IMG/VR virus record: IMGVR_UViG_2565956710_000003 | Coordinates: 1-46,613 of that record | Source of the DNA: a virus | Lineage: Duplodnaviria > Heunggongvirae > Uroviricota > Caudoviricetes | Reading direction: 5' to 3' (one strand) | DNA length: 46,613 nt | In this document: positions 1 to 46,613 of the stretch, in pieces | Position numbering within the stretch: the first letter of the stretch is position 1 | Layout of the letters: each line of letters starts with the position of its first letter | Notes under the pieces: model-generated | Database searches by the model: none | Seen by the model: the letters and a program-made list of their open reading frames with translations, nothing else | What the model was told of the DNA's origin: nothing | Made by a program: the position numbers and the translations under genes

Positions 1-1284
1 CTACTTCTTCGCCTCTGCAACCACTTTGCTACCCACGCCGCGGTTATTGTATTCCCACATGCGGTTGTAGTTAGTGTCATTCAGATTGCGCTGTACTTCG
101 TCGTTATCATCAACGCTGCCGGTGTTACCCGCAAATGGACGATTAGAGATCACCGCATCAGCCCACGGTTTGGCTGTGTTAAAACCTTCGTTGATGGCGC
201 TATCACGGATCACTACCTGACCGTTGGTATTGGCATCAACATCCAGCGAGCGGCCCAGTTGCGCCACGCCATCACCGGAAGCATTGAAACGGCTGTTTAC
301 GGCGAGGAAACCGTAGTAAATGTTGGACAGCGTAGCCGGTGCAAACACATACGCTTCTTGCTGGGTACGGGAGTTCACCACGCGGAATTCGGTGTTATCG
401 AACACCACTGCGCCGCGACCAGAAACGATATCCACATCCCCTTCAATATAGCTGTTGGTCACCAGCGTACGCGGCTGACGATTCGTTTCCAGACGGTTCT
501 GCACACCGCTGTTGGTGACAAAGAAGGTGTTCTGACGACCGAGAATGTTGACGTTATTGATCTGCACTTTGTCGCCATCAGTACGCAGTGCCACCGCCGG
601 ATGGTTACCCGCATCTACGCTATCGCCCAGCGTGTTTTCGATGGTCAGGTTTTGCAGTTGCAGGCCATTGTTTTGTGACCAGAAGACCGCAGAGCAGAGA
701 ACACCGATACTGTCGCTGCGTTTACTCTGGCAGCTATCGTACATATACCACGCCGGTTTACCTGGCATATATTTGCCGCGCGGGTTGACGTCGTGACGCC
801 AGTCGGCAGGGCTCATGCCACCATCAAGGGAAAGCCCAATCTTCACATCAATCGGTTTTTCACCCGTACCGTACAGAGTAATTCCACCCGGAGCGGCAGG
901 GACATACACCGTTCCCTGATACTCACCAGGCATCACGGCAATATACTGGCGCTTGTTGGTACGCTTGATAATTGCCGCATCTACCGCCGCCTGAATCGTG
1001 GTATGCGTTACACCTTGAGTACCCGCCGGGCCGACAACAAAGTCAGGTTGCGCAGGCAGGGTAATCGGGGAAGGATTCCACGCTGCCGCACCTGGTGTCA
1101 GGGATGCAAAATAGTGTTGAGCATCGAAATTCTGCGCTTCTTTTGCCGACAGAATCGGGCGCGAAGAGGTACCAGGCGCGGTTTGATCAGAAGGACGTTG
1201 ATCGGGCGGTGTTGAGCTACAGGCGGTCAGCGTCACGCCAAAAGCCAATGCCAGCGCCAGACGGGAAACTGAAAATGTGTTCAC
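1..1284 (-). CDS. ybhC: Host YbhC-like lipoprotein (pectinesterase-fold family)
   Basis: 427-aa ORF with an N-terminal lipoprotein signal (LTAC lipobox); lies immediately left of a lambda-type attB core, as ybhC does in E. coli. Confidence 0.8.
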   Translation of the reverse strand: MNTFSVSRLALALAFGVTLTACSSTPPDQRPSDQTAPGTSSRPILSAKEAQNFDAQHYFASLTPGAAAWNPSPITLPAQPDFVVGPAGTQGVTHTTIQAAVDAAIIKRTNKRQYIAVMPGEYQGTVYVPAAPGGITLYGTGEKPIDVKIGLSLDGGMSPADWRHDVNPRGKYMPGKPAWYMYDSCQSKRSDSIGVLCSAVFWSQNNGLQLQNLTIENTLGDSVDAGNHPAVALRTDGDKVQINNVNILGRQNTFFVTNSGVQNRLETNRQPRTLVTNSYIEGDVDIVSGRGAVVFDNTEFRVVNSRTQQEAYVFAPATLSNIYYGFLAVNSRFNASGDGVAQLGRSLDVDANTNGQVVIRDSAINEGFNTAKPWADAVISNRPFAGNTGSVDDNDEVQRNLNDTNYNRMWEYNNRGVGSKVVAEAKK

Positions 1285-1330
1285 AGGTTGCTCCGGGCTA
1301 TGAAATAGAAAAATGAATCCGTTGAAGCCT

Positions 1331-1345
1331 GCTTTTTTATACTAA
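1331..1345. other. attL core (B-O-P'), followed by the lambda P' arm (about 1346-1430)
   Basis: Core GCTTTTTTATACTAA followed by GTTGGCATTATAAAAAAGCATTGCTTATCAATTTGTTGCAACGAACAGGTCACTATCAGTCAAAATAAAATCATTATTTG, matching the lambda P' arm as I recall it. Confidence 0.9.
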
Positions 1346-1418
1346 GTTGGCATTATAAAAAAGCATTGCTTATCAATTTGTTGCAACGAACAGGTCACTA
1401 TCAGTCAAAATAAAATCA

Positions 1419-2489
1419 TTATTTGATTTCAATTTTGTCCCACTCCCTGCCTCTGTCATCACGATACTGTGATGCCATGGTGTCCGACTTATGCCCGAGA
1501 AGATGTTGAGCAAACTTATCGCTTATCTGCTTCTCATAGAGTCTTGCAGACAAACTGCGCAACTCGTGAAAGGTAGGCGGATCCCCTTCGAAGGAAAGAC
1601 CTGATGCTTTTCGTGCGCGCATAAAATACCTTGATACTGTGCCGGATGAAAGCGGTTCACGACGAGTAGATGCAATTATGGTTTCTCCGCCAAGAATCTC
1701 TTTGCATTTATCAAGTGTTTCCTTCATTGATATCCCGAGAGCATCAACATGCAATGTTGTAGGGATGGCAATTTTTACACCTGTTTTGCTTTGCTCGACA
1801 TAAAGATATCCATCTACGATATCAGACCACTTCATTTCGCATAAATCACCAACTCGCTGCCCGGTAACAACAGCCAGTTCCATTGCAAGTCTGAGCCAAC
1901 ATGGTGATGATTCTGCTGCTTGATAAATTTTCAGGTATTCGTCAGCCGTAAGTCTTGATCTCCTTACCTCTGATTTTGCAGCGCGAGTGGCAGCGACCGG
2001 GTTTATTGTTATATGGCCTTCAGCTATTGCCTCTCGGAATGCATCGCTCAGTGTTGATCTGATTAACTTGGCTGACGCCGCCTTGCCCTCGTCTATGTAT
2101 CCATTGAGCATTGCCGCAATTTCTTTTGTAGTGATGTCTTCAAGTGGAGCATCAGGCAGCCCCCTCCTTATTGCTTTAATTTTGCTCATATAATTTATGA
2201 GTGTCTTCTGCTTGATTCCTCTGCTGGCGAGGATTTTTTCGTAGCGATCAAGCCATGAATGTAACGTAACAGAATTATCACTGTTGATTCTCGCTGTCAG
2301 AGGCTTGTGTTTGTGTCCTGAAAATAACTCAATGTTGGCCTGTATTGCTTCAGTGATTGCTATCCTCCTGTCTCGGCCTAATCCAAACTCTTTACCCGTC
2401 CTTGGGTCCCTGTAGCAGTAATATCCATTGTTTCTTATATAAAGATTAGGGGGTAAATCCCGGCGCTCATGACTTCGCCTTCTTCCCAT
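1419..2489 (-). CDS. int: Lambda-type tyrosine integrase
   Basis: 356-aa ORF beginning MGRRRSHERRDLPPNLYIRNNGYYCYRDPRTGKEF, essentially lambda Int; adjacent to attL. Confidence 0.95.
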   Translation of the reverse strand: MGRRRSHERRDLPPNLYIRNNGYYCYRDPRTGKEFGLGRDRRIAITEAIQANIELFSGHKHKPLTARINSDNSVTLHSWLDRYEKILASRGIKQKTLINYMSKIKAIRRGLPDAPLEDITTKEIAAMLNGYIDEGKAASAKLIRSTLSDAFREAIAEGHITINPVAATRAAKSEVRRSRLTADEYLKIYQAAESSPCWLRLAMELAVVTGQRVGDLCEMKWSDIVDGYLYVEQSKTGVKIAIPTTLHVDALGISMKETLDKCKEILGGETIIASTRREPLSSGTVSRYFMRARKASGLSFEGDPPTFHELRSLSARLYEKQISDKFAQHLLGHKSDTMASQYRDDRGREWDKIEIK

Positions 2490-2685
2490 TTTTGATCCTC
2501 TTCAAAAGGCTACCTGTTACTGGTCGATTTAAGTCAACCTTTACCGCTGATTCGTGGAACAAATACTCTCTTCCGTCCTTAACCGGTGGTGGGAATATCC
2601 TGCACTCGCGTACCCATCGACGAACTGTTTCAAGGCTTCTTGGGCGTCGCTGGCGTGCGTTCCACTCCTGAAGTGTCAAGTACAT
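2467..2685 (-). CDS. xis: Excisionase
   Basis: 72-aa ORF MYLTLQEWNARQRRPRSLETVRRWVRECRIFPPP, lambda Xis; overlaps the int start as in lambda. Confidence 0.95.
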   Translation of the reverse strand: MYLTLQEWNARQRRPRSLETVRRWVRECRIFPPPVKDGREYLFHESAVKVDLNRPVTGSLLKRIKNGKKAKS

Positions 2686-2790
2686 CGCAAAGTCTCCGCA
2701 ATTACACGCAAGAAAAGCCGCATTGATGCGGCGATGGTAGGTCTGGATATCTTGAGAAATGAACAGGCCTCATCGAGTGTGAGGCTGTGG

Positions 2791-3135
2791 TTAGTCCTTG
2801 CGTAGCTCGCTGATTCTTCTGTAAGTCTCTGGTGCTTTGTTTCCGTGTATCTTCATTTCAGACTTCAACAGAGCAACGAGAGAATCCCATTCGTTGAGGA
2901 TGCCTTTGAATGCCGGAACGCGCTTTGCAACCTTGTCGAATGAATCTCTGATTTCTGGAATCTGCTCAACAAGTGCAACGCATCGCCGAAAGTCTGCTGC
3001 GTCATGGGGAGCGCCGAAGTGATGACCATAGATATTCTTTTTCAGGCCACATGCGATTGAGGCAAGAGTTGCGCTACTGATTCCGACATCGCCAGTTGAT
3101 TGCCATTTCAAAACCTTCATAGCCAAATCTGACAT
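2791..3135 (-). CDS. Hypothetical protein (early-left accessory region)
   Basis: 114-aa ORF with a GGAGA Shine-Dalgarno 6 nt upstream of the ATG; same strand as the pL operon. Confidence 0.55.
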   Translation of the reverse strand: MSDLAMKVLKWQSTGDVGISSATLASIACGLKKNIYGHHFGAPHDAADFRRCVALVEQIPEIRDSFDKVAKRVPAFKGILNEWDSLVALLKSEMKIHGNKAPETYRRISELRKD

Positions 3136-3207
3136 TTCTTGTCTCCATAAAACAAAACCCGCCGTAGCGAGTTCAGATAAAAGAAATCCCCGCGAGTGCG
3201 AGGATTA

Positions 3208-3492
3208 TCATTCATTGCCGATATTTACCTTTATCGCGTATACCTTTACCGGTTTATCGCCGAAGTGGGGATGCGTGATTGTCTTGATTTCATATCCGTC
3301 ATAAGGGACGTCAATTCTGCGGCTGGAATCGTCGCGCTTCGGGTATCCCTTTGTGATAATCAGGCGGTCATACTCGCGTAACATAATTCGCTTATTCCAG
3401 TAGTCATTACACAGGCGATACTCTTCCGTTTTCTCTCCACGAATCATGGCATCGAAGTATTCACCTTTGACGGCAAGTTGCAGGTTAGTCAC
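3208..3492 (-). CDS. Hypothetical protein
   Basis: 94-aa ORF with a GTG start preceded by AGGAGG at 6-nt spacing; the longer ATG-start ORF would overlap the upstream gene by 46 nt. Confidence 0.5.
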   Translation of the reverse strand: MTNLQLAVKGEYFDAMIRGEKTEEYRLCNDYWNKRIMLREYDRLIITKGYPKRDDSSRRIDVPYDGYEIKTITHPHFGDKPVKVYAIKVNIGNE

Positions 3493-4228
3493 GGTTAACC
3501 TCCTGCGGCGGTTTTGCTGCAAAATGCGCAATACCTTTATCCCAGATGGATTTTATGGTCGTCCACGTGACTGGTACTTTAATTTCAATCCGCCCGCTAC
3601 CGTCACAGGTATCGCAATCATCATCGCCAAAGCATTCCGGGCAGCTTATAAACGTAGTTTCTGAAAATTCACCGGATAGCACACCCTTAGCGCCGTTCTC
3701 AGCGGTTAGTTTCTTCGGCACTATAACCCAACCATCCGGAGTTACCGGAGAGTTGCCACCGGGAATATTTTCCGGAATATTTTGTTGTGCGTTTTGTGGT
3801 TGTTCGGATTTACCATGAAGCATGGCGGCGCGGCAGGCGTTCCAGCCAGCTGTTCGCCCAAGCGCGTAAACTTCAGATGGCTCAAGATAATCAATGTCAT
3901 GCCCGTCCTCATCGTCGTTCTCAGGTAATGCAGCAGGTACTACCGGTACTGGCGGGGCGGTGTAAAGTGGAATAGCTTCTGTCTTGCACCCATCCCCCTT
4001 GCCGGGTGATAGTGGCGCAAGACACACCCGCCACGGGCCAATCTGCACACCGTCAAAAAGACTAGTAAGCCGCCATTTCCACGCTACAGGCTCTGCTTCC
4101 AGCGATGCCAGAGCAATTCGTGCCAGTTCTTCCGCTTCTTCTGCTGGCAGTACAACGTTGCTACCAGGTCCGTATGTTTCGCGCCACCGCTTGATTGTCA
4201 GTAGTCGCTCTTTGGTTATAGTGGTCAT
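3485..4228 (-). CDS. Hypothetical protein with C-terminal Cys-rich cluster (CPECFGDDDCDTCDGSG)
   Basis: 247-aa ORF in the pL operon orientation. Confidence 0.55.
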   Translation of the reverse strand: MTTITKERLLTIKRWRETYGPGSNVVLPAEEAEELARIALASLEAEPVAWKWRLTSLFDGVQIGPWRVCLAPLSPGKGDGCKTEAIPLYTAPPVPVVPAALPENDDEDGHDIDYLEPSEVYALGRTAGWNACRAAMLHGKSEQPQNAQQNIPENIPGGNSPVTPDGWVIVPKKLTAENGAKGVLSGEFSETTFISCPECFGDDDCDTCDGSGRIEIKVPVTWTTIKSIWDKGIAHFAAKPPQEVNRD

Positions 4229-4434
4229 TTGTTAACCCTCAAAACTTTATGCCCGGGCGCAAAAGCACGTGTTTTGTCTTTGCTTATTCGCCAGCCATCC
4301 TTACGCGCCTCTTTTGCACAACCAGCCCATGACGTACCGATATACTCTCCGAAGTCTGGCACTTGATATACACCTTCCGTACACTGGCGGCAGTCACAAT
4401 AGAGATGCATGGTGTAACTTGCGGCAATAGCCAT
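4225..4434 (-). CDS. Hypothetical small Cys-rich protein
   Basis: 69-aa ORF (MAIAASYTMHLYCDCRQC...) with an AGGAG Shine-Dalgarno 6 nt upstream; stop overlaps the start of the next gene. Confidence 0.45.
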   Translation of the reverse strand: MAIAASYTMHLYCDCRQCTEGVYQVPDFGEYIGTSWAGCAKEARKDGWRISKDKTRAFAPGHKVLRVNK

Positions 4435-4796
4435 ATCACTCTCCTTTAGTACGCAAGTGGTTTTTCCAGCGGTTTTGCGCCGCGCTGGGCTTTTTGCAAA
4501 AACCACAATCCATCATCCCGTAATGTTTCATTAACCCCATCCGTCGGTTGCTGAGTCTCACCCACTGCCAGACGCCAGGAGCGTTTCTACGAACTAACAG
4601 AATCTTTGCTTTACGGTTTTTCATCGTTTTGCTCTCCCGCGTCTCTTTGCTGCTCGTCGTGCCGATGCAATACCGGTATGGCGGCGCTTTGGTGCCGGGA
4701 TGATGTTGTCAGCCATCAGGACATGTGGCTTTGCAATTAGCGCAGAAGCCCAAAAACGAGTCGGGTACGGTAACAAGCCGATACATGCCACACGCA

Positions 4797-5555
4797 TTAC
4801 TCACCTCCTTTGATGCGAATGCCAGCGGTGCGGGAATCATTCCATCGCTTTACTTCTTCACGAATTACGTCAATGCATTCTTTCGAATCCATTAGGTAAT
4901 CTTCATCAAAAAGACGTTCCTGTTCGTTTTCTATCGCAACAATGATTGCTTCAACTAACTTTTGTGCCTGAGAATCACTTTCTAACTCTGCTATGCGCTT
5001 CTCTGCGGCTTCCAGCGCTGCAACCAATTCGTCTACAGTTCCGGCAGCTTGCAGTGCGTAATCGGTAATAGCCATCTCATGATCAATTTCAGTACCGTTC
5101 TCATTCGTTGAGGTGATAGCAAAATAATCAGAGTCGATTTCGTTATCAGCTAAGTGGCGTAGCGTATCGGCAACAAGCTGGCCGTTTTCGATTAGCAGCC
5201 CCCCAACCGTTAGCGCAATATCCTCGTTCTCCTGGTCGCGGCGTTTGATATATTGCTGGTTTCTTTCCCGTTCATCCAGCAGCGCCAGCACGGTAGCTGG
5301 ATTGGCTGCGGCGATGAATTCAGCATTGGCCTGCTGTTCTATTTGGAAATCTTCATCGAAACCGCTTTCAGGATGCGCTCCTTCAATTCTGCAAATGGGA
5401 AGATATCCAGCAGCCTCGCGATGAATTAGTGCATCATCACCATCAAATCGGCCCTCTCCATATTCGAGCAACCACTCGCCACACGTTGCTTTTTCTGCCT
5501 TAGCACGCAGTGCCTGATAGTCAATCTTGCTCACTGGTTGCCTCCTTTGCGCCAC
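4797..5555 (-). CDS. Hypothetical acidic protein
   Basis: 252-aa ORF in the pL operon orientation. Confidence 0.55.
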
Positions 5556-5694
5556 ATCGCATTCAGATATTTGTTTTGATTCACTGACGGAAAAGAATTT
5601 CTCTTAAGTAATTCCTCTCTCGATGGCATTGGCTTTACGCGTTGGCGAATAATCATTTCTGCCGGAAGAATGCCGGGATTGTATGCAAGTCCTC

Positions 5695-5985
5695 TCATGA
5701 TTTACTCTCCATGAACTGGTCAATAGCCATGCTAAGTGACACACCTAAAGTCTCGATATGCTGCTGAATATCCTGTAGCGTCTGCACCTGAGATAACAGG
5801 ATTTCACGGTTGCATAACTCTTTAACCAGATGCTCAAACTTGCTGTAATAACCGATACGGCTTAGTGTTTCTTTCCCTGCATTATCACCTTCTTTGATAA
5901 TTCCTCTTTCGCTAAGAATCAGGTCGTGTTTGGTTCCGGTAATAACGTATTTTCCGAGGTCGATGTTTAGCTTCATTGTTTTCAT
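5695..5985 (-). CDS. Hypothetical protein
   Basis: 96-aa ORF starting [10 protein letters not shown] with a GAGGAA Shine-Dalgarno upstream; the longer 146-aa reading would overlap the upstream gene. Confidence 0.45.
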
Positions 5986-5995
5986 TGTTAATTCC

Positions 5996-6289
5996 TCAGT
6001 CATTACTGATAGCGCCATAGCGTGAGCGGTAATTACGCAGGCGCGGGTCAATTTCAGGGAAGTGGGTATATGTGGCTTTGCGGAATGGTCGGATTGATGT
6101 CTGGTAAATTCGCTCGTGTTCTTCTTTCTCTGCAAGCCATATACAATGGCGAAATTCCTTTTCCTCTTTCGTTTCCTGCGGTAGAGACATTATCCGGTCG
6201 TAGTTTTTTCTGAATTTATCCAGCACCTCCGATACGGAATTGCCGGAACAGCGGCGCGGGTCATCCGCACCATACAGAGGTGCTGGCAT
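5996..6289 (-). CDS. Hypothetical protein
   Basis: 97-aa ORF in the pL operon orientation. Confidence 0.5.
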   Translation of the reverse strand: MPAPLYGADDPRRCSGNSVSEVLDKFRKNYDRIMSLPQETKEEKEFRHCIWLAEKEEHERIYQTSIRPFRKATYTHFPEIDPRLRNYRSRYGAISND

Positions 6290-6312
6290 AATGGAATCCT
6301 TATATTGCTAAT

Positions 6313-6696
6313 TTAGAAGGGAATTGAATCGTCGTATTCAGGATGATTTTGATGATTGCTACTTTGCTGCTGTTGGCTGTTTCCTGAAGTTGCAAATCCA
6401 ATCTTTGCATTCAGTAATTCAAGAGTGATTGATTGACCATTTTGCCCCTGATAAACATCGACCCTGATGTTTTCTCCGGTAATTTCCACAATGCCTCCTT
6501 CAACCAGAACGCTACGGTAGTAATCCGCTTGCGCTCCCGGCTTGGCAAATACAACGGCGCTGTAGTTTGTCCATTCTTTCTTTTTTGTCTGGCGGTCGTA
6601 ATACTGAACGCCAGCACGGATATTGAATCCGATATTTTCACCTGCCTGAAACTCTCTTGCAGGCTTGTTTAGTCTTACAGTAATCGAATGTGCCAT
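6313..6696 (-). CDS. ssb: Phage single-stranded DNA-binding protein
   Basis: 127-aa protein from MAHSITVRLNK with a Gln-rich linker and an acidic C-terminal tail ending DDSIPF, typical of SSB. Confidence 0.8.
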   Translation of the reverse strand: MAHSITVRLNKPAREFQAGENIGFNIRAGVQYYDRQTKKKEWTNYSAVVFAKPGAQADYYRSVLVEGGIVEITGENIRVDVYQGQNGQSITLELLNAKIGFATSGNSQQQQSSNHQNHPEYDDSIPF

Positions 6697-7301
6697 TAAG
6701 CAACTGCTCCTTCTAATTCGTCTCGTCTGATGTTGTAAACGTCCTGCGCTTTGTGCTGCTCCGGTGTACCTTCGAGCATCTTCCACGCTTTGGCGAACGC
6801 CTGTTTAAGCTCTTCTACGGTGTTTTTCTGCATTGCTGCGTCAGTGAATGCTTTTAGAACCTGTTCAGGTGTAGGTGATGGTTTTGATTGCTTTACTGCT
6901 GCGTTCTGCTGATGTTTATGCTCGTCTGTATCTGCATCTTTCGCATCATCTATTCCGAACAAACCATTAAGGCAATACTTGCGCGCATAAGAGCTTGTAG
7001 CTCCCGTAACTTGTGCAGAATCCATTCCTTTCTTGCTTTCTTCCTCTCTTGCGAGAGCGGTTGCCGTATGGCGGTTTTCACCATCGGTAATAGTTGCCGT
7101 GGCTTTCACGTAATACCGATCACCAATCAACACAACTTCATCGCTGATTGATAAAAACAGGCCATTCAGTAACGGCTTAACGCCCTCAAGAATGTCTTCG
7201 CAGCTTCTGTATTTATATTTACCGAATGAGTTGTACTGATTTTTTGGCGCGTTCAGATTCTCCTGAATAGCTGCCAGTCTTGCGTAAAATTCTTTGCTCA
7301 T
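6696..7301 (-). CDS. erf: Erf-family single-strand annealing recombinase
   Basis: Begins MSKEFYARLAAIQENLNAPKNQYNSFGKYKYRSCEDILEGVKPLL, matching P22 Erf as I recall it; stop overlaps the ssb start (TAATG). Confidence 0.85.
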   Translation of the reverse strand: MSKEFYARLAAIQENLNAPKNQYNSFGKYKYRSCEDILEGVKPLLNGLFLSISDEVVLIGDRYYVKATATITDGENRHTATALAREEESKKGMDSAQVTGATSSYARKYCLNGLFGIDDAKDADTDEHKHQQNAAVKQSKPSPTPEQVLKAFTDAAMQKNTVEELKQAFAKAWKMLEGTPEQHKAQDVYNIRRDELEGAVA

Positions 7302-7311
7302 ATGTTTGTTC

Positions 7312-7482
7312 TCAGAATGGACATGGCCCAAGGAAATAACGCTGATTTAATACTTCAGTCTTTGCCGCATTTAAAAATACGCGAACACCTTCACGATCTC
7401 CCTTCTGGCGATACATTAACGCCTGCTGCGTGTACATGCGTCTCTGTAACTTGCTCTCCTTCACGGTGGTTGCAAGTGACAT
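7312..7482 (-). CDS. Small hypothetical protein (Arf-like position between kil and erf)
   Basis: 56-aa ORF MSLATTVKESKLQRRMYTQQ... with AAGGAG 6 nt upstream of the ATG. Confidence 0.45.
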   Translation of the reverse strand: MSLATTVKESKLQRRMYTQQALMYRQKGDREGVRVFLNAAKTEVLNQRYFLGPCPF

Positions 7483-7557
7483 GAATATCTCCTTCGTTAC
7501 CGATTAATTCTTTCATCTGACGAATGAATTCTTCGTCTGACCAGTTATCTGTAAAAC

Positions 7558-7710
7558 TCATTTCCTGCGATACCACGGAAGGTTGATAGCTGATTTCATC
7601 GCTTTATTTGCTTCAAGCCACATTTTGAAATCACCAATAAATCTGGCTATTACTGCTTTGTTTTGTGCTGCACGAAGCATCTGGTGATTGATGGTTATTT
7701 CATTGCGCAT
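7558..7710 (-). CDS. kil: Kil-like host-killing protein
   Basis: 50-aa ORF containing ARFIGDFKMWLEA, resembling the lambda Kil FIGDEKMFREA segment (recalled); located just downstream of cIII as in lambda. Confidence 0.5.
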   Translation of the reverse strand: MRNEITINHQMLRAAQNKAVIARFIGDFKMWLEANKAMKSAINLPWYRRK

Positions 7711-7829
7711 AACGCCTCCAGTTGTTTCTTTGCTGCTCTGATTAATTGTTTAACTCGGCGTGATAATTCAGATTCGAGCGGGTAGAAAGCGGACATGACG
7801 CCGCTACCCGCGAGCTGAAAGTGCATCAT
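7695..7829 (-). CDS. cIII: CIII-like FtsH inhibitor
   Basis: 44-aa ORF MMHFQLAGSGVMSAFYPLESELSRRVKQLI aligning with the lambda CIII core (AG...P.ES.L.R); AAGGAG Shine-Dalgarno 6 nt upstream. Confidence 0.6.
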   Translation of the reverse strand: MMHFQLAGSGVMSAFYPLESELSRRVKQLIRAAKKQLEALCAMK

Positions 7830-7893
7830 GGGTAACTCCTTATATTTGATTGCATAACGAAAACGCCTCTCGTGAAGCGTTATTGGTATGCAT

Positions 7894-7919
7894 ATAAAAA
7901 AGCCCTCACACTGGAGGGC
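7894..7919 (-). terminator. Rho-independent terminator (tL1-like) upstream of cIII
   Basis: Hairpin GCCCTC-ACACTG-GAGGGC followed on the minus strand by a T-run. Confidence 0.5.
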
Positions 7920-8042
7920 AAAGAAGATTTCCAATAATCAGAACAAGTCGGCTCCTGTTTAGTTACGAGCGACATTGCTCCGTGTATTCACTCGTTGGAA
8001 TGAATACACAGTGCAGTGTTTATTAGTATGCCTGTCTTTTAA

Positions 8043-8940
<898 letters not shown>

Positions 8941-9138
8941 CTGGATTCTCCTGTCAGTTAGCTTTGGTGATTGGATGGCCGGCGCTGAACCCCGGCTTAC
9001 TGGTTAGAGCGCCCGCACTACCAGTGACGCTGTCTTGAGGCGCAGATTGGTTACTGCTTGCCATGAGCGCTGTTTATACATTGGTCGAGCATCAGCCTGC
9101 TCATTCATCCAATCCCAAAGCCTTCTGCTTTGAATGCT

Positions 9139-9169
9139 ACCCTTCTTCAGGGCTTAATTTTTAAGAGCG
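9139..9169 (-). promoter_or_regulatory. nutL (boxB hairpin and boxA)
   Basis: Plus strand ACCCTTCTTCAGGGC (boxB, reverse complement) and TTAAGAGCG (boxA CGCTCTTAA reverse complement), upstream of N. Confidence 0.8.
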
Positions 9170-9201
9170 TCACCTTCATGGTGGTCAGTGCGTCCTGCTG
9201 A

Positions 9202-9272
9202 TGTGCTTAGTATCACCGCCAGTGGTATTTGTGTCAACACCGCCAGAGATAATTTATCACCGCAGATGGTTA
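9202..9272 (-). promoter_or_regulatory. pL promoter with oL1-oL2-oL3 operators
   Basis: Reverse complement of TTGACA (9233-9238) and GATACT (9209-9214); three 17-bp TATCACCGC-type operator sites. Confidence 0.85.
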
Positions 9273-9428
9273 TCTGTATGTTTTTTATATAGATTTATTT
9301 TTTGCAGGGTTGTGTGGATTGGGAAGGTGATCGAGAGATCTGAATTGCGATGTTTAGTGAGTTGTATCTATTAATTTTCAAATAAATACAATTGGTTATG
9401 TGTTATTGGGTGAAGGGGATCGTGAGGC

Positions 9429-9454
9429 AAAGAAAACCCGGCGCTGAGGCCGGG
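9429..9454 (-). terminator. Rho-independent terminator after the rex-slot gene (tImm-like)
   Basis: Hairpin CCCGGC-GCTGAG-GCCGGG followed on the minus strand by TTTTCT. Confidence 0.6.
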
Positions 9455-9463
9455 GCAATAAAG

Positions 9464-10399
9464 TTATTCTGCGTCAATATCTTCTACGGTTAGTAGAGGG
9501 TGTACCTTATCAAGCAATTGGATGAAATCTTCATAAGTATCGCTTGCTTGCATGAGTGTTGTTACCCCTGTAAGTCTCTTTTGAAGAAGACCATATCCAG
9601 TTCCCTCTGATAGAAACTGATGCATTTTTGCACCTGCCTTTTTTGCTTTTGCTCTTTCTTCCTTTAGCGCATTTCTTAGCTCTGGTGCCATGCGGTCATA
9701 AGTTATGTTATTCACAAGATGACCAAAGTATTGCGGTCTCCGCATGTTTGCTTTGAATGGGACTCCTCTGAGTCTACATAACTCCTCAAAGAATTCTGGC
9801 GGATATGTGCTTACCCATGGTCGCATTTCTTTAGCGATGAATTGCTCAAGGAGTTTTGCCAGTTCATCGCGCTCTCGTTCTTTTTGGTATCCAGTCGCTT
9901 CATCAACGAGCGCAACGGCGCCAACTCTGGCTAGAGCTTTATAGAGCGCTTTGGCTTTTGCAGCTGTATTCAAGTGATGCTTTTGTCGTAGGGCTCCATC
10001 CCTCTCAGCATCTGTCCATGCCTCGCAAAGCGCTGGTAGCATAGTAACGTCAATGCCATAAGCGACACCTGCACCTGATGTATTTTTATATACAATTGGT
10101 TCTGCTAGCGCTTCTCTTAGTTCATCAGAAATATATGGCTGAAGCTCATTTGCTTGGAGAACATATGGTAATTGACCTGGCTTCCCATTTGGTACCCATC
10201 TTGGCATTTTTGAGCCAACAGATACACCGAATGTTTCTGCCAATCCATTTGCACCTTGCATTGAAACCACTCTGCGACCATCAGGCAAAACAGCACAAGA
10301 AACACCTGTCGCCATTAATCCTGTGTGAGTTGGCTTTGGAGCTGATCTAACGATTGCTGACATTGCTGCTGCTTTTTGAGCTCGTTTTTTAGTATCCAT
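9464..10399 (-). CDS. Uncharacterised 311-aa protein occupying the lambda rexAB position
   Basis: ATG-start ORF (MDTKKRAQKAAAMSAIV...) between cI and pL, same strand as cI; own AT-rich upstream region; no similarity to RexA/RexB that I can recognise. Confidence 0.7.
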   Translation of the reverse strand: MDTKKRAQKAAAMSAIVRSAPKPTHTGLMATGVSCAVLPDGRRVVSMQGANGLAETFGVSVGSKMPRWVPNGKPGQLPYVLQANELQPYISDELREALAEPIVYKNTSGAGVAYGIDVTMLPALCEAWTDAERDGALRQKHHLNTAAKAKALYKALARVGAVALVDEATGYQKERERDELAKLLEQFIAKEMRPWVSTYPPEFFEELCRLRGVPFKANMRRPQYFGHLVNNITYDRMAPELRNALKEERAKAKKAGAKMHQFLSEGTGYGLLQKRLTGVTTLMQASDTYEDFIQLLDKVHPLLTVEDIDAE

Positions 10400-10610
10400 A
10401 AATCCCCCATATGCTTGGTTATGGTGATGATAGCTTATTTCAAATAAGCAGGGCAATGGTAGCTAAATCATTAATTAGCTACAAAATGCATCATTTTTAT
10501 TTATCTCATTGATATGTATATATTTATCGATAAAATATTTTTAGCTGTTCTGTGATTAAGCTAAATATTAATGCTAATTAATGCGTTAGCACAATGTGTG
10601 GATCACTACC

Positions 10611-10639
10611 AATAAAAAAGGCCGCACTTCTGTGCGACC
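10611..10639 (-). terminator. Rho-independent terminator immediately downstream of cI
   Basis: Hairpin GGTCGCAC-AGAA-GTGCGGCC followed on the minus strand by TTTTTTAT, starting 5 nt after the cI stop. Confidence 0.55.
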
Positions 10640-10644
10640 TTTCA

Positions 10645-11361
<717 letters not shown>

Positions 11362-11369
11362 TTAAATCT

Positions 11370-11445
11370 ATCACCGCAAGGGATAAATATCTAACACCGT
11401 GCGTGTTGACTATTTTACCTCTAGCGGTGATAATAGTTGCATGTA
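11370..11445. promoter_or_regulatory. oR3-oR2-oR1 operators with divergent pRM and pR
   Basis: TATCACCGCAAGGGATA, TAACACCGTGCGTGTTG and TACCTCTAGCGGTGATA between cI and cro; TTGACT -35 at 11405-11410. Confidence 0.85.
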
Positions 11446-11449
11446 CTAA

Positions 11450-11659
<210 letters not shown>

Positions 11660-11777
11660 ATAACCCCGCTCTTACACATCCCAGCCCTGAAAAAGGGCAT
11701 CCAATTAAACCACACCTATGGTGTATGCATTTATTTGCATACCTTCAATCAATTGTTATCTAAGGAAATACTTACAT

Positions 11778-12071
11778 ATGGTTCGTGCAAACAAACGCAA
11801 CGAGGCTCTAAGAATCGAGAGTGCGTTGCTTAACAAAATCGCAATGCTTGGAACTGAGAAGACAGCGGAAGCTGTGGGAGTTGATAAGTCGCAGATCAGC
11901 AGGTGGAAGAGGGACTGGATTCCAAAGTTCTCAATGCTGCTTGCTGTTCTTGAATGGGGTGTCGTTGACGACGACATGGCTCGATTGGCACGACAAGTTG
12001 CTTCGATTCTCACCAATAAAAAACGCCCGGCGGCAACCGAGCGTTCTGAACAAATCCAGATGGAATTCTGA
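11778..12071 (+). CDS. cII: CII transcriptional activator
   Basis: 97-aa ORF MVRANKRNEALRIESALLNKIAMLGTEKTAEAVGVDKSQISRWKRDWIPKFSMLLAVLEWGV, lambda CII. Confidence 0.95.
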   Translation: MVRANKRNEALRIESALLNKIAMLGTEKTAEAVGVDKSQISRWKRDWIPKFSMLLAVLEWGVVDDDMARLARQVASILTNKKRPAATERSEQIQMEF

Positions 12072-12103
12072 GGGAATTACTGGATCAATCCACAGGAGTA
12101 ATT

Positions 12104-12265
12104 ATGACAAAACGTCGTAAGAAATACCAGGAAAAAGAAGAGATTCGACACCCTGATTCACCTGAGGGATTAGTGGTAGCCGCAGCAAATAACAGGGCGT
12201 TCGCAGATCGCCTTGTTGGTGTTTACAGACTAGCAAAAGCAGGAGTGAAACATGGGCGTCGTTAA
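12104..12265 (+). CDS. Small basic hypothetical protein between cII and the initiator gene
   Basis: 53-aa ORF MTKRRKKYQEKEE... with AGGAG 5 nt upstream; below the length cut-off of the ORF track. Confidence 0.35.
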   Translation: MTKRRKKYQEKEEIRHPDSPEGLVVAAANNRAFADRLVGVYRLAKAGVKHGRR

Positions 12266-12314
12266 GTTAGCTGATTACAGGCATAACCCTGTACAACATC
12301 AGGAGGCATCCAGT

Positions 12315-13131
12315 ATGGGGTATGTCTCTATACACCGCCAGTTTATGGACAGCAGGCTCTATAAGGACTCTCAGGCAGTACATCTTTGGCTTCACTTAAT
12401 CCTCAAGGCTAATCACGAATCTACTGTCGTCAATACGGATATCGGTCCGATAACTGTTGATCGCGGTCAGATGATAACTGGACGCCCGTCGCTGGTCAGA
12501 GAAACATTCATCCCAGACAACAAAGTTCGGAGCTTATTACGGACTTTTGAGTCGAAAGGGATGCTTAATATTTGCTCGATGGGGAAGAAATTTAGCCTGT
12601 TTACAATCGTTAAATATGACGATTTTCAGGCAAAAAATTGTCCAACGGTTGTCCAACGGTTGTCCAACGCAAACACCAGTAATGGCGCGCCTCTCAGCGG
12701 AGATTGTCCAACGGTTGTCCAACGGTTGTCCATAAACAATAATATAAATAATATCTCTAATACTGACGTATTAGAGAGTGCCACAGCAGACAAAAAGTCT
12801 GACAAGAAAAAACCTTCCGTCAGCTGTCAGGATGTTGTCGATGCTTACCACGAAATCCTTCCTGAAGCGCCAAGAATCCGCGCACTGAATGACAAGCGTA
12901 AAAACCAGATCCGAACGTTCTGGCGCAAAGCCGGAGTGATAACCCGACAGCTTGACGGGCATGGTTTCACGATGCAGGACTGGAGAAATTATTTGAGCTA
13001 CGTAGGCGAAAATTGCCGATGGATGTTCGAAGAGCGCCCAAACCATCAACGCGGAACCGTCTGGCACAAAAAGGGATTTGATTTCCTGCTTAACGATAAT
13101 ACCTACCTGAAAGTTCGTGAGGGTGAACACG

Positions 13132-13142
<11 letters not shown>
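12315..13142 (+). CDS. Replication initiator (O-like, with internal origin iterons)
   Basis: ORF carrying two clusters of TTGTCCAACGG iterons and an AT-rich stretch; start chosen at the ATG with AGGAGG 8 nt upstream (an alternative start is at 12252). Confidence 0.7.
12638..12733. repeat. Origin iterons: two clusters of 11-bp TTGTCCAACGG repeats, followed by an AT-rich unwinding-like stretch
   Basis: Tandem units at 12638-12670 and 12704-12733 separated by 33 bp; AT-rich run 12733-12760 immediately after. Confidence 0.75.
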
Positions 13143-16527
<3,385 letters not shown>

Positions 16528-16602
16528 TGACCATCTACATCACTGAGCTTGTAACAGGCCTGCTGGTAATCGCAGGCCTTTTTATTTGGGGGAGAGTAAA
16601 TC

Positions 16603-16809
16603 GTGGCTGAGTTAATTTTCTCTGCATTGAGGCTTCTCGGTGCTATGTGGATGGTGGCGACGTTCATTGTGGTTGCTGGCTGTTTTGTCCGGTTGGTAGG
16701 CGAAGGTAAAGACCTGGGGAATATGCTTTTAGGTAGCATTTTCCTGTGGGGGATTATCGGTGTTATGCCTGTTGTCGTAGCAAAAATAGCGTGGCGTTTT
16801 GTGAGTTGA
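16603..16809 (+). CDS. Small hydrophobic (membrane) protein
   Basis: 68-aa ORF with two predicted hydrophobic helices. Confidence 0.4.
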   Translation: MAELIFSALRLLGAMWMVATFIVVAGCFVRLVGEGKDLGNMLLGSIFLWGIIGVMPVVVAKIAWRFVS

Positions 16810-16826
16810 ACTGAGGGTAAGTATCG

Positions 16827-17141
16827 ATGGACGAATCAAGAAAGCAGTTTGAAGAAAGTTGGTTGCGACGTGGAGGCGAATCCTCAGACCTTATCCGTTA
16901 CCCTGAAAATCACCATGAAATTGGCAGTGGTGATATTGGTGGTCAATACGTGATGGACGATGTTCAAGGCCACTGGCAAACGTGGCAGGCATCGAGAGCA
17001 GCTATTGAAATTGAGCTGCAAAAGCCAAAGAAAGGCCCACTTCCCGGTGATTATCACATTGGCTATGACTCAGGTGCAGAATCACAATACGAAAGCGATG
17101 TAGAGGCCATCCGCACTGCTGGAGTCAAAGTGAAGGAGTGA
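16827..17141 (+). CDS. Hypothetical nin-region protein
   Basis: 104-aa ORF on the rightward operon strand. Confidence 0.5.
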   Translation: MDESRKQFEESWLRRGGESSDLIRYPENHHEIGSGDIGGQYVMDDVQGHWQTWQASRAAIEIELQKPKKGPLPGDYHIGYDSGAESQYESDVEAIRTAGVKVKE

Positions 17142-17143
17142 GT

Positions 17144-17308
17144 ATGAGCGCATACGAAGAAATCATGTTAGCCCTGCGATTCTTTTTCGGTGTGGAGGAA
17201 GATGAAAACGTAAATGAGATTATCGGGCAAGACCATGACCCGATAGGGACTATTGCAGCTGCACTTGACGATTACAGGAGCGTAAATGGTGAGGAAACTA
17301 ACGTTTGA
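17144..17308 (+). CDS. Small hypothetical acidic protein
   Basis: 54-aa ORF with AAGGAG 5 nt upstream of the ATG; overlaps the ninB start. Confidence 0.4.
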   Translation: MSAYEEIMLALRFFFGVEEDENVNEIIGQDHDPIGTIAAALDDYRSVNGEETNV

Positions 17309-17729
17309 ACTAAGAAGCCCCATTCATCAGCAGAACGCCATTCAAGCTATCCAGCAAATCCTTCCAGACCCAACCAAACCAATTGTAGTAACCATTCAGG
17401 AACGCAACCGCAGCTTAGACCAGAATCGAAAGCTTTGGGCTTGCCTTGGTGACGTCTCTCGTCAGGTTGAATGGCATGGTCGCTGGCTGGATGCAGAAAG
17501 CTGGAAGTGTGTGTTTACCGCAGCATTAAAGCAGCAGGATGTTGTTCCTAACCTTGCCGGGAATGGCTTTGTGGTAATAGGCCAGTCAACCAGCAGGATG
17601 CGTGTAAGCGAATTTGCGGAGCTATTAGAGCTTATACAGGCATTCGGTACAGAGCGTGGCGTTAAGTGGTCAGACGAAGCGCGACTGGCTCTGGAGTGGA
17701 AAGCGCGATGGGGAGACCGGGCAGCATGA
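17286..17729 (+). CDS. ninB: NinB (recombination protein, Orf-family)
   Basis: 147-aa ORF ...[53 protein letters not shown]..., near-identical to lambda NinB. Confidence 0.9.
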
Positions 17730-17899
17730 TGCGATGTTATCGGTGCGGTGAATGCAAAGAAGATAACCGCTTCCGACCAAATCAACCTTACTGGAATCGA
17801 TGGTGTCTCCGGTGTGAAAGAACACCAACAGGGGTGTTACCACTACCGCAGGAAAAGGAGGATGTGTGGCGAGACAGCGACGAAGTATCACCGACATAA
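17726..17899 (+). CDS. Small Cys-rich (zinc-ribbon) nin-region protein
   Basis: 57-aa [19 protein letters not shown]...CLRCERTP; ATG overlaps the ninB stop (ATGA). Confidence 0.4.
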
Positions 17900-18042
17900 T
17901 CTGTGAAAACTGCAAATACCTTCCAACGAAACGCTCCAGAAATAAACGCAAGCCAATCCCAAAAGAATCTGACGTAAAAACCTTCAACTACACGGCTCAC
18001 CTGTGGGATATCCGGTGGCTAAGACATCGTGCGAGGAAATGA
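17866..18042 (+). CDS. Possible small basic protein (GTG start), uncertain
   Basis: 58-aa alternative-frame ORF with AAAAGGAGGA upstream; its stop overlaps the methyltransferase ATG; overlaps the previous small ORF. Confidence 0.25.
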
Positions 18043-18989
18043 CGATGACTGCGTATTACAACGAAATAGATCCGTATGCAGCGCAATGGCTGCGTAACTT
18101 AATTGACGCTGGAGAAATTGCCCCCGGTTATGTAGATGAAAGGAGTATTGAAGATGTCACACCAGGTGATTTGCGAGGATTTACCCAGCACCACTTTTTT
18201 GCAGGAATCGGAGTTTGGAGCTATGCACTTAGAAAAGCAGGATGGCCAGACAACAAGAGTATCTGGACAGGAAGTTGCCCATGCCAACCTTTCAGCTCGG
18301 CAGGCAAAGGAAAAGGGGTTGATGACGAGCGGCACTTATGGCCGGCATTCTTCTGGCTTATTGAAAAATGCAATCCTGGCATCGTTATTGGCGAACAGGT
18401 TGCAAGCGCAGACGGCCTCGCTTGGCTCGACCTTGTACAAACTGACTTGGAAGGTGCGAACTACACCTCTGCAGGTACCGATATTTGCGCTGCGGGCTTC
18501 GGTTCTCCGCACATCAGGCAGCGATTGTATTGGGTGGCCTACTCCAACGACAAATATCAACTTTCAGCCAGAAACGCGCAGGGGAATTCAGAACCTATCT
18601 GGATGCGTGAGACTAGCGGGATGGCAAACTCCTTTAGCGAACGATGCAACAGGTTCAACGCATTGCTACAGCGGAAAAGACAAGAGCGGAACCCCAAGAA
18701 TCTGCTTGAAACTTCCAGGGACGGTGAAGCCATGTACTCATTACCGGTTAACGGCTTCTGGAGAGATGCAGACTGGCTTTACTGTAGAGATGAAAAATAT
18801 CGTCCAGTTAGACCCGGCTCATTCCCGATGGTTAATGGCATTGCCAAAAGCTTGGGACGAGGCAAGTCCACACTGGGAGGAATGGCAAAGCGCAATCAAG
18901 ATCAGCGAATTATTGGATATGGAAACGCAATCAATGCAGAAGTAGCAACGGCATTCGTGAAAGTTTGTATGGAGGTTGTTAATGCTTAG
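18039..18989 (+). CDS. DNA cytosine-5 methyltransferase-like protein (orphan)
   Basis: 316-aa ORF with a PCQ catalytic motif ([12 protein letters not shown]) and a motif I-like FFAGIG segment; no adjacent restriction endonuclease gene. Confidence 0.6.
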
Positions 18990-19158
18990 CCTATCCCAAT
19001 CCCTTCAATACCAGAAAGAAAGCGTCGAGCGAGCTTTAACGTGCGCTAACTGCGGTCAGAAACTGCATGTGCTGGAAGTTCACGTGTGTGAGCACTGCTG
19101 CGCAGAACTGATGAGCGATCCGAATAGCTCAATGTACGAGGAAGAAGACGATGAATGA
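18982..19158 (+). CDS. ninF: NinF-like small zinc-binding protein
   Basis: 58-aa [50 protein letters not shown] with GGAGG 6 nt upstream. Confidence 0.7.
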   Translation: MLSLSQSLQYQKESVERALTCANCGQKLHVLEVHVCEHCCAELMSDPNSSMYEEEDDE

Positions 19159-19873
19159 GTTAATAAATGGCAATGCCATCAAAATGACAAGCATTGAAAT
19201 CGCTGAGTTGGTGGGTAAGCGTCATGACAATGTGAAACGTACCATCGAAACGCTGGCTAAAAATGGTGTTATCCGGCTTCCTCAAATTGAGGATTGTGGA
19301 AGAATCAATGGGTTAGGCTTAAATCAAAGTTTTTGTGTGTATGTATTCGAAGGCGAACAAGGAAAGCGAGACAGTATTGTCGTTGTAGCCCAGTTGTCGC
19401 CGGAATTCACCGCTCGTCTTGTTGACCGTTGGCGAGAGCTTGAAGAAACTGCGGTTAATATCCCCAAAACGCTACCAGAAGCGTTGCGCCTTGCTGCTGA
19501 TCTTGCTGAGCAGAAAATGCAACTGGAAAACCAGCTCGCAATTGCCGCACCTAAAGTTGAGTTTGCCGATCGAGTTGGCGAGGCCAGCGGAATTTTGATT
19601 GGAAACTTTGCAAAGGTTGTCGGTATTGGTCCAAACAAACTGTTTGCGTGGATGCGTGATCACAAAATCCTTATTGCTTCAGGTTCCCGGCGCAATGTGC
19701 CAATGCAGGAATATATGGATCGCGGCTATTTCACAGTGAAAGAAACAGCGGTCAACACAAATCACGGAATACAGATATCGTTCACCACAAAAATCACCGG
19801 GCGTGGTCAACAGTGGCTGACCAGAAAGCTGCTCGATAACGGAATGCTGAAAGTAACAGGGGAGGCTGCTTAA
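19151..19873 (+). CDS. Rha/antirepressor-type regulatory protein (nin region)
   Basis: 240-aa ORF with an N-terminal Rha-like segment (MTSIEIAELVGKRHDNVKRTIETL) and a C-terminal KilA-C/ANT-like region. Confidence 0.6.
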   Translation: MNELINGNAIKMTSIEIAELVGKRHDNVKRTIETLAKNGVIRLPQIEDCGRINGLGLNQSFCVYVFEGEQGKRDSIVVVAQLSPEFTARLVDRWRELEETAVNIPKTLPEALRLAADLAEQKMQLENQLAIAAPKVEFADRVGEASGILIGNFAKVVGIGPNKLFAWMRDHKILIASGSRRNVPMQEYMDRGYFTVKETAVNTNHGIQISFTTKITGRGQQWLTRKLLDNGMLKVTGEAA

Positions 19874-20163
19874 TGGCTAACCTACGCAAAGAAGCGCGCG
19901 GCAGAGAATGCCAGGTACGTATTTACGGCGTATGCAATGGCAACCCTGAAACTACAGTTCTGGCACATTACCGGATGGCTGGAATTTGCGGAACGGGAAT
20001 GAAGCCTGACGACCTGATCGGTGCATGGGCTTGTAGTGACTGCCACGCGGAGATCGACCGACGCACCCGGATTCTCGACAACAAAGACGCCAGACTTTAC
20101 CACCTCGAAGGCGTGATCAGGACGCAGGCGATACTGCTGAAGGAGGGGAAGATTAAGTCATGA
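19873..20163 (+). CDS. YbcO-like small Cys/His-rich protein (putative nuclease family)
   Basis: 96-aa ORF immediately upstream of rusA, as ybcO is in the DLP12 nin region; Cys and His residues consistent with metal binding. Confidence 0.5.
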   Translation: MANLRKEARGRECQVRIYGVCNGNPETTVLAHYRMAGICGTGMKPDDLIGAWACSDCHAEIDRRTRILDNKDARLYHLEGVIRTQAILLKEGKIKS

Positions 20164-20522
20164 ACGAATATCAGTTTGTGCTTCCATACCCGCCGTCGGT
20201 GAATACCTACTGGCGAAGACGGGGAAGCCAATACTACATCAGCGATAAAGGCCAGAAATACCGAAAAGACGTTCAGCAAATCATCCGGCAACTCAAGTTA
20301 GACATTTTCACCAAATCACGACTCCGCATCAAAGTCATCGCAGACGTTCCAGACTCCCGCCGCCGCGACCTCGATAACATCCTGAAAGGTTTACTCGACT
20401 CCCTTATCCACGCCGGATTTGCGGAAGACGACGAGCAATTCGATGACATTCGCGTAATTCGTGGTGTGAAAGTACCAGGCGGACGGCTTGGAATAAAAAT
20501 CACCGAACTGGAGAACGTATGA
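20160..20522 (+). CDS. rusA: Holliday junction resolvase RusA
   Basis: 120-aa ORF with the RusA-characteristic PDSRRRDLDN and GFAEDD segments. Confidence 0.9.
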   Translation: MNEYQFVLPYPPSVNTYWRRRGSQYYISDKGQKYRKDVQQIIRQLKLDIFTKSRLRIKVIADVPDSRRRDLDNILKGLLDSLIHAGFAEDDEQFDDIRVIRGVKVPGGRLGIKITELENV

Positions 20523-20707
20523 ACGCCACAATTCAAACGATACCAGAGCTTCTTATCCAGACACGAGGAAATCAGACCGAAGTGGCGAGGATTCTTTCCT
20601 GCGCAAGAGGAACAGTGCTCAAGTACAACCGAGACAGCAAAGGCGAGCGTCACGTAATAGTTAACGGCGTCCTGATGGTCAAACAGGGCAAGAGGGGAAG
20701 ACCATGA
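20519..20707 (+). CDS. ninH: NinH-like DNA-binding protein
   Basis: 62-aa ORF ...IPELLIQTRGNQTEVARILSCARGTVLKY... immediately upstream of Q. Confidence 0.7.
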   Translation: MNATIQTIPELLIQTRGNQTEVARILSCARGTVLKYNRDSKGERHVIVNGVLMVKQGKRGRP

Positions 20708-21327
20708 GACTCGAAAGCGTAGCTAAATTTCATTCGCCAAAAAGCCCGATGATGAGCGACTCACCACGGGCCACGGCTTCTGACTCTCTTTCCGGTACTG
20801 ATGTGATGGCTGCTATGGGGATGGCACAATCACAGGCCGGATTCGGGATGGCTGCATTTTGCGGTAAGCACGAACTCAGCCAGAACGACAAACAAAAGGC
20901 TATCAACTATCTGATGCAATTTGCACACAAGGTATCGGGGAAATACCGTGGTGTGGCAAAGCTCGAAGGAAATACTAAGGCAAAGGTACTGCAAGTGCTC
21001 GCAACATTCGCTTATGCGGATTATTGCCGTAGTGCCGCGACGCCGGGCGCAAGATGCAGAGATTGCCACGGTACAGGCCGTGCGGTTGATATATCAAAAA
21101 CAGAGCAGTTGGGGAGAGTTGTTGAGAAAGAGTGCGGAAGATGCAAAGGTGTCGGCTATTCAAGGATGCCAGCAAGCGCAGCATATCGCGCTGTGACGAT
21201 GCTAATCCCAAACCTTACCCAACCCACCTGGTCACGCACTGTTAAGCCGCTGTATGACGCTTTGGTGGTGCAATGCCACAAAGAAGAGTCAATCGCAGAC
21301 AACATTTTGAATGCGGTCACACGTTAG
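20704..21327 (+). CDS. Q: Late gene antiterminator Q
   Basis: 207-aa ORF MRLESVAKFHSPKSPMMSDSPRATASDSLSGTDVMAAMGMAQSQAGFGMAAFCGKHELSQ..., near-identical to lambda Q. Confidence 0.95.
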   Translation: MRLESVAKFHSPKSPMMSDSPRATASDSLSGTDVMAAMGMAQSQAGFGMAAFCGKHELSQNDKQKAINYLMQFAHKVSGKYRGVAKLEGNTKAKVLQVLATFAYADYCRSAATPGARCRDCHGTGRAVDISKTEQLGRVVEKECGRCKGVGYSRMPASAAYRAVTMLIPNLTQPTWSRTVKPLYDALVVQCHKEESIADNILNAVTR

Positions 21328-21369
21328 CGGCATGATTGCCACGGATGGCAACATCTTTACGGCATGATA

Positions 21370-21398
21370 TTGACTTTTTGAATAAAGTTGGGTAAATT
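21370..21398 (+). promoter_or_regulatory. Late promoter pR' (with qut region downstream)
   Basis: TTGACT, 17-bp spacer, TAAATT; positioned about 45-70 nt after the Q stop as in lambda. Confidence 0.75.
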
Positions 21399-21610
21399 TG
21401 ACCCAACGATGGATAAATGCACTCGTTAAATAAAGCCCTGAGTTAATAGCTCGGGGCTTTTTGCGTTTTAAGCACGGCCTTTCTGAAAGCACATCAAACC
21501 AAATACCAGACAGACAAAAATAATCACCTTATCCGCTGTGGCTACGGTGCGGTGTGCTTTGCATAAAAGAAAACCAGCGCAATGGCTGGCTTCGTGAAAG
21601 CGGGTGGCAA

Positions 21611-21640
21611 GAGGTTGCGCTAACAACCTCCTGCCGTTTT
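21611..21640 (+). terminator. tR'-like terminator ending the short late leader (6S-type) transcript
   Basis: Hairpin GAGGTTG-CGCTAA-CAACCTC followed by CTGCCGTTTT, roughly 200 nt downstream of pR'. Confidence 0.5.
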
Positions 21641-21760
21641 GCCCGTGCATATCGGTCACGAACAAATCTGATTACTAAACACAGTAGCCTGGATTTGTTC
21701 TATCAGTAATCGACCTTATTCCTAATTAAATAGAGCAAATCCCCTTATTGGGGGTAAGAC

Positions 21761-22084
21761 ATGAAGATGCCAGAAAAACATGACCTGTTAGCCGCCATTC
21801 TCGCGGCAAAGGAACAAGGCATCGGGGCAATCCTTGCGTTTGCAATGGCGTACCTTCGCGGCAGATATAATGGCGGTGCGTTTACAAAAACAGTAATCGA
21901 CGCAACGATGTGCGCCATTATCGCCTGGTTCATTCGTGACCTTCTCGACTTCGCCGGACTAAGTAGCAATCTCGCTTATATAACGAGCGTGTTCATCGGC
22001 TACATCGGTACTGACTCGATTGGTTCGCTTATCAAACGCTTCGCTGCTAAAAAAGCCGGAGTAGAAGATGGTGGAAATCAATAA
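21761..22084 (+). CDS. S: Holin S (dual-start motif MKM)
   Basis: 107-aa [61 protein letters not shown], lambda S. Confidence 0.95.
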
Positions 22085-22544
22085 TCAACGTAAGGCGTTC
22101 CTCGATATGCTGGCGTGGTCGGAGGGAACTGATAACGGACGTCAGAAAACCAGAAATCATGGTTATGACGTCATTGTAGGCGGAGAGCTATTTACCGATT
22201 ACTCCGATCACCCTCGCAAACTTGTCACGCTAAACCCCAGACTCAAATCAACAGCAGCAGGGCGTTACCAGCTTCTTTCCCGTTGGTGGGATGCTTACCG
22301 TAAACAGCTTGGTTTGAAAGACTTCTCCCCCAAAAGCCAGGACGCAGTGGCATTACAGCAGATTAAAGAGCGTGGTGCTTTACCGATGATTGATCGCGGT
22401 GATATCCGTCAGGCAATCGACCGTTGCAGCAATATCTGGGCTTCACTGCCGGGCGCTGGTTATGGTCAGTTCGAGCATAAGGCTGACAGCCTGATTGCAA
22501 AATTCAAAGAAGCTGGCGGAACGCTCAGAGAGAGTGAGGTATGA
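22068..22544 (+). CDS. R: Endolysin R (lytic transglycosylase)
   Basis: 158-aa [56 protein letters not shown], lambda R. Confidence 0.95.
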
Positions 22545-22978
22545 GCAGAATAACCGCGATTATCTCCGCTCTGGTTATCTGCATCATCGTCTGCCTGTTA
22601 TGGGCTGTTAATCATTACCGTGATAACGCCATCGCCTACAAAGAACAGCGCGACAAAGCCACGTACATCATCGCTGACATGCAGAAGCGTCAACGTGATG
22701 TAGCAGAACTCGACGCCAGATACACAAAGGAGCTTGCTGATGCTAACGCGACTATCGAAAGTCTCCGTGCTGATGTTTCTGCTGGTCGTAAGCGCCTGCA
22801 AGTCGCCGCCACCTGTGCAAAGTCAACGACCGGAGCCAGCAGCATGGGCGATGGAGAAAGCCCAAGACTTACAGCAGATGCTGAACTCAATTATTACCGT
22901 CTCCGAAGTGGAATCGACAAGATAACCGCGCAGGTTAACTACCTGCAGGAGTACATCAGGACTCAGTGCCTGAAATAA
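22541..22978 (+). CDS. Rz: Spanin inner-membrane subunit Rz
   Basis: 145-aa ORF with an N-terminal transmembrane segment [30 protein letters not shown] and a coiled-coil periplasmic domain. Confidence 0.9.
22734..22925 (+). CDS. Rz1: Spanin outer-membrane lipoprotein Rz1 (embedded in the +1 frame of Rz)
   Basis: Embedded ORF with lipobox LLVVSAC and a Pro-rich mature segment [13 protein letters not shown]. Confidence 0.7.
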
Positions 22979-23009
22979 TTTTTTTGCAAATCACAAAGTC
23001 CATTTAATG

Positions 23010-23034
23010 AGCCTCGCGATGCGGGGCTTTTTTT
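23010..23034 (+). terminator. Rho-independent terminator after the lysis cassette
   Basis: Hairpin AGCCTCGC-GAT-GCGGGGCT followed by TTTTTTT. Confidence 0.7.
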
Positions 23035-23183
23035 ACATCTGAATTTCACAGCGCATCTCACGCGCATATTACATCACCCGAGCCTTTCAGAAAGTTGAGC
23101 CTGAGAACTGCCGTATATGGTGGCGACCATCTCGGGGCGGCTTTTCTGTGAGACAGGCTCACTTTCTAAAAGGTAAAGACGCT

Positions 23184-23702
23184 ATGAATCATCAATTGGC
23201 TAATCTCGATTTCCGGGACATGGTGGTTGTTTCTGGTGACCGCGTGATCACAACCTCCCGCAAGGTAGCAGCTTACTTCGACAAGCAGCATCACCACATC
23301 ATTCAGAAAATCGAAAAGCTAGACTGTTCGGATGAATTTCTAACCAGCAACTTTTCGCGGGTTACCTATGAACACAAGGGTAATCAGTATGTTGAATATG
23401 AAATTTCCAAAGACGGCGCGATGTACATCATCATGTCGTTTACCGGCAAAAAAGCTGCCGCCATCAAAGAGGCGTTTATCAAAGCATTTAATTGGATGCG
23501 TGACAGGCTGATGGAGATGGCTCACTCATACCAAAGAGAGCACAACGAGTTAATGCTGGAGTTCATGAAGGAAAAGGATGTTGCCAGTATGTCAGGACGC
23601 TTGCTGAACCGCTGGGGCAGGATCAAAAAACCGCAACTCATAGCAAGAATCGAAAGGCTTGAGCAGCAGGCGCAAATATCGATCCCCGGACTGCCAAAGT
23701 GA
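23184..23702 (+). CDS. Rha-family phage regulatory protein
   Basis: About 172 aa from MNHQLANLDF; the segment RVITTSRKVAAYFDKQHHHIIQKIEKL...YIIMSFTGKKAAAIKEAFIKAFNWM is typical of the Rha family. Confidence 0.6.
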   Translation: MNHQLANLDFRDMVVVSGDRVITTSRKVAAYFDKQHHHIIQKIEKLDCSDEFLTSNFSRVTYEHKGNQYVEYEISKDGAMYIIMSFTGKKAAAIKEAFIKAFNWMRDRLMEMAHSYQREHNELMLEFMKEKDVASMSGRLLNRWGRIKKPQLIARIERLEQQAQISIPGLPK

Positions 23703-23998
23703 CCATTCCAAAGCCCATCTACGGGTGGGCTTGATAATGAAACCGGAGTTAATTTCTGGTCACCAATTAACGGCAGTACCACGTAGCAACCCAAGCCAGT
23801 AAGTGGGGGAAATAACACTGGCAGCCACTGAAAGATGAACATCCTGCCTTATGGCAAAAAAGATTCTTTGTGGTGGCGGACTGATGGAAAGACATCGGTT
23901 ATTGCAGAGACCATTCAATGAGTGGTCTCGACAATGGCTTATACCCTGCACGGGATAACTTAACTGATATCCCTTTTAACGGATAAACGGAGCCAACA

Positions 23999-24241
23999 AT
24001 GGCAGAGATTATTCCCATGACTGAAGAACAGAAATTCCAGTTAGAGATTTACAAACTGGTCATGAACCAGAACGCAGCCGCAGAGGAAGCATTTCAATTC
24101 ATTGGTACTGACGAACTGAAGCTTGAGCTATTCAAAATTCACTTCCAGTCAGGCGGCGCTAATTCAGATATCACGACCCGCACTATCGAAGCGGTGCGTA
24201 AATCGAAGGAAGCGTTAGACCTGTTCACTACCGGAGCATAA
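23999..24241 (+). CDS. Small hypothetical protein upstream of terS
   Basis: 80-aa ORF in the late operon orientation. Confidence 0.4.
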   Translation: MAEIIPMTEEQKFQLEIYKLVMNQNAAAEEAFQFIGTDELKLELFKIHFQSGGANSDITTRTIEAVRKSKEALDLFTTGA

Positions 24242-24320
24242 ACATGGCAACTCAAGGTTTCGACAACCCATCCAAATTCCGCGATGAATGGGATAAGCAA
24301 GCAGAAGGGAAATAATCAAT

Positions 24321-24746
24321 ATGGCGACTGAGAAAAAGAATGTCGGTCGCCCTTCGGATTACCTGCCGGAGGTGGCTGATGATATCTGTGCGCTGCTTGC
24401 CTCCGGGGAAAGTCTGGTTAAGGTTTGCAAGCGCCCCGGCATGCCAGCAAAGGCTACTGTATTTCGCTGGCTGTCAGAGCATGACGAATTTAGAGACAAG
24501 TACGCGAAGGCAACTGAGGCGCGAGCTGATTCTATTTTCGAAGAGATATTCGAAATTGCTGACACTGCGATTCCAGATGCTGCTGAGGTGGCAAAGGCAA
24601 GACTTCGCGTTGATACCCGCAAATGGGCGCTGGCCAGAATGAATCCCCGTAAGTATGGCGACAAGGTAACTAACGAGCTTGTCGGTAAAGACGGCGGTGC
24701 AATCCAGATTGAAACATCACCGATGAGTACTCTATTCGGAAAATGA
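24321..24746 (+). CDS. Terminase small subunit (P22/Sf6-type)
   Basis: 141-aa ORF immediately upstream of, and overlapping, the large terminase. Confidence 0.7.
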   Translation: MATEKKNVGRPSDYLPEVADDICALLASGESLVKVCKRPGMPAKATVFRWLSEHDEFRDKYAKATEARADSIFEEIFEIADTAIPDAAEVAKARLRVDTRKWALARMNPRKYGDKVTNELVGKDGGAIQIETSPMSTLFGK

Positions 24747-26155
24747 CCTCGATTAATCCTATCTTTGAACCGTTCATTGAGGCGCATCGCTACAAAGTCG
24801 CCAAAGGCGGTCGAGGTAGCGGTAAGTCATGGGCAATTGCGAGGCTGCTTGTTGAAGCGGCGCGCCGGCAGCCTGTGCGTATTCTCTGCGCTCGTGAACT
24901 GCAAAACAGTATCAGCGATTCGGTAATCCGGTTGCTTGAAGACACCATAGAGCGGGAAGGGTATTCGGCTGAGTTTGAAATTCAGCGTTCAATGATTCGT
25001 CATCTCGGAACGAATGCTGAATTCATGTTCTACGGCATAAAAAACAACCCGACGAAGATTAAATCGCTCGAAGGTATTGATATCTGCTGGGTGGAGGAAG
25101 CGGAAGCGGTAACGAAGGAATCATGGGATATCCTGATACCAACCATCCGCAAGCCGTTTTCCGAAATATGGGTGAGTTTCAACCCTAAGAACATCCTCGA
25201 CGATACCTATCAGCGATTCGTTGTAAATCCTCCCGATGATATTTGCCTGCTGACGGTGAACTACACCGACAATCCGCACTTTCCTGAAGTTCTCCGTCTG
25301 GAGATGGAAGAGTGTAAACGCAGAAATCCGACACTGTATCGTCACATCTGGCTTGGTGAGCCAGTAAGCGCAAGTGATATGGCAATCATCAAACGTGAAT
25401 GGCTTGAAGCCGCAACCGATGCGCACAAGAAACTCGGATGGAAAGCGAAAGGCGCTGTTGTCTCTGCGCATGATCCATCAGATACAGGGCCAGATGCTAA
25501 AGGTTATGCATCGCGTCACGGTTCGGTAGTTAAGCGCATTGCCGAAGGTCTGCTGATGGACATCAACGAGGGGGCTGACTGGGCTACTTCGCAGGCGATT
25601 GAAGACGGTGCTGACCACTACTTGTGGGATGGTGATGGTGTCGGTGCAGGGCTACGCAGACAGACAACGGAAGCGTTCTCCGGTAAGAAAATCACCGCCA
25701 CGATGTTCAAGGGCAGCGAATCGCCATTCGATGAAGATGCACCATATCAGGCCGGAGCATGGGCTGATGAAGTCGTGCAGGGCGACAACGTTCGCACTAT
25801 TGGCGATGTGTTCCGCAATAAGCGAGCGCAATTTTATTACGCGCTGGCTGACAGGCTGTATCTGACATATCGGGCGGTTGTCCACGGTGAGTATGCAGAC
25901 CCCGACGACATGCTGAGTTTCGACAAAGAAGCGATAGGCGAGAAGATGCTGGAGAAGCTGTTTGCAGAACTGACGCAGATTCAGCGCAAATTCAATAACA
26001 ACGGGAAGCTGGAGCTAATGACTAAGGTCGAAATGAAGCAGAAGCTCGGTATTCCATCTCCTAACCTGGCTGATGCGCTGATGATGTGTATGCATTGCCC
26101 GGCATTGGTCCGCGAAGAAACAGAAATATACGTTCCCTCATCCTCCGGTTGGTAA
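24743..26155 (+). CDS. Terminase large subunit
   Basis: 470-aa ORF with Walker A AKGGRGSGKSWA and a C-terminal nuclease-type domain. Confidence 0.9.
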   Translation: MTSINPIFEPFIEAHRYKVAKGGRGSGKSWAIARLLVEAARRQPVRILCARELQNSISDSVIRLLEDTIEREGYSAEFEIQRSMIRHLGTNAEFMFYGIKNNPTKIKSLEGIDICWVEEAEAVTKESWDILIPTIRKPFSEIWVSFNPKNILDDTYQRFVVNPPDDICLLTVNYTDNPHFPEVLRLEMEECKRRNPTLYRHIWLGEPVSASDMAIIKREWLEAATDAHKKLGWKAKGAVVSAHDPSDTGPDAKGYASRHGSVVKRIAEGLLMDINEGADWATSQAIEDGADHYLWDGDGVGAGLRRQTTEAFSGKKITATMFKGSESPFDEDAPYQAGAWADEVVQGDNVRTIGDVFRNKRAQFYYALADRLYLTYRAVVHGEYADPDDMLSFDKEAIGEKMLEKLFAELTQIQRKFNNNGKLELMTKVEMKQKLGIPSPNLADALMMCMHCPALVREETEIYVPSSSGW

Positions 26156-26157
26156 AC

Positions 26158-28284
26158 ATGGCAGAGACATTAGAGAAAAAACATGAGCGGATCATGCTCA
26201 GGTTTGACCGCGCCTATTCTCCACAGCAGGAAGTGCGCGAAAAGTGCATTGAAGCTACGAGGTTTGTTCGTGTCCCCGGAGGTCAATGGGAAGGAGCAAC
26301 GGCGGCTGGGACTAAGCTTGATGAGCAGTTCGAGAAGTATCCTAAGTTTGAAATCAATAAGGTGGCAACTGAACTTAACCGCATCATTGCAGAATACCGC
26401 AATAACAGAATCACCGTTAAGTTTCGTCCTGGTGACAGAGAGGCAAGCGAAGAGTTAGCCAATAAATTAAATGGTCTGTTCCGTGCTGACTACGAAGAAA
26501 CTGATGGCGGTGAGGCTTGCGATAATGCATTTGACGACGCTGCTACTGGTGGTTTCGGTTGCTTCCGTTTGACGTCGATGCTGGTCAATGAATACGACCC
26601 CATGGACGATCGTCAGCGTATTGCTATTGAACCAATATACGACCCGTCGCGCTCTGTGTGGTTTGACCCTGACGCTAAGAAGTACGACAAATCTGACGCG
26701 TTGTGGGCGTTCTGCATGTATTCGTTGTCACCTGAAAAATATGAGGCTGAATACGGAAAGAAACCTCCTGCTTCTCTGGATGTAACGTCTATGACCAGTT
26801 GGGAATATGACTGGTTTGATGCAGATGTTATTTACATAGCGAAGTATTACGAAGTTCGTAAAGAGTCTGTTGACGTTATCAGTTATCAACATCCAATCAC
26901 TGGAGAGATTGCAACATACGACAGTGATCAGGTTGAAGATATTGAAGATGAACTGGCAATAGCTGGATTTCATGAAGTGGCAAGGCGCTCAGTGAAGCGC
27001 CGTCGTGTGTATGTATCCGTAGTGGATGGTGATGGTTTCCTTGAGAAACCTCGACGTATTCCTGGTGAACATATCCCCCTCATCCCGGTTTATGGAAAAC
27101 GCTGGTTCATTGATGACATTGAGCGTGTCGAAGGGCACATTGCAAAAGCAATGGATCCACAGCGTTTGTACAACCTTCAGGTTTCAATGCTGGCTGATAC
27201 TGCAGCGCAAGACCCCGGTCAGATCCCTATAGTTGGCATGGAGCAAATTCGTGGACTTGAGAAGCACTGGGAGGCTCGCAACAAGAAACGTCCAGCGTTC
27301 TTGCCGTTGCGCGAAGTGAGAGATAAATCTGGCAACATTATCGCTGGAGCTACCCCAGCAGGATATACACAGCCTGCGGTTATGAATCAGGCATTGGCTG
27401 CATTACTACAGCAAACCAGCGCAGATATTCAGGAGGTTACAGGCGGCAGTCAGGCCATGCAGCAGATGCCAAGTAATATTGCTCAGGAAACGGTTAACAA
27501 CTTGATGAACAGAGCAGATATGGCTTCGTTTATCTATCTGGACAATATGGCGAAAAGTCTTAAACGCGCTGGTGAAGTATGGCTGTCAATGGCGCGTGAA
27601 GTGTACGGTTCAGAACGTGAAGTGCGCATCGTTAACGAAGATGGAAGTGATGATATCGCTGTCCTGAGCGCACAGGTTGTTGACAGGCAAACAGGGGCTG
27701 TTGTTGCGTTAAATGACCTTTCTGTCGGTCGATACGATGTGACGGTTGATGTTGGACCAAGCTACACAGCACGACGTGATGCAACGGTTTCTGTACTGAC
27801 AAATGTCCTTAGCTCTATGCTTCCAACAGACCCAATGCGCCCGGCAATTCAGGGTATTATTCTGGACAATATCGATGGCGAAGGCCTTGATGACTTCAAA
27901 GAGTACAACCGAAACCAACTGCTGATATCTGGTATTGCAAAACCACGCAATGAGAAAGAGCAGCAGATTGTTCAACAGGCGCAAATGGCAGCACAAAGCC
28001 TGCCAAATCCTGAAATGGTTCTCGCTCAGGCGCAAATGGTAGCAGCGCAGGCAGAAGCGCAAAAAGCAACTAACGAAACCGCTCAAACTCAAATCAAAGC
28101 ATTTACTGCCCAGCAGGATGCGATGGAGAGCCAGGCAAACACTGTCTATAAACTGGCTCAAGCCAGAAACATCGATGACAAAGCAGTGATGGAGGCAATA
28201 CGCCTTCTGAAAGATGTCGCCGAGTCACAACAACAGCAATTCCAGTCACCACCACAGTCACCGGCAGACTTAATGCCGAGTTAA
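26158..28284 (+). CDS. Portal protein (P22 gp1-like)
   Basis: 708-aa protein from MAETLEKKHERIMLRF; large size and position after terL; Gln-rich C-terminal region. Confidence 0.85.
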   Translation: MAETLEKKHERIMLRFDRAYSPQQEVREKCIEATRFVRVPGGQWEGATAAGTKLDEQFEKYPKFEINKVATELNRIIAEYRNNRITVKFRPGDREASEELANKLNGLFRADYEETDGGEACDNAFDDAATGGFGCFRLTSMLVNEYDPMDDRQRIAIEPIYDPSRSVWFDPDAKKYDKSDALWAFCMYSLSPEKYEAEYGKKPPASLDVTSMTSWEYDWFDADVIYIAKYYEVRKESVDVISYQHPITGEIATYDSDQVEDIEDELAIAGFHEVARRSVKRRRVYVSVVDGDGFLEKPRRIPGEHIPLIPVYGKRWFIDDIERVEGHIAKAMDPQRLYNLQVSMLADTAAQDPGQIPIVGMEQIRGLEKHWEARNKKRPAFLPLREVRDKSGNIIAGATPAGYTQPAVMNQALAALLQQTSADIQEVTGGSQAMQQMPSNIAQETVNNLMNRADMASFIYLDNMAKSLKRAGEVWLSMAREVYGSEREVRIVNEDGSDDIAVLSAQVVDRQTGAVVALNDLSVGRYDVTVDVGPSYTARRDATVSVLTNVLSSMLPTDPMRPAIQGIILDNIDGEGLDDFKEYNRNQLLISGIAKPRNEKEQQIVQQAQMAAQSLPNPEMVLAQAQMVAAQAEAQKATNETAQTQIKAFTAQQDAMESQANTVYKLAQARNIDDKAVMEAIRLLKDVAESQQQQFQSPPQSPADLMPS

Positions 28285-28297
28285 CCAGGAGTAATCA

Positions 28298-29182
28298 ATG
28301 GAAAACGAACTGATCATCGACGGTCAGGTTATTGACCTGTCTGAAACACAGGAAAATGCAGAAGAAACCATCATCCAAACAGAGTCACAGCCTGAGAATG
28401 AAAGCCAGGATGACAACGGAAAAGAGATGGCAACTGATCCTGAAAAAACCGAAGAGACACCAGAAGATTACGCCTTGCGTATTGGTGATGAAGAAATTCA
28501 GCTTAACGCTGACGATGATGATCACATTGACGGGCAACCTGCACCGCAATGGGTGAAAGATCTTCGCAAAGGCTTCAAAGAAACACAGAAAGAAAACCGT
28601 GAGTTGCGCCGCCAGCTTGAGGAAGCATTAGCCAAGCCTGCGGAACATCAGCAACCACAACCAGACGCTATTCCACCAAAACCGACTCTTGAGTCGTGTG
28701 ATTATGACGAACAGGCGTTTGAACAGGCATTGACTGATTGGCATGAGAAAAAAGGCCGTGTCGAACAGCAGCAGCAACAAAAAATACGTCAGCAACAGGA
28801 ATACCAACAGCGTTTCCAGCAAAGGGTAGAAGCGCATAAACAACGGGCAGCCAAACTTCCTGTGAAAGATTATCAGGAAATGGAGGCCATTGTTCTTAGT
28901 GAGCTACCACCAATTCAGCAGGAAATCATCATTCACTGTGCAGACGAAGGCTCTGAACTACTCGCCTATGGATTAGGTAAGAGCCAGCAATTACGCCAGC
29001 GTGTAGCCGCTGAGACAGATCCAATTCGCGCAGCATTCCTCTTGGGGCAGATTAGCAAACAGGTAAGCCTTGCTCCAAAACCAAAGAAAGCCATCAAGCC
29101 AGAGCCGGAAGTACGCGGTGGCGGTGCTGATGCGAAACAAGACGAATTCAACAAATTATGCCCCGGCGCAAAAATCGAATAA
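28298..29182 (+). CDS. Scaffolding protein
   Basis: 294-aa highly charged, Gln/Glu-rich helical protein between portal and coat (P22 gp8 position). Confidence 0.8.
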   Translation: MENELIIDGQVIDLSETQENAEETIIQTESQPENESQDDNGKEMATDPEKTEETPEDYALRIGDEEIQLNADDDDHIDGQPAPQWVKDLRKGFKETQKENRELRRQLEEALAKPAEHQQPQPDAIPPKPTLESCDYDEQAFEQALTDWHEKKGRVEQQQQQKIRQQQEYQQRFQQRVEAHKQRAAKLPVKDYQEMEAIVLSELPPIQQEIIIHCADEGSELLAYGLGKSQQLRQRVAAETDPIRAAFLLGQISKQVSLAPKPKKAIKPEPEVRGGGADAKQDEFNKLCPGAKIE

Positions 29183-29193
29183 GGAAAAGATAA

Positions 29194-30465
29194 ATGCCTA
29201 ACAATCTCGACAGTAACGTCAGTCAAATCGTTCTGAAAAAATTCCTTCCGGGTTTTATGTCAGATTTAGTTCTGGCGAAAACCGTAGACCGTCAGTTGCT
29301 GGCAGGTGAAATCAACTCCAGCACTGGCGATAGCGTTAGCTTTAAACGTCCGCATCAATTCTCATCCCTCCGTACTCCCACTGGTGATATTTCAGGGCAA
29401 AATAAAAACAACCTGATCTCAGGTAAAGCTACGGGGCGTGTAGGTAACTACATAACTGTTGCTGTTGAATATCAGCAACTGGAGGAAGCGATCAAGCTTA
29501 ACCAACTGGAGGAAATTCTCGCGCCGGTTCGCCAGCGAATCGTTACCGACCTTGAAACAGAGCTTGCTCACTTCATGATGAATAACGGTGCGTTGTCACT
29601 TGGTAGCCCCAATACTCCAATCACCAAATGGTCTGATGTTGCGCAGACGGCATCTTTCCTGAAAGACCTCGGCGTTAATGAAGGTGAAAACTATGCTGTA
29701 ATGGATCCATGGTCTGCACAGCGACTTGCTGATGCGCAGACTGGTTTGCACGCTTCAGATCAATTGGTTCGTACTGCATGGGAGAATGCGCAAATCCCAA
29801 CCAATTTTGGCGGCATTCGCGCACTGATGTCTAATGGGCTTGCCTCTCGTACGCAGGGGGCATTTGGCGGAACACTGACAGTCAAAACACAGCCAACTGT
29901 TACCTATAACGCAGTTAAAGACTCATACCAGTTCACTGTAACATTGACCGGAGCGACAACCAGCGTTACAGGTTTCCTGAAAGCTGGTGATCAGGTTAAA
30001 TTCACCAATACCTACTGGCTGCAACAGCAGACCAAACAGGCGTTGTATAACGGAGCCACACCAATTAGCTTCACTGCAACGGTTACTGCTGATGCTGATT
30101 CAGACGGCAGTGGCGATGTGACGGTTACGCTTTCTGGTGTTCCGATTTATGACACTACAAACCCGCAGTACAACTCTGTAAGTCGTCAGGTAGCGGCAGG
30201 CGATGCCGTATCTGTAGTAGGCACTGCTAGCCAGACAATGAAGCCAAACCTGTTCTATAACAAGTTCTTCTGTGGACTTGGCTCTATTCCACTGCCGAAA
30301 CTGCACAGTATTGATTCTGCTGTTGCAACATATGAAGGTTTCTCCATCCGCGTACATAAATACGCAGATGGCGATGCCAACGTGCAAAAAATGCGCTTCG
30401 ACTTACTGCCTGCATATGTGTGCTTTAACCCTCACATGGGCGGTCAGTTCTTCGGTAATCCGTAA
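29194..30465 (+). CDS. Major coat protein (Sf6/P22-type)
   Basis: 423-aa ORF following the scaffold gene, followed by a strong terminator. Confidence 0.85.
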   Translation: MPNNLDSNVSQIVLKKFLPGFMSDLVLAKTVDRQLLAGEINSSTGDSVSFKRPHQFSSLRTPTGDISGQNKNNLISGKATGRVGNYITVAVEYQQLEEAIKLNQLEEILAPVRQRIVTDLETELAHFMMNNGALSLGSPNTPITKWSDVAQTASFLKDLGVNEGENYAVMDPWSAQRLADAQTGLHASDQLVRTAWENAQIPTNFGGIRALMSNGLASRTQGAFGGTLTVKTQPTVTYNAVKDSYQFTVTLTGATTSVTGFLKAGDQVKFTNTYWLQQQTKQALYNGATPISFTATVTADADSDGSGDVTVTLSGVPIYDTTNPQYNSVSRQVAAGDAVSVVGTASQTMKPNLFYNKFFCGLGSIPLPKLHSIDSAVATYEGFSIRVHKYADGDANVQKMRFDLLPAYVCFNPHMGGQFFGNP

Positions 30466-30469
30466 TAAC

Positions 30470-30496
30470 AAGGGGCTTACGCCCCTTTTATGTTTT
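30470..30496 (+). terminator. Rho-independent terminator after the coat gene
   Basis: Hairpin AAGGGGC-TTAC-GCCCCTT followed by TTTATGTTTT. Confidence 0.75.
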
Positions 30497-30507
30497 AAGG
30501 AAACAAT

Positions 30508-30693
30508 ATGGATCGCATGAGTGTATTCCTTGCCGCAGATAACGAATCCGGGCATGTACAGGCCGTTATCGCAGAAAAAGACTTCCAGTTTTTCGAAAAG
30601 TTGGGCTTTGTTGCCTCAGTTGATGAATTGAAACCGACCAGTAAGCGAGGTCGTAAGGCGGCGGACAATGGCAACAGTACTGACAAAGGGTGA
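30508..30693 (+). CDS. Small hypothetical virion-module protein
   Basis: 61-aa ORF between the coat and gp4-like genes. Confidence 0.4.
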   Translation: MDRMSVFLAADNESGHVQAVIAEKDFQFFEKLGFVASVDELKPTSKRGRKAADNGNSTDKG

Positions 30694-31150
30694 GATCGTC
30701 ATTTTTGCGCTTCGTAAGTTTGCTATTGCTTCTAATGCATCGCTTACTGATGTTGAGCCGCAATCAATTGAAGATGGTGTAAATGATCTGGAAGATATGA
30801 TGTCCGAGTGGATGATTAACCCCGGCGACATTGGTTACGCTTTCGCAACTGGAGATGAGCAGCCATTACCAGATGATGAGTCAGGTCTTCCAAGAAAATA
30901 CAAACACGCAGTAGGCTATCAGTTATTGCTGAGAATGCTATCTGATTACAGCCTTGAACCAACTCCGCAAGTTCTCAGTAACGCCCAACGCTCATATGAT
31001 GCCTTGATGACCGACACTCTGGTTGTTCCTTCAATGCGACGACGTGGAGATTTTCCTGTAGGGCAGGGTAATAAATATGACGTGTTCACATCTGACCGAT
31101 ATTATCCAGGCGATCTCCCTCTGATTGATGGCGATATCCCAAACGCATAG
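30668..31150 (+). CDS. Head-completion / tail accessory protein (P22 gp4-like)
   Basis: 160-aa ORF; N-terminus ...ALRKFAIASNASLTDVEPQS resembles P22 gp4 (recalled). Confidence 0.7.
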   Translation: MATVLTKGEIVIFALRKFAIASNASLTDVEPQSIEDGVNDLEDMMSEWMINPGDIGYAFATGDEQPLPDDESGLPRKYKHAVGYQLLLRMLSDYSLEPTPQVLSNAQRSYDALMTDTLVVPSMRRRGDFPVGQGNKYDVFTSDRYYPGDLPLIDGDIPNA

Positions 31151-31158
31151 GTGAATAA

Positions 31159-32577
31159 ATGCCTATTCAGCAACTTCCGCTTATGAAAGGTGTCGGCAAA
31201 GACTTTCGAAACGCCGACTATATCGACTATCTGCCAGTGAATATGCTGGCTACGCCCAAAGAAATACTCAACAGCAGCGGATATATTCGCTCATTCCCGG
31301 GCATTGCCAAACGCTCTGATGTGAACGGTGTATCGCGAGGCGTCGAGTACAACATGGCGCAGAGTGCTGTGTATCGCGTGTGTGGTGGGAAGCTGTACAA
31401 AGGAGAAAGTGAAGTCGGTGATGTTGCCGGAAGTGGTCGAGTATCAATGGCTCATGGTCGGACATCACAGGCGGTAGGTGTTAATGGTCAACTGGTCGAG
31501 TATCGCTATGATGGCACGGTTAAAACCGTCTCAAACTGGCCTACAGACAGTGGATTCACGCAGTATGAGTTAGGTTCGGTACGCGACATTACACGCTTAC
31601 GTGGCCGTTATGCGTGGTCAAAAGACGGTACTGATTCATGGTTTATCACTGACCTTGAAGACGAATCGCATCCTGACCGTTACAGCGCACAATATCGCGC
31701 AGAATCGCAGCCGGACGGTATCCTCGGCATCGGAACATGGCGAGACTTCATCGTCTGCTTTGGTTCATCGACGATTGAATATTTCTCCCTGACTGGTGCA
31801 ACCACCGTTGGTGCAGCTTTGTATGTCGCACAGCCATCACTGATGGTGCAGAAAGGCATCGCCGGGACTTACTGCAAAACGCCATTCGCTAATTCTTATG
31901 CGTTCATCAGCAATCCGGCAACAGGTGCGCCGTCTGTGTATATCATCGGCTCCGGTCAGGTGTCACCAATCGCCAGCGCGAGCATTGAGAAAATTCTCCG
32001 CTCCTACACTGCTGATGAACTGGCTGATGGCGTGATGGAATCGTTACGGTTTGATGCTCATGAGTTGCTGATTATTCACCTGCCGCGCCACGTCCTTGTG
32101 TACGACGCATCTTCAAGCGCCAATGGTCCGCAATGGTGTGTGCTGAAAACAGGCCTGTATGACGATGTGTACCGCGCTATCGACTTCATTTACGAAGGCA
32201 ATCAGATAACGTGCGGCGATAAGCTGGAATCGGTGACCGGGAAATTGCAGTTCGATATCAGCAGTCAGTATGGTCTTCAACAGGAACACTTGCTGTTTAC
32301 TCCACTGTTCAAAGCGGATAACGCCAGATGCTTCGACCTTGAGGTTGAATCGTCAACTGGCGTTGCGCAGTACGCTGACCGCCTGTTCCTCTCTGCTACC
32401 ACTGACGGCATAAATTACGGGCGTGAGCAGATGATTGAGCAGAATGAACCGTTCGTTTACGACAAGCGCGTTTTGTGGAAGCGAGTAGGGCGCATCAGGA
32501 AAAATGTCGGTTTCAAATTGCGCGTTATCACGAAGTCACCTGTCACTCTGTCTGGCTGCCAGATAAGGATTGAGTAA
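31159..32577 (+). CDS. Tail accessory protein (P22 gp10-like)
   Basis: 472-aa ORF in the gp10 position and of gp10 size. Confidence 0.7.
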
Positions 32578-33530
32578 TGGCTGATTCGAATCTCAATGAG
32601 CCGGTAATCATTCAGGCTACGCGGCTCGATACATCAGTCCTTCCGCGTAATATCTTCTCGCAGTCGTATCTGCTTTACGTTATCGCACAGGGCACTGATG
32701 TTGGTAACGTGGCTAACAAGGCCAACGAAGCAGGGAAGGGGGCTTATGATGCACAGGTGAAGAATGATGAGCAGGATGTCACCCTTGCAGACCATGAATC
32801 CAGAATTGAAGCTGCTGAAGCAACTCTCATCAATCATGAACATAGAATTGCAGCAGCGGAAAGCACTCTTGCAGATCATGAAACAAGGATTACGGCTGCT
32901 GAAACAGAGCTGGCTGATCACGAGACGCGAATTGCTGCCAATGAATCTGAGTTAGCAAACCATGATGCGCGCATAACTCAGAATACAACCGATATCGACG
33001 CACTTGATACCAGGCTCACAGCGGCAGAAGGAAGTATTTCGACGCTACAAAGCACAGTTGGTGATCACTCAACAAGAATATCTGCGCTTGAGTATGCCAC
33101 CACGCGCAAGAAATCAGAGGTTGTTTACTCAGGAGTATCGGTAACAATTCCGACAGCGCCGACCAACCTTGTTAGCCTGCTGAAAACGCTCACGCCGTCA
33201 TCCGGCACGTTGGCACCATTCTTCGACACCGTTAACAACAAGATGGTTGTGTTCAACGAGAACAAAACCCTGTTCTTCAAGCTGTCGATTGTCGGGACGT
33301 GGCCCAGCGGAACCTCCAACAGGTCAATGCAGCTAACATTTTCCGGTTCTGTACCTGACACACTGGTAAGCAGTCGTAACTCGGCGACAACAACCGACAA
33401 CATCCTGTTAGCTACGTTCTTCAGCGTGGATAAAGACGGCTTTCTTGCCACAAATGGCAGTACGTTAACCATTCAGTCAAATGGTGCGGCGTTTACTGCC
33501 ACAACTATCAAGATAATCGCGGAGCAGTAA
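32577..33530 (+). CDS. Tail needle (P22 gp26-like) with C-terminal knob domain
   Basis: 317-aa ORF with tandem heptad repeats (LADHETRI type) forming a trimeric coiled coil, plus a C-terminal globular extension. Confidence 0.75.
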
Positions 33531-33985
33531 TGATTCAGTTCAAACCAACGCGAAACATCGACCTGATCGAAGCAGTCGGAAATCACCCTGACATTATTGC
33601 CGGGAGCAACAACGGTGATGGATACGACTACAAACCTGATTGCCGTTACTTTGAGGTGAACGTGCACGGGCAGTTCGGCGGCATTGTTTACTATCAGGAG
33701 ATTCAGCCGCTGACATTCGATTGCCACGCCATGTACCTGCCAGAGGTTCGTGGATTCAGCAAGGAAATCGGGCTGGCGTTCTGGCGATACATTCTGACTA
33801 ACACCACCGTTCAGTGCGTCACATCGTTCGCTGCGCGCAAATTCCGCCACGGGCAGATGTACTGCGCAATGATTGGCCTTAAGCGTGTAGGAACCATCAA
33901 GAAATACTTCAAAGGCGTGGATGACGTGACTTTTTACAGCGCCACACGCGAAGAACTAATCGACTTCCTGAATCACGGGAGATAG
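33530..33985 (+). CDS. Virion assembly protein (P22 gp14-like position)
   Basis: 151-aa ORF between the needle and ejection-protein genes. Confidence 0.5.
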   Translation: MIQFKPTRNIDLIEAVGNHPDIIAGSNNGDGYDYKPDCRYFEVNVHGQFGGIVYYQEIQPLTFDCHAMYLPEVRGFSKEIGLAFWRYILTNTTVQCVTSFAARKFRHGQMYCAMIGLKRVGTIKKYFKGVDDVTFYSATREELIDFLNHGR

Positions 33986-33987
33986 CC

Positions 33988-34683
33988 ATGTTACATGCAT
34001 TTAAGCTGGGCAGAAAACTGCGCGGCGAGGAACCTTATTGCCCTGAAAAAGGCGGGAAAGGTGGCAGTTCTGATAAAAGCGCAAAGTATGCAGCAGAAGC
34101 TCAGAAGTATGCCGCAGACCTGCAAAATCAGCAGTTCAACACCATCATGAACAACCTGAAGCCGTTTACTCCTCTGGCTGATAAGTATGTCGGCAGCCTC
34201 GAGAACTTATCGTCTCTGGAAGGGCAAGGTCAGGCACTTAACCAGTATTACAACTCTCAGCAGTACAAAGATCTTGCTGGCCAGGCTCGCTATCAGAGTC
34301 TGGCGGCAGCGGAAGCAACAGGTGGATTGGGTTCCACTGCAACCGGTAATCAGTTAGCAACAATCGCACCAACGCTTGGTCAGCAATGGCTATCTGGTCA
34401 GATGAACAACTACCAGAATCTGGCAAATATTGGTCTTGGTGCGCTGCAAGGTCAGGCAAACGCCGGGCAGACATATGCCAACAACATGAGTCAGATTTCG
34501 CAGCAAAGTGCGGCTCTTGCAGCGGCAAATGCCAACAGACCATCAGCAATGCAATCTGCTATTGGCGGAGGTGCGTCTGGTGCTATTGCTGGGGCTGGAC
34601 TTGCGAAATTAATTGGTTCATCAACTCCGTGGGGGGCTGGTATCGGTGCTGGTATCGGTCTGCTTGGTTCACTGCTTTATTAA
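33988..34683 (+). CDS. Ejection protein (P22 gp7-like)
   Basis: 231-aa Gln/Ala/Gly-rich protein with a hydrophobic C-terminus; first of three ejection-protein genes by position. Confidence 0.6.
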   Translation: MLHAFKLGRKLRGEEPYCPEKGGKGGSSDKSAKYAAEAQKYAADLQNQQFNTIMNNLKPFTPLADKYVGSLENLSSLEGQGQALNQYYNSQQYKDLAGQARYQSLAAAEATGGLGSTATGNQLATIAPTLGQQWLSGQMNNYQNLANIGLGALQGQANAGQTYANNMSQISQQSAALAAANANRPSAMQSAIGGGASGAIAGAGLAKLIGSSTPWGAGIGAGIGLLGSLLY

Positions 34684-34693
34684 GGGGTAATCA

Positions 34694-36037
34694 ATGGCTA
34701 CGTGGCAACAGGGTATTAATTCTGGTGGTTTTCTGGCTGGCATTGGTGCGCAAAACGAGAATGCGCCAAAGGCAAGCGACATTAATGCAACGCTTGGTCT
34801 GATCCGCGAAAACAATGAACTTGCTCGCTCAGGTGTAAATAACGTTGGCCTGACCGCGTTACGTGGTCTGGCTGGAGTTGCTGATATTTACAATCAGGAA
34901 CAGCAACAGAAAGCTATTAGTGCGTTCAATAAGGTTCACGCTGATGCATGGGCTTCTGGTGATCCATCGGGACTATTTAAGTTTGCCCAGGAAAATCCAG
35001 CGTTTGTTGCGCAGGCACAACAGGCGTTTTCCGGTCTTAATGAGCAGCAACGCAACGATATGGGCGATTTAGCCATGAGGGCTAACGTCGCTCTTTCTCA
35101 GGGACCGGAAGCCTACAGTAAATTCATTACTGACAACAAGGACAGGTTAAATCGCGTGGGTGCTAATGCTGACTGGATGATTCAGACAGGTATCCAGAAT
35201 CCAGAGCAGCTATCACACATGCTGACTACTATGTCTCTCGGTGCGCTTGGACCAGAAAAGGCGTTTGCTGTTCAGGATAAGATGGTTGGTCGCCAACTTG
35301 AGAAAGGGCGATTGGATGAAAGCATCCGTCAGGCTGACATGGAGAATGCGAGAGGATGGGCAAATATCCAGAACGCTCAACTAGACAGGGCTCAGCGGGC
35401 ACAAATGCACTCAGATGAGATGGGATTGAAGCTAATGGAGCTGGGGCAAAAAGGTAAGCCGTCAGCAGACTTAATTAAGGGATTAAATTCTGACATTACC
35501 AATTTTGGCAAAAATTATAACTCTGTCAGAGCGGCGGCAAACTCTCTGCAAGCCCTTAGCAAGGTAAATACTGGCGCTGCCCAACTTGGGATTATCTTTA
35601 ATTACATGAAGTCTCTCGACCCTCAGTCAGTTGTTCGCGAAGGTGAACAGGTTCAGGTCATGCGCTCTGATGGCATATGGGGGCAGATAAAAGGATATGT
35701 AGACCAGCTTAATGCAGGGAATGGCTTGTCACAGGAAGCGAGGGATAACATTGTTAACGCAGCAAAAATTAACGCCAACGCTATGGGGCAGCAGTTTAAC
35801 CAGCAGGTAGACGAATATCTGGATACGTATGGAGATACTATTCCTCAGGGGCTGAAAAAAAGCTTAGGGAGAAGGAAGGCCAAGCTATTTGACGATGTCC
35901 CAGCGCAGCCTACACCACAAGGTGGTAATGGGCAGACAAAAGCTGCGCCAAGTGGGATATCAGAAGGCGCGACGGCAACGAACCCTAAAACTGGTCAGAA
36001 ACTCATTTACAGGAACGGACAATGGCAACCGATGTAG
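34694..36037 (+). CDS. Ejection protein (P22 gp20-like)
   Basis: 447-aa ORF, second of the three ejection-protein genes by position. Confidence 0.6.
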
Positions 36038-38145
36038 GTTTACCCGAAGGCTTTGTTCTCGATAATCAGCCTGATAACTCACAGCTTCCTGATGGTTTTG
36101 TGCTTGATGCCCAACCAGAACAGCAGCAATCACCTTTGGTTTCGCCAGAGGAAAATTCCAGACAGGAAAATGTTGTTAATAATGCTAACGGTTTCGACCG
36201 TTTTATGTATGGCGTTCTCAGTGGATTGATGGATGTTGGTAAAGGTGTTGGCCTGTTTCAGGATATGACACCAGAAGAGCAAGCCGCAATTCAGTCTCTA
36301 CAGCAGAAGTTAGCGGCAAAACCATCAACCGCACAAGATGTTGGTGAGTTTGTTGGACAAGCAGCGCCATTTGTTAGTGGTGGTGGGATTATTTCTCAGG
36401 TTCCGAAAGGGGCGGCAAGGCTGGCTGCCGCCGCAGGGCTTGGTGCTGGAGAAGGGGCTATTGTAGCCAATGGAACAAATAGCGATGTTGCTTCTGGAGC
36501 TGCTATTGGCGCTGTGGCTGGCCCTGTAGCAGAGATTGTTGGTCCAGCGCTTGGGAAGATTGCAGGAAAAATTAAAAATAGTGCCGGAGATATTTATCGC
36601 TCATCCGTAGGGATGGGTAGTAAATCATCTAAAGCAACGTTAAAGAAAGCTGCTGGCGCAATGGACAATAAATTTATCGGCGGGCAACGAGCTATTCAAG
36701 ATTTCGCCGATGAAGTTAATCCTGATTTTAACGCGATAAATGCTATTCGTGAGCTAGAACTGGAAAATTATGCCACTCCAGGCATGATCTCTAATAATCC
36801 TGCTGTCAGGGCTCTTGATAATGCAGTGGCAAGTCTCCCTGGAACAGAGATTAGTGAGGCGCATAAGCGTTTTATTACTGAATTAGGAAGAAAAGCTGAT
36901 GAAATGATAACTTCATTTGGGGGAAGCCTTGATAAGCAACTGGTTTCTGACAGGCTTGCAGATAATTTTGATAAAACCATTTCATCATTACAAAATCAGT
37001 CAGATAACATCTACAACAAAATTGCCGAAAAGGTTCCTGTAAGAGACCGGATTGAGGCAACTAATACATTGAATTTTTTAGAGGATTTTGCTGATGATAT
37101 AGGTGGAATTGATGAATTATCTCCAATAATGAAGCGGACATTGAACCGACTTGATCCAAACACCTTGCCAACGTATGGGCGTTTAGATCTCGCTAGAAAG
37201 CAGGTTGGGCAAGCTATTGGCAAAGGCTCTGGCCCATTCAAGGATGAAGAAACAGGTGTTCTTAAAAAGTTATATGCAGCTATAACAGATGACCAACAGG
37301 CTGTCGCAGAAAAATATGGCGCAGGGGAGTTATGGACGCTTGGTAAGGAGTTGGTAAAAAAACGAAAATCCATTGAAGATGATGCCGTAACCGTTTTGGG
37401 TAGAAAACTTCAGCAATCAGCAATTCCAAAAGTTGAAAGTGCCGTTGTTAATATGGCAAAAGGAAACGGTGGTGACTTTAGGCAATTAATGAAGTCAATT
37501 CCAAAGGATATGCGGCAGGAAGTTGCGCTCACTTCAATGAATAAAGCATTTACCAGCTATGCTAAATCACCAGGTCAGCAATTAGGGGTTGATGGATTTG
37601 TAAAATGGTATAACGGAATGTCACGCAATGGGGCCAATATGAAGGCTCTCCGTGATGCTATTGGCACAGATGCATCAAAGCGCCTTGATACGATTTATCA
37701 AGCAGCCAAGGCTATGAATAGACTCAATACTGGTAAGCAGTATGCTAGCAGCCTTGTGGATCAGCAAGTTAATAACTTTCTGAAAGAAAAGGGTAGTCTC
37801 GCAAAAATTTATGGAATAGCCTCAAAAGCTGCTGCGGCGGAAGGTATTACAAGCTTATCTGGTCTTCCTGGTGTAGGTGCAACAGGGGTGATAACGTCAG
37901 CATTGATGTCAGGGAAAACAAGCAGGATAAAGGCTGCTGATGCTCTACTGTCTTCTCCTGAGTTTAAATCAATGCTATTTCGCCTGCAAAACGCACCAGT
38001 AGACAGAGCAGAAGTGAGACGCGTAATAGAAAGGAAACTGATGCAATCTGGGGCATTTAAGAGATGGGAGAAAACCTTATCAACAGATGAAGCAAAAACC
38101 ATTGCCCGCACGGGGATTATTACATGGCTCGCTAGTGACAGTTAG
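36022..38145 (+). CDS. Ejection protein (P22 gp16-like)
   Basis: 707-aa ORF, last and largest of the ejection-protein genes. Confidence 0.6.
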
Positions 38146-38369
38146 TCAACTTTGGTTATTTTGCCTTCTTTTTCTTGATGAACTTTGCATCCATTATCTT
38201 TTGATAGCCAAACTAAAAACTTTAAAACCTTAAACACAAGTACGGCTACTGCAATGAAAGCACCAATTGCAATTATTGCTAGCGAAATTATTTGCATTGG
38301 TGCTTTTAATGCAGGGAAAATAGTGTAAATGATCGCGAAAACAGTAATTATGAGGAACCATCGCTTCAC
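38142..38369 (-). CDS. Small two-helix membrane protein (candidate exclusion-type accessory gene)
   Basis: 75-aa ORF with a GTG start preceded by AAGGAGG at 5-nt spacing; two hydrophobic segments; opposite strand to the virion operon. Confidence 0.45.
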   Translation of the reverse strand: MKRWFLIITVFAIIYTIFPALKAPMQIISLAIIAIGAFIAVAVLVFKVLKFLVWLSKDNGCKVHQEKEGKITKVD

Positions 38370-38399
38370 ACCAACCTCCTTAGTTTTGAGCAGGATACC

Positions 38400-38765
38400 A
38401 TGAAAAAAGTTAACATTGGAAACGTACCAAAAATGCTCGTTCCGCTCTTTGAGAGCGGTACAATTGTGTTTTGCAGAGACTTTCCAGAATGGCAACGCCT
38501 GCATCAAAAACTTGGCGTGGACGTGCAGGACTCGGATGCCAACGGAGCGTCTCATACAATGAGCAGCGAGAATGGTGTTTTGCATGTGATAGGTGTGTTC
38601 AATGGCAAACTATCTACTATTGCCCATGAGTGCGCTCACATGGCATTCGATATCTGCTCAAGGGTCGGCGTTGATGTTGAACCAGGAAGAGCCAACGAGA
38701 CTTACTGCTACTTAATGAGCAGGCTTGTTGAGTTCTGCGAGCGACATATCAAAAAGCCGGAGTGA
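38400..38765 (+). CDS. Small HExxH-motif protein (putative zinc metallopeptidase-like)
   Basis: 121-aa ORF containing IAHECAHMAFD with a downstream Glu; divergent from the membrane protein gene with only a 30-bp spacer. Confidence 0.5.
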   Translation: MKKVNIGNVPKMLVPLFESGTIVFCRDFPEWQRLHQKLGVDVQDSDANGASHTMSSENGVLHVIGVFNGKLSTIAHECAHMAFDICSRVGVDVEPGRANETYCYLMSRLVEFCERHIKKPE

Positions 38766-38778
38766 CCCGGCTTGATTA

Positions 38779-38958
38779 TTACTTTTTGCTGTCTGGAGTT
38801 CGCTTATCTAATACCCAGCCATGACCTGGCTTTGTTGTTGGCGGAAGCCTTTCGTTGTCCTTGACGGTGGCAAAATTGTCTTTCTTACCTCCGCGCGGGC
38901 CAACTTCTTGGTATATTCCGCCGTTTTTTCCTGTGTTTTCACCTGGTTTTTTCGCCAT
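38779..38958 (-). CDS. Small basic Gly-rich protein (conserved about 60-aa family, function unknown)
   Basis: 59-aa ORF MAKKPGENTGKNGGIYQEVGPRGGKKDNFATVKDNERLPPTTKPGHGWVLDKRTPDSKK with a GAGGT Shine-Dalgarno. Confidence 0.5.
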   Translation of the reverse strand: MAKKPGENTGKNGGIYQEVGPRGGKKDNFATVKDNERLPPTTKPGHGWVLDKRTPDSKK

Positions 38959-39044
38959 GATATACCTCAACATGCACCCGTTATTGGGCGATTAAATATT
39001 GATCTCATTTTATGAGTAGTCAATATGGTCCAAAAAAGGCAAAA

Positions 39045-39072
39045 ATTAACCCACCGTCAGGTGGTTTTTTTG
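39045..39072. terminator. Bidirectional rho-independent terminator
   Basis: Hairpin CCACC-GTCA-GGTGG flanked by an A-run upstream and TTTTTTT downstream; overlaps the 3' end of the Mnt-like gene. Confidence 0.6.
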
Positions 39073-39377
39073 TTTAGCAGTTCTCTCAACTTTTCGTTCT
39101 GCTCTCTGAACTTTTCCTGTATTTCTTTTTGCATGGCGATAACCTGGGCTTGAAGTTGAACTAGCGCATCAACATTTAGCGGAACCGAGACGCTGTTGAT
39201 TTTATCTGCTATTTCCCCGAGTGTATTTTCTGCATTCAAGGCATCTTCCAGTATCTGAACAATCTCTGAGTTCATTGATCTGCCGTTACGTTTGGCTCGT
39301 TCAGCTATAGCATCCCGCATTCCTGCAGGAAGCCTGATATTGAACCTATCCATTTCATGACTAGGGAACTTGCTCAT
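39057..39377 (-). CDS. mnt: Mnt-like ribbon-helix-helix repressor (copy 1)
   Basis: 106-aa ORF with RHH motif FNIRLPAGMRDAIAERAKRNGRSMNSEIVQILEDAL and a C-terminal coiled coil ending KKTT, as P22 Mnt does. Confidence 0.7.
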   Translation of the reverse strand: MSKFPSHEMDRFNIRLPAGMRDAIAERAKRNGRSMNSEIVQILEDALNAENTLGEIADKINSVSVPLNVDALVQLQAQVIAMQKEIQEKFREQNEKLRELLNKKTT

Positions 39378-39488
39378 ATGACCTCAACGTAAAGATGTTC
39401 GCTAAACAATAGCACCAACTTGACATCAAAATAAATGGTGTTAAATTGGTTCTAGAACCAAGTTGGTATCATTGTGGGAGGATTACTT
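39378..39488. promoter_or_regulatory. Divergent promoter/operator region between mnt and arc
   Basis: Palindrome GGTTCTAGAACC, flanking inverted repeat ACCAACTTG...CAAGTTGGT, and TTGACA-like hexamers. Confidence 0.6.
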
Positions 39489-39662
39489 ATGAAAGATGTG
39501 CTTTACACAGGTCGTAAAAGTCAAAGTTTCCAGCTTCGTTTGCCAGCGCGAATGAAGGAGGAGATTAGACGTGTTGCTGAAATGGATGGAATTTCTATCA
39601 ACTCTGCGATTGTGCAGCGACTGGCTAAAAGCCTGAGAGAGGAAAGAGCTAATGCCCAGTAA
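39489..39662 (+). CDS. arc: Arc-like ribbon-helix-helix repressor
   Basis: 57-aa ORF MKDVLYTGRKSQSFQLRLPARMKEEIRRVAEMDGISINSAIVQRLAKSL with GGAGG upstream. Confidence 0.7.
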   Translation: MKDVLYTGRKSQSFQLRLPARMKEEIRRVAEMDGISINSAIVQRLAKSLREERANAQ

Positions 39663-39751
39663 AAATAGTGAAGCCCGGCAGTGCGTGAACACAAACCGGG
39701 CCTCTATGTCAGTAACCGTATGCAAGGAAACTAACATGAATATTGTAGCAA
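39662..39751 (-). ncRNA. Candidate sar-like antisense RNA over the ant start region (speculative)
   Basis: Minus-strand TATAAT at 39758-39763; imperfect hairpin GCCCGG...CCGGGC (39673-39701) followed on the minus strand by TCACTATTTTT in the arc-ant spacer. Confidence 0.25.
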
Positions 39752-40362
39752 AATCAGATTATAACTTCCACGGAGTTGAATTGGTGCCCACCCGTGATAT
39801 GCATGGTGTTTGGTTTACATCATCTAATATTGCATCTGCACTTAAATACGCAAATAGTCGTGCAGTAACAATGATTTATAACAAGTATAGCGATGAGTTT
39901 AGCGCCGGAATGACTCAGGTACTCGAAGTGAGTACCTCAGGAAATTATCGCAAAAAAGTGCGAGTTTTCTCACTACGCGGTGCCCACCTAATCGCGATGT
40001 TTGCTCGCACTCCGGTAGCCAAAGAGTTCCGCCGCTGGGTGCTGGATATTTTGGATCGGCAGGCAGAATGCTCACCGATTGCAAAACAGTTTACTGACGA
40101 AGAACTGGTTAATCTCTGCTACTTACAATTGTGGATGGAGAAGAGTCAACAAATGTGCAAACACATCTACCCAGGAATGAAGCAAATTGGCTCTGAGCTT
40201 TCAGGAAGAATTTACGATATTGCATATGAGACTCGCTATATGTCAGAAGAAACCAAGAAATCACTTCTTCGTGAAATGAAGAATCTTGATACCAACAATT
40301 TTGTCGTAAAGAACGCTCAGCCAATGCTGACAAAACTGCGCGGCGAGGAATGGATTCATTGA
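39736..40362 (+). CDS. ant: Antirepressor with BRO-N domain
   Basis: About 208 aa from MNIVAKSD (AAGGA Shine-Dalgarno); N-terminal FHGVELVPTRDMHGVWFTSSNIASALKY is BRO-N-like; start uncertain (alternatives at 39652 and 39706). Confidence 0.6.
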   Translation: MNIVAKSDYNFHGVELVPTRDMHGVWFTSSNIASALKYANSRAVTMIYNKYSDEFSAGMTQVLEVSTSGNYRKKVRVFSLRGAHLIAMFARTPVAKEFRRWVLDILDRQAECSPIAKQFTDEELVNLCYLQLWMEKSQQMCKHIYPGMKQIGSELSGRIYDIAYETRYMSEETKKSLLREMKNLDTNNFVVKNAQPMLTKLRGEEWIH

Positions 40363-40384
40363 TTGGTGCGCCGGACGGCGCAAA

Positions 40385-40456
40385 AAGAAAACCGCCAGTG
40401 TGCTGCTGGCGGCCTATGTCACACCCTTACTACCACATAAGGAATGCCTAATGACT
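40385..40456 (-). ncRNA. Candidate sar-like antisense RNA over the start of the second antirepressor gene (speculative)
   Basis: Minus-strand GTGACA, 17-bp spacer, TACATT inside the first codons of the 40451 gene; hairpin CCGCCAG-TGTGCTG-CTGGCGG (40393-40413) followed on the minus strand by TTTTCTTTTT. Confidence 0.3.
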
Positions 40457-41176
40457 TTGAAGAATGTAGCAAACATCGGATCCGTTGTCACGGATAAAAC
40501 CATTGACAGCCAAAGTCTTCTGATGATGGTTAATGAAGCTCGCAAGTTATGTGGAGAGCCATCAGTACGTAACAACAAATTCATCGAGAAAATTGAGGAT
40601 GAATTGGAGGGCGAGACCTACACAAAAAGTGTAGGTCGGAAAAACGGGGCTGACATTGATGTTATCTCCATGACTATCAAGCAGGCGCTTCGTGTTGCTG
40701 CTCGCGAATCTAAAGCAGTTCGCCGAACACTTGTAGACAAACTTGAAAGTATGCAGGAAGCACACATTAAAAGCGGTAAATCAGCGAGTGGACTTGTTGA
40801 GTATCGTCAAGCGCGAACACTGAAAATGACGGTTGAAGCTGTTACCAATCTGTTCGATCTGATGCCAAATCTTGCGCCGGAGGCAAAGCAGACAGCGGCA
40901 GCAAGTATAATCAACCCGCTTGTTGGTTTTAATGCAATACCTCTTCCGGCAATAGAAGAGCATTACTACTCAGCAGGGGAGGTTGCAGAGCAGCTTGGAG
41001 TAACGGCCAACAAGATTGGTCGCATTGCTAACGCAAACAACCTCAAAACTGAGCAGTACGGGAAGTTCTTCCTGGATAAATCGGCGCATTCCAGCAAACA
41101 GGTAGAGGCGTTCCGCTACAATTCTGAAGGCGTTAAAGCACTACAACACCTGCTACATGGCTCAAATGTGGCGTAA
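40451..41176 (+). CDS. Second antirepressor-like protein (KilA-C/ANT-type C-terminal domain)
   Basis: 241-aa ORF with AAGGA 7 nt upstream; the C-terminal segment YSAGEVAEQLGVTANKIGRIANANNLKTEQYGKFFL is ANT-like. Confidence 0.55.
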   Translation: MTLKNVANIGSVVTDKTIDSQSLLMMVNEARKLCGEPSVRNNKFIEKIEDELEGETYTKSVGRKNGADIDVISMTIKQALRVAARESKAVRRTLVDKLESMQEAHIKSGKSASGLVEYRQARTLKMTVEAVTNLFDLMPNLAPEAKQTAAASIINPLVGFNAIPLPAIEEHYYSAGEVAEQLGVTANKIGRIANANNLKTEQYGKFFLDKSAHSSKQVEAFRYNSEGVKALQHLLHGSNVA

Positions 41177-41195
41177 CATTTTATAATGAAAACTA

Positions 41196-41219
41196 AACCC
41201 GCTTAATCGCGGGTTTTTT
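41196..41219. terminator. Bidirectional terminator between convergent genes
   Basis: Hairpin ACCCGC-TTAATC-GCGGGT followed by TTTTTTC. Confidence 0.65.
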
Positions 41220-41460
41220 CTTTCCTTAGAATTTCAGCCGCAACTTCTTTTACTCGTTCCGAGATTAATGAGGCCAGTCTCTCTTCTTCATCACGATACC
41301 CGCTTACAGGTGATGGTTTGGAGAGAGATTCTTCCATCGTAGCCACAATTTCGGAATTGATAGACCTGTTATTCATTTTTGCACGCTGCTTAATCTTAGC
41401 GTGCAACTCGTGCGTAAGCCTCAAGTGGAACTGCGCCTCATCGTATTTGCTGTACATCAT
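41203..41460 (-). CDS. mnt: Mnt-like ribbon-helix-helix repressor (copy 2)
   Basis: 85-aa protein from MMYSKYDEAQFHLRLTHELHAKIKQRAKMNNRSINSEIVATMEESLSKPSPVSGYRDEEERLA, closely resembling P22 Mnt (recalled). Confidence 0.7.
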   Translation of the reverse strand: MMYSKYDEAQFHLRLTHELHAKIKQRAKMNNRSINSEIVATMEESLSKPSPVSGYRDEEERLASLISERVKEVAAEILRKEKTRD

Positions 41461-41592
41461 CAATGCCTCACCAAATGGGTGGAATGGCATCGTAAAACCT
41501 ACTGTACAAATCAACAATCGTACCGTTTCGGTATGTAACAAACACTAGCCGTAGCCATGCTGCGGCGATTCCTTGTATCTGGAGCAAATTAA

Positions 41593-44298
41593 ATGACAGA
41601 CATTACAGCCAATGTTGTGGTAAGCATGCCATCGCAACTCTTCACTATGGCGCGTTCTTTTAAAGCTGTAGCTAATGGCAAAATTTATATCGGTAAAATT
41701 GACACTGACCCGGTAAATCCTGAAAACCAGATTCAAGTTTATGTAGAGAACGAAGATGGCTCTCACGTTCCTGTTACACAGCCAATCGTCATCAATGCCG
41801 CTGGGTATCCAGTATATAACGGACAGATTGCCAAATTCGTAACCGTGCAAGGCCATTCTATGGCTGTTTACGATGCTTATGGCACTCAGCAGTTTTATTT
41901 TCCAAATGTATTAAAATACGATCCAGATCAGTTTGGCCCAGACTTCAAAGAGCAGTTATCTCAATCAGGAGCATACATTAATGATGATTCAAAAGGTGAT
42001 GCATTAATTGGTGTAAGGCAGCCATTTACCGGGGCTGTAACTATAACTCAGCATGAAAACAATGCTCTTTTCTTAAATGTAAAACAATTTGGAGCAATTG
42101 GGGATGGGAAATATCATCCATTATCTGAGTGGTTTTCTTCAATTTCTGAAGCAAAATCCTTATATCCTTTTGTTGACTCATTATCTCAGTCAATAGACTG
42201 GGCCGCGTGGCAAGCTGCCCTTAACACAGGAAAGGTTATTTATGGTACTGATAATGCGTATGTAATAACGGATACGTTAACACCTGTTTCTGGTGGTGGG
42301 ATAATTTGTCTTGGTGTGGGCAAATGGGTCTCAGGATATACTGCAACATTTGCTCCTGATATTACCACAGGAACCACATTCCTGATGTACGGGGTAGGAA
42401 ATAAAAAATATACTGTAGATTGTGTTTCTAATATGGATGTTAGTGGTGGTGTGGTTTCTAATCCATCTTCCGAAGACCCGTATACAACAACGGCACCTGC
42501 GTCATCATATGATTTATTGGATTTTACTAACGGTGATGCTAATGGGGCTATAAGAGCCACGCTTAAACCATTCTCTGCCGCAATATTGATGCCTGAGACA
42601 GGATGTGTTCGCCTTGAGAACTTTCGTATTGTTCCATATTTCAATGGGCTGGATGGTTATAAAGACATTGCAAATACCGGTCTTGGCGATGAGTGGGATG
42701 TAGGTATTTGGTCACGTGCTTCTTTTGGCAATGAATACCGCAATTTGCAGGTGGTTGGATACTGGCGCAAGACGGCACTTTTAAAAACGAACATTCCTGT
42801 ATCTGGCACGCTGGCCGCTCAGGGCGAGGATGAAAACTATTATCACTGTAGATTCCAAGGATTCAAGGGTGTTTCGATCCGCGCCCATGATGTATTCCGA
42901 ATTACAGCGGTAACGTCCAGCACTATCGAAATCCCATGGTCAGCAAGCCACACCTTCGAAACGTCCGGGGTTTTAAGATCTGGAGGCAGGAATTTCACTT
43001 ATTCAGGATTATCCGTATCCGGTGATAAGTTAGTATTTACTGGAGTGTCTAACGCTTCTGAGGCAACAGTAGGTTCTACTATACGGCGAAATGACATAGA
43101 TAACTTTGGTATGGCGGGAACGCAATTTTTCGATTGCTACATTACCAGCCTGTATCACCACACACATCTGCTTGCCACATCGCAATACCTGTCTCAACCA
43201 TTCAGCCGACCATCAGAGTGTATGGAGGTTTCAGGGGAACCAGTTCGCGGTGTACAGGTACATGCAGGAACCATTCAGGGATGGGATGATGTTCTTATTC
43301 ATCTACATGACTGTGGAAATATGAACTTTTACAGTACATATTTCGAAAGCCAGCAAGCATATGTAACTATAAATGGTGGTAATGCTATTGGTTATGGAGC
43401 ACGTATGATAGCTTCCCGGCAATCAACAAGCTCATTACCATATGCAGCAGGGAATACTCGAGTGCTTAGAATGGTCGGGTGCTCTGAAGGCAATGGCGTT
43501 GACTGGGGGCCTGTATTTAACAACTATACAGGAGGAAGATATAATTCTGGAGACGGTGTATTTAACCCCCGCGATGCATTTATAGACCATAAATCTCTTC
43601 CTGAGCAGTCAGGAGGTGAGTCAAGACTCGTATCACAAAAAGGAAATGCCAGAGTAGTATGTGGTGTTGGTAAAACTGTACTGCTTGGACCAACGTCAGG
43701 AGATTGTAATTTACAGAGTAATACTGGAAGTTTAAATATTAGAAGTGGGATAAGAGTAAGAATCGGTCACGCTGATGGAACAGACTGGTGGTTGGCAGAT
43801 GCTAATAAAATAGCTCCTGTTGATGATAATGTTAAAGCTATTGGACAGCCATCAAACAGATGCTCTGTTATTTATGCAGGAACCGGGTCAATCAATACAT
43901 CAGATGAAACTCTTAAAACAAGATATGATATTCTTAATGCAGAGCGTGATGCCGCTATTGAAATAAAGTCAGTCATCTATAAATTTAAATTTAATGACTC
44001 AATTAATCACAAAGGAATTGAGTCGTCCAGGTATCATTTTGGCGTTGGCGCTCAAACCGTAGGGGATATTCTTAGAAAGCATGGTTTAAACCCTGAGCAA
44101 TATGCTTTTTGGTGTTACGATGAATGGCCTGACGTATGGGATGAAGAGGTGATAACTGAAGAGAGCACAGATCCTGATACAGGTGAGAAAATTTATTCTC
44201 AATATAAAACAGGAGATATGATTCTTGTTAAAAAAGCAGGAGGACGCTACGGAATTCGTTATGACGAATTGGCTATGTTTATATTAATGGCAATGTAG
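41593..44298 (+). CDS. Tailspike: P22-type head-binding domain, divergent receptor domain, C-terminal intramolecular chaperone
   Basis: 901-aa ORF; N-terminus [59 protein letters not shown] matches the P22 gp9 head-binding domain; C-terminus has an S74-type autoprocessing signature ([12 protein letters not shown]). Confidence 0.85.
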
Positions 44299-44316
44299 TT
44301 GCAATAAATGCAGTAT

Positions 44317-44348
44317 ATCCCGCATAAAAAATGCGGGATTGTTTTTAT
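44317..44348 (+). terminator. Rho-independent terminator after the tailspike gene
   Basis: Hairpin ATCCCGCAT-AAAAA-ATGCGGGAT followed by TGTTTTTAT. Confidence 0.75.
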
Positions 44349-44639
44349 CTGGTGTATTTATGAATTTTAAGTAAATTTTAGTATTGATTACTGCATCGCA
44401 GTTAAAGCCTCATTACCTATGAGGCAAAACTGAGACACACAAGGCTTTGCACTGGATTGCAAGGCTTTGTGCTATTCGATTGTGGTTGAGGCTGATCACT
44501 CTACCTTCTCATCAAGCCAATCCGCCCACCATTGCATCATTTCTCTGCGCTTATCGAGATACTGAGCATGGTTGTAAATTCAGCAAACGACGTAATGTGT
44601 TTGACAAAAAATTAGCGCAAGAAGACAAAAAGTCACCTT

Positions 44640-44807
44640 GCGCTAATGCTCTGTTACAGGTCACTAATACTATCTAAGTAGTTGATTCATAGTGACTGGA
44701 TATGTTGTGTTTTGCAGTATTATACAGTCTATTTTTTAAGCTAAATGTATTGTAAGAGATTGAGATTAATGATTTTTCCTGTTTCTGGTTCAGCTTTTTT
44801 ATACTAA
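44640..44807. other. attR (P arm with Int arm-type sites, plus core 44793-44807)
   Basis: CTGTTACAGGTCACTAATAC...AGTGACTGG arm-type sites resembling the lambda P arm; core GCTTTTTTATACTAA followed by the host B' sequence CTTGAGCGAAACGGGAAGG. Confidence 0.85.
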
Positions 44808-44897
44808 CTTGAGCGAAACGGGAAGGTAAAAAGACAAAAAGTTGTTTTTAATACCTTTAAGTGATACCAGATGGCATTGCGCCATCTGGCAGAGTGA

Positions 44898-45374
44898 TTA
44901 ACTAAACATCGCAGTAATCGAGGCACTCGCCAGAGAGTGAAAATGAACGTTAAACCCGACCATCGCGCCGCTGGCACCTTCATCGACATCAATACGTTCT
45001 ACATCCAGCGCGTGAACGGTAAAAATGTAGCGATGGGTTTCGCCTTTCGGCGGCGCTGCGCCATCGTACCCGGTTTTACCAAAGTCGGTACGCGTCTGCA
45101 AAACGCCGTCTGGCATAGCTACCAGACCAGAGCCAAACCCTTGCGGTAATACGCGGGTATCAGCGGGTAAATTAACAACTACCCAGTGCCACCAGCCGGA
45201 GCCGGTTGGCGCATCCGGGTCATAGCAGGTGACAACAAAACTTTTCGTTCCCACAGGAACATCATCCCACGCCAGATGCGGTGAAATATTATCGCCATCG
45301 TAACCCATGCCGTTAAAGACATGACGATGCGGCAGCTTATCGCCATCGCGCAGATCGTTACTGATGAGTTTCAT
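44898..45374 (-). CDS. ybhB: Host YbhB (PEBP/RKIP-family protein)
   Basis: 158-aa ORF with the conserved PEBP motif DPDAPTGSGWWHWVV; right flank of lambda attB. Confidence 0.85.
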   Translation of the reverse strand: MKLISNDLRDGDKLPHRHVFNGMGYDGDNISPHLAWDDVPVGTKSFVVTCYDPDAPTGSGWWHWVVVNLPADTRVLPQGFGSGLVAMPDGVLQTRTDFGKTGYDGAAPPKGETHRYIFTVHALDVERIDVDEGASGAMVGFNVHFHSLASASITAMFS

Positions 45375-45482
45375 TAGAATGCCTCCGGGAAACCTCGGCC
45401 TTCAGACCGGGGAGGAAAGGAGGCGGTTTTCCGACTAACTGTACTTTGCATAATCACATTTTCCTCTTTAGTATGTGAACAC

Positions 45483-46613
45483 ATGAAACGCGCATATAAA
45501 TACCGGTTTTACCCGACAACTGAGCAGGCTGAGCTTTTAGCTCAGACGTTTGGCTGTGTGCGCTTCGTCTACAATTCCATCCTTCGTTGGCGTACCGATG
45601 CGTACTACGAGCGAAAAGAAAAGATCGGTTATCTACAGGCCAACGCTCGCCTTACGGCGCTCAAAAAAGAGCCTGAATACATATGGCTGAATGATGTTTC
45701 CTGCGTTCCCCTCCAGCAGTCGTTGCGCCACCAACAAGCCGCCTTTGCTAACTTCTTTGCCGGACGAGCTGCATATCCGGCTTTCAAAAGCAAACGGCAC
45801 AAACAGGTGGCTGAGTTCACTGCCAGCGCGTTTAAACACCGTGACGGCGAGTTGTATATAGCAAAGAGCAAGTCGCCGCTGGATGTTCGCTGGAGTCGAG
45901 AATTACCATCTGCGCCGTCAACCGTTACCATTTCCAGAGATAGCGCTGGCAGGTACTTTGTTTCCTGCCTGTGTGAGTTTGAACCTGTATCAATGCCTGT
46001 TACCGCTAAAACGGTCGGCATTGATGTGGGCTTAAAAGATTTATTCGTCACCGATACCGGATTCAAAACCGACAATCCCCGCCACACCGCTAAATATGCG
46101 AAGCGATTAACGCTGCTACAGCGACGTTTAAGCAGGAAGCAAAAAGGCTCAAGAAACCGTATTAAAGCCCGCTTAAAGGTCGCCCGACTCCACGCGAAAA
46201 TCGCCGATTGCCGGATGGACAATCTGCACAAGTTGTCCCGCAAACTGATTAACGAAAACCAAGTTGTTTGCGTCGAATCCCTCAAGGTGAAAAACATGAT
46301 CCGCAACCCGAAGCTGTCTAAAGCAATAGCTGACGCAGGCTGGAGCGAACTTGTTCGCCAGCTCCAGTACAAAGGCAAATGGGCCGGGCGGTCAGTGGTC
46401 GCCATTGACCAGTATTTACCGTCCTCAAAATGCTGTAGTTGCTGCGGTTTCACCATGCAAAAAATGCCTCTTAATGTTCGTAAATGGCACTGCCCTGAAT
46501 GCGGCGCAGACCATGATCGCGACATTAACGCGGCACGTAATATTAAAGCTGCCGGGCTGGCAGTGTTAGCCCACGGAGAGCCTGTAAACCCTGAATCGCA
46601 GCACGCGGCTTAG
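45483..46613 (+). CDS. tnpB: IS200/IS605-family TnpB (OrfB; RNA-guided RuvC-like nuclease family)
   Basis: 376-aa ORF beginning MKRAYKYRFYPTTEQAELLAQTFGCVRFVYNSIL, with a RuvC-like core (VGIDVGLKDLFVTDTG) and a C-terminal zinc finger CCSCCGF...CPECG; no tnpA in the 108 bp upstream. Confidence 0.85.
   Translation: MKRAYKYRFYPTTEQAELLAQTFGCVRFVYNSILRWRTDAYYERKEKIGYLQANARLTALKKEPEYIWLNDVSCVPLQQSLRHQQAAFANFFAGRAAYPAFKSKRHKQVAEFTASAFKHRDGELYIAKSKSPLDVRWSRELPSAPSTVTISRDSAGRYFVSCLCEFEPVSMPVTAKTVGIDVGLKDLFVTDTGFKTDNPRHTAKYAKRLTLLQRRLSRKQKGSRNRIKARLKVARLHAKIADCRMDNLHKLSRKLINENQVVCVESLKVKNMIRNPKLSKAIADAGWSELVRQLQYKGKWAGRSVVAIDQYLPSSKCCSCCGFTMQKMPLNVRKWHCPECGADHDRDINAARNIKAAGLAVLAHGEPVNPESQHAA

Follow-up and report, generated by a model that had tools for sequence, protein, structure and literature searches.

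The prophage studied here carries the immunity region of bacteriophage lambda next to a replication module that is not lambda's. This raises the question of where replication of such an element would start, and which protein would recognise the start site. A set of 11-bp direct repeats lies inside the gene for an O-like initiator in the window (the whole 46,613-nt stretch of DNA that was analysed). Our answer is that positions 12638-12777 are very probably the putative origin of the Sf6/HK620/phage L-type module, located within that module's own initiator gene. The observation is real but ordinary, since the Sf6 and phage L records already list the array as a putative origin. A 53-aa ORF upstream of the initiator is likewise a known feature. 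What we add is incremental: the layout across the whole family, the matching of iteron core with initiator N-domain, the variation in cluster number, the co-variation within a palindrome, and a natural chimera in an Erwinia phage.

Immunity boundary and gene order

Lambda cI, cro and cII lie upstream of the 53-aa ORF, and lambda 38300-38693 matches window 11718-12111 at 97% identity, as expected from the first-pass annotation, which had assigned the immunity region to lambda. By blastn, lambda homology stops at 12111, 8 nt into the 53-aa ORF. This position is also the right edge of bsq5, a conserved lambdoid boundary sequence of the Sf6 record (12070..12111, plus strand) that holds a Shine-Dalgarno sequence and the ATGACAAA start. 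A 33-nt conserved lambdoid boundary sequence is quoted in PMC3349717. The end of lambda homology at the bsq5 boundary accounts for the presence of lambda immunity beside a non-lambda replication module.

The 53-aa ORF itself (12104..12265, plus strand) is a homologue of HK97 gp53 and Sf6 gp42, and it matches phrog_1331 (E 3e-37), a family of unknown function. Its ATG corresponds to the start of gene O in lambda. A GGAG lies 7 nt 5′ of this ATG, and the ORF overlaps the start of the initiator gene by 14 nt. It had been pointed out earlier that lambda has no short ORF here. The ORF is present in the ORF list, and lambda naturally lacks the orf that in P22 is sited between oop and the initiator (PMC3349717). 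At the Rfam gathering threshold, the lambda oop RNA from the end of cII had no match in the window, and Rfam at this threshold together with a tRNA scan gave no matches across the whole window.

The initiator gene (12252..13142, plus strand, 296 aa) belongs to phrog_345, 'replication initiation O-like' (E 4e-85). A helicase gene lies directly downstream and overlaps the initiator stop; its product is of the DnaB family and not a lambda-P-type loader. This gene is in two pieces. The 5′ part, of the Sf6 gene 44 / P22 gene 12 type, spans 13132..13398 on the plus strand (Pfam DnaB N-terminal, E 3e-23), and the 3′ part spans 15358..16527 on the same strand (Pfam DnaB_C, E 2e-60). Between them sits a 1954-bp IS100 with istA and istB (13399..15352, minus strand), 99.9% identical to annotated IS100 copies and flanked by a 5-bp target duplication, CTTAT, at 13394-13398 and 15353-15357. 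In silico excision of IS100 together with one CTTAT copy leaves a helicase ORF that reads through to give 478 aa. Elsewhere in the window the prophage is P22-like, with HK620/Sf6-like virion genes and an HK97-like integrase region.

Across 12080-13398, the window shares 98.7-99% identity with the replication modules of Sf6, HK629, HK75, HK106, mEp234, HK633, IME10 and others, and the blastn match to Sf6 ends at 13398, which is the IS100 junction. The first-pass annotation had suggested a comparison with the HK-series phages; that comparison is included here, and the modules of HK629, HK75 and HK106 all fall within the same 98.7-99% range. Matches to the searched stretch, which includes the conserved lambdoid cII and part of IS100, occur in 4116 of the 5426 complete E. 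coli genomes. The helicase-IS100 junction is absent from these complete genomes, and the sole place covering at least 80% of the query stops at 13398.

The origin of this module is already annotated in its relatives. The GenBank entry for Sf6 has a rep_origin at 28385-28480, which by alignment offset is window 12637-12732, exactly the iteron array. It is described as 'putative; repeat region reminiscent of the phage lambda origin; similar to phage HK620'. The phage L record places a putative ori at the same location and lists a predicted terminator at the palindrome described below, and in the phage L genome paper the likely origin is identified as an 11-bp repeat, TGTCCAACGGA (PMC8022706). 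According to the same paper, L gp18 has 25% identity to P22 gp18 and 15% to lambda O, and the whole L replication region can functionally replace that of P22 (PMC8022706). The window has the full set of parts of an Sf6/HK620/phage L-type module, namely a phrog_345 initiator, six 11-bp repeats with the core TGTCCAACG, and a downstream DnaB-like helicase. Our literature search found no binding, footprint or ori-plasmid experiments for this iteron type, and the annotations all read 'putative' or 'likely'. The exact iteron string had no match in the literature searched, which was without the text of the HK620 and Sf6 genome papers.

Repeats, AT-rich tract and palindrome

Two clusters of an 11-bp unit, 33 bp apart and followed by a strongly AT-rich stretch, had been reported in the first-pass annotation, and both parts of this description stand. 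Tandem Repeats Finder returns period-11 arrays with the consensus TTGTCCAACGG at 12638-12669 (2.9 copies, 100% match) and at 12704-12732 (2.6 copies, 100% match). Cluster 1 (12638..12670) holds three direct repeats, TTGTCCAACGG, TTGTCCAACGG and TTGTCCAACGC, and falls within the Sf6 rep_origin annotation. Cluster 2 (12704..12732) holds two full units and a truncated third (TTGTCCA), and the spacer between the clusters is 12671..12703; no strand is assigned to any of these elements, nor to the tract and palindrome that follow. The six in-register copies start 11, 11, 44, 11 and 11 nt apart, so that the cluster starts are separated by 66 bp. Searching for TTGTCCAACGG with up to one mismatch gives five matches in the 46.6-kb window, four exact and one ending in C, and all of them are in the array. 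Chance alone would give about 0.02 exact occurrences of an 11-mer in the window, counting both strands, and the clustering of iterons far exceeds this. The truncation of the sixth unit (TTGTCCAT...) is kept in all relatives compared. The sequence of the 33-bp spacer differs among relatives, and the 66-bp cluster period is constant.

These iterons are direct repeats of 11 bp, whereas those of lambda are dyad-symmetric sites of roughly 19 bp; the earlier statement that the iteron differs from lambda's is correct in this sense. We also considered whether CAACgGTTG, which spans the junctions of adjacent units and is the only dyad in the window iterons, might create four lambda-like symmetric sites. 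This dyad is not kept in phage L, and the reading was ruled out because phage L and ST160 have CAACGGATG at this place.

An AT-rich tract, TAAACAATAATATAAATAATA, follows immediately at 12733..12753, with one G/C in 21 nt. GC content is 0.225-0.25 in the 40-nt segments starting at 12720 and 12740, and it falls to its lowest value, 0.10, in the 30 nt from about 12732. This tract is the presumed DNA-unwinding element.

Directly after the AT tract comes a perfect inverted repeat with 10-bp arms, TCTCTAATAC-tgac-GTATTAGAGA (12754..12777). This element is absent from the first-pass annotation. As single-stranded DNA it is predicted to fold into a hairpin of -9.4 kcal/mol (z -4.2).

The initiator and its domains

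The initiator is 99-100% identical to Sf6 gp43 and to the "O" proteins of HK629 and mEp234, with HK75 also at 99%. Identity to the phage L counterpart is 82%. Despite the name, several searches speak against homology to lambda O. BLASTP of the initiator against lambda O gave no match (best E 4.5), PF04492 (Phage_rep_O) had no match at E ≤1 in any of 60 family members, and hhalign of the family profile against the single lambda O sequence returned a probability of 0.1%. Homology to lambda O was rejected on these three negative results, and the earlier view that the initiator is not lambda O is upheld. The initiator would thus be an analogue of lambda O and not a member of its family, as no homology is detectable. 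No NCBIfam model matches the initiator, and a sequence search of solved structures found none at E ≤1.

An AlphaFold2 model built on a 60-sequence alignment has a moderate mean pLDDT of 68.8. It consists of an N-terminal winged-helix-like domain (residues ~23-125) and a C-terminal domain (~189-296), joined by a low-confidence linker predicted to be disordered (~128-188). All Foldseek matches of the N-domain are winged-helix DNA-binding domains, among them TubR, the DNA-binding domain of CodY, MarR and CadC, and all are weak (E 0.02-0.1). The iterons occupy codons 130-161 of 296, and the iterons, AT tract and palindrome together occupy codons 130-177. In the model, then, the origin DNA encodes the predicted disordered linker between the two initiator domains. 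Disorder of this linker would explain how one stretch of coding sequence can carry a DNA signal and also vary in length.

Co-variation among relatives

Relatives were compared among annotated phages and about 240 IMG/VR loci. They contain 153 distinct arrays, with N-domain identities to the window of 44-100%. All two-cluster arrays share the 66-bp period, three units per cluster with the sixth truncated, the AT tract and the palindrome. The palindrome lies 116-119 nt after the first unit, except in Erwinia phage vB_EhrS_59, where the offset is 108 nt.

In Sf6, as in HK620, HK629, HK75, HK106, mEp234 and IME10, the iteron, AT tract and palindrome are as in the window. Sf6 departs from it by single-base variants in two units (TTGTCCAACGT and CTGTCCAACGG) and by its 434-type operators, whereas the window has lambda immunity joined to the module; and in the window IS100 splits the helicase gene, which is intact in Sf6 and HK629. 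Gene 18 of Salmonella phage L (ST64T type) has the same iteron core, two three-unit clusters, the AT tract and the palindrome. Its C-domain and helicase are 95-100% identical to those of the window but its N-domain only 74%, its inter-core bases differ (GGA versus GGT), and its small upstream ORF is of the unrelated orf48 type.

The 'O' proteins of HK022, mEp235 and Stx2-86 belong to the same family at 66-67% overall identity. Their C-domain is 100% identical and their helicase 87-100% identical, and neither the position of the AT tract nor the palindrome differs. In contrast, their N-domain is only about 50% identical, and their core is TACCAGCA instead of the TGTCCAAC of the window. The different N-domain and core predict a different origin specificity for the HK022/mEp235 type.

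Relatives with at least 74% N-domain identity have the core TGTCCAAC, irrespective of C-domain identity (48% or 100%). Where the N-domain is about 50% and the C-domain 100% identical, as in the HK022/mEp235 type, the core is TACCAGCA, and relatives from Klebsiella, Yersinia and Erwinia have the core GTGCCAAC or TTACCAAC. Relatives with the core TGTCCAAC keep its 8-9 nt almost unchanged and vary in the two or three inter-core bases and the 33-bp spacer. The iteron core thus appears to change as a block with the N-domain of the initiator, not with its C-domain. The C-domain appears to be tied to the other partner, as helicase identity is tracked by C-domain identity (Spearman 0.69) and not by N-domain identity (0.21). 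Iterons, domains and helicase gene are physically adjacent, so linkage could also yield both of these co-variations. Erwinia phage vB_EhrS_59 is a natural chimera, with an N-domain and iterons of the phrog_345 family and a C-domain 70% identical to that of lambda O. A lambda-P-like loader gene lies next to its initiator.

Cluster number varies as well. Initiators come in lengths of 274, 296 and 318 aa, in steps of 22 aa (66 bp), and these have one, two and three clusters. Since one-cluster prophage variants exist, two clusters may not be required. Because 11 is not divisible by three, each of the three units in a cluster is read in a different frame, and a peptide repeat, CPTVVQRLSN..., appears only with the 66-bp period. 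In one relative (P0039 / L248), a 1-nt deletion before the array is combined with an 11-bp deletion of one unit in cluster 2. About 65 nt are therefore read in another frame, and the remaining iterons are unchanged; this case has limited weight because it is a single contig. On the sequences compared, the repeat unit is DNA, not peptide.

The palindrome also varies in a regular way. Ungapped alignment of relatives gives 15 distinct versions, in which 96% of cells are paired. Shuffling the columns lowers this figure to 63%, and shifting the partner by 1-3 columns lowers it to 30-49%. Compensatory changes on both sides occur in 9 of the 10 palindrome pairs, and one-sided changes of the G-T type occur in none.

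Alternative explanations

The repeats might matter only as peptide, as a flexible linker (CPTVVQRLSN...) that arose by slippage and has no role in cis. The region does encode a 22-aa repeat in one, two or three copies, and it is predicted to be disordered. However, a peptide requirement would not lead us to expect an 11-bp unit read in three frames within each cluster, nor a variant that reads the same DNA in another frame. The part that is invariant is the 8-9 nt core and not the inter-core positions or the spacer, this core switches as a block with the type of N-domain, and the adjoining palindrome co-varies at the nucleotide level. We consider a peptide-only role highly improbable.

If the repeats are a site in the DNA, the protein that binds them could be one other than the initiator, either host DnaA or the small basic protein encoded upstream. 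The unit matches the DnaA box TTATCCACA at six of nine positions, and a small basic ORF is always found directly upstream, overlapping the initiator gene. The DnaA reading was ruled out, as 12000-13200 contains no DnaA box with one mismatch or fewer and the core differs (TGTCCAAC, TACCAGCA or GTGCCAAC) between phages whose hosts have near-identical DnaA. Nor does the type of small ORF track the type of iteron, which removes this ORF as a specificity factor. Phage L and mEp235 share a similar orf48-type ORF yet have different iterons, and the ORFs of the window and of phage L are dissimilar (29% identity, with poor alignment) yet go with the same iteron core. Binding by either of these proteins instead of the initiator is very unlikely.

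The region could also be a transcription signal or a recombination joint, with the palindrome and its T-rich tail as a minus-strand terminator and the repeats as a hotspot of mosaic exchange. On the minus strand, the palindrome (12777-12754) does match a weak terminator-like pattern in a scan, and the phage L record lists its predicted terminator there. We rank the terminator low because the stem is AT-rich, with only three G-C pairs, the T-run is interrupted, and no leftward transcript that would need a stop here is known. The palindrome changes only between Watson-Crick pairs, with no G-T intermediates, which fits an element that acts at the DNA level. As for recombination, unlike N-halves do meet identical C-halves at or near the palindrome, but a mosaic junction at the origin is to be expected if N-domain and iterons work together as a single unit. 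The palindrome of the lambda origin, found at the same position, argues against both versions, and there is little chance that either accounts for the region.

Discussion

The reading that we prefer for 12638-12777 is the putative origin set out above, and the most familiar system with which to compare it is lambda. In lambda, as in the window, the origin occupies a central part of the initiator gene, where the sequence codes for the region between two domains, and its elements come in the same order. In lambda, four iterons (39034-39118) are followed by an AT tract and then by a palindrome, GTCAGAGAATTC-tggc-GAATCCTCTGAC, with 12-bp arms and a 4-nt spacer. The lambda palindrome likewise lies to the right of the AT tract, in the position of the window's. 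The first-pass annotation had described a lambda-type layout inside the initiator gene, and this comparison agrees, with repeats, AT tract and palindrome in the same order mid-gene. The differences are in the parts. The four lambda sites are about 19 bp long and internally dyad-symmetric, while the window has 11-bp direct repeats in two triplets. Lambda O uses the P loader and host DnaB, while in the window the gene for a phage DnaB-like helicase follows the initiator.

The two-part domain logic of lambda O is established knowledge. Its N-domain serves the origin and its C-domain the helicase partner (PMC2629481). In Stx phages of the lambda type, the number of iterons varies, with matching insertions in the protein (PMC7466680).

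Two other systems bear on the comparison. Genes 18 and 12 of P22 have the same order as the window, with a small ORF, an initiator and a DnaB-like helicase, and the P22 origin repeats are within the initiator gene. The P22 repeats in gene 18 are four units of about 20 bp, different in sequence from the L type (PMC8022706). More distantly, the N-domain alone shows a weak likeness to the replisome organisers and DnaD-like initiators of Gram-positive phages (SPP1 G38P type). In tblastn it matches 'replisome organizer' and 'DnaD-like helicase loader' proteins of Bacillus, Staphylococcus and Lactobacillus phages at E 1e-8 to 1e-4, and PHROG matches of the initiator to DnaD-like loaders range from E 1e-23 to 1e-10. 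At the level of Pfam there is no membership, as Phage_rep_org_N matches only 3 of 60 family members (E 0.07). The C-domain, iterons and host range of the SPP1 G38P type differ from those of the window. The SPP1 protein G38P, too, binds repeats located within the gene that encodes it.

How might such an origin work? By analogy with lambda, we infer that the initiator would bind the iterons, unwind the adjoining DNA and recruit the helicase. The N-terminal winged-helix-like domain would recognise the core of each 11-bp unit, 8-9 bp with the sequence TGTCCAAC(G). These units are spaced by one helical turn with three in each cluster, which would place the bound initiators on one face of the DNA. 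A nucleoprotein complex on the two clusters would then destabilise the AT tract beside it. The partner recruited by the C-domain would be the DnaB-type helicase that the phage itself encodes in the adjacent downstream gene, instead of a lambda-P-type loader. The palindrome, which borders the AT tract on the side away from the iterons, would also belong to the origin. It could form a hairpin or cruciform or be a symmetric site for a protein, and it may lie where the helicase enters. The basis for this scheme in lambda comes from Tsurimoto and Matsubara (1981), in the part relayed by PMC8022706, and from PMC7466680, to which we add the pattern of domain swapping.

The analogy to lambda is mechanistic and has no backing from homology, since no sequence homology between the initiator and lambda O was detected. 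For the same reason, the initiator may read its origin differently from lambda O. One tentative version, which we regard as possible but rather doubtful, is that single winged-helix domains bind head-to-tail on three in-phase 11-bp repeats, in one to three clusters, and that the palindrome may be an entry or loading site for a DnaB-type phage helicase that has no lambda-P-type loader.

The present copy of the origin is probably not self-sufficient, because IS100 splits the helicase gene of its replication module. The insertion suggests that this prophage is unable to replicate on its own. The module is a common one, and the finding has little consequence for genome annotation.

For the family as a whole, this origin class has so far been a predicted one, and the comparison yields experiments that are direct and cheap. 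It also offers a natural data set on the evolution of origin specificity, in which the iteron core would travel with the N-domain and the C-domain with the helicase, while the linker between the domains appears tolerant of change and the palindrome appears to be maintained by compensation.

Variation of the iteron array and its initiator

The iteron array inside the initiator gene differs among relatives in whole 66-bp units, as seen in two initiator proteins (P0002 and P0036) and at three loci (L062, L244 and L064). One, two or three clusters correspond to initiators of 274, 296 or 318 aa, with P0036 at 274 aa and P0002 at 318 aa. The one-cluster variants were found in prophages of Shigella flexneri and E. 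coli ST131.

The initiator of Erwinia phage vB_EhrS_59 (L008, 938-1888) is a natural chimera. Its N-domain and iterons belong to the same family as those of the window's initiator, its C-terminal domain is 70% identical to that of lambda O, and a lambda-P-like loader gene lies 3′ of it. A ParB-like gene takes the place of the small upstream ORF.

Another initiator gene, on Logan contig SRR23153152_3127 (L248, 317-1195), lacks one nucleotide from the A-run 5′ of the array and has lost one 11-bp unit from cluster 2, with the result that about 65 nt of the linker are read in another frame before the frame is restored. As this variant is known from a single assembly, it may reflect a sequencing error.

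The 9-nt iteron core TTGTCCAAC has a sole other copy in the window, on the minus strand at 36350-36360. About 0.36 matches would be expected by chance, so this copy is probably not meaningful.

The region from cI to the initiator gene

Between cII and the initiator gene lies one of two kinds of small ORF, either the HK97 gp53 / Sf6 gp42 type or the P22 orf48 type, which are apparently unrelated to each other. Both overlap the start of the initiator gene. Neither tracks the iteron type across the window (12104-12265) and four relatives (L004:387-533, L005:411-557, L006:453-599 and L007:426-590).

Within the 3′ end of cII, the minus strand carries a terminator-like hairpin with its T-run (12020-12047). 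This hairpin is presumably the terminator of an oop-like RNA, since the annotations of HK629 and HK633 place such an RNA directly downstream, at about 12017-12086 by alignment offset. No Rfam family matched any part of the window at the gathering threshold.

Directly left of cI, where lambda has rexA and rexB, the window carries a 330-aa minus-strand ORF with a P63C domain (9464-10456; Pfam E 7.5e-23).

An IS100 insertion in the helicase gene

The DnaB-like helicase gene, next 3′ of the initiator, contains a complete IS100 of 1954 bp (13399-15352) that is 99.9% identical to plasmid copies and flanked by a CTTAT target duplication (13394-13398 and 15353-15357). Apart from this interruption the helicase ORF is intact, which suggests a recent insertion. 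The IS100 has probably disabled autonomous replication of this prophage.

Follow-up and report, generated by a model that had tools for sequence, protein, structure and literature searches.

A solitary cytosine-5 methyltransferase-like protein with a displaced SAM-binding motif in the nin region of a lambdoid Escherichia coli prophage

[quoted passage not shown] We addressed this for an ORF in a window of 46,613 nucleotides, the whole stretch of viral DNA that was analysed, in which the host element is an HK620/Sf6-like, P22-like lambdoid E. coli prophage at the lambda attB site. An earlier note, made from the letters alone, had described a C5-MTase-like ORF of 316 residues with a PCQ motif, and both the reading frame and the assignment stood up: the PCQ-bearing segment occupies residues 78–89, and the protein is recovered by Pfam PF00145 (E=4.5e-14) and by PHROG 363 (6e-92). 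The ORF is a real gene and, judged from its sequence, its product is probably an active DNA cytosine-5 methyltransferase; RefSeq already names the identical proteins "DNA cytosine methyltransferase". Our explanation as a whole, which we regard as probable, is that of a solitary SAM-dependent C5-MTase of PHROG 363 with a rearranged architecture, borne by an accessory nin cassette, expressed in the lytic phase and serving in protection against restriction.

The reading frame on the + strand is open from a GTG at 18003 up to 18989, with the ATG at 18039 yielding the 316 residues originally quoted. However, the second ATG, at 18045, is the likelier start because it lies 7 nt from the Shine-Dalgarno-like GAGGA (1 nt in the case of ATG 18039), because PGAP chooses the second ATG for the identical gene of NZ_AP022095, and because the N-termini of the family members read M-T-A-Y-Y-N-E. 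The claimed position among small nin genes likewise held, with the gene lying between NinE (PF05322) and NinF (PF05810) in a neighborhood that, by Pfam, also codes for NinB, Roi/Ant, YbcO and RusA. Homology to phage lambda stops at 18039 and restarts at 19016; thus, the cassette stands in place of 33 bp that lambda has where ninE and ninF meet. Matches to the flanks only were found in 400+ phage records. The GC content, at 0.45–0.52, is unremarkable.

Table 1. Coordinates of the MTase gene, its motifs and its surroundings in the window
Feature	Coordinates	Strand	Details
Terminator-like hairpin and T-run, tR2-like position	16556..16579	+	pattern match only
ninE	17866..18042	+	PF05322, 3e-45; stop overlaps MTase ATG 18039 (ATGA)
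Shine-Dalgarno-like GAGGA	18033..18037	+	read directly from sequence
Orphan DNA cytosine-5 methyltransferase (MTase) ORF	18039..18989	+	316 aa from ATG 18039, 314 aa from ATG 18045
Accessory cassette with MTase	18040..19015	+	976 bp, relative to phage lambda
Motif II-like strand and helix	18051..18089	+	residues 5-17; cf. HhaI VYSNEWDKYAQEV, residues 36-48
Motif III-like: second strand and acidic residues	18129..18158	+	residues 31-40; AF2 strand 30-33
Displaced motif I (FxGxG SAM loop) and helix A	18174..18245	+	residues 46-69; aligns to HhaI 7-32
Motif IV, GSCPCQPFS	18270..18296	+	residues 78-86; predicted catalytic nucleophile Cys82
Motif VI, IGEQVA	18387..18404	+	residues 117-122; EQV instead of ENV
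Motif VIII, SPHIRQRL	18504..18527	+	residues 156-163; HxRxR, canonical QxRxR
Hypervariable low-complexity region, TRD position	18546..18746	+	residues 170-236; pLDDT <50
One ~38-aa unit (residues 194-231) ending ...DGEA in the TRD-position region	18618..18731	+	sequence
Conserved hairpin-like segment	18747..18839	+	residues 237-267; AF2 strands 246-248 and 254-256, low confidence
Motif X, GYGNAI	18915..18932	+	residues 293-298
ninF	18982..19158	+	PF05810; ATG 18982 overlaps MTase stop by 8 nt
MTase stop codon TAG	18987..18989	+	sequence

This placement bears on when the gene would be used. A search for a promoter of its own returned three promoter-like sites against 3.0 expected by chance, none of them placed to drive the gene; together with the overlaps with ninE and ninF and the location in the pR operon, downstream of the tR2-like hairpin that precedes the nin genes, this leads us to expect expression mainly after induction. 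We propose that, after N antitermination, transcription from pR would take in the gene along with the nin genes, to which its translation would be coupled, and that the enzyme made in lytic growth would methylate the replicating phage DNA, so that the progeny would be shielded from m5C-sensitive restriction enzymes of the next host. An alternative is that the MTase of the resident prophage is an epigenetic regulator that alters cytosine methylation and gene expression of the host in the lysogen. Orphan MTases can indeed have regulatory roles, and 11 complete E. coli genomes carry intact copies of the gene with >=99% identity. Yet the chance-level promoter-like sites, the coupling by overlap to ninE and ninF and the position behind a terminator-like hairpin in a repressed operon all speak against it, as does the presence of most family members in virulent or lytic-module contexts beside replication genes (helicases, polymerases and replication proteins). 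Moreover, prophage MTases are reported to be often silent in lysogens, and to be transcriptionally silent in ST131 (PMC4659465). Hence, of the two roles that the earlier note had offered, a change of host methylation in the lysogen has the weaker case, and we consider it improbable. Returning to the preferred lytic-phase role, an IS21-family element in this prophage interrupts the gene for the replicative helicase, which lies between pR and the nin region; lytic-cycle use of the present copy may therefore be compromised. The split was shown by the Pfam domains because the NZ_AP022095 prophage has a different replication module. A carrier with an intact helicase is strain WP4-S18-ESBL-08.

The identity of the protein as a C5-MTase is backed by profiles and structures alike. 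The PF00145 match is above the gathering threshold (53 bits versus a cut-off of 22) and limited to profile positions 64–213, while that to PHROG 363 is full-length (E=6.2e-92; residues 1–315 on profile positions 7–317 of 327). TIGR00675 (dcm, NCBIfam) gives 42.9 bits, below its curated cut-off of 100.65, over profile positions 25–177, and the motif I part of that profile is thus unmatched at the N-terminus of the MTase. More than 8000 homologues are present in the databases. The AF2 model is confident for the catalytic half (pLDDT 83–94 over most of residues 1–170), which superposes on solved C5-MTases, and every one of the top structural matches belongs to this class. Residues 174–295 have pLDDT <50 in two runs, the second of which used 105 more diverse sequences.

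The comparison of motifs with characterised C5-MTases that the earlier note had called for aligns motifs IV, VI, VIII and X with those of HhaI, and the key catalytic residues, namely Cys82, Glu119, Arg160/Arg162 and Asn296, are all present. The invariant P81-C82-Q83 aligns with HhaI P80-C81-Q82, Glu119 with HhaI Glu119, and H158-I-R160-Q-R162, with both arginines invariant, with HhaI Q161-K-R163-E-R165. In motif X, G295-N296-A297-I298 is invariant in the family, and from the correspondence of GYGNAI to FGNSV the Asn is taken to match HhaI Asn304, a position whose significance we take from PMC12783734. Based on these conserved residues and the M.HhaI paradigm, we propose that Cys82 attacks C6 of the flipped cytosine, Glu119 protonates its N3, and Arg160 and Arg162 hold O2 and the backbone. 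The FFAGIG loop, Glu9 and an acidic residue after the second strand would bind SAM, and Asn296 would indicate the transfer of a methyl rather than a carboxymethyl group.

Upstream of these motifs the protein departs from the canon. The earlier note had reported a motif I-like segment at the N-terminus; the segment exists (FFAGIG, residues 53–58) but does not head the protein, since it follows segments resembling motifs II and III. The observed order is thus II-like, III-like, I and IV, as against the canonical I-II-III-IV. In the motif II-like segment N8 and E9 are invariant, with an AF2 strand at 5–8 followed by a helix at 12–23, and E9 is presumed to be the ribose-binding acid; the next segment, in which V32, D33, R35, S36 and I37 are invariant, would correspond to motif III. 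With hhalign, residues 43–171 align with HhaI 7–174 and HhaI 33–70 is skipped, and the family profile matches HhaI in permuted order. When residues 46–69 are placed at the N-terminus, the match to PF00145 improves from 53 to 74 bits, compared with 56–66 for shuffled or reversed controls, and the scores on at least 10 canonical C5-MTase profiles of PADLOC rise as well. With motif X at the C-terminus and motifs IV–VIII in canonical order, this is not the whole-domain circular permutation of the zeta class (class F). Thus, at the level of sequence, the motif I/helix A unit comes after the motif II–III unit throughout the family, and we infer that the Rossmann-type sheet is kept with changed connectivity; the predicted strand order is (30–33)-(5–8)-(50–53)-(75–78)-(115–122), which would put E9 at the ribose and FFAGIG at the methionine moiety of SAM. 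A local, non-circular transposition of the motif I unit is absent from the 2025 topology classification and from the survey of Jurkowski and Jeltsch. The idea, prompted by a PADLOC alignment starting at residue 38, that the displaced motif I is common to DruM of Druantia was rejected, since M.HhaI runs colinear with these profiles and they give the un-permuted construct a higher score.

[quoted passage not shown] Here the family features a G/R/E-rich array of ~35-aa units that varies in copy number and recombines; Kagunavirus variants of 264, 309 and 354 aa are among the members. Every unit has only a brief head motif, G-[LVM]-A-[DN]-[AT]...[GR]-R, followed by a tail rich in G, R, E and S, and the units are not modelled as folded by AF2. 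The array is followed by the hairpin-like segment, in which W241, D243, W246, C249, D251, R255 and P263 are invariant in an alignment of 105 sequences. This segment could possibly be a shortened motif IX or a DNA-contact element: the likeness to motif IX is confined to a short RPVxPGxFP stretch, and the motif IX helix appears shortened. The invariant W241...R255 hairpin and one or more of the ~35-aa units probably carry out DNA recognition in lieu of a canonical folded TRD, and such recognition would suggest a short or relaxed target. It is conceivable, though on balance we hold it doubtful, that PHROG 363 is a topologically distinct class of C5-MTases with the SAM-loop unit swapped with the strand-2/strand-3 unit, in which exchangeable ~35-aa units and an invariant hairpin replace the folded TRD and set or relax specificity, providing phages with a compact m5C "master key" to counter restriction that is promiscuous or can be rapidly re-tuned.

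Do these peculiarities mark an enzyme that has lost its activity? The earlier note had taken the divergence downstream of PCQ as a reason for doubt. GEQV is present (residues 118–121), with Gln where the canon has Asn; however, the doubt does not follow from it, because G118-E119-Q120-V121 is invariant in 105 aligned family members, the catalytic Glu is kept and the catalytic half is under purifying selection. Judged from the alignment, EQV is a fixed family trait and not decay, and the real departures from the canon are the two family-wide ones described above, upstream of PCQ and in the TRD region. Across the 105 aligned sequences N8, E9, D33, F54, G56, G58, C82, Q83, E119, Q120, V121, R160, R162 and N296 are all invariant. 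The invariant catalytic and SAM-binding residues are also kept in distant homologues from Kagunavirus, Eiauvirus and Vequintavirus, and dN/dS is ~0.2 in residues 1–170. The family counts 2849 clusters (50% identity) at E<=1e-30, with 69–82% identity across clusters in the N-terminal 125 residues, and it is carried by virulent as well as temperate phages that infect many different hosts. An inactive relic or pseudo-enzyme, in which EQV, HxRxR, the displaced motif I and the missing folded TRD would reflect lost methylation, is hence very improbable: the sub-threshold TIGR00675 score, the C-terminal half left unmodelled by AF2 and the IS21 damage to the prophage agree with it, but it is at odds with the invariant residues, the low dN/dS and the thousands of clusters, which include virulent phages with genomes under strong size selection.

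Less likely again is a hypermodification enzyme with a cofactor other than SAM, such as a CmoX-like enzyme that makes 5-carboxymethylcytosine with Cx-SAM supplied by the host CmoA. The top-ranked structural match is indeed CmoX (PDB 8yf3), but the scores do not separate CmoX from M.HhaI or M.HaeIII, and by sequence 8yf3 is a weak match (2e-5, profile positions 98–171 only). SPPC and Arg350, which binds the Cx-SAM carboxylate, define CmoX, and it is usually linked to CmoA and CmoY (PMC12783734). By these criteria the present protein differs, with SCPCQ and with the invariant Asn296 where CmoX needs its Arg, and neither CmoA nor a CmoY-like ligase was found among the prophage ORFs scanned.

The gene is also an orphan, as the earlier note had it: Pfam and PADLOC on the neighbours, with most of the prophage ORFs scanned, returned no restriction endonuclease, Vsr, R-M or defence partner, and DruE/F/G, the partners in Druantia type II, are absent near the MTase. 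That it is the modification half of an R-M or defence system (e.g., a Druantia-type DruM) with its partner elsewhere in the prophage is the least credible reading, for although the PADLOC DruM and MTase_II models match the catalytic core (60.9 bits at best) and YbcO, a "putative nuclease", is encoded 0.9 kb downstream, those matches are generic to C5-MTases (M.HhaI scores 175 bits on the same DruM model), no neighbour matches any PADLOC model, YbcO, RusA and Roi belong to the usual nin gene set of lambdoid phages, and the downstream neighbours differ in NZ_AP022095 (an HNH gene and a hypothetical gene), as they do in other family members, which lie beside replication genes.

The gene is routine as orphan phage methyltransferases go, and its architecture is a modest curiosity; the interest lies in the family, with its thousands of clusters and apparently no characterised member, for we found neither an experimental report nor an m5C methylome of any member in the literature searched. 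If the enzymes of the family are active, the Rossmann core of C5-MTases tolerates a natural non-circular rewiring, and a canonical TRD is dispensable for target recognition. The specificity of these enzymes, which may be short or promiscuous, would then matter for phage host range, for the evasion of restriction by candidates for phage therapy (Kagunavirus, Vequintavirus and Klebsiella phages) and for m5C signals in the methylomes of E. coli and Salmonella.

The comparison with known systems places these features in perspective. With the canonical C5-MTases (M.HhaI and M.HaeIII; PF00145; class C of Samokhina & Alexeevski) the phage enzyme shares the fold of the catalytic domain, and over residues 70–172 and in motif X it aligns with M.HhaI residue for residue in motifs IV (PCQ), VI (Glu), VIII (RxR) and X (GN), besides possessing the FxGxG loop and the acidic residue of motif II. 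Unlike them, it is solitary, without a REase, and has the motif I/helix A unit between motifs III and IV rather than at the N-terminus, EQV for ENV, HxRxR for QxRxR, an apparently shortened motif IX helix, and low-complexity repeats in the place of a folded TRD with a T-L core. A non-canonical linear order of motifs is also seen in the permuted C5-MTases (zeta class/class F, e.g., M.BssHII and M2.Eco31I) and in plant DRM; theirs, however, is a circular permutation of the whole domain (TRD or IX–X first, or VI–X before I–V), whereas here motif X stays C-terminal and only the strand-1/helix-A unit is exchanged with the strand-2/strand-3 unit.

The multispecific C5-MTases of the Bacillus phages SPR, phi3T and rho11s are likewise orphans that protect against restriction, and their variable region is assembled from differing numbers of tandem modules of about 40–50 aa. 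Their motif order is canonical and each module folds as a TRD that has a specificity of its own, whereas the ~35-aa units of the present family, with only their head motif and rich tail, are not modelled as folded. CmoX is comparable in being phage-encoded and in having the C5-MTase fold, and differs in the catalytic motif, in the residue opposite Asn296 and in its CmoA/CmoY neighbours. Finally, the orphan MTases of other lambdoid prophages (the Dam-like M.EcoMIV and the M.EcoGI type) are similarly accessory genes of the early/nin region, often silent in lysogens and presumed to protect against restriction; they are N6-adenine enzymes of unrelated sequence classes, whereas the one described here is predicted to act on C5 of cytosine.

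The 316-aa ORF with a PCQ motif that had been described in the earlier note stands as described: counted from ATG 18039, as are all residue numbers here, its product carries the 12-residue PCQ-containing stretch at residues 78–89 and the GEQV at residues 118–121. Sequence and predicted fold together identify this product as a C5-methyltransferase (MTase). PF00145 matches it far above chance (E=4.5e-14, 53 bits against a cut-off of 22), and PHROG 363, its phage family, matches over the full length (6e-92). A phmmer search ranks M.HhaI, the canonical reference enzyme, first (8e-7, residues 70–172 versus 70–175), a match that improves to 2e-16 with the family profile, and two AlphaFold2 models are confident in the catalytic half (pLDDT 83–94 across most of residues 1–170). 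The reading as an orphan C5-methyltransferase gene is thus correct and as such ordinary, the gene being already annotated by homology: the databases hold more than 8000 homologues, and a 100% identical NCBI protein bears the name “DNA cytosine methyltransferase”. The PHROG 363-type family nevertheless appears to be without any characterised member. ATG 18045 is the likelier start, because the spacing of a Shine-Dalgarno-like GAGGA, the choice made by PGAP for the same gene in NZ_AP022095 (the second ATG, equivalent to 18045) and the family consensus N-terminus MTAYYNEID agree on it. Wholly within the gene, another frame holds an ORF of 269 aa, which bears no sign of being a gene itself.

The GEQV downstream of PCQ had been taken as divergent; the EQV is indeed there, but it is not a mark of decay. 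In an alignment of 105 sequences the residues N8, E9, D33, F54, G56, G58, P81, C82 (the motif IV cysteine) and Q83 are invariant, as are G118, E119, Q120, V121, R160, R162, G295, N296 and A297, so that the comparison of motifs and structure called for earlier finds all key catalytic residues kept. Distant homologues (those of Kagunavirus K1ind1 and Eiauvirus eiAU and one from a Vequintavirus) retain the catalytic and cofactor residues as well. Against four phage homologues, dN/dS is ~0.2 for residues 1–170, a half thus evolving under purifying selection, and 0.35–0.6 for the remainder. Because of this invariance and the low dN/dS in residues 1–170, we read EQV from the alignment as a fixed family trait that retains the catalytic Glu, with no evidence of decay; an interpretation of the gene as a dead relic is disfavoured. 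A product that acts as a hypermodifier like CmoX, a DNA cytosine carboxymethyltransferase, is another disfavoured reading.

A complete lambdoid prophage with HK620/Sf6-like late genes (~96% identity across 56% of 21500..44800) sits at lambda attB in the window. Its early-right gene order is that of lambda: CI, replication genes, NinB, NinE, MTase, NinF, Roi/Ant, YbcO, RusA and Q. The MTase gene overlaps both neighbours: its ATG runs into the stop of ninE (ATGA), and there is an 8-nt overlap between its own stop and the ATG of ninF. Since homology to phage lambda is lost at 18039 and regained at 19016, the gene is a 976-bp cassette in place of 33 bp at the ninE/ninF junction of lambda; in over 400 phage records, only the cassette flanks match. 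At ≥99% identity it occurs in 11 of the 5426 complete E. coli genomes, in all 11 between NinE and NinF, and the modules around it can vary from carrier to carrier. The claim of an orphan between nin genes likewise survives: among the MTase neighbours and the further prophage ORFs that were scanned, there is neither a restriction endonuclease nor Vsr nor any PADLOC defence protein. A hidden component of an R-M or Druantia system, the latter with its own MTase, DruM, is hence a disfavoured alternative. Just beyond the right prophage end sits an IS605-family OrfB/TnpB gene, which extends past the window edge.

Coordinates of the MTase gene and of other features of the window
Feature	Position	Strand	Remark
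ybhC-like pectinesterase gene	1..1284	-	left flank of prophage
Integrase, lambda-type	1419..2489	-	lambda Int arm-binding domain present
DnaB-type helicase gene	13117..16527		interrupted by IS21-family element
ORF with DnaB N-terminal domain	13117..13455		helicase fragment
IS21-family element	approx. 13.41–15.33 kb		inverted ends GTGATCCAC / GTGGATCAC
IstB	13465..14247	-	IS21-family element
IstA	14244..15266	-	IS21-family element
ORF with DnaB_C domain	15319..16527		helicase fragment; TTG “start” inside IS end
Terminator-like hairpin	16556..16579		upstream of nin genes
MTase reading frame	GTG 18003 to TAG 18987..18989	+	ORF from ATG 18039..18989
Shine-Dalgarno-like GAGGA	18033..18037	+	7 nt from ATG 18045
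269-aa ORF	18136..18945	+	within MTase gene, another frame
Variable region of MTase	18546..18746		tandem ~35-aa units in the family
Basic segment of MTase	18840..18914		residues 268–292
ybhB-like PEBP gene	44898..45374	-	right flank of prophage
OrfB/TnpB gene	45483..46613	+	OrfB_IS605, Cas12f1-like TNB and HTH domains

Promoter-like sites are at chance level (3 found versus 3.0 expected), and a terminator-like hairpin precedes the nin genes. We infer that MTase expression goes with that of the pR/N-antiterminated delayed-early operon and so follows induction, which agrees with the reported usual silence of prophage MTases in lysogens (PMC4659465); a role as a regulator in the lysogen is disfavoured. 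The best-supported account is that of an active, solitary SAM-dependent DNA C5-MTase, which would be made during lytic development and would methylate phage DNA, blunting m5C-sensitive restriction in the next host. The IS21-family element is located between pR and the nin region and splits the DnaB-type helicase gene; therefore, this prophage copy is probably replication-defective.

Family members are also seen in other phage loci. Cylindrospermopsis phage Cr-LKS3 (OM373202.1), reported from a cyanobacterium, has a lambdoid early-right module with replication protein O, a DnaB-type helicase, NinB, a family MTase (47.5% identity), RusA and Q. The CDS annotated for this MTase (3128..3865) lacks the N-terminal ~40 residues covered by the tblastn match and is therefore probably mis-started. 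Escherichia phage K1ind1 (NC_041897.1) has two overlapping “DNA methyltransferase” CDS, of which only 2995..3819 corresponds to the family protein, and 3083..3775 on the same stretch looks like an annotation artefact.

The family departs from the canonical enzyme in its motif order and in the region of the TRD, the DNA-recognition domain between motifs VIII and IX, and we found no description of these departures in the part of the literature accessible to us. When the first 125 residues were searched against 1.84 billion cluster representatives, 2849 clusters matched at E<=1e-30 and 3874 at E<=1e-10; the top 150 align colinearly with their own N-terminal ends (69–82% identity), yet span total lengths of 135 to 706 aa. 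This length variation lies between motif VIII and a conserved 27-residue hairpin-like segment, in which W241, D243, W246, C249, D251, R255 and P263 are invariant and R250, P256, V257, E258 and G260 nearly so among the 105 sequences. The intervening region, 45 to 355 aa across the family, is a copy-number-variable array of tandem ~35-aa units (seen in the window and in family proteins P0121–P0389), each with a short head, G-[LVM]-A-[DN]-[AT]-x3-[GR]-R, followed by a G/R/E/S/A-rich tail. In 53 representatives there are 85 heads versus 4.6 ± 2.1 in shuffles, with a modal spacing of 30–39 aa. Kagunavirus relatives, 57–96% identical overall, reach lengths of 264, 274, 309–314, 340 and 354–359 aa through unit gain, and closely related enzymes of this group are set apart chiefly by the units they have gained or lost. 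The window MTase has a single unit (residues 194–231, ending DGEA). Its variable segment (residues 170–236) is 95.5% identical to that of the family protein P0002 against just 71.6% for the flanking catalytic half, a mosaic that indicates exchange of the variable cassette by recombination. A further basic segment, residues 268–292, lies between the hairpin and motif X in one family sub-branch (consensus ARFAKSLGHGKSSLRAMAGRNRTGRL) and is absent from P0002, eiAU, K1ind1 and others. AlphaFold2 gives pLDDT <50 at residues 174–295, also with a deeper alignment. The units may act as non-specific DNA-binding arms, as linkers or, if the multispecific MTases of Bacillus phages are a guide, as miniature specificity modules. 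A DNA-contact element common to the family, for which the invariant hairpin is the strongest candidate, would suggest that the target is short or relaxed.

Canonical C5-MTases run from motif I (FxGxG) with helix A through motif II (an acidic residue after strand 2) and III to motif IV (PCQ). An N-terminal motif I-like segment had been claimed earlier; it exists, but is placed behind motif II-like and second-strand segments. In the window MTase a 13-residue segment (5–17) resembling HhaI VYSNEWDKYAQEV (residues 36–48) comes first, a second strand with acidic residues (31–40) follows, and the 24-residue motif I segment (46–69), which aligns with HhaI LTGLRFIDLFAGLGGFRLALESCG (residues 9–32), comes third, with PCQ 13 residues beyond it. 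By hhalign, family residues 43–171 match HhaI 7–174 with HhaI 33–70 skipped, and a weak second match pairs residues 5–18 with HhaI 36–49. With the family profile as query, hmmsearch finds three separate local matches in HhaI, and their order is permuted (profile 37–67 with HhaI 3–33, 3–14 with 36–47 and 73–167 with 74–172). Two curated HMMs take alternative paths: Pfam begins at profile position 64, and TIGR00675 aligns residues 6–185 to its positions 25–177, handling the FFAGIG segment as an insert. Relocating residues 46–69 to the N-terminus in silico raises the PF00145 score from 53 to 74 bits and widens the match to profile positions 5–214; controls with the 5–45 segment deleted, reversed or shuffled score 53.5–66.1 bits, and one with 46–69 shuffled 65.7 bits. 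The un-permuted construct also outscores the native order on at least 10 independent canonical C5-MTase profiles from PADLOC (e.g., 53.2 to 72.4, 60.9 to 68.3 and 31.3 to 46.2), aligning from position 8–10; M.HhaI is colinear with the same profiles. These five lines of sequence evidence support a motif I unit displaced behind the motif II–III unit. The AlphaFold2 models place four strands (5–8, 30–33, 50–53, 75–78) and helices 12–23 and 57/59–66 before PCQ, the same element count as HhaI; the usual sheet would be kept, with altered connectivity.

A 2025 topology classification places m5C enzymes in classes C and F only, and the DRM permutation is the sole one mentioned in the survey of Jurkowski and Jeltsch; in the literature accessible to us, we found no description of a local motif I transposition. 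The zeta/class F enzymes (M.BssHII, M2.Eco31I) and plant DRM are whole-domain circular permutations, whereas the rearrangement proposed here would be a local transposition.

What the first reader, a model, noticed from the sequence alone, without database searches (positions are those of the whole stretch)
38142..39072. Three small accessory genes between the ejection-protein genes and mnt
Between the last ejection-protein gene and the first Mnt-like repressor, where P22 carries sieA and its immI neighbours, sit three small genes of mixed orientation. They are a 75-aa two-helix membrane protein (38142-38369, minus, GTG start with AAGGAGG), a divergently transcribed 121-aa protein with an HExxH motif (IAHECAHM, 38400-38765) only 30 bp away, and a 59-aa basic Gly-rich protein (38779-38958, minus). 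The tight divergent pairing of a membrane protein with a putative metallopeptidase-like protein could be an exclusion, toxin-immunity or regulatory pair. I cannot assign any of the three to a characterised system.
Basis: partly seen in the sequence, partly recalled or inferred. Interest (0 to 1): 0.6.

Follow-up and report, generated by a model that had tools for sequence, protein, structure and literature searches.

The report
Three unlinked accessory genes beside P22 mnt
The three small genes are real but are not a team: one is a swappable membrane-protein cassette in the slot where phage P22 keeps its exclusion gene sieA, and the other two are P22/HK620's own uncharacterised genes, a tiny zinc-protease-like protein (hkcC) and a YjzC-family protein (orf59a).

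Summary
All three ORFs exist as described. The window is an E. coli P22-like prophage.

- **Two of the three are P22's own genes.** Window 38367-39073 is 97.5% identical to phage P22. The HExxH ORF is HK620 hkcC, which is unannotated in P22. The 59-aa ORF is P22 orf59a (HK620 HkcD), a YjzC-family protein.
- **The 75-aa gene replaces sieA.** The replacement runs exactly from the shared GTG start codon leftwards. It keeps P22's ribosome-binding site and the putative PsieA region.
- **The sieA slot is a cassette site.** In 81 P22-like loci it holds 11 unrelated cassettes next to an almost invariant hkcC. All 11 begin with a transmembrane, signal or lipoprotein sequence.
- **The 75-aa gene does not depend on hkcC.** Its commonest allele lies in prophages with neither hkcC nor orf59a. 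It always overlaps the 3' end of the same 707-aa ejection-protein gene.
- **The proposed membrane-protein/metallopeptidase pair, and the trio, are therefore not units.**
- **hkcC is a real gene.** Variant codons are 29 synonymous to 4 non-synonymous. It belongs to a large family without a Pfam model (547 clusters) whose only invariant residues are H-E-x-x-H plus a Glu 20 residues later.
- **hkcC's more conserved partner is orf59a.** The two lie convergently in five other prophage contexts.

Functions are inferred, not shown: the 75-aa protein as a lysogen-expressed envelope or exclusion protein, and hkcC as a lytic-cycle zinc peptidase. Interest is modest.

The parts
36022..38145 (+). 707-aa ejection (DNA-transfer) protein gene, a gp16 analogue. 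It is the constant neighbour of the 75-aa gene.
   Evidence: Matches phrog_6704 over its full length and phrog_770 'DNA transfer protein'. It is 99-100% identical in every locus that carries the 75-aa gene. Its 3' end overlaps the 75-aa gene by 4 nt.
37921..37938 (-). Terminator-like hairpin on the minus strand, about 200 nt past the 75-aa stop codon and inside the gp16 coding region.
   Evidence: Consensus scan only. It implies that the 75-aa transcript may run antisense into the 3' end of gene 16.
38142..38369 (-). 75-aa two-helix membrane protein (phrog_7294), a cassette occupying the sieA slot.
   Evidence: ORF and ribosome-binding site. Hydropathy profile. Homology to P22 breaks exactly at the GTG start codon. 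The family is restricted to E. coli and Salmonella, with all members at least 84% identical. No similarity to SieA.
38370..38399 (.). 30-bp shared spacer. It carries the AAGGAGG ribosome-binding site (38374-38380, minus strand) for the slot gene and a weak AGGA for hkcC.
   Evidence: Identical to P22 apart from one base.
38400..38430 (-). Sequence equivalent to the putative PsieA promoter annotated in P22. It lies inside the first codons of hkcC.
   Evidence: P22 annotation AF527608 13861-13891. In P22, sieA with 85 bp of upstream sequence sufficed for exclusion (PMC10883804). The simple sigma-70 scan did not detect it.
38400..38765 (+). hkcC homologue: a 121-aa gluzincin-like protein. HECAH at nt 38625-38639 and E100 at nt 38697-38699.
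   Evidence: 100% amino-acid identity to the HK620 hkcC product and to the unannotated P22 ORF. Purifying selection. Invariant H/E/H/E. AF2 model with pLDDT 88.
38754..38773 (.). Bidirectional hairpin terminator (P22 't mnt', HK620 'tORF59A') between hkcC and orf59a.
38779..38958 (-). orf59a / HkcD homologue, a 59-aa YjzC-family protein.
   Evidence: 98% identical to P22 orf59a. Pfam YjzC 19.4 bits, below the cut-off of 25. Relatives are named YjzC or hit PF14168. AF2 model is a three-stranded sheet, pLDDT 87.5.
38995..39023 (-). Promoter-like site for orf59a: TTGACT, 17 nt, AATATT.
   Evidence: Consensus scan. Both hexamers are conserved upstream of orf59a homologues in Rosenbergiella, Xenorhabdus, Proteus, Morganella and Klebsiella.
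39051..39064 (.). Hairpin terminator at the 3' end of the Arc/Mnt-family gene. It separates that gene from orf59a.
39057..39377 (-). 106-aa Arc/Mnt-family repressor gene, the right-hand boundary of the region.
   Evidence: Pfam Arc, E = 1.6e-20.

Best explanation
The three ORFs are three independent modules of the accessory region that P22-like phages carry between the ejection-protein genes and mnt.

(1) The 75-aa gene is one of at least 11 interchangeable cassettes in the sieA slot.
- Each cassette is joined at the same start codon or ribosome-binding site to a conserved leader, and to the putative PsieA promoter that lies inside the 5' end of hkcC.
- Every cassette encodes a small protein with an N-terminal transmembrane, signal or lipoprotein sequence.
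- Inferred: the 75-aa protein is made in the lysogen, inserts in the inner membrane as a hairpin, and acts at the envelope. The most likely role is to hinder DNA entry by phages that carry the linked 707-aa ejection protein, as SieA does for P22.

(2) hkcC is a conserved gene on the late-operon strand.
- It encodes a cytoplasmic 121-aa minimal gluzincin-like protein with HExxH plus a Glu 20 residues later.
- Inferred: it is a zinc peptidase made during lytic growth. Its substrate is unknown.

(3) orf59a is a self-contained YjzC-family moron on the opposite strand, with its own promoter and terminator.
- Its function is unknown.
- It travels with one hkcC subclade between phage types.

The close spacing of the 75-aa gene and hkcC reflects a promoter embedded in a neighbouring gene, not a gene pair.
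For: Shown here.

Relationship to P22 and HK620:
- Window 38367-39073 is 97.5% identical to P22, and the breakpoint falls exactly at the GTG start codon.
- HK620 annotates the same layout: 16, hkcB, hkcC, bidirectional terminator, HkcD.

The sieA slot:
- 81 P22-like loci hold 11 unrelated slot cassettes, all with hydrophobic N-termini, beside an hkcC of 99-100% identity.
- The 75-aa gene always accompanies the 707-aa gp16 type (99-100% identity). This holds in 7 IMG/VR loci and in 7 further places that lack hkcC and orf59a.

hkcC:
- 29 synonymous versus 4 non-synonymous variant codons.
- 547 family clusters with E <= 1e-3.
- The only invariant columns in 106 members are H76, E77, H80 and E100.
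- AF2 model with pLDDT 88 and a strand-helix-strand sheet followed by two helices.
- The weak PDB sequence hits are mostly zinc metallopeptidases.
- Always co-oriented with flanking lytic genes.

orf59a:
- Its promoter is conserved across genera, with hairpin terminators on both sides.
- It lies convergent to hkcC in Rosenbergiella, Klebsiella, Xenorhabdus, Proteus, Pasteurellaceae and Morganella.

From the literature:
[quoted passage not shown] Escape mutations map to the C-terminal regions of gp16 and gp20. sieA with 85 bp of upstream sequence suffices for exclusion (PMC10883804).
Against: - No function was tested for any of the three genes.
- The 75-aa protein has no similarity to SieA and two rather than four or more helices.
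- Its variant codons are 5 synonymous to 15 non-synonymous, so constraint on the first transmembrane segment is weak.
- Its link to the 707-aa gp16 may be simple physical linkage.
- The PsieA promoter is only 'putative', and the simple sigma-70 scan did not find it.
- I could not inspect the geometry of the putative zinc site in the model.
- hkcC and orf59a each often occur without the other.
Confidence: 0.6

Rival explanations
1. The divergently transcribed 75-aa membrane protein and the HExxH protein, or all three genes, form one functional system such as toxin-immunity, exclusion with a partner, or a regulatory pair.
For: The two genes are only 30 bp apart and divergent. Seven IMG/VR loci carry the same trio.
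Against: - hkcC is paired with 11 unrelated cassettes.
- The commonest 75-aa allele, found in more than 1000 index blocks, lies downstream of mnt, a 92-aa gene and a 186-aa (in some places 125-aa) gene, with no hkcC or orf59a.
- The 30-bp gap holds a leader and ribosome-binding site shared with P22 sieA.
Confidence: 0.03
2. hkcC and orf59a are a functional two-gene mobile module. For example, a lytic-cycle protease cleaves or antagonises the lysogen-expressed YjzC-family protein, or both act on one host target in opposite life-cycle phases. Convergent transcription through a shared terminator would add mutual interference.
For: - The convergent pair, 5-30 bp apart, recurs in contexts other than the P22-type one. 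In Rosenbergiella, Klebsiella and Xenorhabdus it lies between tail-tube and tape-measure genes. In Proteus it lies in a tail-gene region beside an mnt/arc/ant cluster. In Pasteurellaceae it follows the replication genes.
- It also recurs in Morganella P22-like prophages.
- An hkcC remnant lies next to an orf59a homologue in L105 and L106.
- The orf59a promoter travels with the pair.
Against: - orf59a homologues occur alone in other prophages and mobile elements.
- hkcC paralogues at 38-48% identity, including phage L/ST64T orf129 and epsilon34 gene 70, lack orf59a.
- 11 of 80 P22-like loci have a 74-aa membrane protein in place of orf59a.
Confidence: 0.2
3. The 75-aa locus works mainly as an antisense RNA. 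A lysogen-made transcript runs from PsieA through the cassette into the 3' end of gene 16 and excludes related phages, as STnc6030 does in prophage BTP1. The ORF would be secondary.
For: - The 75-aa gene overlaps the gene 16 stop codon by 4 nt with no intervening terminator. The first minus-strand terminator-like hairpin is about 200 nt inside gene 16, at 37938-37921.
- BTP1 STnc6030 is antisense to the 3' end of the gene 16 homologue and confers self-exclusion (PMC7067206).
- The cassette is always linked to one gp16 type.
Against: - The ORF has a strong ribosome-binding site.
- The 14 undisputed full-length clusters all keep 75 codons.
- The C-terminal 33 residues are invariant apart from one site.
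- All other slot cassettes also encode envelope proteins.
- The terminator is only a consensus match.
Confidence: 0.1
4. HkcC is not a peptidase. The H-E-x-x-H...E residues bind a metal for a structural or regulatory role, or for another hydrolytic activity.
For: - No significant match to any peptidase fold or family.
- The protein has only 121 residues.
- Four Cys residues are invariant within the enterobacterial subclade.
Against: - The four residues invariant across 106 members at 23-44% identity are exactly the gluzincin catalytic set, with thermolysin-like spacing. The spacing comparison rests on my own knowledge of thermolysin.
- The Cys residues are not conserved family-wide.
- Two of 106 members reach SprT-like at E = 1e-4.
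Confidence: 0.2

Closest known systems
Phage P22 SieA (superinfection exclusion; types A, B and C), PMC10883804
   Same: Same slot between gene 16 and mnt/gene 9. Same strand, same GTG start codon, same ribosome-binding site and same upstream putative-PsieA region. Both are predicted inner-membrane proteins.
   Different: No sequence similarity. 75 aa with two helices, versus 164 aa or more with four or more helices. The FxRYPxEAxxFNK motif is absent. Exclusion was not tested.
Coliphage HK620 hkcB / hkcC / HkcD (AF335538, annotated 'unknown')
   Same: Identical architecture and orientation. The window's HExxH protein is 100% identical to HkcC, and the 59-aa gene corresponds to HkcD.
   Different: HK620 fills the slot with hkcB, a 109-aa transmembrane plus coiled-coil protein, rather than the 75-aa protein.
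BTP1 prophage STnc6030 antisense RNA (PMC7067206)
   Same: [quoted passage not shown] It is tied to exclusion of the phage's own type.
   Different: STnc6030 is reported as non-coding, with no ORF above 60 aa. Here there is a clear 75-codon ORF with a strong ribosome-binding site.
Gluzincin metallopeptidases (thermolysin-type HExxH...E) and archaeal minigluzincins
   Same: HExxH with a Glu 20 residues downstream. A mixed sheet followed by an 'active-site' helix and a 'glutamate' helix. The size of about 120 aa is close to that of minigluzincins. The comparison with these families rests on my own knowledge.
   Different: No significant fold or profile match. Minigluzincins use His as the third ligand (my own knowledge). 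Activity is unknown.
YjzC family (Pfam PF14168; Bacillus subtilis YjzC)
   Same: Length of about 60 aa and the G-x-Y-x-E-x-G...PPT pattern. UniRef names close relatives 'YjzC family protein', and distant relatives hit PF14168.
   Different: The window protein scores 19.4 bits, below the cut-off of 25. The family has no known function, so membership explains nothing mechanistically.
T4 Imm (PMC11436027) and, from my own knowledge, HK97 gp15
   Same: Small phage-encoded inner-membrane proteins that block DNA entry. HK97 gp15 is also a moron sited beside the genes of the DNA-delivery apparatus.
   Different: No sequence relationship was tested or expected. This is a functional analogy only.

Membership tests
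SieA superinfection-exclusion proteins (types A/B/C) | Gene lies in a P22-like prophage between the gene 16 and gene 9 homologues | tested here: met
   The 75-aa gene replaces sieA from the start codon onward.
SieA superinfection-exclusion proteins (types A/B/C) | Sequence similarity to SieA, including the FxRYPxEAxxFNK motif (PMC10883804) | tested here: not met
   BLASTP against P22 SieA gives E = 3.8. The motif is absent from the 75-aa sequence. Types B and C were not compared.
SieA superinfection-exclusion proteins (types A/B/C) | Multi-pass inner-membrane protein | tested here: inconclusive
   Two hydrophobic segments only. Localisation is not testable here.
SieA superinfection-exclusion proteins (types A/B/C) | Blocks DNA injection by P22-like phages | not testable with these tools
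   Requires plating and potassium-efflux assays.
Gluzincin zinc metallopeptidases | HExxH motif conserved across the family | tested here: met
   H76, E77 and H80 are invariant in 106 members at 23-44% identity.
Gluzincin zinc metallopeptidases | Glu as third zinc ligand on a following helix | tested here: met
   E100 is invariant, lies 20 residues after H80 and sits at the start of helix 100-117. Its role as a ligand is inferred.
Gluzincin zinc metallopeptidases | Zincin fold recognisable against solved structures | tested here: inconclusive
Gluzincin zinc metallopeptidases | Zinc-dependent proteolytic activity | not testable with these tools
   Requires biochemistry.
SprT-like (PF10263) and ImmA/IrrE (PF06114) phage-associated zincins | Score above the Pfam gathering threshold | tested here: not met
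   The window protein has no hit. Two of 106 relatives hit SprT-like, best E = 1e-4. There are no ImmA hits.
YjzC family (PF14168) | Score above the Pfam gathering threshold (25 bits) | tested here: inconclusive
   The window protein scores 19.4 bits, E = 1.3e-3. Homologues found with it carry PF14168 or the name 'YjzC family'.
Toxin-antitoxin or toxin-immunity gene pair (75-aa gene with the HExxH gene) | The two genes co-occur and are inherited together | tested here: not met
   hkcC occurs with 11 different partners. The 75-aa gene occurs without hkcC.
Moron (independently transcribed prophage accessory gene) | Own promoter and terminator, and orientation opposite to the flanking late genes | tested here: met
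   For orf59a: a promoter-like site at 39023-38995 that is conserved across genera, and a terminator at 38773-38754. These are predictions, not transcript data.

The most novel reading that the evidence does not exclude
The sieA slot of P22-like phages is a dedicated exchange site. At least 11 unrelated small envelope proteins, including the 75-aa protein, are plugged onto one fixed promoter, leader and start codon that lie partly inside the neighbouring hkcC gene. They would form a library of injection blockers, each inherited with, and possibly tuned to, a particular ejection-protein (gp16) type. In parallel, hkcC would define an unrecognised family of about 120-aa minimal gluzincin peptidases used by many phages during lytic growth, in one subclade as the antagonist of the YjzC-type prophage protein.
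Probability: 0.2. Interest if true: 0.65.

Novelty: new member of a known kind. Interest (0 to 1): 0.4.

Why it matters
- If the 75-aa protein and its ten slot-mates are exclusion factors, they give a natural panel of small proteins that interfere with the P22-type trans-envelope DNA conduit. Each comes linked to a known ejection-protein variant, so the still unclear SieA-gp16/gp20 interaction becomes testable by comparison.
- The hkcC family has 547 clusters, no Pfam model and an invariant HExxH...E. It is present in P22 itself but missing from the two P22 reference annotations examined (AF527608 and BK000583). It is a cheap target for assigning a function to a widespread phage 'hypothetical'.
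- For annotation, the result prevents these three genes from being filed as a new three-gene defence system.

Tried and rejected
- **P22 pid ORFan locus.** I considered whether the HExxH ORF was pid. It is not: pid lies between orf25 and orf80.
- **Second copy in the window.** One homologue, P0019, sits on a contig of 46613 bp, the same length as the window. tblastn found no second hkcC copy.
- **Domain fusions.** Ten longer family members had no Pfam domain.
- **Orf59a fold.** Foldseek against PDB gave nothing.
- **Literature.** Searches for hkcC, orf59a and YjzC found no functional work.
- **A correction of my own.** I first scored 19 loci as having an empty sieA slot. Seventeen of them carry a lipoprotein cassette with a slightly shifted start, and two carry hkcB with a 9-nt duplication.
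- **S.Kent 1-2-1 phage.** I fetched it to compare alleles, but it lacks the 75-aa gene.
Full report
**1. Observation**

- The 75-aa ORF (38142-38369, minus strand) starts with GTG, five bases after AAGGAGG. It has two hydrophobic segments (residues 4-20 and 26-46) and a Lys-rich tail.
- The 121-aa ORF (38400-38765, plus strand) starts 30 bp away. It carries H76-E-C-A-H80 at nt 38625-38639.
- The 59-aa ORF (38779-38958, minus strand) is basic and Gly-rich.
- The flanks are a 707-aa DNA-transfer protein gene (phrog_6704/phrog_770) and an Arc/Mnt-family gene.
- The window is an E. coli P22-like prophage, 99.9% identical to strain SBF22 and 99.2% to strain 55989 over this stretch.

**2. Two of the three genes are P22's own**

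- Window 38367-39073 is 97.5% identical to phage P22, AF527608 13828-14535.
- In that record sieA is at 13336-13830 (minus strand), the putative PsieA promoter at 13861-13891, the 't mnt' terminator at 14212-14234, orf59a at 14240-14419 (minus) and mnt at 14519-14770.
- The 59-aa ORF is therefore orf59a, at 98% amino-acid identity.
- The HExxH ORF exists in P22 at 100% amino-acid identity. It is unannotated in AF527608 and BK000583, where only the promoter and terminator are marked.
- The same ORF is annotated 'hkcC: unknown' in HK620.
- HK620 shows the same layout: 16, hkcB (minus), hkcC (plus), bidirectional terminator tORF59A, HkcD.
- Homology to P22 stops exactly at the GTG start codon of the minus-strand gene. 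The 75-aa gene thus replaces the sieA coding sequence from codon 2 onward. It keeps P22's ribosome-binding site, leader and the putative PsieA region, which lies in the first 31 nt of hkcC.
- Leavitt et al. showed that sieA with 85 bp of upstream sequence is sufficient for exclusion (PMC10883804).

**3. The trio is not a unit**

I fetched 80 IMG/VR loci (of 279 that matched) and 11 genome loci encoding hkcC relatives. I compared them by tblastn and by reading the slot.

In 81 P22-like loci (80 IMG/VR plus P22), hkcC is 99-100% identical at the protein level. The slot to its left holds 11 unrelated cassettes:

| Cassette | Loci |
|---|---|
| ~161-aa lipoprotein | 17 |
| SieA type A | 13 |
| 129-aa secreted protein | 11 |
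| 109-aa transmembrane plus coiled-coil protein | 10 |
| hkcB type | 8 |
| 75-aa protein | 7 (plus the window) |
| 106-aa protein | 5 |
| 62-aa protein | 4 |
| 68-aa protein | 2 |
| 99-aa protein | 2 |
| 149-aa protein | 2 |

- All 11 begin with a transmembrane, signal or lipobox sequence.
- All but the lipoprotein start at the same GTG, 31 nt from the hkcC ATG; in two hkcB loci a 9-nt duplication in the leader shifts this spacing. The lipoprotein's shared sequence begins at the ribosome-binding site.
- My first tally of 19 'empty' slots was wrong and is corrected.
- The slot to the right of hkcC also varies. In 11 of 80 loci a 74-aa two-helix protein replaces orf59a, immediately after the terminator.
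- The commonest allele of the 75-aa protein (P0038, listed in more than 1000 index blocks, from Salmonella and E. coli) lies in a different arrangement: mnt, a 92-aa gene, a 186-aa or 125-aa gene, then the 75-aa gene, all on one strand. Neither hkcC nor orf59a is present.
- In that arrangement the 75-aa gene still overlaps by 4 nt the end of a 707-aa gp16 that is 99.2% identical to the window's.
- The constant partner of the 75-aa gene is therefore the ejection-protein gene, not the HExxH gene.
- Each cassette type goes with essentially one gp16 C-terminal type, apart from single outlier loci for two types. The P22-type C-terminus hosts four cassette types. Linkage alone could explain this pattern.

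**4. hkcC**

It is a real, constrained gene.
- 37 nucleotide alleles give 29 synonymous and 4 non-synonymous variant codons. Window versus P22 gives 5 and 0.
- A word-indexed search found only 32 clusters. The exhaustive profile search found 547 clusters at E <= 1e-3, nearly all stand-alone proteins of 105-140 aa.
- In 106 members at 23-44% identity the only invariant columns are H76, E77, H80 and E100. This is the gluzincin set, with a thermolysin-like 20-residue spacing (the spacing comparison is my own knowledge).
- The four Cys residues that are invariant in the enterobacterial subclade are not conserved family-wide.
- AF2 gives pLDDT 88.3 with strands 11-13, 21-25, 49-56 and 59-66 and helices 28-37, 71-88 and 100-117. 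This topology is compatible with a zincin.

No known family is matched.
- Foldseek gives nothing below E 0.1; SPRTN scores E = 0.34.
- The PDB profile search gives only E = 0.1-0.8 hits, and nine of the 13 are zinc metallopeptidases.
- Pfam: two of 106 members hit SprT-like, best E = 1e-4.
- PADLOC has no hit, and the only NCBIfam and Pfam matches are sub-threshold ones to lantibiotic families.

Family members are co-oriented with lytic genes at varied sites.
- Between tail-tube and tape-measure genes.
- Between the lysis genes and terminase, as with phage L/ST64T orf129 and epsilon34 gene 70.
- After replication genes.
- In phages of 40-73 kb that infect Klebsiella, Pseudomonas and Aeromonas.

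I infer a cytoplasmic zinc peptidase made during lytic growth, read here from the late operon. There is no room for a promoter in the conserved 33 bp upstream. That the P22 late transcript crosses immI to reach gene 9 is established knowledge rather than something tested here.

**5. orf59a**

- 108 clusters, with the core G..Y.EVGPRGG...LPPT.
- UniRef names relatives 'YjzC family protein' and distant relatives hit PF14168. The window protein itself scores 19.4 bits against a cut-off of 25.
- AF2 gives a confident three-stranded sheet (pLDDT 87.5) with no PDB match.
- It looks like a self-contained moron. A promoter-like site (TTGACT, 17 nt, AATATT, at 39023-38995) has both hexamers conserved in five other genera. 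Hairpin terminators lie at 38773-38754 and, upstream after the mnt-like gene, at 39064-39051.
- It lies convergent to hkcC, 5-30 bp away, in Rosenbergiella, Klebsiella oxytoca, Xenorhabdus, Proteus, a Pasteurellaceae genome and Morganella. An hkcC remnant flanks it in L105 and L106.
- It also occurs alone.

**6. The 75-aa protein**

- The family is narrow: 21 clusters, all at least 84% identical, from E. coli and Salmonella only.
- It has no similarity to SieA.
- Variation is concentrated in the first transmembrane segment (5 synonymous versus 15 non-synonymous variant codons). The last 33 residues are invariant apart from N59, which is D in every other allele.
- Its position, shared expression signals and the uniform envelope targeting of all slot cassettes point to a lysogen-expressed envelope function. 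SieA-like interference with DNA entry is the leading candidate.
- SieA acts at the inner membrane, and escape mutations map to the C-terminal regions of gp16 and gp20.
- An RNA-level alternative has a precedent. BTP1's STnc6030 is antisense to the 3' end of the gene 16 homologue and excludes BTP1 itself (PMC7067206). Here the first minus-strand terminator-like hairpin after the cassette lies about 200 nt inside gene 16.

**7. Verdict**

The locus, the membrane protein and the metallopeptidase-like motif hold up. The proposed pair and trio do not.
- The gene arrangement has been annotated, without function, since the HK620 genome.
- What is new here: the fixed-start cassette slot with 11 envelope-protein fillers; the definition of hkcC as a large HExxH...E family without a Pfam model; and the recurrent hkcC-orf59a pairing.
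- All functions remain inferred.

Noticed in passing
window 38959-38990 (minus strand, 5' UTR of orf59a); alignment A6: A short hairpin in the orf59a leader, GC[CT]C-AATAxC-G[GA]G[CT], is kept through a compensatory change. The window has GCCC..GGGT, while Proteus and Morganella have GCTC..GAGC, and Xenorhabdus has GCTC..GAGT (a G-U pair).
   Followed up: partly
window 38995-39025: An inverted repeat, ATATTGA...TCAATAT, overlaps both hexamers of the orf59a promoter-like site and is retained in Rosenbergiella. It could be an operator, or simply AT-rich promoter symmetry.
   Followed up: no
L109-L115 (Salmonella and E. coli prophages), locus positions 1875-3228: An alternative operon-like arrangement: mnt (82 aa), a 92-aa gene, a 186-aa or 125-aa protein with a C-terminal transmembrane anchor, then the 75-aa gene. 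All lie on one strand and there is no hkcC or orf59a. This is the commonest setting of the 75-aa gene.
   Followed up: partly
window 38319-38369 (codons 1-17 of the 75-aa gene): Nine of about 14 nucleotide differences between the window allele and the common allele fall in the first 17 codons, and almost all change the amino acid. The adjacent gp16 is 99.2% identical. This suggests either a recombination joint inside the first transmembrane segment or diversifying selection.
   Followed up: partly
L008 6001-7014 (Kluyvera) and similar loci: An hkcC paralogue sits immediately upstream of a 212-aa PF18894 'putative phage metallopeptidase' (HELYH motif), between the Rz genes and the small terminase gene. 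That places two HExxH proteins in tandem.
   Followed up: partly
Phages Phi75, UAB_Phi20, ST160 and SE1: Some P22-like phages show two matches to the hkcC protein. In the two where the second match could be seen it lies under the annotated sieA gene, so it is probably a spurious hit. A separate 38-40% paralogue (orf129 type) does exist elsewhere in the genomes of phage L, ST64T and epsilon34.
   Followed up: no
window 39057-39377 and 39474-39662; a second Mnt-like gene about 2.3 kb further right: The immI-like region holds a 106-aa Arc-family protein with a long C-terminal coiled-coil-like extension, a divergent 62-aa Arc-like gene, and a further Mnt-like gene downstream (47% identical to P22 Mnt in the sister locus L020).
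   Followed up: no
protein P0019: A 63%-identical hkcC homologue is recorded on a JGI contig of 46613 bp, exactly the window's length. The window contains only one hkcC copy, so this looks like a coincidence.
   Followed up: partly
L003 10241-11854 (Klebsiella oxytoca prophage): A 537-aa SNIPE/T5orf172 protein and Arc-family genes lie just downstream of the tape-measure gene in the siphovirus-type prophage that carries the hkcC-orf59a pair.
   Followed up: no

Follow-up and report, generated by a model that had tools for sequence, protein, structure and literature searches.

Secondary immunity in phage P22 is governed by the immI region, which lies between genes 16 and 9 and combines a leftward RHH maintenance repressor, Mnt, with a strong divergent promoter (Pant), an operator (Omnt) centred 15 nt past the -10 element of that promoter, a small Arc-type gene in first position and, within the opening codons of ant, an antisense promoter (TGCTAnAnT) whose terminator lies in the upstream spacer. 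In P22-like phages, this interval is a hypervariable "ant moron", for which the text of Villafane et al. (2008, PMC2629481) distinguishes ten types of gene content among sixteen genomes, ascribing them to insertions and deletions in an ancestral moron. The role of the mnt-like gene of phage L was explicitly left open (PMC8022706). Here we describe an immI-like interval from a 46,613-nt stretch of DNA (hereafter, the window) that represents a P22-like E. coli prophage. The interval is bounded by a DNA-ejection gene (gp16 homologue, 36022-38145) and the tailspike gene, and all the listed features of P22 immI recur in it, the operator as a candidate and the antisense promoter and terminator as predictions. 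The flanks (orf59a, hkcC and the terminator immediately downstream of mnt, whose counterpart here ends mnt1) are approximately 97.5% identical to P22 DNA (window positions 38367-39073).

The gene order of the interval, mnt1-arc-ant1-ant2-mnt2 (Table 1), adds a further type to those of the hypervariable ant moron; this composition is not described in the text of PMC2629481 on moron types, nor are operators or the pairing of mnt with gene 9 analysed there. These results leave intact the view that the immI regions of P22-like phages are highly mosaic. We consider it probable that the interval is a real secondary-immunity region, mosaic rather than duplicated, in which two independent regulatory units form the ant moron. 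Unit 1 (39057-41176) consists of Mnt1 and a Pant-like promoter with its operator, followed by arc, ant1 and ant2; unit 2 (41203-41535) consists of Mnt2 and a control region of its own that is oriented toward the tailspike gene. An earlier, sequence-only reading had proposed an expanded immI-like region that, unlike P22 immI, encodes two Mnt-like RHH repressors and a pair of antirepressor-type genes, and this was borne out, as were the gene positions, both bidirectional terminators and the divergent arrangement of Mnt2 and the tailspike gene, which are separated by a 132-bp gap. The origin of the extra copies by duplication, suggested in the same reading, found no support. Alignment of the two Mnt proteins confirms that both are RHH repressors, but the segment they have in common is only 45 residues long (38% identity), their C-domains are unrelated, and each comes with a predicted operator of its own. 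Similarly, Ant1, with its Bro-N and P22_AR_C domains, and Ant2, with a P1-Ant N-domain and a predicted winged helix (wHTH), are unrelated proteins. Mnt1 and Mnt2 are both intact; since neither copy is truncated, the sequence-only reading survives the possibility, which it had itself raised, that one of them is a non-functional remnant.

Table 1. Features of the immI-like interval, in window coordinates (operators, promoters and antisense RNAs are predictions)
Feature	Coordinates	Strand	Evidence or remarks
Bidirectional intrinsic terminator past mnt1	39051..39064	.	hairpin CCACCGTCAGGTGG, T-runs on both strands
mnt1, RHH repressor, 106 aa	39057..39377	-	Pfam Arc PF03869 E=1.6e-20; phrog_1287
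Pant-like sigma-70 promoter of arc-ant1-ant2	39420..39447	+	TTGACA-16-TAAATT with TG; 10/12 match
Perfect 16-bp palindrome TTGGTTCTAGAACCAA	39446..39461	.	overlaps Pant -10/+1; single copy in window
Candidate Mnt1 operator AGAACCAA-G-TTGGTATC	39454..39470	.	sequence geometry
arc-like RHH gene, 57 aa, first gene of rightward operon	39489..39662	+	PF03869 E=8e-12
Predicted sar-like antisense RNA 1	39664..39736	-	extended -10 TGCTACAAT (39750-39742), two hairpins
ant1, antirepressor-type protein, 208 aa	39736..40362	+	Bro-N E=1.9e-10; P22_AR_C E=2.8e-14
Predicted sar-like antisense RNA 2	40380..40456	-	promoter GTGACA-17-TACATT with TG (40491-40463); terminator 40415-40389 plus T-run
ant2, 241 aa	40451..41176	+	PHROG 1726 'anti-repressor' E=4e-101
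Bidirectional terminator common to convergent ant2 and mnt2	41195..41216	.	hairpin, T-runs on both strands
mnt2, 85 aa, P22 Mnt homologue	41203..41460	-	Arc E=3.2e-15; PHROG 795 (P22 Mnt family)
Degenerate P22 Pant homologue	41484..41512	+	ATGGCA-17-CAAATC; points into tailspike gene
Pmnt2	41489..41517	-	TTGTTG-17-TACGAT; homologous to P22 Pmnt; both hexamers kept across relatives
Predicted Mnt2 operator CGTACCGT-T-TCGGTATG	41519..41535	.	co-variation with repressor beta-strand
Conserved hairpin (CCGTAGCCATGCTGCGG) ahead of gene 9	41548..41566	+	recurrent moron recombination boundary
Tailspike gene (gene 9 homologue)	41593..44298	+	Head_binding E=9e-67

As far as can be judged from the DNA, unit 1 has the layout that defines a P22-type immI region: mnt1 is divergent from the arc-ant operon, and the candidate operator overlaps the start of the Pant-like promoter, which is the top score in a promoter scan of 4 kb. 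The centre of the candidate operator lies 15 nt past the -10 element, exactly as in P22 Omnt. Mnt1 occupies the slot of P22 mnt, and the junction with the P22-like DNA falls within its last codons (KKTT). The protein combines an RHH beta-strand of the sequence DRFNIRLP with a long helical C-terminal domain that bears no relation to its counterpart in P22 Mnt (the C-terminal 55 residues give no alignment). Comparison with relatives indicates that the beta-strand of the left repressor co-varies with the palindrome at Pant: in those with the strand ERFTVR, the position of the candidate Mnt1 operator is taken by another palindrome (ATGACATCATGGTGATGTCAT). In the search for an Arc operator, the two different control regions that accompany the same Arc were linked by a common AATGGTGT motif alone.

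The first antirepressor-type protein, Ant1, is related to P22 Ant through its C-domain (29% identity, E=1e-9), whereas its N-domain is not P22_AR_N but Bro-N (PF02498, residues 23-105, with a score exceeding the gathering threshold). In P22 ant, ant1 and ant2 alike, an extended -10 element, TGCTAnAnT, lies within the opening codons, and the two sar-like RNAs predicted here would each be complementary to the ribosome-binding site and start codon of the respective ant gene. The first one has a predicted fold (z=-6.7) with the two-hairpin layout of P22 sar, and the equivalent of its promoter site in Escherichia phage JEP4 also scores as a promoter. In the case of the second one, the hexamers of the predicted promoter (Psar2) and the terminator are kept even at 44-64% Ant2 identity and with a different upstream gene; its first hairpin is not significantly stable (z=-1.8). 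In contrast to P22, the Rfam scan of window positions 38000-42000 gave no sar match at E<=1, the only matches at this threshold being weak ones to RyhB and isrK at the terminator 41195-41216.

The second protein of this type, Ant2, leads to another phage. Over 95 aa, its N-domain (residues 14-105) shares 73% identity with phage P1 Ant1/Ant2 (E=8e-45), proteins of similar size encoded in P1 immI, and P1 Ant is an experimentally named antirepressor. Alignment of Ant2 and P1 Ant by hhalign (probability 100%) covers the N-terminal domain alone. The KilA-C/ANT-type C-terminus that the sequence-only reading ascribed to Ant2 could not be recovered: the corresponding domain, PF03374, with which P1 Ant ends, is absent at E<=5 both from the window Ant2 and from 21 relatives of 68-91% identity, whereas that domain model detects P1 Ant with E=5e-24. 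Modelling suggests a MerR-like winged helix for this part of Ant2. No match to Ant2 was found in Pfam or NCBIfam, nor in a PDB sequence search with the Ant2 family profile at E<=1, and no similarity between Ant2 and P22 Ant was found. The expression of P1 ant is controlled by the c4 antisense RNA and not by a cis-antisense RNA of the sar type. With two different Ant types in one operon, cross-specific antirepression is plausible.

In unit 2, Mnt2 is 45% identical to P22 Mnt; its RHH beta-strand reads AQFHLRL, and the C-terminal half of P22 Mnt can be aligned with the corresponding region of Mnt2 (SKPSPVSGYRD...). The start at 41460 is preceded by a conserved Shine-Dalgarno sequence (GGTGAGG). 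The longer start given by PGAP (95 aa) was rejected: the upstream "extension" contains frame-breaking 1-nt indels among relatives and hence is non-coding, and it overlaps the conserved -10 element of Pmnt. The control region aligns colinearly with P22 Pmnt/Pant/Omnt, the Pant homologue being colinear with TTGACA-17-TATATT of P22. The predicted Mnt2 operator is centred 15 nt past the -10 of the Pant homologue, with 2 bp between its edge and the -35 of Pmnt2. Among relatives, this predicted operator and the repressor's DNA-binding residues vary together. Three classes can be distinguished, namely strand residues Q,H,R with GTACCgT, Q,N,R with AGACCAC and, in P22, H,N,R with GGTCCAC, and the Mnt C-domains shuffle independently of these classes. 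No second exact copy of the Mnt2 operator is present in the 46.6-kb window; the matches with one mismatch, at 16407 and 42027, do not exceed the number expected by chance.

Could unit 2 be a decaying, functionless relic of an earlier immI that has lost its arc-ant genes by deletion? This possibility is among those named in the phage L paper (PMC8022706), and it would fit the degeneration of the Pant-homologous promoter, the loss of the beta-strand in the phiKp_30 gene, and the relics of ant genes at the tailspike-side junction in P22 and in two other loci (L069 and L081), where the junctions also contain the CCGTAGCCATGCTGCGG sequence. Nevertheless, we regard it as very improbable, and the selection analysis already disfavours it: the mnt2 ORF is intact in all 80 related IMG/VR loci, and the nucleotide divergence of 15-23% among relatives is nearly all synonymous; the DNA-binding domain, with synonymous sites near saturation, shows strong purifying selection (omega ~0.02). 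Besides, the operator and the DNA-binding residues change jointly, and the Pmnt hexamers and the Shine-Dalgarno sequence are kept.

The distribution of unit 2 draws attention to its neighbour. It adjoins the tailspike gene, divergently, in 79 of the 80 related viral contigs, with a near-constant spacing (~132 bp in most loci), and a recognisable ant gene is absent from 26 of these 80 loci; likewise, in the isolated phages Sf101, L/ST64T and SE1, the mnt unit adjoins gene 9 in the absence of any ant gene. Such invariant adjacency, and the position of the predicted Mnt2 operator where Omnt of P22 blocks Pant, might mean that Mnt2 is chiefly a tailspike regulator, repressing a promoter in the 132-bp gap so that gene 9 would be silent in the lysogen and would gain additional transcription, independent of the late promoter, upon infection. 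An influence of the ant moron and its repressors on tailspike levels has been suggested in the text of PMC2629481. We consider this function unlikely as the main one, for the Pant homologue lacks the TT of the -35 element, its -10 is never T-terminated in ~70 orphan modules, and the gap yielded no further rightward promoter of the sigma-70 type. With a rightward promoter as poor as ATGGCA/CAAATC (no -7 T), its repression may matter little.

It could be argued, close to the idea of the sequence-only reading, that the presence of two repressors reflects layered control, with Mnt2 acting as a second maintenance repressor that would bind the dyad at Pant, such that both repressors lock arc-ant1-ant2. 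Indeed, both belong to the Arc/Mnt family of RHH proteins, with DNA-binding domains related to the extent given above, and the dyad 39454-39470 (AGAACCAAGTTGGTATC) resembles the Mnt2 operator consensus, one half-site, ATACCAA, being perfect and the other, GAACCAA, having a single change with respect to GTACC. Given these two half-sites of the Mnt2 type within the candidate Mnt1 operator, full independence of the two units may not hold in this prophage. The architecture, however, does not require layered control because the mnt2 unit and the ant cassette each occur without the other: the cassette is found without mnt2 in locus L006, and mnt2 without ant genes in the loci and phages listed above. 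Furthermore, JEP4 and locus L007 retain mnt2, yet their Pant region is governed by a helix-turn-helix left repressor and has no Mnt2-type site. Finally, the beta-strand residues of Mnt1 (R,N,R) differ from those of Mnt2 (Q,H,R), and such residues track operator changes in the Mnt family. Layered control hence appears quite unlikely. Tentatively, and at fairly low probability, one might also envisage the Mnt/operator unit as a conserved functional element of P22-like phages, selected with or without ant genes, either as a tailspike regulator or as an "anti-antirepressor" that silences in trans the Pant-type promoters of incoming relatives, and that, in this prophage, would also cross-bind the Mnt1 operator, producing a double lock.

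Returning to the mosaic of two independent units, we start from the gene identities, the homology of the control regions, the co-variation of operators with DNA-binding domains, the purifying selection, the modular independence and the conservation of antisense promoters and terminators, and infer from these the binding events, the activity and targets of the antirepressors, the sar-like RNAs and a role of Mnt2 in trans. In the lysogen, Mnt1 expressed from a leftward promoter would bind at 39454-39470, past the Pant-like promoter, and keep arc-ant1-ant2 silent. Upon infection, or after the loss of Mnt1, this operon would fire, and Ant1, with its C-domain of the P22-Ant type, and Ant2, with its N-domain of the P1-Ant type, would bind and inactivate CI-type repressors, candidate targets being the prophage's own CI (10645-11358) and the CI of co-resident lambdoid prophages. 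Arc would afterwards switch the Pant-like promoter off, while a cis-antisense sar-like RNA for each of the two ant genes would limit the translation of the respective antirepressor. Unit 2 would function as a self-contained module of Mnt2, its operator and Pmnt2, with gene 9 in place of arc-ant. Mnt2, presumably as a tetramer, would bind its own dyad (41519-41535), thereby occluding the vestigial Pant-type promoter that faces the tailspike gene and sitting against its own -35. The selective value of Mnt2 would most likely lie in the action of a prophage-expressed repressor at its own site and, in trans, on the same type of operator in incoming relatives. Against this action in trans stands an exact scan of IMG/VR with the 14-mer operator core, where none of the matches listed is a Mnt2-type operator ahead of arc-ant: of the 120 loci listed, 109 are chance matches, among them a promoter element repeated within a GC-rich, unrelated phage, and the P22-like matches listed all represent the mnt2/gene 9 module.

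Antirepressor modules determine whether resident prophages induce one another or respond to incoming phages. The presence of two unrelated antirepressor types in one operon, each with its predicted antisense brake, would broaden the range of repressors that one phage can disable. For the mnt-like gene of phages L, ST64T and Sf101, a predicted operator of 17 bp, three repressor/operator specificity classes and a clear selection signature have now been defined, so that an old loose end, the mnt-like gene beside the tailspike gene, becomes testable.

Compared to P22 immI, the window differs in both the C-terminal domain of Mnt1 and its candidate operator, in an Ant1 that retains P22_AR_C only, in the addition, 3' of ant1, of an unrelated second antirepressor-type gene with a predicted antisense cassette of its own, and in the second mnt/operator unit between the operon and gene 9. 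The orphan mnt genes of phages L/ST64T/ST104, SE1, Sf101, IME10 and VSe13 are, like mnt2, divergent from gene 9 across a gap of ~130 bp and have a homologous control region; there, however, mnt is the sole gene of the immI type, whereas the window also has a full antirepressor cassette, and the operators of L and SE1 are of the AGACCAC class, as opposed to GTACCgT in the window. Among complete E. coli genomes, 13 of 5,426 contain 80% or more of the entire region, with identities of 94-98%, and the prophage of strain 55989 is among the E. coli prophages with a closely related region. Escherichia phage JEP4 (MT740315) has a C2-like HTH repressor and a different small protein in place of Mnt1 and Arc, a first antirepressor gene (annotated Rha) that combines the same Bro-N and P22_AR_C domains in a sequence different from Ant1, and an additional 73-aa ORF ahead of mnt2, but shares with the window an identical gene order, ant2 (99%) and mnt2 (98%).

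The prophage, from E. coli, is complete and P22-like (Lederbergvirus-type), with CII and a Q antiterminator among its further landmarks, and the region studied is its gene 16-gene 9 interval, i.e., the slot of P22 immI. Villafane et al. (PMC2629481) named this slot the "ant moron"; according to that paper, it is hypervariable, with sixteen genomes yielding ten gene-content types. The DNA at 38367-39073 is about 97.5% identical to that of P22 and covers hkcC and orf59a as well as the terminator and the final codons of mnt, so that Mnt1 occupies the exact position of P22 mnt. Every gene lies where the sequence-only reading had located it, and the two bidirectional terminators were found; the three genes taken for RHH genes all match the same Pfam family, and Ant1, described as a BRO-N antirepressor, carries P22_AR_C in addition to Bro-N. 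A 330-aa P63C-domain protein (9464-10456, minus) is encoded on the strand of the CI-type repressor gene, immediately downstream of it. A 147-aa ORF (38142-38585, minus) overlaps the hkcC homologue (38400-38765, plus) by 186 bp; its phage-family match (phrog_7294) is limited to the C-terminal 75 residues, and in relatives a 109-aa gene (hkcB-like) is annotated, the true gene being probably shorter (about 38142-38471).

Features of the prophage and of its gene 16-gene 9 interval
Feature	Position	Strand	Description
integrase	1419-2489		
CI-type repressor	10645-11358		HTH_3 + Peptidase_S24 domains
gp16-type ejection protein	36022-38145		
bidirectional terminator	39051-39064		
mnt1	39057-39377	-	Pfam Arc PF03869
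predicted sigma-70 promoter	39420-39447		TTGACA-16-TAAATT with TG; mnt1-arc gap; best sigma-70 match of region
perfect 16-bp palindrome	39446-39461		mnt1-arc gap
dyad	39454-39470		AGAACCAA-G-TTGGTATC; overlaps palindrome
arc	39489-39662	+	Pfam Arc PF03869
ant1	39736-40362	+	Bro-N + P22_AR_C
predicted ant2 antisense terminator	40415-40389	-	canonical, with T-run
ant2	40451-41176	+	PHROG 1726 'anti-repressor', E=4e-101
predicted ant2 antisense promoter	40491-40463	-	GTGACA-17-TACATT with TG
bidirectional terminator	41195-41216		
mnt2	41203-41460	-	Pfam Arc PF03869
leftward promoter			TTGTTG-17-TACGAT; counterpart of P22 Pmnt (TTGAGA-17-TATCAT)
rightward promoter			ATGGCA-17-CAAATC; counterpart of P22 Pant (TTGACA-17-TATATT)
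dyad	41519-41535		CGTACCGT-T-TCGGTATG; counterpart of P22 Omnt
tailspike	41593-44298		P22 head-binding domain

In the first unit (mnt1-arc-ant1-ant2), the centre of the dyad in the 111-bp mnt1-arc gap lies 15 nt after the -10 hexamer, the distance that separates the Mnt operator Omnt from the -10 of Pant in P22. The dyad is kept in relatives whose left repressor has the beta-strand DRFNIRLP, even with a swapped C-terminal domain (L010), and relatives with an ERFTVR(M/L)P repressor carry ATGACATCATGGTGATGTCAT at its position instead. Given this spacing and co-occurrence, the dyad is assigned to Mnt1 as its predicted site.

In P22, the arc-ant spacer holds the terminator of the antisense RNA sar, and the first ant codons contain its promoter (TGCTATACT, minus strand). 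The window ant1 has TGCTACAAT at the matching position, and folding of a 73-nt minus-strand stretch yields two sar-like hairpins (z=-6.7). The -35, extended -10 and terminator of the ant2 cassette persist in relatives despite an Ant2 identity of only 44-64% and a different upstream gene, the mosaic boundary lying just upstream of the cassette terminator; the first antirepressor gene of JEP4 (annotated Rha) has its first ~12 codons and upstream spacer in common with ant1. Thus, each ant gene travels with its own predicted sar-like cassette. Since the Rfam scan gave no sar match, the cassettes are predicted analogues of sar, not family members.

Ant2 matched no model in Pfam or NCBIfam. The KilA-C/ANT C-terminus ascribed to it was not recovered: neither Ant2 nor any of 21 relatives gave a PF03374 hit at E<=5, whereas P1 Ant scores E=5e-24 with this model. 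The N-terminal domain, 73% identical to phage P1 Ant1/Ant2 over 95 residues (E=8e-45), is the sole part aligned in a profile comparison with P1 Ant and, as judged from sequence, is the link of Ant2 to antirepressors; the C-terminal domain is modelled, with medium confidence (pLDDT 71), as a MerR/Par/RacA-like winged helix. Homologues of about 61% identity in Stx2a phages are annotated as anti-repressors.

In two IMG/VR loci (L012, L048), the Ant2 match is interrupted by about 1.3 kb, suggesting that ant2 has received an insertion; the region of E. coli LCP17S3_I1 includes an annotated IS3-family transposase. P22 (P22-pbi) has an ant2-like relic downstream of ant, between t_ant and gene 9 (about 5745-5795), reading ...ELEGETYKKIVGRK... 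versus DELEGETYTKSVGRK in the window Ant2 (40600-40650; core match 24/26 nt) and flanked by direct repeats of the hairpin sequence CCGTAGCCAyGCT; in L081, the same relic adjoins a Mnt2-type gene. Klebsiella phage phiKp_30 (4111-5108) combines ant2 (87%) with the 3' two-thirds of mnt2, in other genomic surroundings; the N-terminus of this mnt2 is replaced and the DNA-binding beta-strand is missing, so that the copy is probably inactive.

By analogy, the first unit most likely acts like P22 immI: Mnt1 would keep Pant off in the lysogen, Arc, Ant1 and Ant2 would be made in a burst upon infection, and Arc together with the two antisense RNAs would then turn the antirepressors off. Two unrelated Ant types would plausibly inactivate a broader range of CI-type repressors; P22 Ant is reported to target lambda CI as well, as cited in PMC3064807.

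The second unit, mnt2 with its control region, does not appear to be a duplicate of the first, as had been proposed: the alignment of the two Mnts is confined to 45 residues, with 38% identity, and they belong to different PHROGs and have different predicted operators. Mnt2 is the closer homologue of P22 Mnt (45% identity overall, with the SKPSPVxGYR... C-terminal region in common), and the 132-bp mnt2-gene 9 gap is colinear with the P22 mnt-arc control region. The sequence of the dyad follows the DNA-binding strand of the repressor, namely, GTACC(G/A)TTTnGGTA with ...AQFHLRL..., AGACCAC(C/T)GTGGTCT with ...PQFNLRLP... (L075-79, L, SE1) and AGGTCCACGGTGGACCT with PHFNFRMP of P22, the C-terminal domains being swapped independently of this pairing. 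The 44-46 N-terminal mnt2 codons differ by 15-23% of nucleotides between lineages, nearly all synonymously (dS up to about 2, dN 0.01-0.05, omega about 0.02), and the Pmnt hexamers and Shine-Dalgarno sequence are conserved among relatives. The possibility that Mnt2 is a relic is therefore rejected. The second unit is an independently selected repressor/operator pair. In every orphan module (mnt, operator and Pmnt beside the tailspike gene), the Pant-homologous -10 lacks the terminal T (CAAATC, TAAATC, TATATC, ATAACT, TAAATA) and the -35 has lost TT; the predicted Mnt2 operator overlaps only this weak rightward promoter. The local targets would be this vestigial promoter toward gene 9 and, possibly, the promoter of mnt2 itself; we infer a possible role of Mnt2 in trans, against relatives with the same operator. 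Cross-talk is hinted at solely by the Mnt1 dyad, in which one half-site is a perfect and the other a near-perfect match to the Mnt2 type, with an estimated chance of roughly 3% for such a match within the 111-bp gap; operator family resemblance explains these half-sites equally well.

Another dyad, CACC..GGTG (41469-41481), spans the mnt2 5'UTR and Shine-Dalgarno sequence and is kept by compensatory changes in control regions of other types (P22, CACT..AGTG; L type, CACTT..AAGTG). It could represent either a hairpin in the RNA or a further protein site. Five unrelated GC-rich viral contigs contain two copies of the 18-mer GTACCGTTTCGGTATGTA at a distance of 515 bp, both within a repeated element that resembles a promoter and precedes a small gene; Mnt2 or tailspike homologues were not detected in these contigs, so that the occurrence is probably coincidental.

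Among the 80 IMG/VR loci retrieved with Mnt2 as query, mnt2 is divergent from the tailspike head-binding domain in 79, the remaining contig being cut there, and most have a gap of about 132 bp, the exceptions being homing-endonuclease insertions or ant relics. In four IMG/VR loci, the opposite strand carries an inserted 180-aa HNH/AP2-type homing-endonuclease-like ORF directly behind the first ~7 tailspike codons; the tailspike has a new start downstream, and its gap to mnt2 grows to about 650-665 bp. A recognisable ant gene is absent in 26 of the 80 loci; the left repressor belongs to the Mnt1 family in 28 and is a C2-like HTH protein in 20-22. The isolated phages Sf101, L/ST64T and SE1 have mnt next to gene 9 only, E. 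coli prophage L006 has mnt1-arc-ant1-ant2 without mnt2, and JEP4-type loci keep mnt2 although no Mnt2-type site was found in their Pant region. As this modular distribution shows, either unit can be found alone. A 73-aa ORF lies between ant2 and mnt2 in about half of the relatives (L001 5506-5727, L005 4776-4997, many IMG/VR loci); the window lacks it (41176-41203).

Among 5,426 complete E. coli genomes, 13 (one of them strain 55989) carry 80% or more of the entire region at 94-98% identity; mnt2 with its control region occurs in 66 and ant2 in 76. The PGAP labels of these genes are limited to 'Arc family DNA-binding protein', 'P22AR C-terminal domain-containing protein' and 'hypothetical protein'. 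Architecturally, the region is a further variant within a known system of high mosaicism, to which the present analysis adds operator/repressor specificity classes, a selection signal on the orphan Mnt, paired predicted antisense cassettes and a P1-Ant-like domain within a P22-like immI.

Follow-up and report, generated by a model that had tools for sequence, protein, structure and literature searches.

A probable diverged homologue of the P22 sar antisense RNA in the arc-ant spacer of a P22-like Escherichia coli prophage

Phage P22 restrains its antirepressor, Ant, with sar, a 69-nt RNA (PMC3134472) that acts by blocking the ant ribosome-binding site (PMC7968456) and that has been detected by small-RNA sequencing during P22 infection (PMC13397905). 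In the P22 record, arc occupies 14861-15022, sar 15021-15090 on the minus strand and its promoter, Psar, 15097-15125 on the same strand, with the ant ATG at 15091. The RNA has also been reported in other P22-like phages (PMC2629481, PMC12111858): epsilon34 and UAB_Phi20, compared here by their published annotation, carry an immI region or "ant moron" with arc, ant and an annotated Sar RNA. The sar gene was thus already known beyond P22, in phages; the element described here lies instead in an E. coli prophage. Phages make other small cis-antisense RNAs as well, such as lambda OOP and P22 sas, which tune lysis-lysogeny or exclusion genes (PMC5415839).

The stretch of DNA that was analysed (hereafter the window, 46.6 kb) represents a P22-like E. 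coli prophage with its immI or "ant moron" region, and shares 99.1-99.8% identity with the E. coli EC20 and 55989 chromosomes. The region runs from an ejection-protein gene, which ends at 38145, to the tailspike gene, which begins at 41593. Between these, an Arc-family gene on the minus strand (39057-39377) occupies the position of mnt in P22. It is followed on the plus strand by arc (39489-39662), which encodes a 57-aa Arc-family repressor (Pfam Arc, E = 8.3e-12) and ends in a TAA stop codon at 39660-39662, by the arc-ant spacer (39663-39735), and by ant (39736-40362), with which arc shares a transcription unit. The regulated gene is ant: its 208-aa product, the antirepressor, has Bro-N and P22_AR_C domains in a Pfam scan, in agreement with the BRO type originally assigned to it, and is called "P22AR C-terminal domain-containing protein" in RefSeq. 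A second plus-strand gene (40451-41176) has no Pfam match, and its counterparts in Escherichia phage JEP4 and Klebsiella phage KP12 are labelled KilA; a third Arc-family gene, identified by Pfam scan, lies beyond it on the minus strand (41203-41460). The order of a divergent Arc-family gene at the mnt position, arc, spacer, ant and tailspike gene is the same as in P22 immI.

Several other features of the region deserve mention. A consensus promoter scan places a Pant-like promoter, TTGACA-16-TAAATT with a TG, at 39420-39447 on the plus strand, the position of Pant in P22. This promoter would drive arc-ant transcription, converging with the promoter for the antisense RNA discussed below. A perfect 12-bp palindrome, GGTTCTAGAACC, sits at 39448-39459, directly downstream of the Pant-like -10 (TAAATT, 39442-39447), and is a candidate operator for an Arc-family repressor. 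Three Arc-family (ribbon-helix-helix) genes are found within this one moron (39057-39377 and 41203-41460 on the minus strand, 39489-39662 on the plus strand). The third of them is convergent with the second antirepressor-like gene (40451-41176), from which it is separated by a bidirectional terminator-like hairpin, AAACCCGC...GCGGGTTT, at 41195-41216, with T-runs on both strands. This hairpin accounts for a number of chance-level Rfam matches (RyhB, the Trp and Leu leaders, isrK and others).

The minus strand of the arc-ant spacer very probably encodes a diverged homologue of P22 sar that would block ant translation, a reading to which we assign a probability of roughly 0.85. It is based on synteny, on homology established via intermediates, on a two-hairpin fold with compensatory changes, and on a strand asymmetry in G-U pairing; production of the RNA, the positions of its ends and translational repression are predicted by analogy with P22. 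The original prediction had pointed to the arc-ant junction as the place where P22 encodes sar, and the coordinates of the P22 record bear this out. It is thus upheld as regards a sar-type antisense RNA gene at the junction; its promoter, the form of its hairpin and its ranking of the candidates were wrong or misjudged.

From the fold, a profile match and the P22 geometry, the RNA is predicted to be about 70-75 nt long and to lie within 39661-39735 (minus strand). Its 5' end would be at about 39735 and its 3' end within 39661-39666, both placed by analogy with P22, which gives full complementarity to the arc-ant spacer and to the ant Shine-Dalgarno sequence within that spacer. The minus-strand RNA from 39735 to 39661 folds at -33.3 kcal/mol, compared to a shuffle mean of -15.4 (z = -6.4), and none of 200 shuffles folded as well. 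Hairpin I (39708-39735) has a 6-bp stem, GUUAGU (39735-39730) paired with ACUGAC (39713-39708), and a 16-nt loop (39714-39729) that carries the anti-Shine-Dalgarno sequence UUCCUU, complementary to AAGGAA of ant. This hairpin, on the 5' side of the one originally noted, had not been mentioned. Hairpin II (39670-39704), the terminator stem-loop, consists of a 10-bp outer stem (39670-39679 paired with 39695-39704), an internal loop, a 4-bp inner stem and a 4-nt loop. Its outer stem contains the GCCCGG/CCGGGC pairing that was originally described as an imperfect hairpin with a long loop: the two sites are exact (39673-39678 and 39696-39701), and the supposed long loop is really an interrupted stem. 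The tail reported to follow the stem on the minus strand is present at 39661-39672, where the sequence is UUC-ACUAUUUUU and reads ...UUCACUAUUUUU; the terminator tail proper, ACUAUUUUU (39661-39669), overlaps the arc stop codon. A consensus scanner run on the window called neither a sar-type promoter nor a sar-type terminator here. The same scanner also misses the experimentally established Psar and sar terminator of P22, so its silence at the arc-ant spacer counts for little.

Relatives of the spacer were gathered by two pattern scans and by BLAST, yielding at least 36 distinct homologous arc-ant or equivalent spacers from viral contigs, from genome contigs (some of them labelled Intestinirhabdus, Erwinia and Pluralibacter), and from Salmonella phage Oslo, Klebsiella phage KP12 and Escherichia phage JEP4. 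In the genome-contig scan most matches were chance matches outside Enterobacterales, and about eight loci were true homologues; in the viral-contig scan about half of the matches listed were due to chance. Most relatives were collected with patterns that contained TGTCAGTAA, GAAGCCC or T[AG]TAGC, so the conservation of these blocks is partly built in, and many of the sequences are related by descent. For structural comparison, 32 distinct minus-strand RNAs, trimmed at the conserved GUU(A/G)GU, were aligned with MAFFT.

Where would transcription of the antisense RNA start? Judged from the sequence, the -10 element is most likely TGcTACAAT (39742-39750, minus strand), a probable Psar-type extended -10 that lies within ant codons 3-5 and aligns with the -10 of P22 Psar. 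The hexamer proper, TACAAT (39742-39747), is preceded by TG as in P22, and 6 nt separate it from position 39735. This gap puts the predicted start at about 39735, one base before the ATG; both the 6-nt gap and the position of the start relative to the ATG are the same in P22. A weak candidate -35, GTGGAA (39766-39771, minus strand), stands at a spacing of 18 bp and matches the consensus at three of six positions; the -35 of P22 Psar, GTGTTA, is equally poor (3/6). A TAYANT hexamer follows the ATG in all 24 distinct contexts compared, with T1, A2, A4 and T6 kept, in the forms TATACT (12 contexts), TACAAT (eight), TATAAT (two), TACACT and TATAGT (one each). TG precedes it in 18 of the 24. Over the same contexts its distance from the 5' arm of the RNA is constant at 6-7 nt, and its offset from the ATG is 3 or 6. 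It is likewise present in 22 of 22 distinct true homologues found by a scan whose pattern did not include the hexamer. It persists through a consistent wobble A in ATA/GTA and the wobble T of the preceding codon, and is kept despite differing Ant N-terminal domains (Bro-N here, P22_AR_N in P22 and Oslo).

The original prediction drew on a different hexamer, a perfect minus-strand TATAAT at 39758-39763. This sequence is indeed present, 22 nt inside ant, and an antisense RNA driven by it would start at about 39751, be about 90 nt long and cover the leader, the ATG and the first five ant codons. As a -10 element the hexamer is perfect, and a 91-nt RNA from 39751 would still form both hairpins (-35.1 kcal/mol, z = -6.3). 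Nevertheless, it is unlikely to be the promoter. The -35 had rightly been called poor: the best match at a spacing of 16-18 bp has at most two of six consensus positions, leaving no usable -35, and there is no TGn either. TATAAT occurs 10 times in the window, compared to 20.4 ± 4.7 times in dinucleotide-preserving shuffles, so the hexamer by itself is not beyond chance. Nor is the site conserved. The A at position 2 of this -10 is the wobble base of a Tyr codon (TAT), and in E. coli HS and many near-identical viral contigs the codon is TAC (gattaCaac) and the site reads TGTAAT, which is the commonest viral-contig variant among the matches listed. The hexamer is absent from six relatives (KP12, L056, L158, L208, L139 and L079). 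The site is also out of alignment with the -10 of P22 Psar, the counterpart of which is TACAAT, 16 bp away. TATAAT at 39758-39763 is probably a chance hexamer that could at most serve as a minor, second, strain-specific start.

The evidence for a sar homologue transcribed from the Psar-position hexamer is strengthened by the pattern of change in the stems. In the alignment of 32 relatives, 97.7% of stem cells pair in the two-hairpin structure, compared to 29-55% after a shift of the partners by one to three columns, and RNAalifold independently predicts both hairpins. Six pairs have been altered on both sides, and none of 500 shuffles attained the observed values. Hairpin I is almost invariant, with 99% of its stem cells paired, and its covariation comes mainly from KP12, a relative found by BLAST and not by motif, which builds the hairpin from another stem sequence (GUCGA/UCGAU) and has the same overall shape. 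In hairpin II, five of the 10 outer pairs have changed on both sides, and the stem occurs as GCCCGG/CCGGGC, GCCCAG/CUGGGC, GCCCGA/UCGGGC and ACCCCG/CGGGGU.

A palindrome forms on both strands, and the hairpin might instead serve the sense transcript: it could be an attenuator for arc-ant, an RNase III processing site or a modulator of ant translation, with no antisense RNA at all. The sense strand of the same region does fold, at -19.5 kcal/mol, and in the P22 system, too, the target is expected to be structured on the sense strand. This fold, however, is no better than that of shuffled sequence (z = -1.9), and past the stem the sense strand lacks a U-tract (CUCUAUGUCAG). The non-Watson-Crick stem cells in the 32 relatives are more telling: 103 are G-U on the minus strand, against a single A-C, the equivalent of a G-U on the plus strand, which argues that selection has preserved the structure in the antisense RNA rather than in the ant mRNA. 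A function limited to the sense strand would also leave unexplained why a -10-like hexamer is kept without variation at a constant distance from the stem. We consider it quite improbable, more so than an RNA started from TATAAT. That hexamer and palindrome co-occur by chance and have no function is hardly credible, for although TATAAT is not enriched in the window and the consensus scanner reports nothing at the spacer, such a coincidence is contradicted by the fold (z = -6.4), by compensatory changes across 32 relatives, by the strand asymmetry of the G-U cells and by homology to an RNA gene that has the same neighbours and has been characterised experimentally.

The homology to P22 sar is distant. 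Identity between the window element and P22 sar is about 54%, and an nhmmer profile built from the P22 class alone gives a borderline match (E = 0.045). With a profile of the P22 and Oslo classes only, the window class being left out, the top match in the 46.6-kb window is 39735-39663 on the minus strand (E = 8e-6). The curated Rfam model for sar, RF00262, found no match at E <= 10 in either 38000-42000 (4 kb) or 39640-39790 (151 nt). P22 itself scores 97.8 bits with this model, for which the gathering score is 43 bits, and none of 17 other diverged relatives (L002-L234) reached that score. Since the window element and these 17 relatives are all missed, RF00262 appears to be limited to sequences close to P22. 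At least three classes of hairpin II exist in prophages or viral contigs, among them genomes labelled Escherichia, Salmonella, Klebsiella, Erwinia, Pluralibacter and Intestinirhabdus. When the arc-ant query was compared to 5426 complete E. coli genomes, 91 matched at least part of it and 26 matched at least 80%. The RefSeq annotation of E. coli 55989 has no RNA in the arc-ant spacer. A regulatory RNA gene thus escapes present annotation pipelines, neither RF00262 nor RefSeq marking the window element or the diverged relatives examined, and the curated model looks narrower than the sar family itself. Another Rfam family, SymR (RF01809), was considered as an identity for the element and rejected: its score of 21.2 bits, against a gathering score of 61, is at chance level (E 0.038 to 1), and there is no symE context.

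The geometry of the element is tied to the ant start codon. It had been pointed out that a start at 39652 or 39706 would break this geometry; the start is at 39736. RefSeq places the ant start of E. coli 55989 at the equivalent of 39736, and the ATG there is preceded by the Shine-Dalgarno sequence AAGGAA. The starts at 39652 and 39706 were rejected: their upstream ATGs are missing in P22, JEP4 and E. coli HS, and RefSeq uses the 39736 equivalent. In the GenBank records of Salmonella phage Oslo and Klebsiella phage KP12, the ant or "Rha" coding sequence begins at an ATG inside arc (2751-3725 in L002 and 2748-3431 in L003, respectively), and these extensions span the entire sar-like element. Both starts are probably mis-annotated, since the conserved start is the ATG about 80 nt downstream that is preceded by a Shine-Dalgarno sequence. 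The sar-like element thus helps to fix the ant start codon, which some GenBank records place upstream, across the RNA gene.

How would such an RNA act? Transcription from the extended -10 in ant codons 3-5 would begin at about 39735, proceed antisense through the ant leader and stop at hairpin II and its ACUAUUUUU tail, giving a transcript of about 70-75 nt. This RNA would pair with arc-ant mRNA made either from Pant or by read-through from the late operon. The target site on the mRNA (39724-39738, plus strand) comprises the Shine-Dalgarno sequence AAGGAA (39724-39729) and the ATG (39736-39738); the RNA would cover the former and extend up to the base before the latter, blocking translation of Ant. 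With less antirepressor synthesized, the establishment and maintenance of lysogeny would be protected. This mechanism is that of P22 as found in textbooks and is conceptually nothing new.

The region is mosaic. A joint is seen at the 3' end of arc, at 39656 in the window, at 2500-2520 in L004 and at 2000-2010 in L243. BLAST alignments with JEP4 and with many E. coli genomes start at position 277 of the query, corresponding to 39656 in the window. A 57-aa ORF that is not Arc precedes the sar-like element and ant in E. coli HS and stands beside a gene for a LexA-like repressor (HTH and S24 domains); these two genes replace arc and the gene at the mnt position. The layout in phage JEP4 is like that in E. 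coli HS, the domain identity of the upstream ORF being established for HS only. Because the shared segment begins at 39656, without arc in HS, the sar-like RNA travels with ant and not with arc. The sar-like relatives, moreover, precede antirepressors with different N-terminal domains. Possibly, the sar-like RNA and the ant 5' end together are a portable cassette, an "antisense lock" that can move without arc; we regard this suggestion as tentative and rather doubtful. The authors of the epsilon34 paper had noted that ant must be controlled in some other way in the HS-1 and CUS-3 morons, which lack arc (PMC2629481). If the cassette does exist, arc-less morons might depend chiefly on the antisense RNA to hold back antirepressor synthesis.

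The original prediction had ranked the arc-ant candidate below another at 40385-40456. This order should be reversed: the arc-ant element is the true counterpart of sar, while a covariance model of the sar family (R1) does not pick up the one at 40385-40456. Paralogy of the two was considered and dropped on the same grounds. The second locus nevertheless has features of its own. The antisense candidate (40385-40470) lies upstream of the second gene (ATG at 40451), and a consensus scan finds a minus-strand promoter there, GTGACA-17-TACATT with a TG (40491 to 40463), as well as a strong minus-strand terminator at 40415-40389 with TTTTCTTTTT. The fold of the 40385-40470 candidate is weakly better than shuffles (z = -2.0). 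Independently of its surroundings, the leader of the second gene (about 90-130 bp) is 97-99% conserved in Klebsiella phage phiKp_30 and in further E. coli genomes. As part of the tentative lock proposal, the KilA-labelled gene (ant2) may be gated by an unrelated antisense RNA of its own (40385-40456), which would make two RNA locks in tandem.

Other known antisense RNAs resemble the predicted one to varying degrees. SymR and the RNA-OUT of IS10 are likewise short, structured cis-antisense RNAs that lie over the 5' leader and Shine-Dalgarno sequence of their targets, and the likeness is one of functional analogy only; the SymR model gives a weak architectural match to 39667-39738 on the minus strand, and its gene context is unrelated. 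Lambda OOP and P22 sas differ in their targets (cII/c1 and sieB), in their pairing regions and in their mechanisms, and have no sequence relationship to the window RNA.

P22 sar, on the other hand, is the counterpart of the window element. It likewise fills the arc-ant spacer, antisense to the ant leader, from a promoter in the first ant codons, and at 68-69 nt it is close to the 70-75 nt predicted here. The extended -10 of Psar is TGcTATACT (15097-15105), compared to TGcTACAAT in the window, so the hexamers are TATACT (15097-15102) and TACAAT. The two RNAs have the blocks GUU(A/G)GU, UUACUGACA, GA(A/G)GCCC and GGGCUUC in common, and the spacer DNAs share GAAGCCC...GGGC(U/C)UC, TGTCAGTAA and ATGAAT-A(G/T)T-(A/G)TA-GCAA. 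There are also differences: the interior of hairpin II is a continuous 14 bp in P22, whereas that of the window RNA has an internal loop and a GUGU/GCAC inner stem; the terminator tail of the window RNA, ACUAUUUUU, is richer in U than that of P22 sar, AACUUUACG; and the N-terminal domain of Ant is P22_AR_N in P22 but Bro-N in the window. The overall architecture is nonetheless shared. In hairpin I, a 6-bp stem and a 16-nt anti-Shine-Dalgarno loop are common to both phages, and the long terminator hairpin of P22 sar has a tail that overlaps the arc stop codon, as here. P22 sar folds at -29.5 kcal/mol (z = -5.3) and the P22 sense strand at -21.0, the same asymmetry between the strands as in the window.

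Follow-up and report, generated by a model that had tools for sequence, protein, structure and literature searches.

The DNA analysed here, a stretch of 46,613 nucleotides to which we refer as the window, derives from a P22-like (Lederbergvirus-type) E. coli prophage. Between its ejection-protein genes and its tailspike gene it carries an immI-type "ant moron" in which the following features were located.

39057-39377, minus strand: Mnt-like ribbon-helix-helix gene
39420-39447, plus strand: Pant-like promoter, TTGACA-16-TAAATT, a 10/12 match and the best promoter match of the region
39474-39662, plus strand: Arc-like gene
39736-40362, plus strand: ant1, the first antirepressor gene (Bro-N and P22_AR_C)
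40439-40443, plus strand: Shine-Dalgarno (SD) sequence of ant2, AAGGA
40451-40453, plus strand: start codon of ant2, ATG
40451-41176, plus strand: ant2, a second antirepressor-like gene of 241 aa (PHROG 1726, "anti-repressor"), without a Pfam family
41203-41541, minus strand: a further Arc-family gene
From 41593, plus strand: tailspike gene

The start of ant1 was set at MNIVAK, following the annotation of related records, and ant2 is treated as a putative antirepressor gene from its PHROG label alone. No convincing terminator was found on the plus strand between the Pant-like promoter and position 41195, where weak 5-pair sites only are present. Because none precedes the terminator at 41195-41216, arc, ant1, and ant2 are probably carried on a single transcript driven by the Pant-like promoter.

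Several further features of the region were recorded. The terminator at 41195-41216, which separates ant2 from the leftward Arc-family gene, is intrinsic and bidirectional (AAACCCGC...GCGGGTTT, flanked by a T-run on either side), and weak Rfam matches to RyhB, the Trp leader, and isrK at 41150-41220, as well as one to a Leu leader, reflect nothing other than this terminator. The gene at 41203-41541 (minus strand) is the third ribbon-helix-helix (Arc/Mnt-family) gene of the region, located between ant2 and the tailspike gene; many related loci carry it at this position, with 88 to 100% identity, and its product may be a second Mnt-like regulator. A second ATG is found 5 bases 5' of the ant2 start; it is out of frame with ant2 and nearer to the same SD sequence. 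It opens a 17-codon open reading frame on the plus strand at 40446-40499 (ATG CCT AAT GAC ... TAA), which is probably irrelevant.

A predicted antisense unit at the start of ant2

On the strand opposite the first codons of ant2 and the ant1-ant2 spacer, the elements of a short transcription unit are arranged as listed below. We refer to this unit, from its U-tract to its -35 hexamer, as the cassette.

40491-40486, minus strand: -35 hexamer GTGACA, under ant2 codons 12-14 (V-V-T)
40471-40463, minus strand: extended -10 element TGcTACATT, under ant2 codons 5-7 (N-V-A = AAT GTA GCA)
About 40456, minus strand: predicted transcription start, an A 7 nt past the -10 in ant2 codon 2, placed by promoter spacing
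40382-40456, minus strand: predicted antisense RNA of about 70-75 nt (~73), fully complementary to the ant2 SD and AUG
40418-40455, minus strand: 5' stem-loop of the predicted RNA, holding the anti-AUG CAU (40453-40451) and the anti-SD UCCUU (40443-40439)
40415-40389, minus strand: intrinsic terminator stem-loop, G+C-rich, 10 pairs, with the core CCGCCAG (40392-40398) and CTGGCGG (40406-40412)
40391-40382, minus strand: terminator U-tract TTTTCTTTTT, also the left edge of the mosaic cassette
40368-40381: a second hairpin, GCGCCGGACGGCGC, just past the ant1 stop codon

The putative promoter spans ant2 codons 5-14 and is of the extended -10 type, with the hexamer TACATT at 40468-40463, TG at 40471-40470, and a spacer of 17 nt to the -35 hexamer. 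It has the features of sigma-70 promoters of this type (TGn and TAnnnT, with a -35 hexamer at 17 +/- 1 nt) and scores as a 9/12 consensus match with the TG flagged. The RNA that would start from it is predicted to fold into two hairpins at -25.1 kcal/mol, with a modest z of -2.4; P22 sar, folded for comparison, gave -29.5 kcal/mol and z = -5.3. Across 23 unique RNAs of the cassette family, with predicted lengths of 65 to 81 nt, nearly all are predicted to form both the terminator and a 5' hairpin enclosing the anti-SD, the latter from per-sequence folds only.

The terminator stem begins ~41 nt past the predicted start (~40456). On the minus strand, a U-tract comes directly after its G+C-rich stem-loop, the arrangement that intrinsic terminators have on the transcribed strand, whereas on the plus strand no U-tract follows the hairpin at 40389-40415 and no terminator-like site was called there. 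In an alignment of 19 diverse predicted cassette RNAs (alignment A2), the terminator helix was 97.9% paired. Compensatory changes in Proteus-type sequences affect three of its pairs (G:C to A:U, C:G to G:U or A:U, and C:G to U:A). At the base of the helix, two pairs are formed with the U-tract, mostly as G:U or A:U and on the minus strand only; on the plus strand, the G:U pairs among them would appear as C.A mismatches. An A-run on the plus strand lies 5' of every cassette variant, and the sequence beyond it differs from locus to locus. The second hairpin, at 40368-40381, was considered as a part of the antisense unit and rejected for lack of conservation in relatives; it is disrupted in JEP4, SPN3UB, and KP12.

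A previous sequence-only reading of this stretch had pointed to a minus-strand GTGACA, 17-bp spacer, and TACATT within the first ant2 codons and to an antisense transcript of about 70 nt that would cross the ATG and SD of the gene. The motif is present at 40491-40463, and the predicted RNA of 70-75 nt covers both sites. The interval assigned to the unit, 40366-40470, does contain antisense elements and needs to be widened, as the -35 hexamer at 40491-40486 falls outside it. Both of the hairpins it described exist at slightly shifted positions: the CCGCCAG/CTGGCGG hairpin, placed at 40393-40413, was off by one base (core, 40392-40412), and the second hairpin, placed at 40370-40383, was off by two (40368-40381) and is neither conserved nor linked to any supported role.

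Within this one sequence the antisense unit is only suggestive, because promoter-like sites are as frequent in shuffled sequence as in the 2.8-kb region itself (5 observed versus 4.9 expected); terminator-like sites numbered 10 versus 3.1 expected. The chance of a promoter and a terminator being so arranged over one given start codon was roughly estimated at ~1e-3. The significance of the predicted unit is carried by the comparative data and not by the single sequence.

Conservation and exchange of the cassette

The Ant2 homologues recovered from GTDB genomes and IMG/VR, together with those of JEP4, phiKp_30, and KP12, provided 44 unique 5' regions (set 1). These were collected by means of the protein and are therefore unbiased with respect to the promoter. 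GTGACA-N17-TA.A.T with TG was present in 41/44. In the three exceptions (L060, L061, and L065), the 5' end is different and there is no minus-strand terminator either; the antisense unit seems to have been lost or replaced there. At these three loci (positions ~1440-1560), the gene has a GTG start, two added codons separate the -10-like from the -35-like block and give a spacing of 23 nt instead of 17, and the plus strand carries a T-run after the upstream hairpin.

Sequence variability was profiled over 16 representatives sharing no more than 95% identity. Mean entropy per position was 0.13 bit in the hexamers and TG and 1.16 bit in the central 14 bases of the spacer. All six bases of the -35, the TG, and positions 1, 2, 4, and 6 of the -10 were invariant, the -10 varying at positions 3 and 5 only. 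Third codon positions under the promoter elements were invariant in 5/5 cases, versus 3/34 elsewhere in codons 2-40 (Fisher p ~1e-4, an approximate value as the sequences are related, though both classes of site share the same tree). Under -10 positions 1-3 the encoded amino acid may be Val, Leu, or Ile, but the codon has the form xTA without exception, and while the amino acids at the -10 vary (N/T, V/L/I, and A/T/S), the bases critical to a promoter stay fixed. The conserved third positions lie upstream of the predicted RNA start, and pairing of the RNA therefore cannot explain their conservation; promoter function is the simplest explanation of these positions. Taken with the terminator, the comparison indicates strand-specific purifying selection on both elements, in agreement with the minus-strand orientation proposed by the sequence-only reading.

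A scan of IMG/VR with a pattern consisting of the terminator stem and part of the promoter yielded at least 120 contigs (set 2). The composition of set 2 is partly shaped by the pattern, which imposes part of the promoter and the terminator. Among 80 loci examined, 64 distinct cassette variants were found. Two of the observations on these loci were not imposed by the pattern: T occupies -10 position 6 in 80/80, and the -35 occurs as GTGACA, TCGACA, ATGACA, or TTGACA. The 13-18-codon leader is joined to at least four unrelated protein bodies, namely, the Ant2 type, a Rha type (KMSSREIA...), the SPN3UB gp22 type (DP..FPVIEW.G.RVVTTE...), and a further type (AGVEINTD...). Identity between loci L106 and L145 drops from 93% in the cassette to 45% over the following 300 nt, and that between L107 and L111 from 85% to 51%. 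Such breakpoints in identity occur at both edges of the cassette in locus pairs, and the unit from U-tract to -35 therefore appears to be inherited as a module and, by these comparisons, to be exchanged as a mosaic block.

It could be argued that the constraint lies in the protein: a conserved N-terminal peptide (x-N/T-V/L/I-A-x6-V-T/D), for example a tag or interaction motif, would give rise to the promoter-like motif incidentally, and the hairpin would be a feature of the plus-strand mRNA that acts in processing, stability, or sequestration of the SD. The leader is conserved at the amino acid level across different genes, and the plus-strand RNA folds as well, with its SD partly paired (-19.5 kcal/mol, z = -2.5). 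However, a peptide motif does not account for synonymous sites being frozen under the hexamers, nor for the amino acids at the -10 changing around fixed promoter-critical bases, and it sits poorly with the grafting of the leader onto unrelated domains. A plus-strand hairpin, in turn, does not account for basal G:U pairs and a U-tract that exist on the minus strand only. We consider this explanation improbable and prefer that of a selected antisense promoter and terminator.

Where the flanking sequence suffices, nearly every cassette locus has the same order: an mnt-like gene (minus strand), an arc-like gene (plus strand), a first ant, the cassette, and a second ant-like gene. The first ant is of either the window type or the P22 type. 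In one exception (L155), the cassette directly follows arc. Among isolated phage genomes queried with six cassette variants, the few carriers were SPN3UB-like phages, Erwinia phage Midgardsormr38, JEP4, phiKp_30, and KP12. A model built from the cassette-family RNAs (model R2) found exactly one copy per related locus, at 34 to 90 bits (89.6 bits for the window element), and found no copy in the P22 locus or in the promoter-less variants. In the literature on sar-like or antisense control of antirepressors, no account of the cassette family was found.

In E. coli HS (L224, NC_009800.1 327868-329669), an IS3-family element disrupts the ant2 homologue. The antisense cassette of this strain is 100% identical to that of the window, with which the strain shares only a 181-nt stretch, and the regulatory unit there appears to have outlived its target gene. 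Other cassette-bearing E. coli strains include 55989 (NC_011748.1, ~2,672,150-2,672,320) and O111:H8.

Relation to P22 sar and to other small RNAs

The P22 record gives sar as a 70-nt minus-strand RNA at 15021-15090, transcribed from a promoter at 15097-15125 inside the first codons of ant and starting 7 nt past its -10, with the sar terminator located in the arc-ant spacer. Psar itself reads GTGTTA-17-TGcTATACT over codons S-I-A ... V-N-T. The sequence-only reading had drawn a parallel between the size and geometry of the ant2 unit and those of P22 sar, and the layout is indeed that of the annotated Psar, sar, and terminator. The term "sar-like" holds for architecture and presumed mechanism and fails for membership in the sar sequence family, as set out below.

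Like sar, the cassette has, at the sequence level, its own opposite-strand promoter within the first antirepressor codons, with a 17-nt spacer and TGc preceding the -10, and in both the codon triplet "xxT xTA GCA" encodes the TGc and the -10. The predicted cassette RNA shares the known traits of sar RNA (~68-70 nt, two stem-loops, complementarity to the ribosome-binding site, and a terminator in the upstream spacer), being ~70 nt long with two hairpins, covering the ribosome-binding region, and ending in the upstream intercistronic spacer. Both are set in an mnt/arc/ant operon. The leader peptides can be aligned (NSIAILEAVNT in P22 and KNVANIGSVVT in the cassette), which hints at common ancestry in the promoter and leader part only.

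In contrast, there is no detectable similarity to sar in the RNA body of the ant2 cassette. The arc-ant intercistronic location typical of sar is not that of the cassette here or in almost all related loci; it follows ant1 and precedes the second ant-like gene instead of lying at the arc-ant junction. Its -35 is stronger (GTGACA versus GTGTTA in P22), and its terminator is canonical, with an immediate U-tract. Rfam model RF00262 (threshold, 43 bits) had no match in the window either at the gathering threshold or at E<=10, sub-regions included, whereas the positive controls gave 97.8 bits (P22) and 83.9 bits (contig L126). A second model, R1, was built from 36 diverged arc-ant junction RNAs and P22 sar; run with filters off and at E<=10, it returned nothing at 40382-40456. 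The possibility that the ant2 cassette RNA is a distant sar homologue was rejected on this result.

The cassette also coexists with true sar in the same operon, both in contig L126 and in this window. In L126 (IMGVR_UViG_2648501336_000006), a bona fide sar at 8219-8285 (minus strand; 83.9 bits) precedes an ant of the P22 type (85% identical), and a cassette at 9206-9277 (minus strand; 81.6 bits with R2) precedes the second ant-like gene. In the window, the corresponding element lies upstream of ant1.

39662-39735, minus strand: diverged sar homologue at the arc-ant1 junction, the position of sar in P22 (68.7 bits with R1, though the sequence is in the R1 seed)
~39744-39752, minus strand: its putative promoter, extended -10 TGcTACAAT over ant1 codons 3-5, matching P22 Psar in codon register

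The RNA of this companion element would begin GUUAGUUUCCUUGCAUACGGUUACUGAC..., versus GUUGGUUUUUCUCCAAGGAUUUACUGAC... in P22. Its family has two conserved hairpins, the second of which is long (GAGGCCCGG...CCGGGCUUC) and has many covarying variants, with strong covariation over 96 unique relatives. RF00262 did not match the companion element, and the one Rfam match was weak and symR-like (39667-39738, 21 bits). Identity with symR was rejected, since that match reflects the two-hairpin shape alone. With a sar counterpart at arc-ant1 and the cassette at ant2, the window operon thus appears to carry one predicted antisense RNA per antirepressor gene. By these searches, the cassette RNA and sar are two distinct families at the RNA level. 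The assignment of the cassette as an uncatalogued RNA family, of the sar kind by its architecture and presumed mechanism and outside the sar sequence family, is well supported by the sequence comparisons.

Other phage RNAs resemble the predicted unit in part. The lambda/P22 OOP RNA and the P22 sas RNA are likewise short, constitutive-looking cis-antisense RNAs with an intrinsic terminator that overlap a regulatory gene (PMC12197685). They differ in position, with OOP overlapping cII at its 3' end and sas acting inside sieB, and in neither is the promoter embedded in the first codons of the target or the ribosome-binding site covered in the same way. The c4 RNA of P1/P7 and the CA RNA of N15 are small RNAs that act at the ribosome-binding site of an antirepressor gene to block its translation (PMC12197685, PMC10732415). 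However, they are encoded 5' of the target on its own strand, are processed from the operon transcript, and act through short complementary segments, whereas the ant2 cassette would produce a cis-antisense transcript from its own promoter and terminator; the c4 type as described (PMC12197685), on the same strand and processed from the operon transcript, does not extend to it. The 24B_1 RNA of Stx phage Phi24B was considered as the same element and rejected, as it has a different location, lacks an intrinsic terminator, and acts in trans.

Proposed function and significance of the cassette

We propose that the ant2 cassette encodes a sar-like antisense RNA that represses the translation of ant2, and we give this reading a probability of about 0.75. 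From the extended -10 sigma-70 promoter in ant2 codons 5-14, transcription of the opposite strand would yield an RNA of ~73 nt that ends at the minus-strand intrinsic terminator in the ant1-ant2 spacer. This RNA would pair perfectly with the SD and start codon of ant2 on the arc-ant1-ant2 message made from Pant. The pairing would occlude the ribosome-binding site and lower the synthesis of Ant2, as sar limits Ant in P22. Pairing may also trigger cleavage of the duplex, and convergent transcription over ~70 bp may add interference. We infer the production of the RNA, its pairing with the message, and the translational repression, with the mechanism proposed by analogy with sar. According to published accounts, sar pairs with the ribosome-binding site of ant in P22 and acts in trans (PMC10732415, PMC12197685), and it has been detected by small-RNA sequencing of infected cells (PMC13397905).

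Interference could conceivably be the main function, if the unit is transcribed and acts chiefly through collision with Pant polymerases entering ant2, or if it serves as a backstop terminator for leftward read-through, with pairing at the ribosome-binding site being secondary. The convergent promoters do overlap by ~70 bp, and the leftward gene at 41203-41541 lies downstream and has a terminator of its own (41216-41195) that could leak. Against this, the predicted RNA covers the SD and AUG precisely in every variant despite differing spacer lengths; a dedicated promoter is conserved together with the terminator, and, according to the P22 literature, sar acts in trans by pairing (PMC10732415, PMC12197685). 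We hold this to be unlikely, on a par with the peptide explanation. Least probable is that the conserved blocks are "boundary sequences," that is, homologous-recombination joints between lambdoid mosaic modules that have no regulatory function: the cassette lies exactly at mosaic junctions and such sequences are annotated in related phage records ("bsq1" in CUS-3), but a joint predicts neither conserved hexamers flanking a spacer that varies freely in sequence while its length stays at 17 nor compensatory stem changes and a strand-specific U-tract. Each of the alternatives fails to explain the frozen synonymous sites, the variable spacer fixed at 17 nt, the G:U pairs and U-tract found on the minus strand only, or the joint loss of promoter and terminator.

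The preferred reading, antisense repression of ant2, can be extended further. The cassette, comprising the U-tract, the terminator, a variable anti-RBS segment, the start codon, and the 13-18-codon leader with its antisense promoter, might be a portable, self-contained silencing module that can be grafted onto any antirepressor-type gene. The hypervariable pairing segment might then define specificity classes, such that the RNA of a resident prophage silences in trans only the matching antirepressors of incoming phages, forming an RNA layer of immI heteroimmunity. We offer this extension tentatively and regard it as doubtful. If it is true, sar at ant1 and the cassette RNA at ant2 would allow the two antirepressors to be controlled independently.

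To our knowledge, P22 sar has long been regarded as a near-unique textbook case. The present comparison suggests that its design is widespread, occurring on at least 120 IMG/VR contigs and in prophages of Escherichia, Salmonella, Klebsiella, Serratia, Proteus, and Erwinia. It would occur in at least two RNA families that are missed by current RNA libraries, and one operon can carry both. Cassette genes would provide a clear example of dual coding, as an opposite-strand promoter appears to constrain their first codons. With model R2, hundreds of prophage immI regions could be annotated. The cassette may bear on how prophages, those of pathogenic E. coli included, restrain the antirepressors that trigger their induction.

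Follow-up and report, generated by a model that had tools for sequence, protein, structure and literature searches.

We analyzed the tailspike gene of a prophage within a 46,613-nt stretch of DNA (the window) and found a three-part protein whose central module is associated, across complete E. coli genomes, with the genes of the K13/K20/K23 capsule. The architecture, consisting of a P22-family docking domain, a beta-helix, and a chaperone predicted to cleave itself off, is nearly certain. The probable target of the core is the K13/K20/K23 (Rib-Kdo) group 2 capsule; this assignment is correlative, and we give the reading as a whole, capsule type included, a probability of roughly 0.55. Modular tailspikes with swappable centers and cleavable chaperones are textbook, and the architecture of this tailspike therefore teaches nothing new. 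The three-module layout is known and recurrent (CUS-3; PMC5380687). What is new is the likely receptor, which amounts to a specific and cheaply testable hypothesis connecting a sequence to a capsule type.

A further and more tentative step, to which we give somewhat less than even odds, is that the core represents the first K13/K20/K23 depolymerase known at the gene level, perhaps a beta-Kdo-sidase or beta-ribofuranosidase, and with it the founding characterized member of a large unclassified family of beta-helix glycosidases (with the Asp of LGDxWDxG and the Glu of YFES). No sequence-defined K13/K20/K23 depolymerase was found in the literature searched. A phage glycanase that cleaves beta-Kdo linkages was reportedly described in the 1980s, and our literature search for it returned no match. 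Among E. coli K types, K13_K23 has one of the strongest associations with invasive disease (PMC13171606). If the assignment is true, the enzyme would be a reagent for typing and decapsulation, would help in predicting phage host range, and would offer a biochemical handle on an uncharacterized enzyme family acting on Kdo/ribofuranose polymers. The chimeric query used here, in which a receptor-binding core is combined with a capsule gene, is a fast means of receptor assignment for prophage spikes.

The core module and the K13/K20/K23 capsule

The core is exchanged as a module between phage backbones. Together with the chaperone, it is found at 98.4% DNA identity in strain YDC107, where the 991-aa protein that contains it belongs to an unrelated prophage adjoining yfgI/pdeF, and the lytic Kayfunavirus YZ1 carries core and chaperone at 72% identity (residues 131 to 901). 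The spikes of Vectrevirus have a core that is 41% identical, and other HK620-like prophages keep both ends of the tailspike and have the center swapped. The chimeric nature proposed for this tailspike in the earlier note, which was made from the sequence alone, is borne out by this comparative evidence and by the domain and structural evidence given below.

To look for an association with host surface genes, we used 5,426 complete genomes, of which 15 carry the core on one or the other of two unrelated prophage backbones; hundreds of draft assemblies carry it as well. The polymerase gene of the K13/K20/K23 capsule, krkA, was present in 65 of the 5,426 genomes (1.2%). Of the 15 carriers, 11 had it, versus 54 of the 5,411 remaining genomes (odds ratio, 273; P = 4e-19, a value that ignores kinship). 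The link was seen on each backbone taken separately, with krkA in 6/8 carriers (P = 6e-11) and 5/7 carriers (P = 4e-9). All 15 carriers had the group 2 gene kpsD, against a background of 31% (P = 3e-8). For a control tailspike, in which both ends are kept and the center is another, krkA was found in at most 4 of 33 genomes (P = 6e-4); this control center may be mildly enriched for krkA, and there is therefore a hint of some lineage effect. The carriers may be partly clonal. At megablast sensitivity, no complete E. coli genome had the diverged YZ1-type core.

In the carrier YDC107, capsule region 2 has the published K13 layout, and a 1,113-aa ORF within it matches KrkA almost exactly (E = 1.8e-236). 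A K100 (ribose-ribitol-phosphate) capsule, a candidate prompted by a Bcs3-like domain, was rejected: region 2 has no genes for CDP-ribitol, and KrkA accounts for the N-terminal domain. The receptor had initially been described only as an O-antigen or capsule; the krkA and kpsD associations agree with this and narrow it to the capsules of group 2, with K13/K20/K23 as the most likely type.

It is important to note that krkA was absent from 4 of the 15 carriers. In one of these exceptions, XH992, region 2 is clearly of another kind, with seven genes, and a diverged KrkA in that strain was rejected on this ground. The core might accordingly recognize a broader or different group 2 feature, such as the conserved poly-Kdo linker or several of the K antigens that contain Kdo or ribose, and so persist in hosts with another region 2. 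Several other K types do have Rib-Kdo repeats built by KrkA-like enzymes (PMC13171606, PMC12887879), and kps, in 15/15 carriers, follows the core more closely than krkA does. However, group 2 kps is found in 31% of genomes and the core in only 15, and 73% of these 15 fall within a K type that makes up 1.2% of the collection. Moreover, at least 17 K loci have entered CC131, and capsule replacement is common (PMC13171598), so replacement after lysogeny explains the krkA-negative carriers more simply. We thus regard a broader specificity as unlikely, though it is the strongest competitor to the K13/K20/K23 assignment.

Slightly less likely still is that the core is an O-antigen endoglycosidase like those of P22, Sf6, and HK620, with the krkA link reflecting linkage between O type and K13 in a few lineages. 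The virion module is 96 to 97% identical at the DNA level to those of the O-antigen phages HK620, N7, and Sf6, and the 4 carriers without krkA would also fit. The distribution of the core argues against it: the core is common to Kayfunavirus and Vectrevirus spikes, and in Vectrevirus the spike adjoins a K5-lyase spike, with halos formed by the phage (vKMB14; PMC11162368). Relatives of the YZ1 receptor-binding protein are found in prophages of O102, O6, O1, and O153 strains, and the related YZ1 protein had been flagged by Pas et al. as unlikely to be specific for O-antigen (PMC10408124). Further, all 15 carriers are group 2 encapsulated, krkA is found in O25b:H4 as well as O102:H6 strains, and no gtr O-antigen modification genes follow the tailspike in the window, where the terminator and attR are found instead.

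The beta-helix core and its candidate catalytic acids

The core spans residues ~176 to 663 (positions 42118 to 43581, plus strand) and is the presumed depolymerase and receptor-specificity module. Structure prediction of the central region, which the earlier note had advised, gave a confident right-handed parallel beta-helix (pLDDT, 89.9). The central domain had been put at about 650 residues; the catalytic body comprises ~490 of these, and a stalk of ~105 residues had been lumped in with it. As had been proposed, the domain is unrelated in sequence to the P22 endorhamnosidase (gp9 residues ~125 to 666), with full-length P22 chains in the PDB matching residues 1 to 121 only; despite this, its fold class is the same. 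Single-sequence searches of the PDB and searches with a 71-sequence profile gave no match to the catalytic core beyond its first coils and the chaperone.

A first protein search returned near-identical copies only, and the diversity of the family was obtained from an exhaustive search of representatives. The core family forms 373 clusters at 50% identity. Two acids, Asp369 in the motif LGDEWDVG (codon at 42697 to 42699, plus strand) and Glu585 in the motif YFESQ (codon at 43345 to 43347, plus strand), are invariant in 71/71 diverse family members and are candidate catalytic residues, while Arg430, His522, Glu545, and Arg552 are kept in at least 68 of the 71. From this conservation, the chemistry could be hydrolysis by an acid pair that includes Asp369 and Glu585, a suggestion we hold with some reserve. 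Together with the halos of vKMB14, the invariant acids lend indirect support to a polysaccharide-degrading activity. They are uninformative on specificity because they are kept across 373 clusters that surely span many substrates.

The name endosialidase (GH58), given to the 991-aa relative in one NCBI record, was rejected, as the model is a beta-helix and not a beta-propeller. The Pfam family End_tail_spike matches through profile positions 126 to 160 only (residues 735 to 769, in the stalk; 22.8 bits, under the cutoff of 25), and endosialidase chains match the tailspike in the stalk and chaperone only.

A beta-helix of this kind could also be a nonenzymatic adhesin, or act as a lyase or deacetylase rather than a hydrolase. 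We consider this improbable. An invariant Asp and Glu across 71 diverse members suit the acid pair of a glycosidase, and a Pfam scan of the tailspike detected no SGNH-type esterase domain. Rib-Kdo contains no uronic acids, the sugars on which beta-elimination lyases act.

Docking domain, chaperone, and host prophage

Residues 1 to 113 (41593 to 41931, plus strand) form a P22-family head-binding (tail-docking) domain of the HK620/Sf6 subtype, with a match to the full PF09008 (Head_binding) profile (E = 9.4e-67; 222.8 bits against a cutoff of 24). The earlier note was right in recognizing a P22 head-binding domain but overstated the likeness as almost residue for residue: identity to P22 gp9 is only 74% (residues 2 to 117), and the domain is nearer to those of Sf6 (93%, residues 1 to 115) and HK620 (94.8%, residues 1 to 114). 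The Sf6 gp14 structure 7sg7 matches it with an E value of 1.6e-86, and solved N-domains of the P22, Sf6, and CUS-3 types match as well. The neck and N-terminal beta-helix cap (residues 114 to 175; 41932 to 42117, plus strand) constitute the recombination joint. DNA in common with L003, a tailspike with another center, stops exactly at 41931 and resumes at 43849, from where the two are 88% identical. The module in common with the 991-aa YDC107 protein (98.4%) starts at 41991, at about residue 134. Residues 116 to 175 are 50% identical to Sf6, and the motifs KGDxLxxV(R/K)QP and NVKQFGAxG(D/S)G are also present in YZ1.

Downstream of the core, residues 664 to 769 (43582 to 43899, plus strand) form the C-terminal stalk, which is presumably trimeric and interdigitated. 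Its low pLDDT in the monomer model is expected, because such a region exists only in the trimer. The stalk carries two putative folding sensors, Asp745 and Arg756, that align with Asp1239 and Arg1250 of T5 pb1. The S74-type intramolecular chaperone follows (residues 770 to 901; 43900 to 44295, plus strand). Its Pfam match (PF13884, Peptidase_S74) is marginal, at 23 bits against a cutoff of 22; PDB sequence searches, in contrast to that narrow margin, matched 7y5s (E = 6.6e-23), 9vvr (2.6e-15), 3gw6 (1.9e-14), and 4uw8 (5.8e-12), as well as 6eu4 and 3gud, the weakest E value of the set being 2.6e-09. In the model of this domain, pLDDT exceeds 90 throughout residues 769 to 901, starting at the cleavage site, and its top Foldseek matches are 3GW6 (E = 2e-12), 4UW8 (4e-11), and 3GUD, with a probability of 1.00.

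These matches, together with a 12-residue motif at residues 768 to 779, uphold the S74-type signature seen at first reading; the Ser-Asp cleavage site proposed with it does not stand, and homology with T5 pb1 places the predicted scissile bond at Thr769-Ser770 (43897 to 43902, plus strand). Ser770 aligns with pb1 Ser1264 and with the positions changed from Ser to Ala in the 3gw6 (S911A) and 4uw8 (S1264A) constructs, and Lys775 aligns with the catalytic Lys (pb1 Lys1269). All four proposed autoproteolysis residues are present, at spacing identical to that in the mechanism described for T5 pb1 and K1F, and Ser770, Asp771, Lys775, Asp745, and Arg756 do not vary among 5 relatives. We are therefore highly confident of the identity of the chaperone, with its autoproteolytic release predicted from this full set of catalytic residues. 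Cleavage of the precursor (computed mass, 98.4 kDa) would give a fragment of 15.3 kDa and a mature spike of 83.1 kDa.

In the mode of action that we propose, residues 1 to 113 would dock the trimeric spike on the tail, and residues ~176 to 663 would bind and depolymerize the host surface polysaccharide, so that the virion bores through to the outer membrane. Residues 770 to 901 would nucleate folding of the trimeric C-terminal stalk. Once Arg756 of the neighboring chain is in place, Ser770 and Lys775 would cut the Thr769-Ser770 bond and so remove the chaperone, leaving the 83-kDa mature spike and the 15-kDa fragment. The substrate would most likely be the K13/K20/K23 group 2 capsule, with the repeat ->3)-beta-D-Ribf-(1->7)-beta-D-Kdop-(2->, and the chemistry most likely hydrolysis by an acid pair including the invariant Asp369 and Glu585.

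The tailspike gene itself (41593 to 44298, plus strand; 901 codons and a TAG stop, from the ORF list) is preceded by a Shine-Dalgarno-like GGAG, read from the sequence, 9 nt 5' of the ATG (41580 to 41583, plus strand). An intrinsic-terminator-like hairpin (44317 to 44339) with a T-run (the whole at 44317 to 44349, plus strand) begins 19 nt past the stop codon. The protein matches PHROG phrog_1171, "tail spike protein," over its whole length, and 8 complete E. coli genomes have copies, 98 to 99% identical, that are annotated with the name "phage tailspike protein." In strain 702/18, an IS3 element splits the copy of the gene.

The genome is P22-like, and its virion genes end with the tailspike, which follows the ejection proteins and immI; the genes upstream include one for an Inj_translocase, Arc/Mnt-like genes, and one for an antirepressor. 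The prophage (~43.5 kb) is complete, belongs to the HK620/Sf6 subgroup of P22-like phages, and lies at the lambda attachment site between ybhC (4 to 1284, minus strand) and ybhB (44898 to 45374, minus strand). The lambda-type att core GCTTTTTTATACTAA has exactly two matches in the window, where 0.02 would be expected by chance: a left copy at 1331 to 1345 and a right copy at the prophage end (attR; 44793 to 44807, plus strand), 495 nt downstream of the tailspike gene. That the gene is part of a decaying remnant without present function, as the split copy in 702/18 might suggest, is very improbable, given an intact ORF with Shine-Dalgarno sequence, terminator, and all catalytic residues, a complete prophage with both att cores, and an identical protein on 17 contigs with 98 to 99% copies on two backbones.

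Comparison with known systems

The best matches to the stalk and chaperone are Klebsiella phage Kp7 gp51 (7Y5S) and the 9VVR tail spike, which are also beta-helix spikes, but their catalytic cores have no detectable homology to this one past the first coils. The tailspikes of HK620 and Sf6 are, like this one, right-handed beta-helices, and the neck and first coils here are Sf6-like; in the PDB sequence search, no similarity to either was found past about residue 175. They are O-antigen endoglycosidases without a cleavable chaperone, whereas a chaperone is present here. The chaperones of K1F (3GW6) and T5 pb1 (4UW8) have the Asp/Arg sensor, the Thr-Ser bond, and the Lys at the same spacing, although the passenger domains upstream are unrelated; the likeness is one of sequence and predicted fold, and cleavage in this tailspike is predicted from it.

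Two proteins have the same core and chaperone behind a different anchor. The YZ1 receptor-binding protein (AUX83623.1) has a different, T7-fiber-like N-terminal adapter, and the 991-aa "tail fiber domain-containing protein" of YDC107 (WP_105955783.1) has an unrelated prophage anchor.

The endosialidase tailspike of CUS-3, a P22-like temperate phage found as a prophage in E. coli K1, is built of the same three parts (Stummeyer et al. 2006, as summarized in PMC5380687), and its head-binding domain is 88% identical over residues 1 to 125. In both cases the catalytic module also occurs in a T7-like lytic phage, K1F for CUS-3 and YZ1 here. The center of CUS-3, however, is a K1-specific sialidase with the GH58 beta-propeller, while the center here is a beta-helix of another family, for which K13/K20/K23 is the probable target.

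Prophage setting of the tailspike gene

The 901-residue ORF that the earlier note placed at 41593-44298 on the plus strand is present in our ORF list. By sequence, GGAG lies 9 nt 5' of its ATG, and a hairpin with a T-run lies 19 nt beyond its TAG stop (both plus strand). Two other hairpins may bear on the control of tailspike transcription: a GC-rich one with a weak T tract (41548-41566, plus strand), 27 nt upstream of the start codon, and a bidirectional terminator-like one (41195-41216, both strands) between a 258-aa ORF and a divergent Arc-like gene.

The tailspike is the last gene of a complete prophage of ∼43.5 kb. Exactly two copies of the lambda att core GCTTTTTTATACTAA were found in the window (1331-1345 and 44793-44807; chance expectation, 0.02). 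The insert is flanked by ybhC on the left (4-1284, minus strand) and ybhB on the right (44898-45374, minus strand), and a 356-aa tyrosine recombinase gene lies at 1419-2489 (minus strand). The virion module is 96 to 97% identical to those of HK620, N7, and Sf6; lambda-site integration is thus paired with an HK620/Sf6-like virion module in this prophage. Between ybhB and bioA sits a TnpB gene of the IS200/IS605 family (45483-46613 and past the window end, plus strand; HTH_OrfB_IS605, OrfB_IS605, and Cas12f1-like TNB domains), and three contigs with the identical tailspike (L013 to L015) have the same flank. The exact tailspike sequence occurs on 17 contigs, with the ybhB-TnpB-bioA flank on those reaching beyond the gene.

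The tailspike is preceded by ejection-protein genes of the P22 type and by an immI-like region (Arc/Mnt-like repressors and an antirepressor). Two different immI regions precede the identical 901-aa tailspike (L013 versus L014 and L015). One version consists of Mnt, Arc, and a 292-aa antirepressor, and that of the window (39057-41541) consists of three Arc-family genes, a 236-aa antirepressor, and the 258-aa ORF, which matched no Pfam family. These two settings show that mosaicism extends directly upstream of the tailspike.

Modules of the tailspike protein

Pfam Head_binding matched in full length across residues 1 to 113 (E value, 9.4e-67). A P22-family head-binding domain is present, as the earlier note had proposed, but the match to P22 was not "almost residue for residue": identity was only 74% to P22 gp9 (residues 2 to 117), compared with 93% to Sf6 and 94.8% to HK620. 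In the joint (residues 114 to 175), identity to Sf6 was 50%, and the module common to other phages starts within it. The DNA at 41991-44348 was 98.4% identical to the gene of a 991-aa protein with the same core and chaperone in an unrelated prophage of Escherichia coli YDC107 (L002 5333-8308; NZ_CP025707.1), and L003, an HK620-like prophage whose tailspike centre differs, shared DNA only at 41537-41931 and 43849-44480. This pattern of sharing indicates that both gene ends are backbone-linked cassettes and that the centre is exchangeable.

The 991-aa relative has another N-terminal anchor (∼220 residues), and its prophage lies beside yfgI/pdeF. This version is commoner in the protein database than the P22-like one and is also found in Escherichia marmotae (P0062 and P0105). 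One NCBI record (P0020) names it a "putative endo-N-acetylneuraminidase," which is misleading, as the sialidase propeller is absent and the likeness to endosialidases is confined to the stalk and chaperone. The 824-aa tailspike of L003 (3001-5475; NZ_OZ040490.1) is common, and its head-binding and chaperone ends are nearly the same as those of the window tailspike. Its centre is a distant member of the beta-helix family of the core, with LGDxWDxG, VGYWR, and the equivalents of Asp369 and Glu585 conserved (family alignment A1).

The core itself (residues ∼176 to 663) had no sequence match among solved structures, and P22 tailspike chains aligned to residues 1 to 121 only. A 71-sequence profile searched against solved structures reached the first coils (GH55 glucanases, LKA1 gp49, phi297 gp27, and Sf6) and the C terminus, with nothing between. 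The view that the centre is unrelated to the P22 tailspike therefore holds for sequence, but the fold relationship to P22 needed correcting. An exhaustive search with the core recovered 373 representatives (50% identity clusters), 140 of them below an E value of 1e-30, which makes it a member of a large uncharacterized family; PHROG phrog_33794 lists its function as "unknown function." Asp369 and Glu585 were invariant (71/71 members), Arg430, His522, Glu545, and Arg552 were kept in at least 68/71, and Asp433 was kept in 66/71.

The stalk (residues 664 to 769) and chaperone (residues 770 to 901) follow. Pfam Peptidase_S74 passed narrowly (23 bits; cutoff, 22), and solved chaperone-bearing proteins were matched strongly (7y5s, E value of 6.6e-23; 9vvr, 2.6e-15; 3gw6, 1.9e-14; 4uw8, 5.8e-12). 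Autoproteolysis in T5 pb1 and K1F relies on an Asp/Arg pair that senses folding, on a Thr-Ser bond as the cleavage site, and on a Lys at Ser+5 (PMC4690869); the corresponding residues are present here with identical spacing (Asp745, Arg756, Thr769|Ser770, and Lys775) and are unchanged across five relatives. A model of residues 660 to 901 was confident from the predicted cleavage site onward, and its top Foldseek matches were three solved chaperones. Sequence, residues, and fold thus bear out the chaperone domain of the earlier note, but the predicted bond precedes Ser770 and is not Ser-Asp. From the sequence, cleavage is predicted to yield a mature spike of 83.1 kDa and a 15.3-kDa fragment. 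Overall, the earlier observation and interpretation were essentially right, except for the N-terminal domain subtype, the cleavage position, and the P22 fold relationship.

Association of the core with a capsule type

Relatives of the YZ1 receptor-binding protein have been noted in prophages across several O serogroups, and a K antigen has been suggested as the receptor (Pas et al., PMC10408124). In YDC107, one of the core carriers, region 2 of the group 2 kps locus has two genes, encoding an acetyltransferase and a 1,113-aa ORF whose first 356 residues match solved KrkA (E value, 1.8e-236) and whose residues 396 to 729 match Bcs3. The K13/K20/K23 backbone, ->3)-beta-Ribf-(1->7)-beta-Kdop-(2->, is polymerized by KrkA alone, and the K13 locus as published is arranged like that of YDC107 (PMC12887879).

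We searched 5,426 complete E. coli genomes with chimeric queries joining the tailspike core to a krkA fragment and read co-occurrence from the places per genome record. krkA was present in 65/5,426 genomes, and their union with the 15 core carriers comprised 69 genomes, so that 11/15 carriers were krkA positive, compared with 54/5,411 noncarriers (odds ratio, 273; P = 4e-19, kinship ignored). Group 2 kpsD was found in 15/15 carriers versus 31% of all genomes. The krkA association held on both backbones (P22-like, 6/8; 991-aa, 5/7), and a control tailspike with the same two ends and a different centre had krkA in at most 4 of 29 to 33 carriers; the association thus tracks with the core rather than with the backbone. 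Place counts imply two core copies in SBF22, DLL7555, 702/18, and OZ547246, presumably one per prophage backbone; in 702/18, an IS3 element interrupts the P22-like copy.

krkA was absent from 4/15 carriers. One of these, XH992, has a genuinely different region 2 (L012, its kps locus, 5733-15904) of seven genes, encoding two ∼580-aa hypothetical proteins, two GT2 enzymes, Glf, an acyltransferase, and a sugar dehydrogenase. Such carriers could be explained by capsule switching, which is frequent (PMC13171598), or by a broader tailspike specificity. The YZ1-type core (∼70% DNA identity to the window) had no megablast match in the 5,426 complete genomes, despite reported prophage receptor-binding proteins at least 95% identical to that of YZ1 (Pas et al., PMC10408124); those matches may thus lie elsewhere in the protein or in draft genomes.

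This tailspike is valuable mainly for the hypothesis that it offers on receptor and enzyme, which can be tested and concerns a capsule type of clinical relevance. Eight complete genomes annotate near-identical proteins as "phage tailspike protein," and PHROG phrog_1171 ("tail spike protein") spans it end to end. The architecture is already known, with a precedent in CUS-3, whose tailspike follows the same three-part plan and shares its catalytic module with a T7-like phage (PMC5380687).
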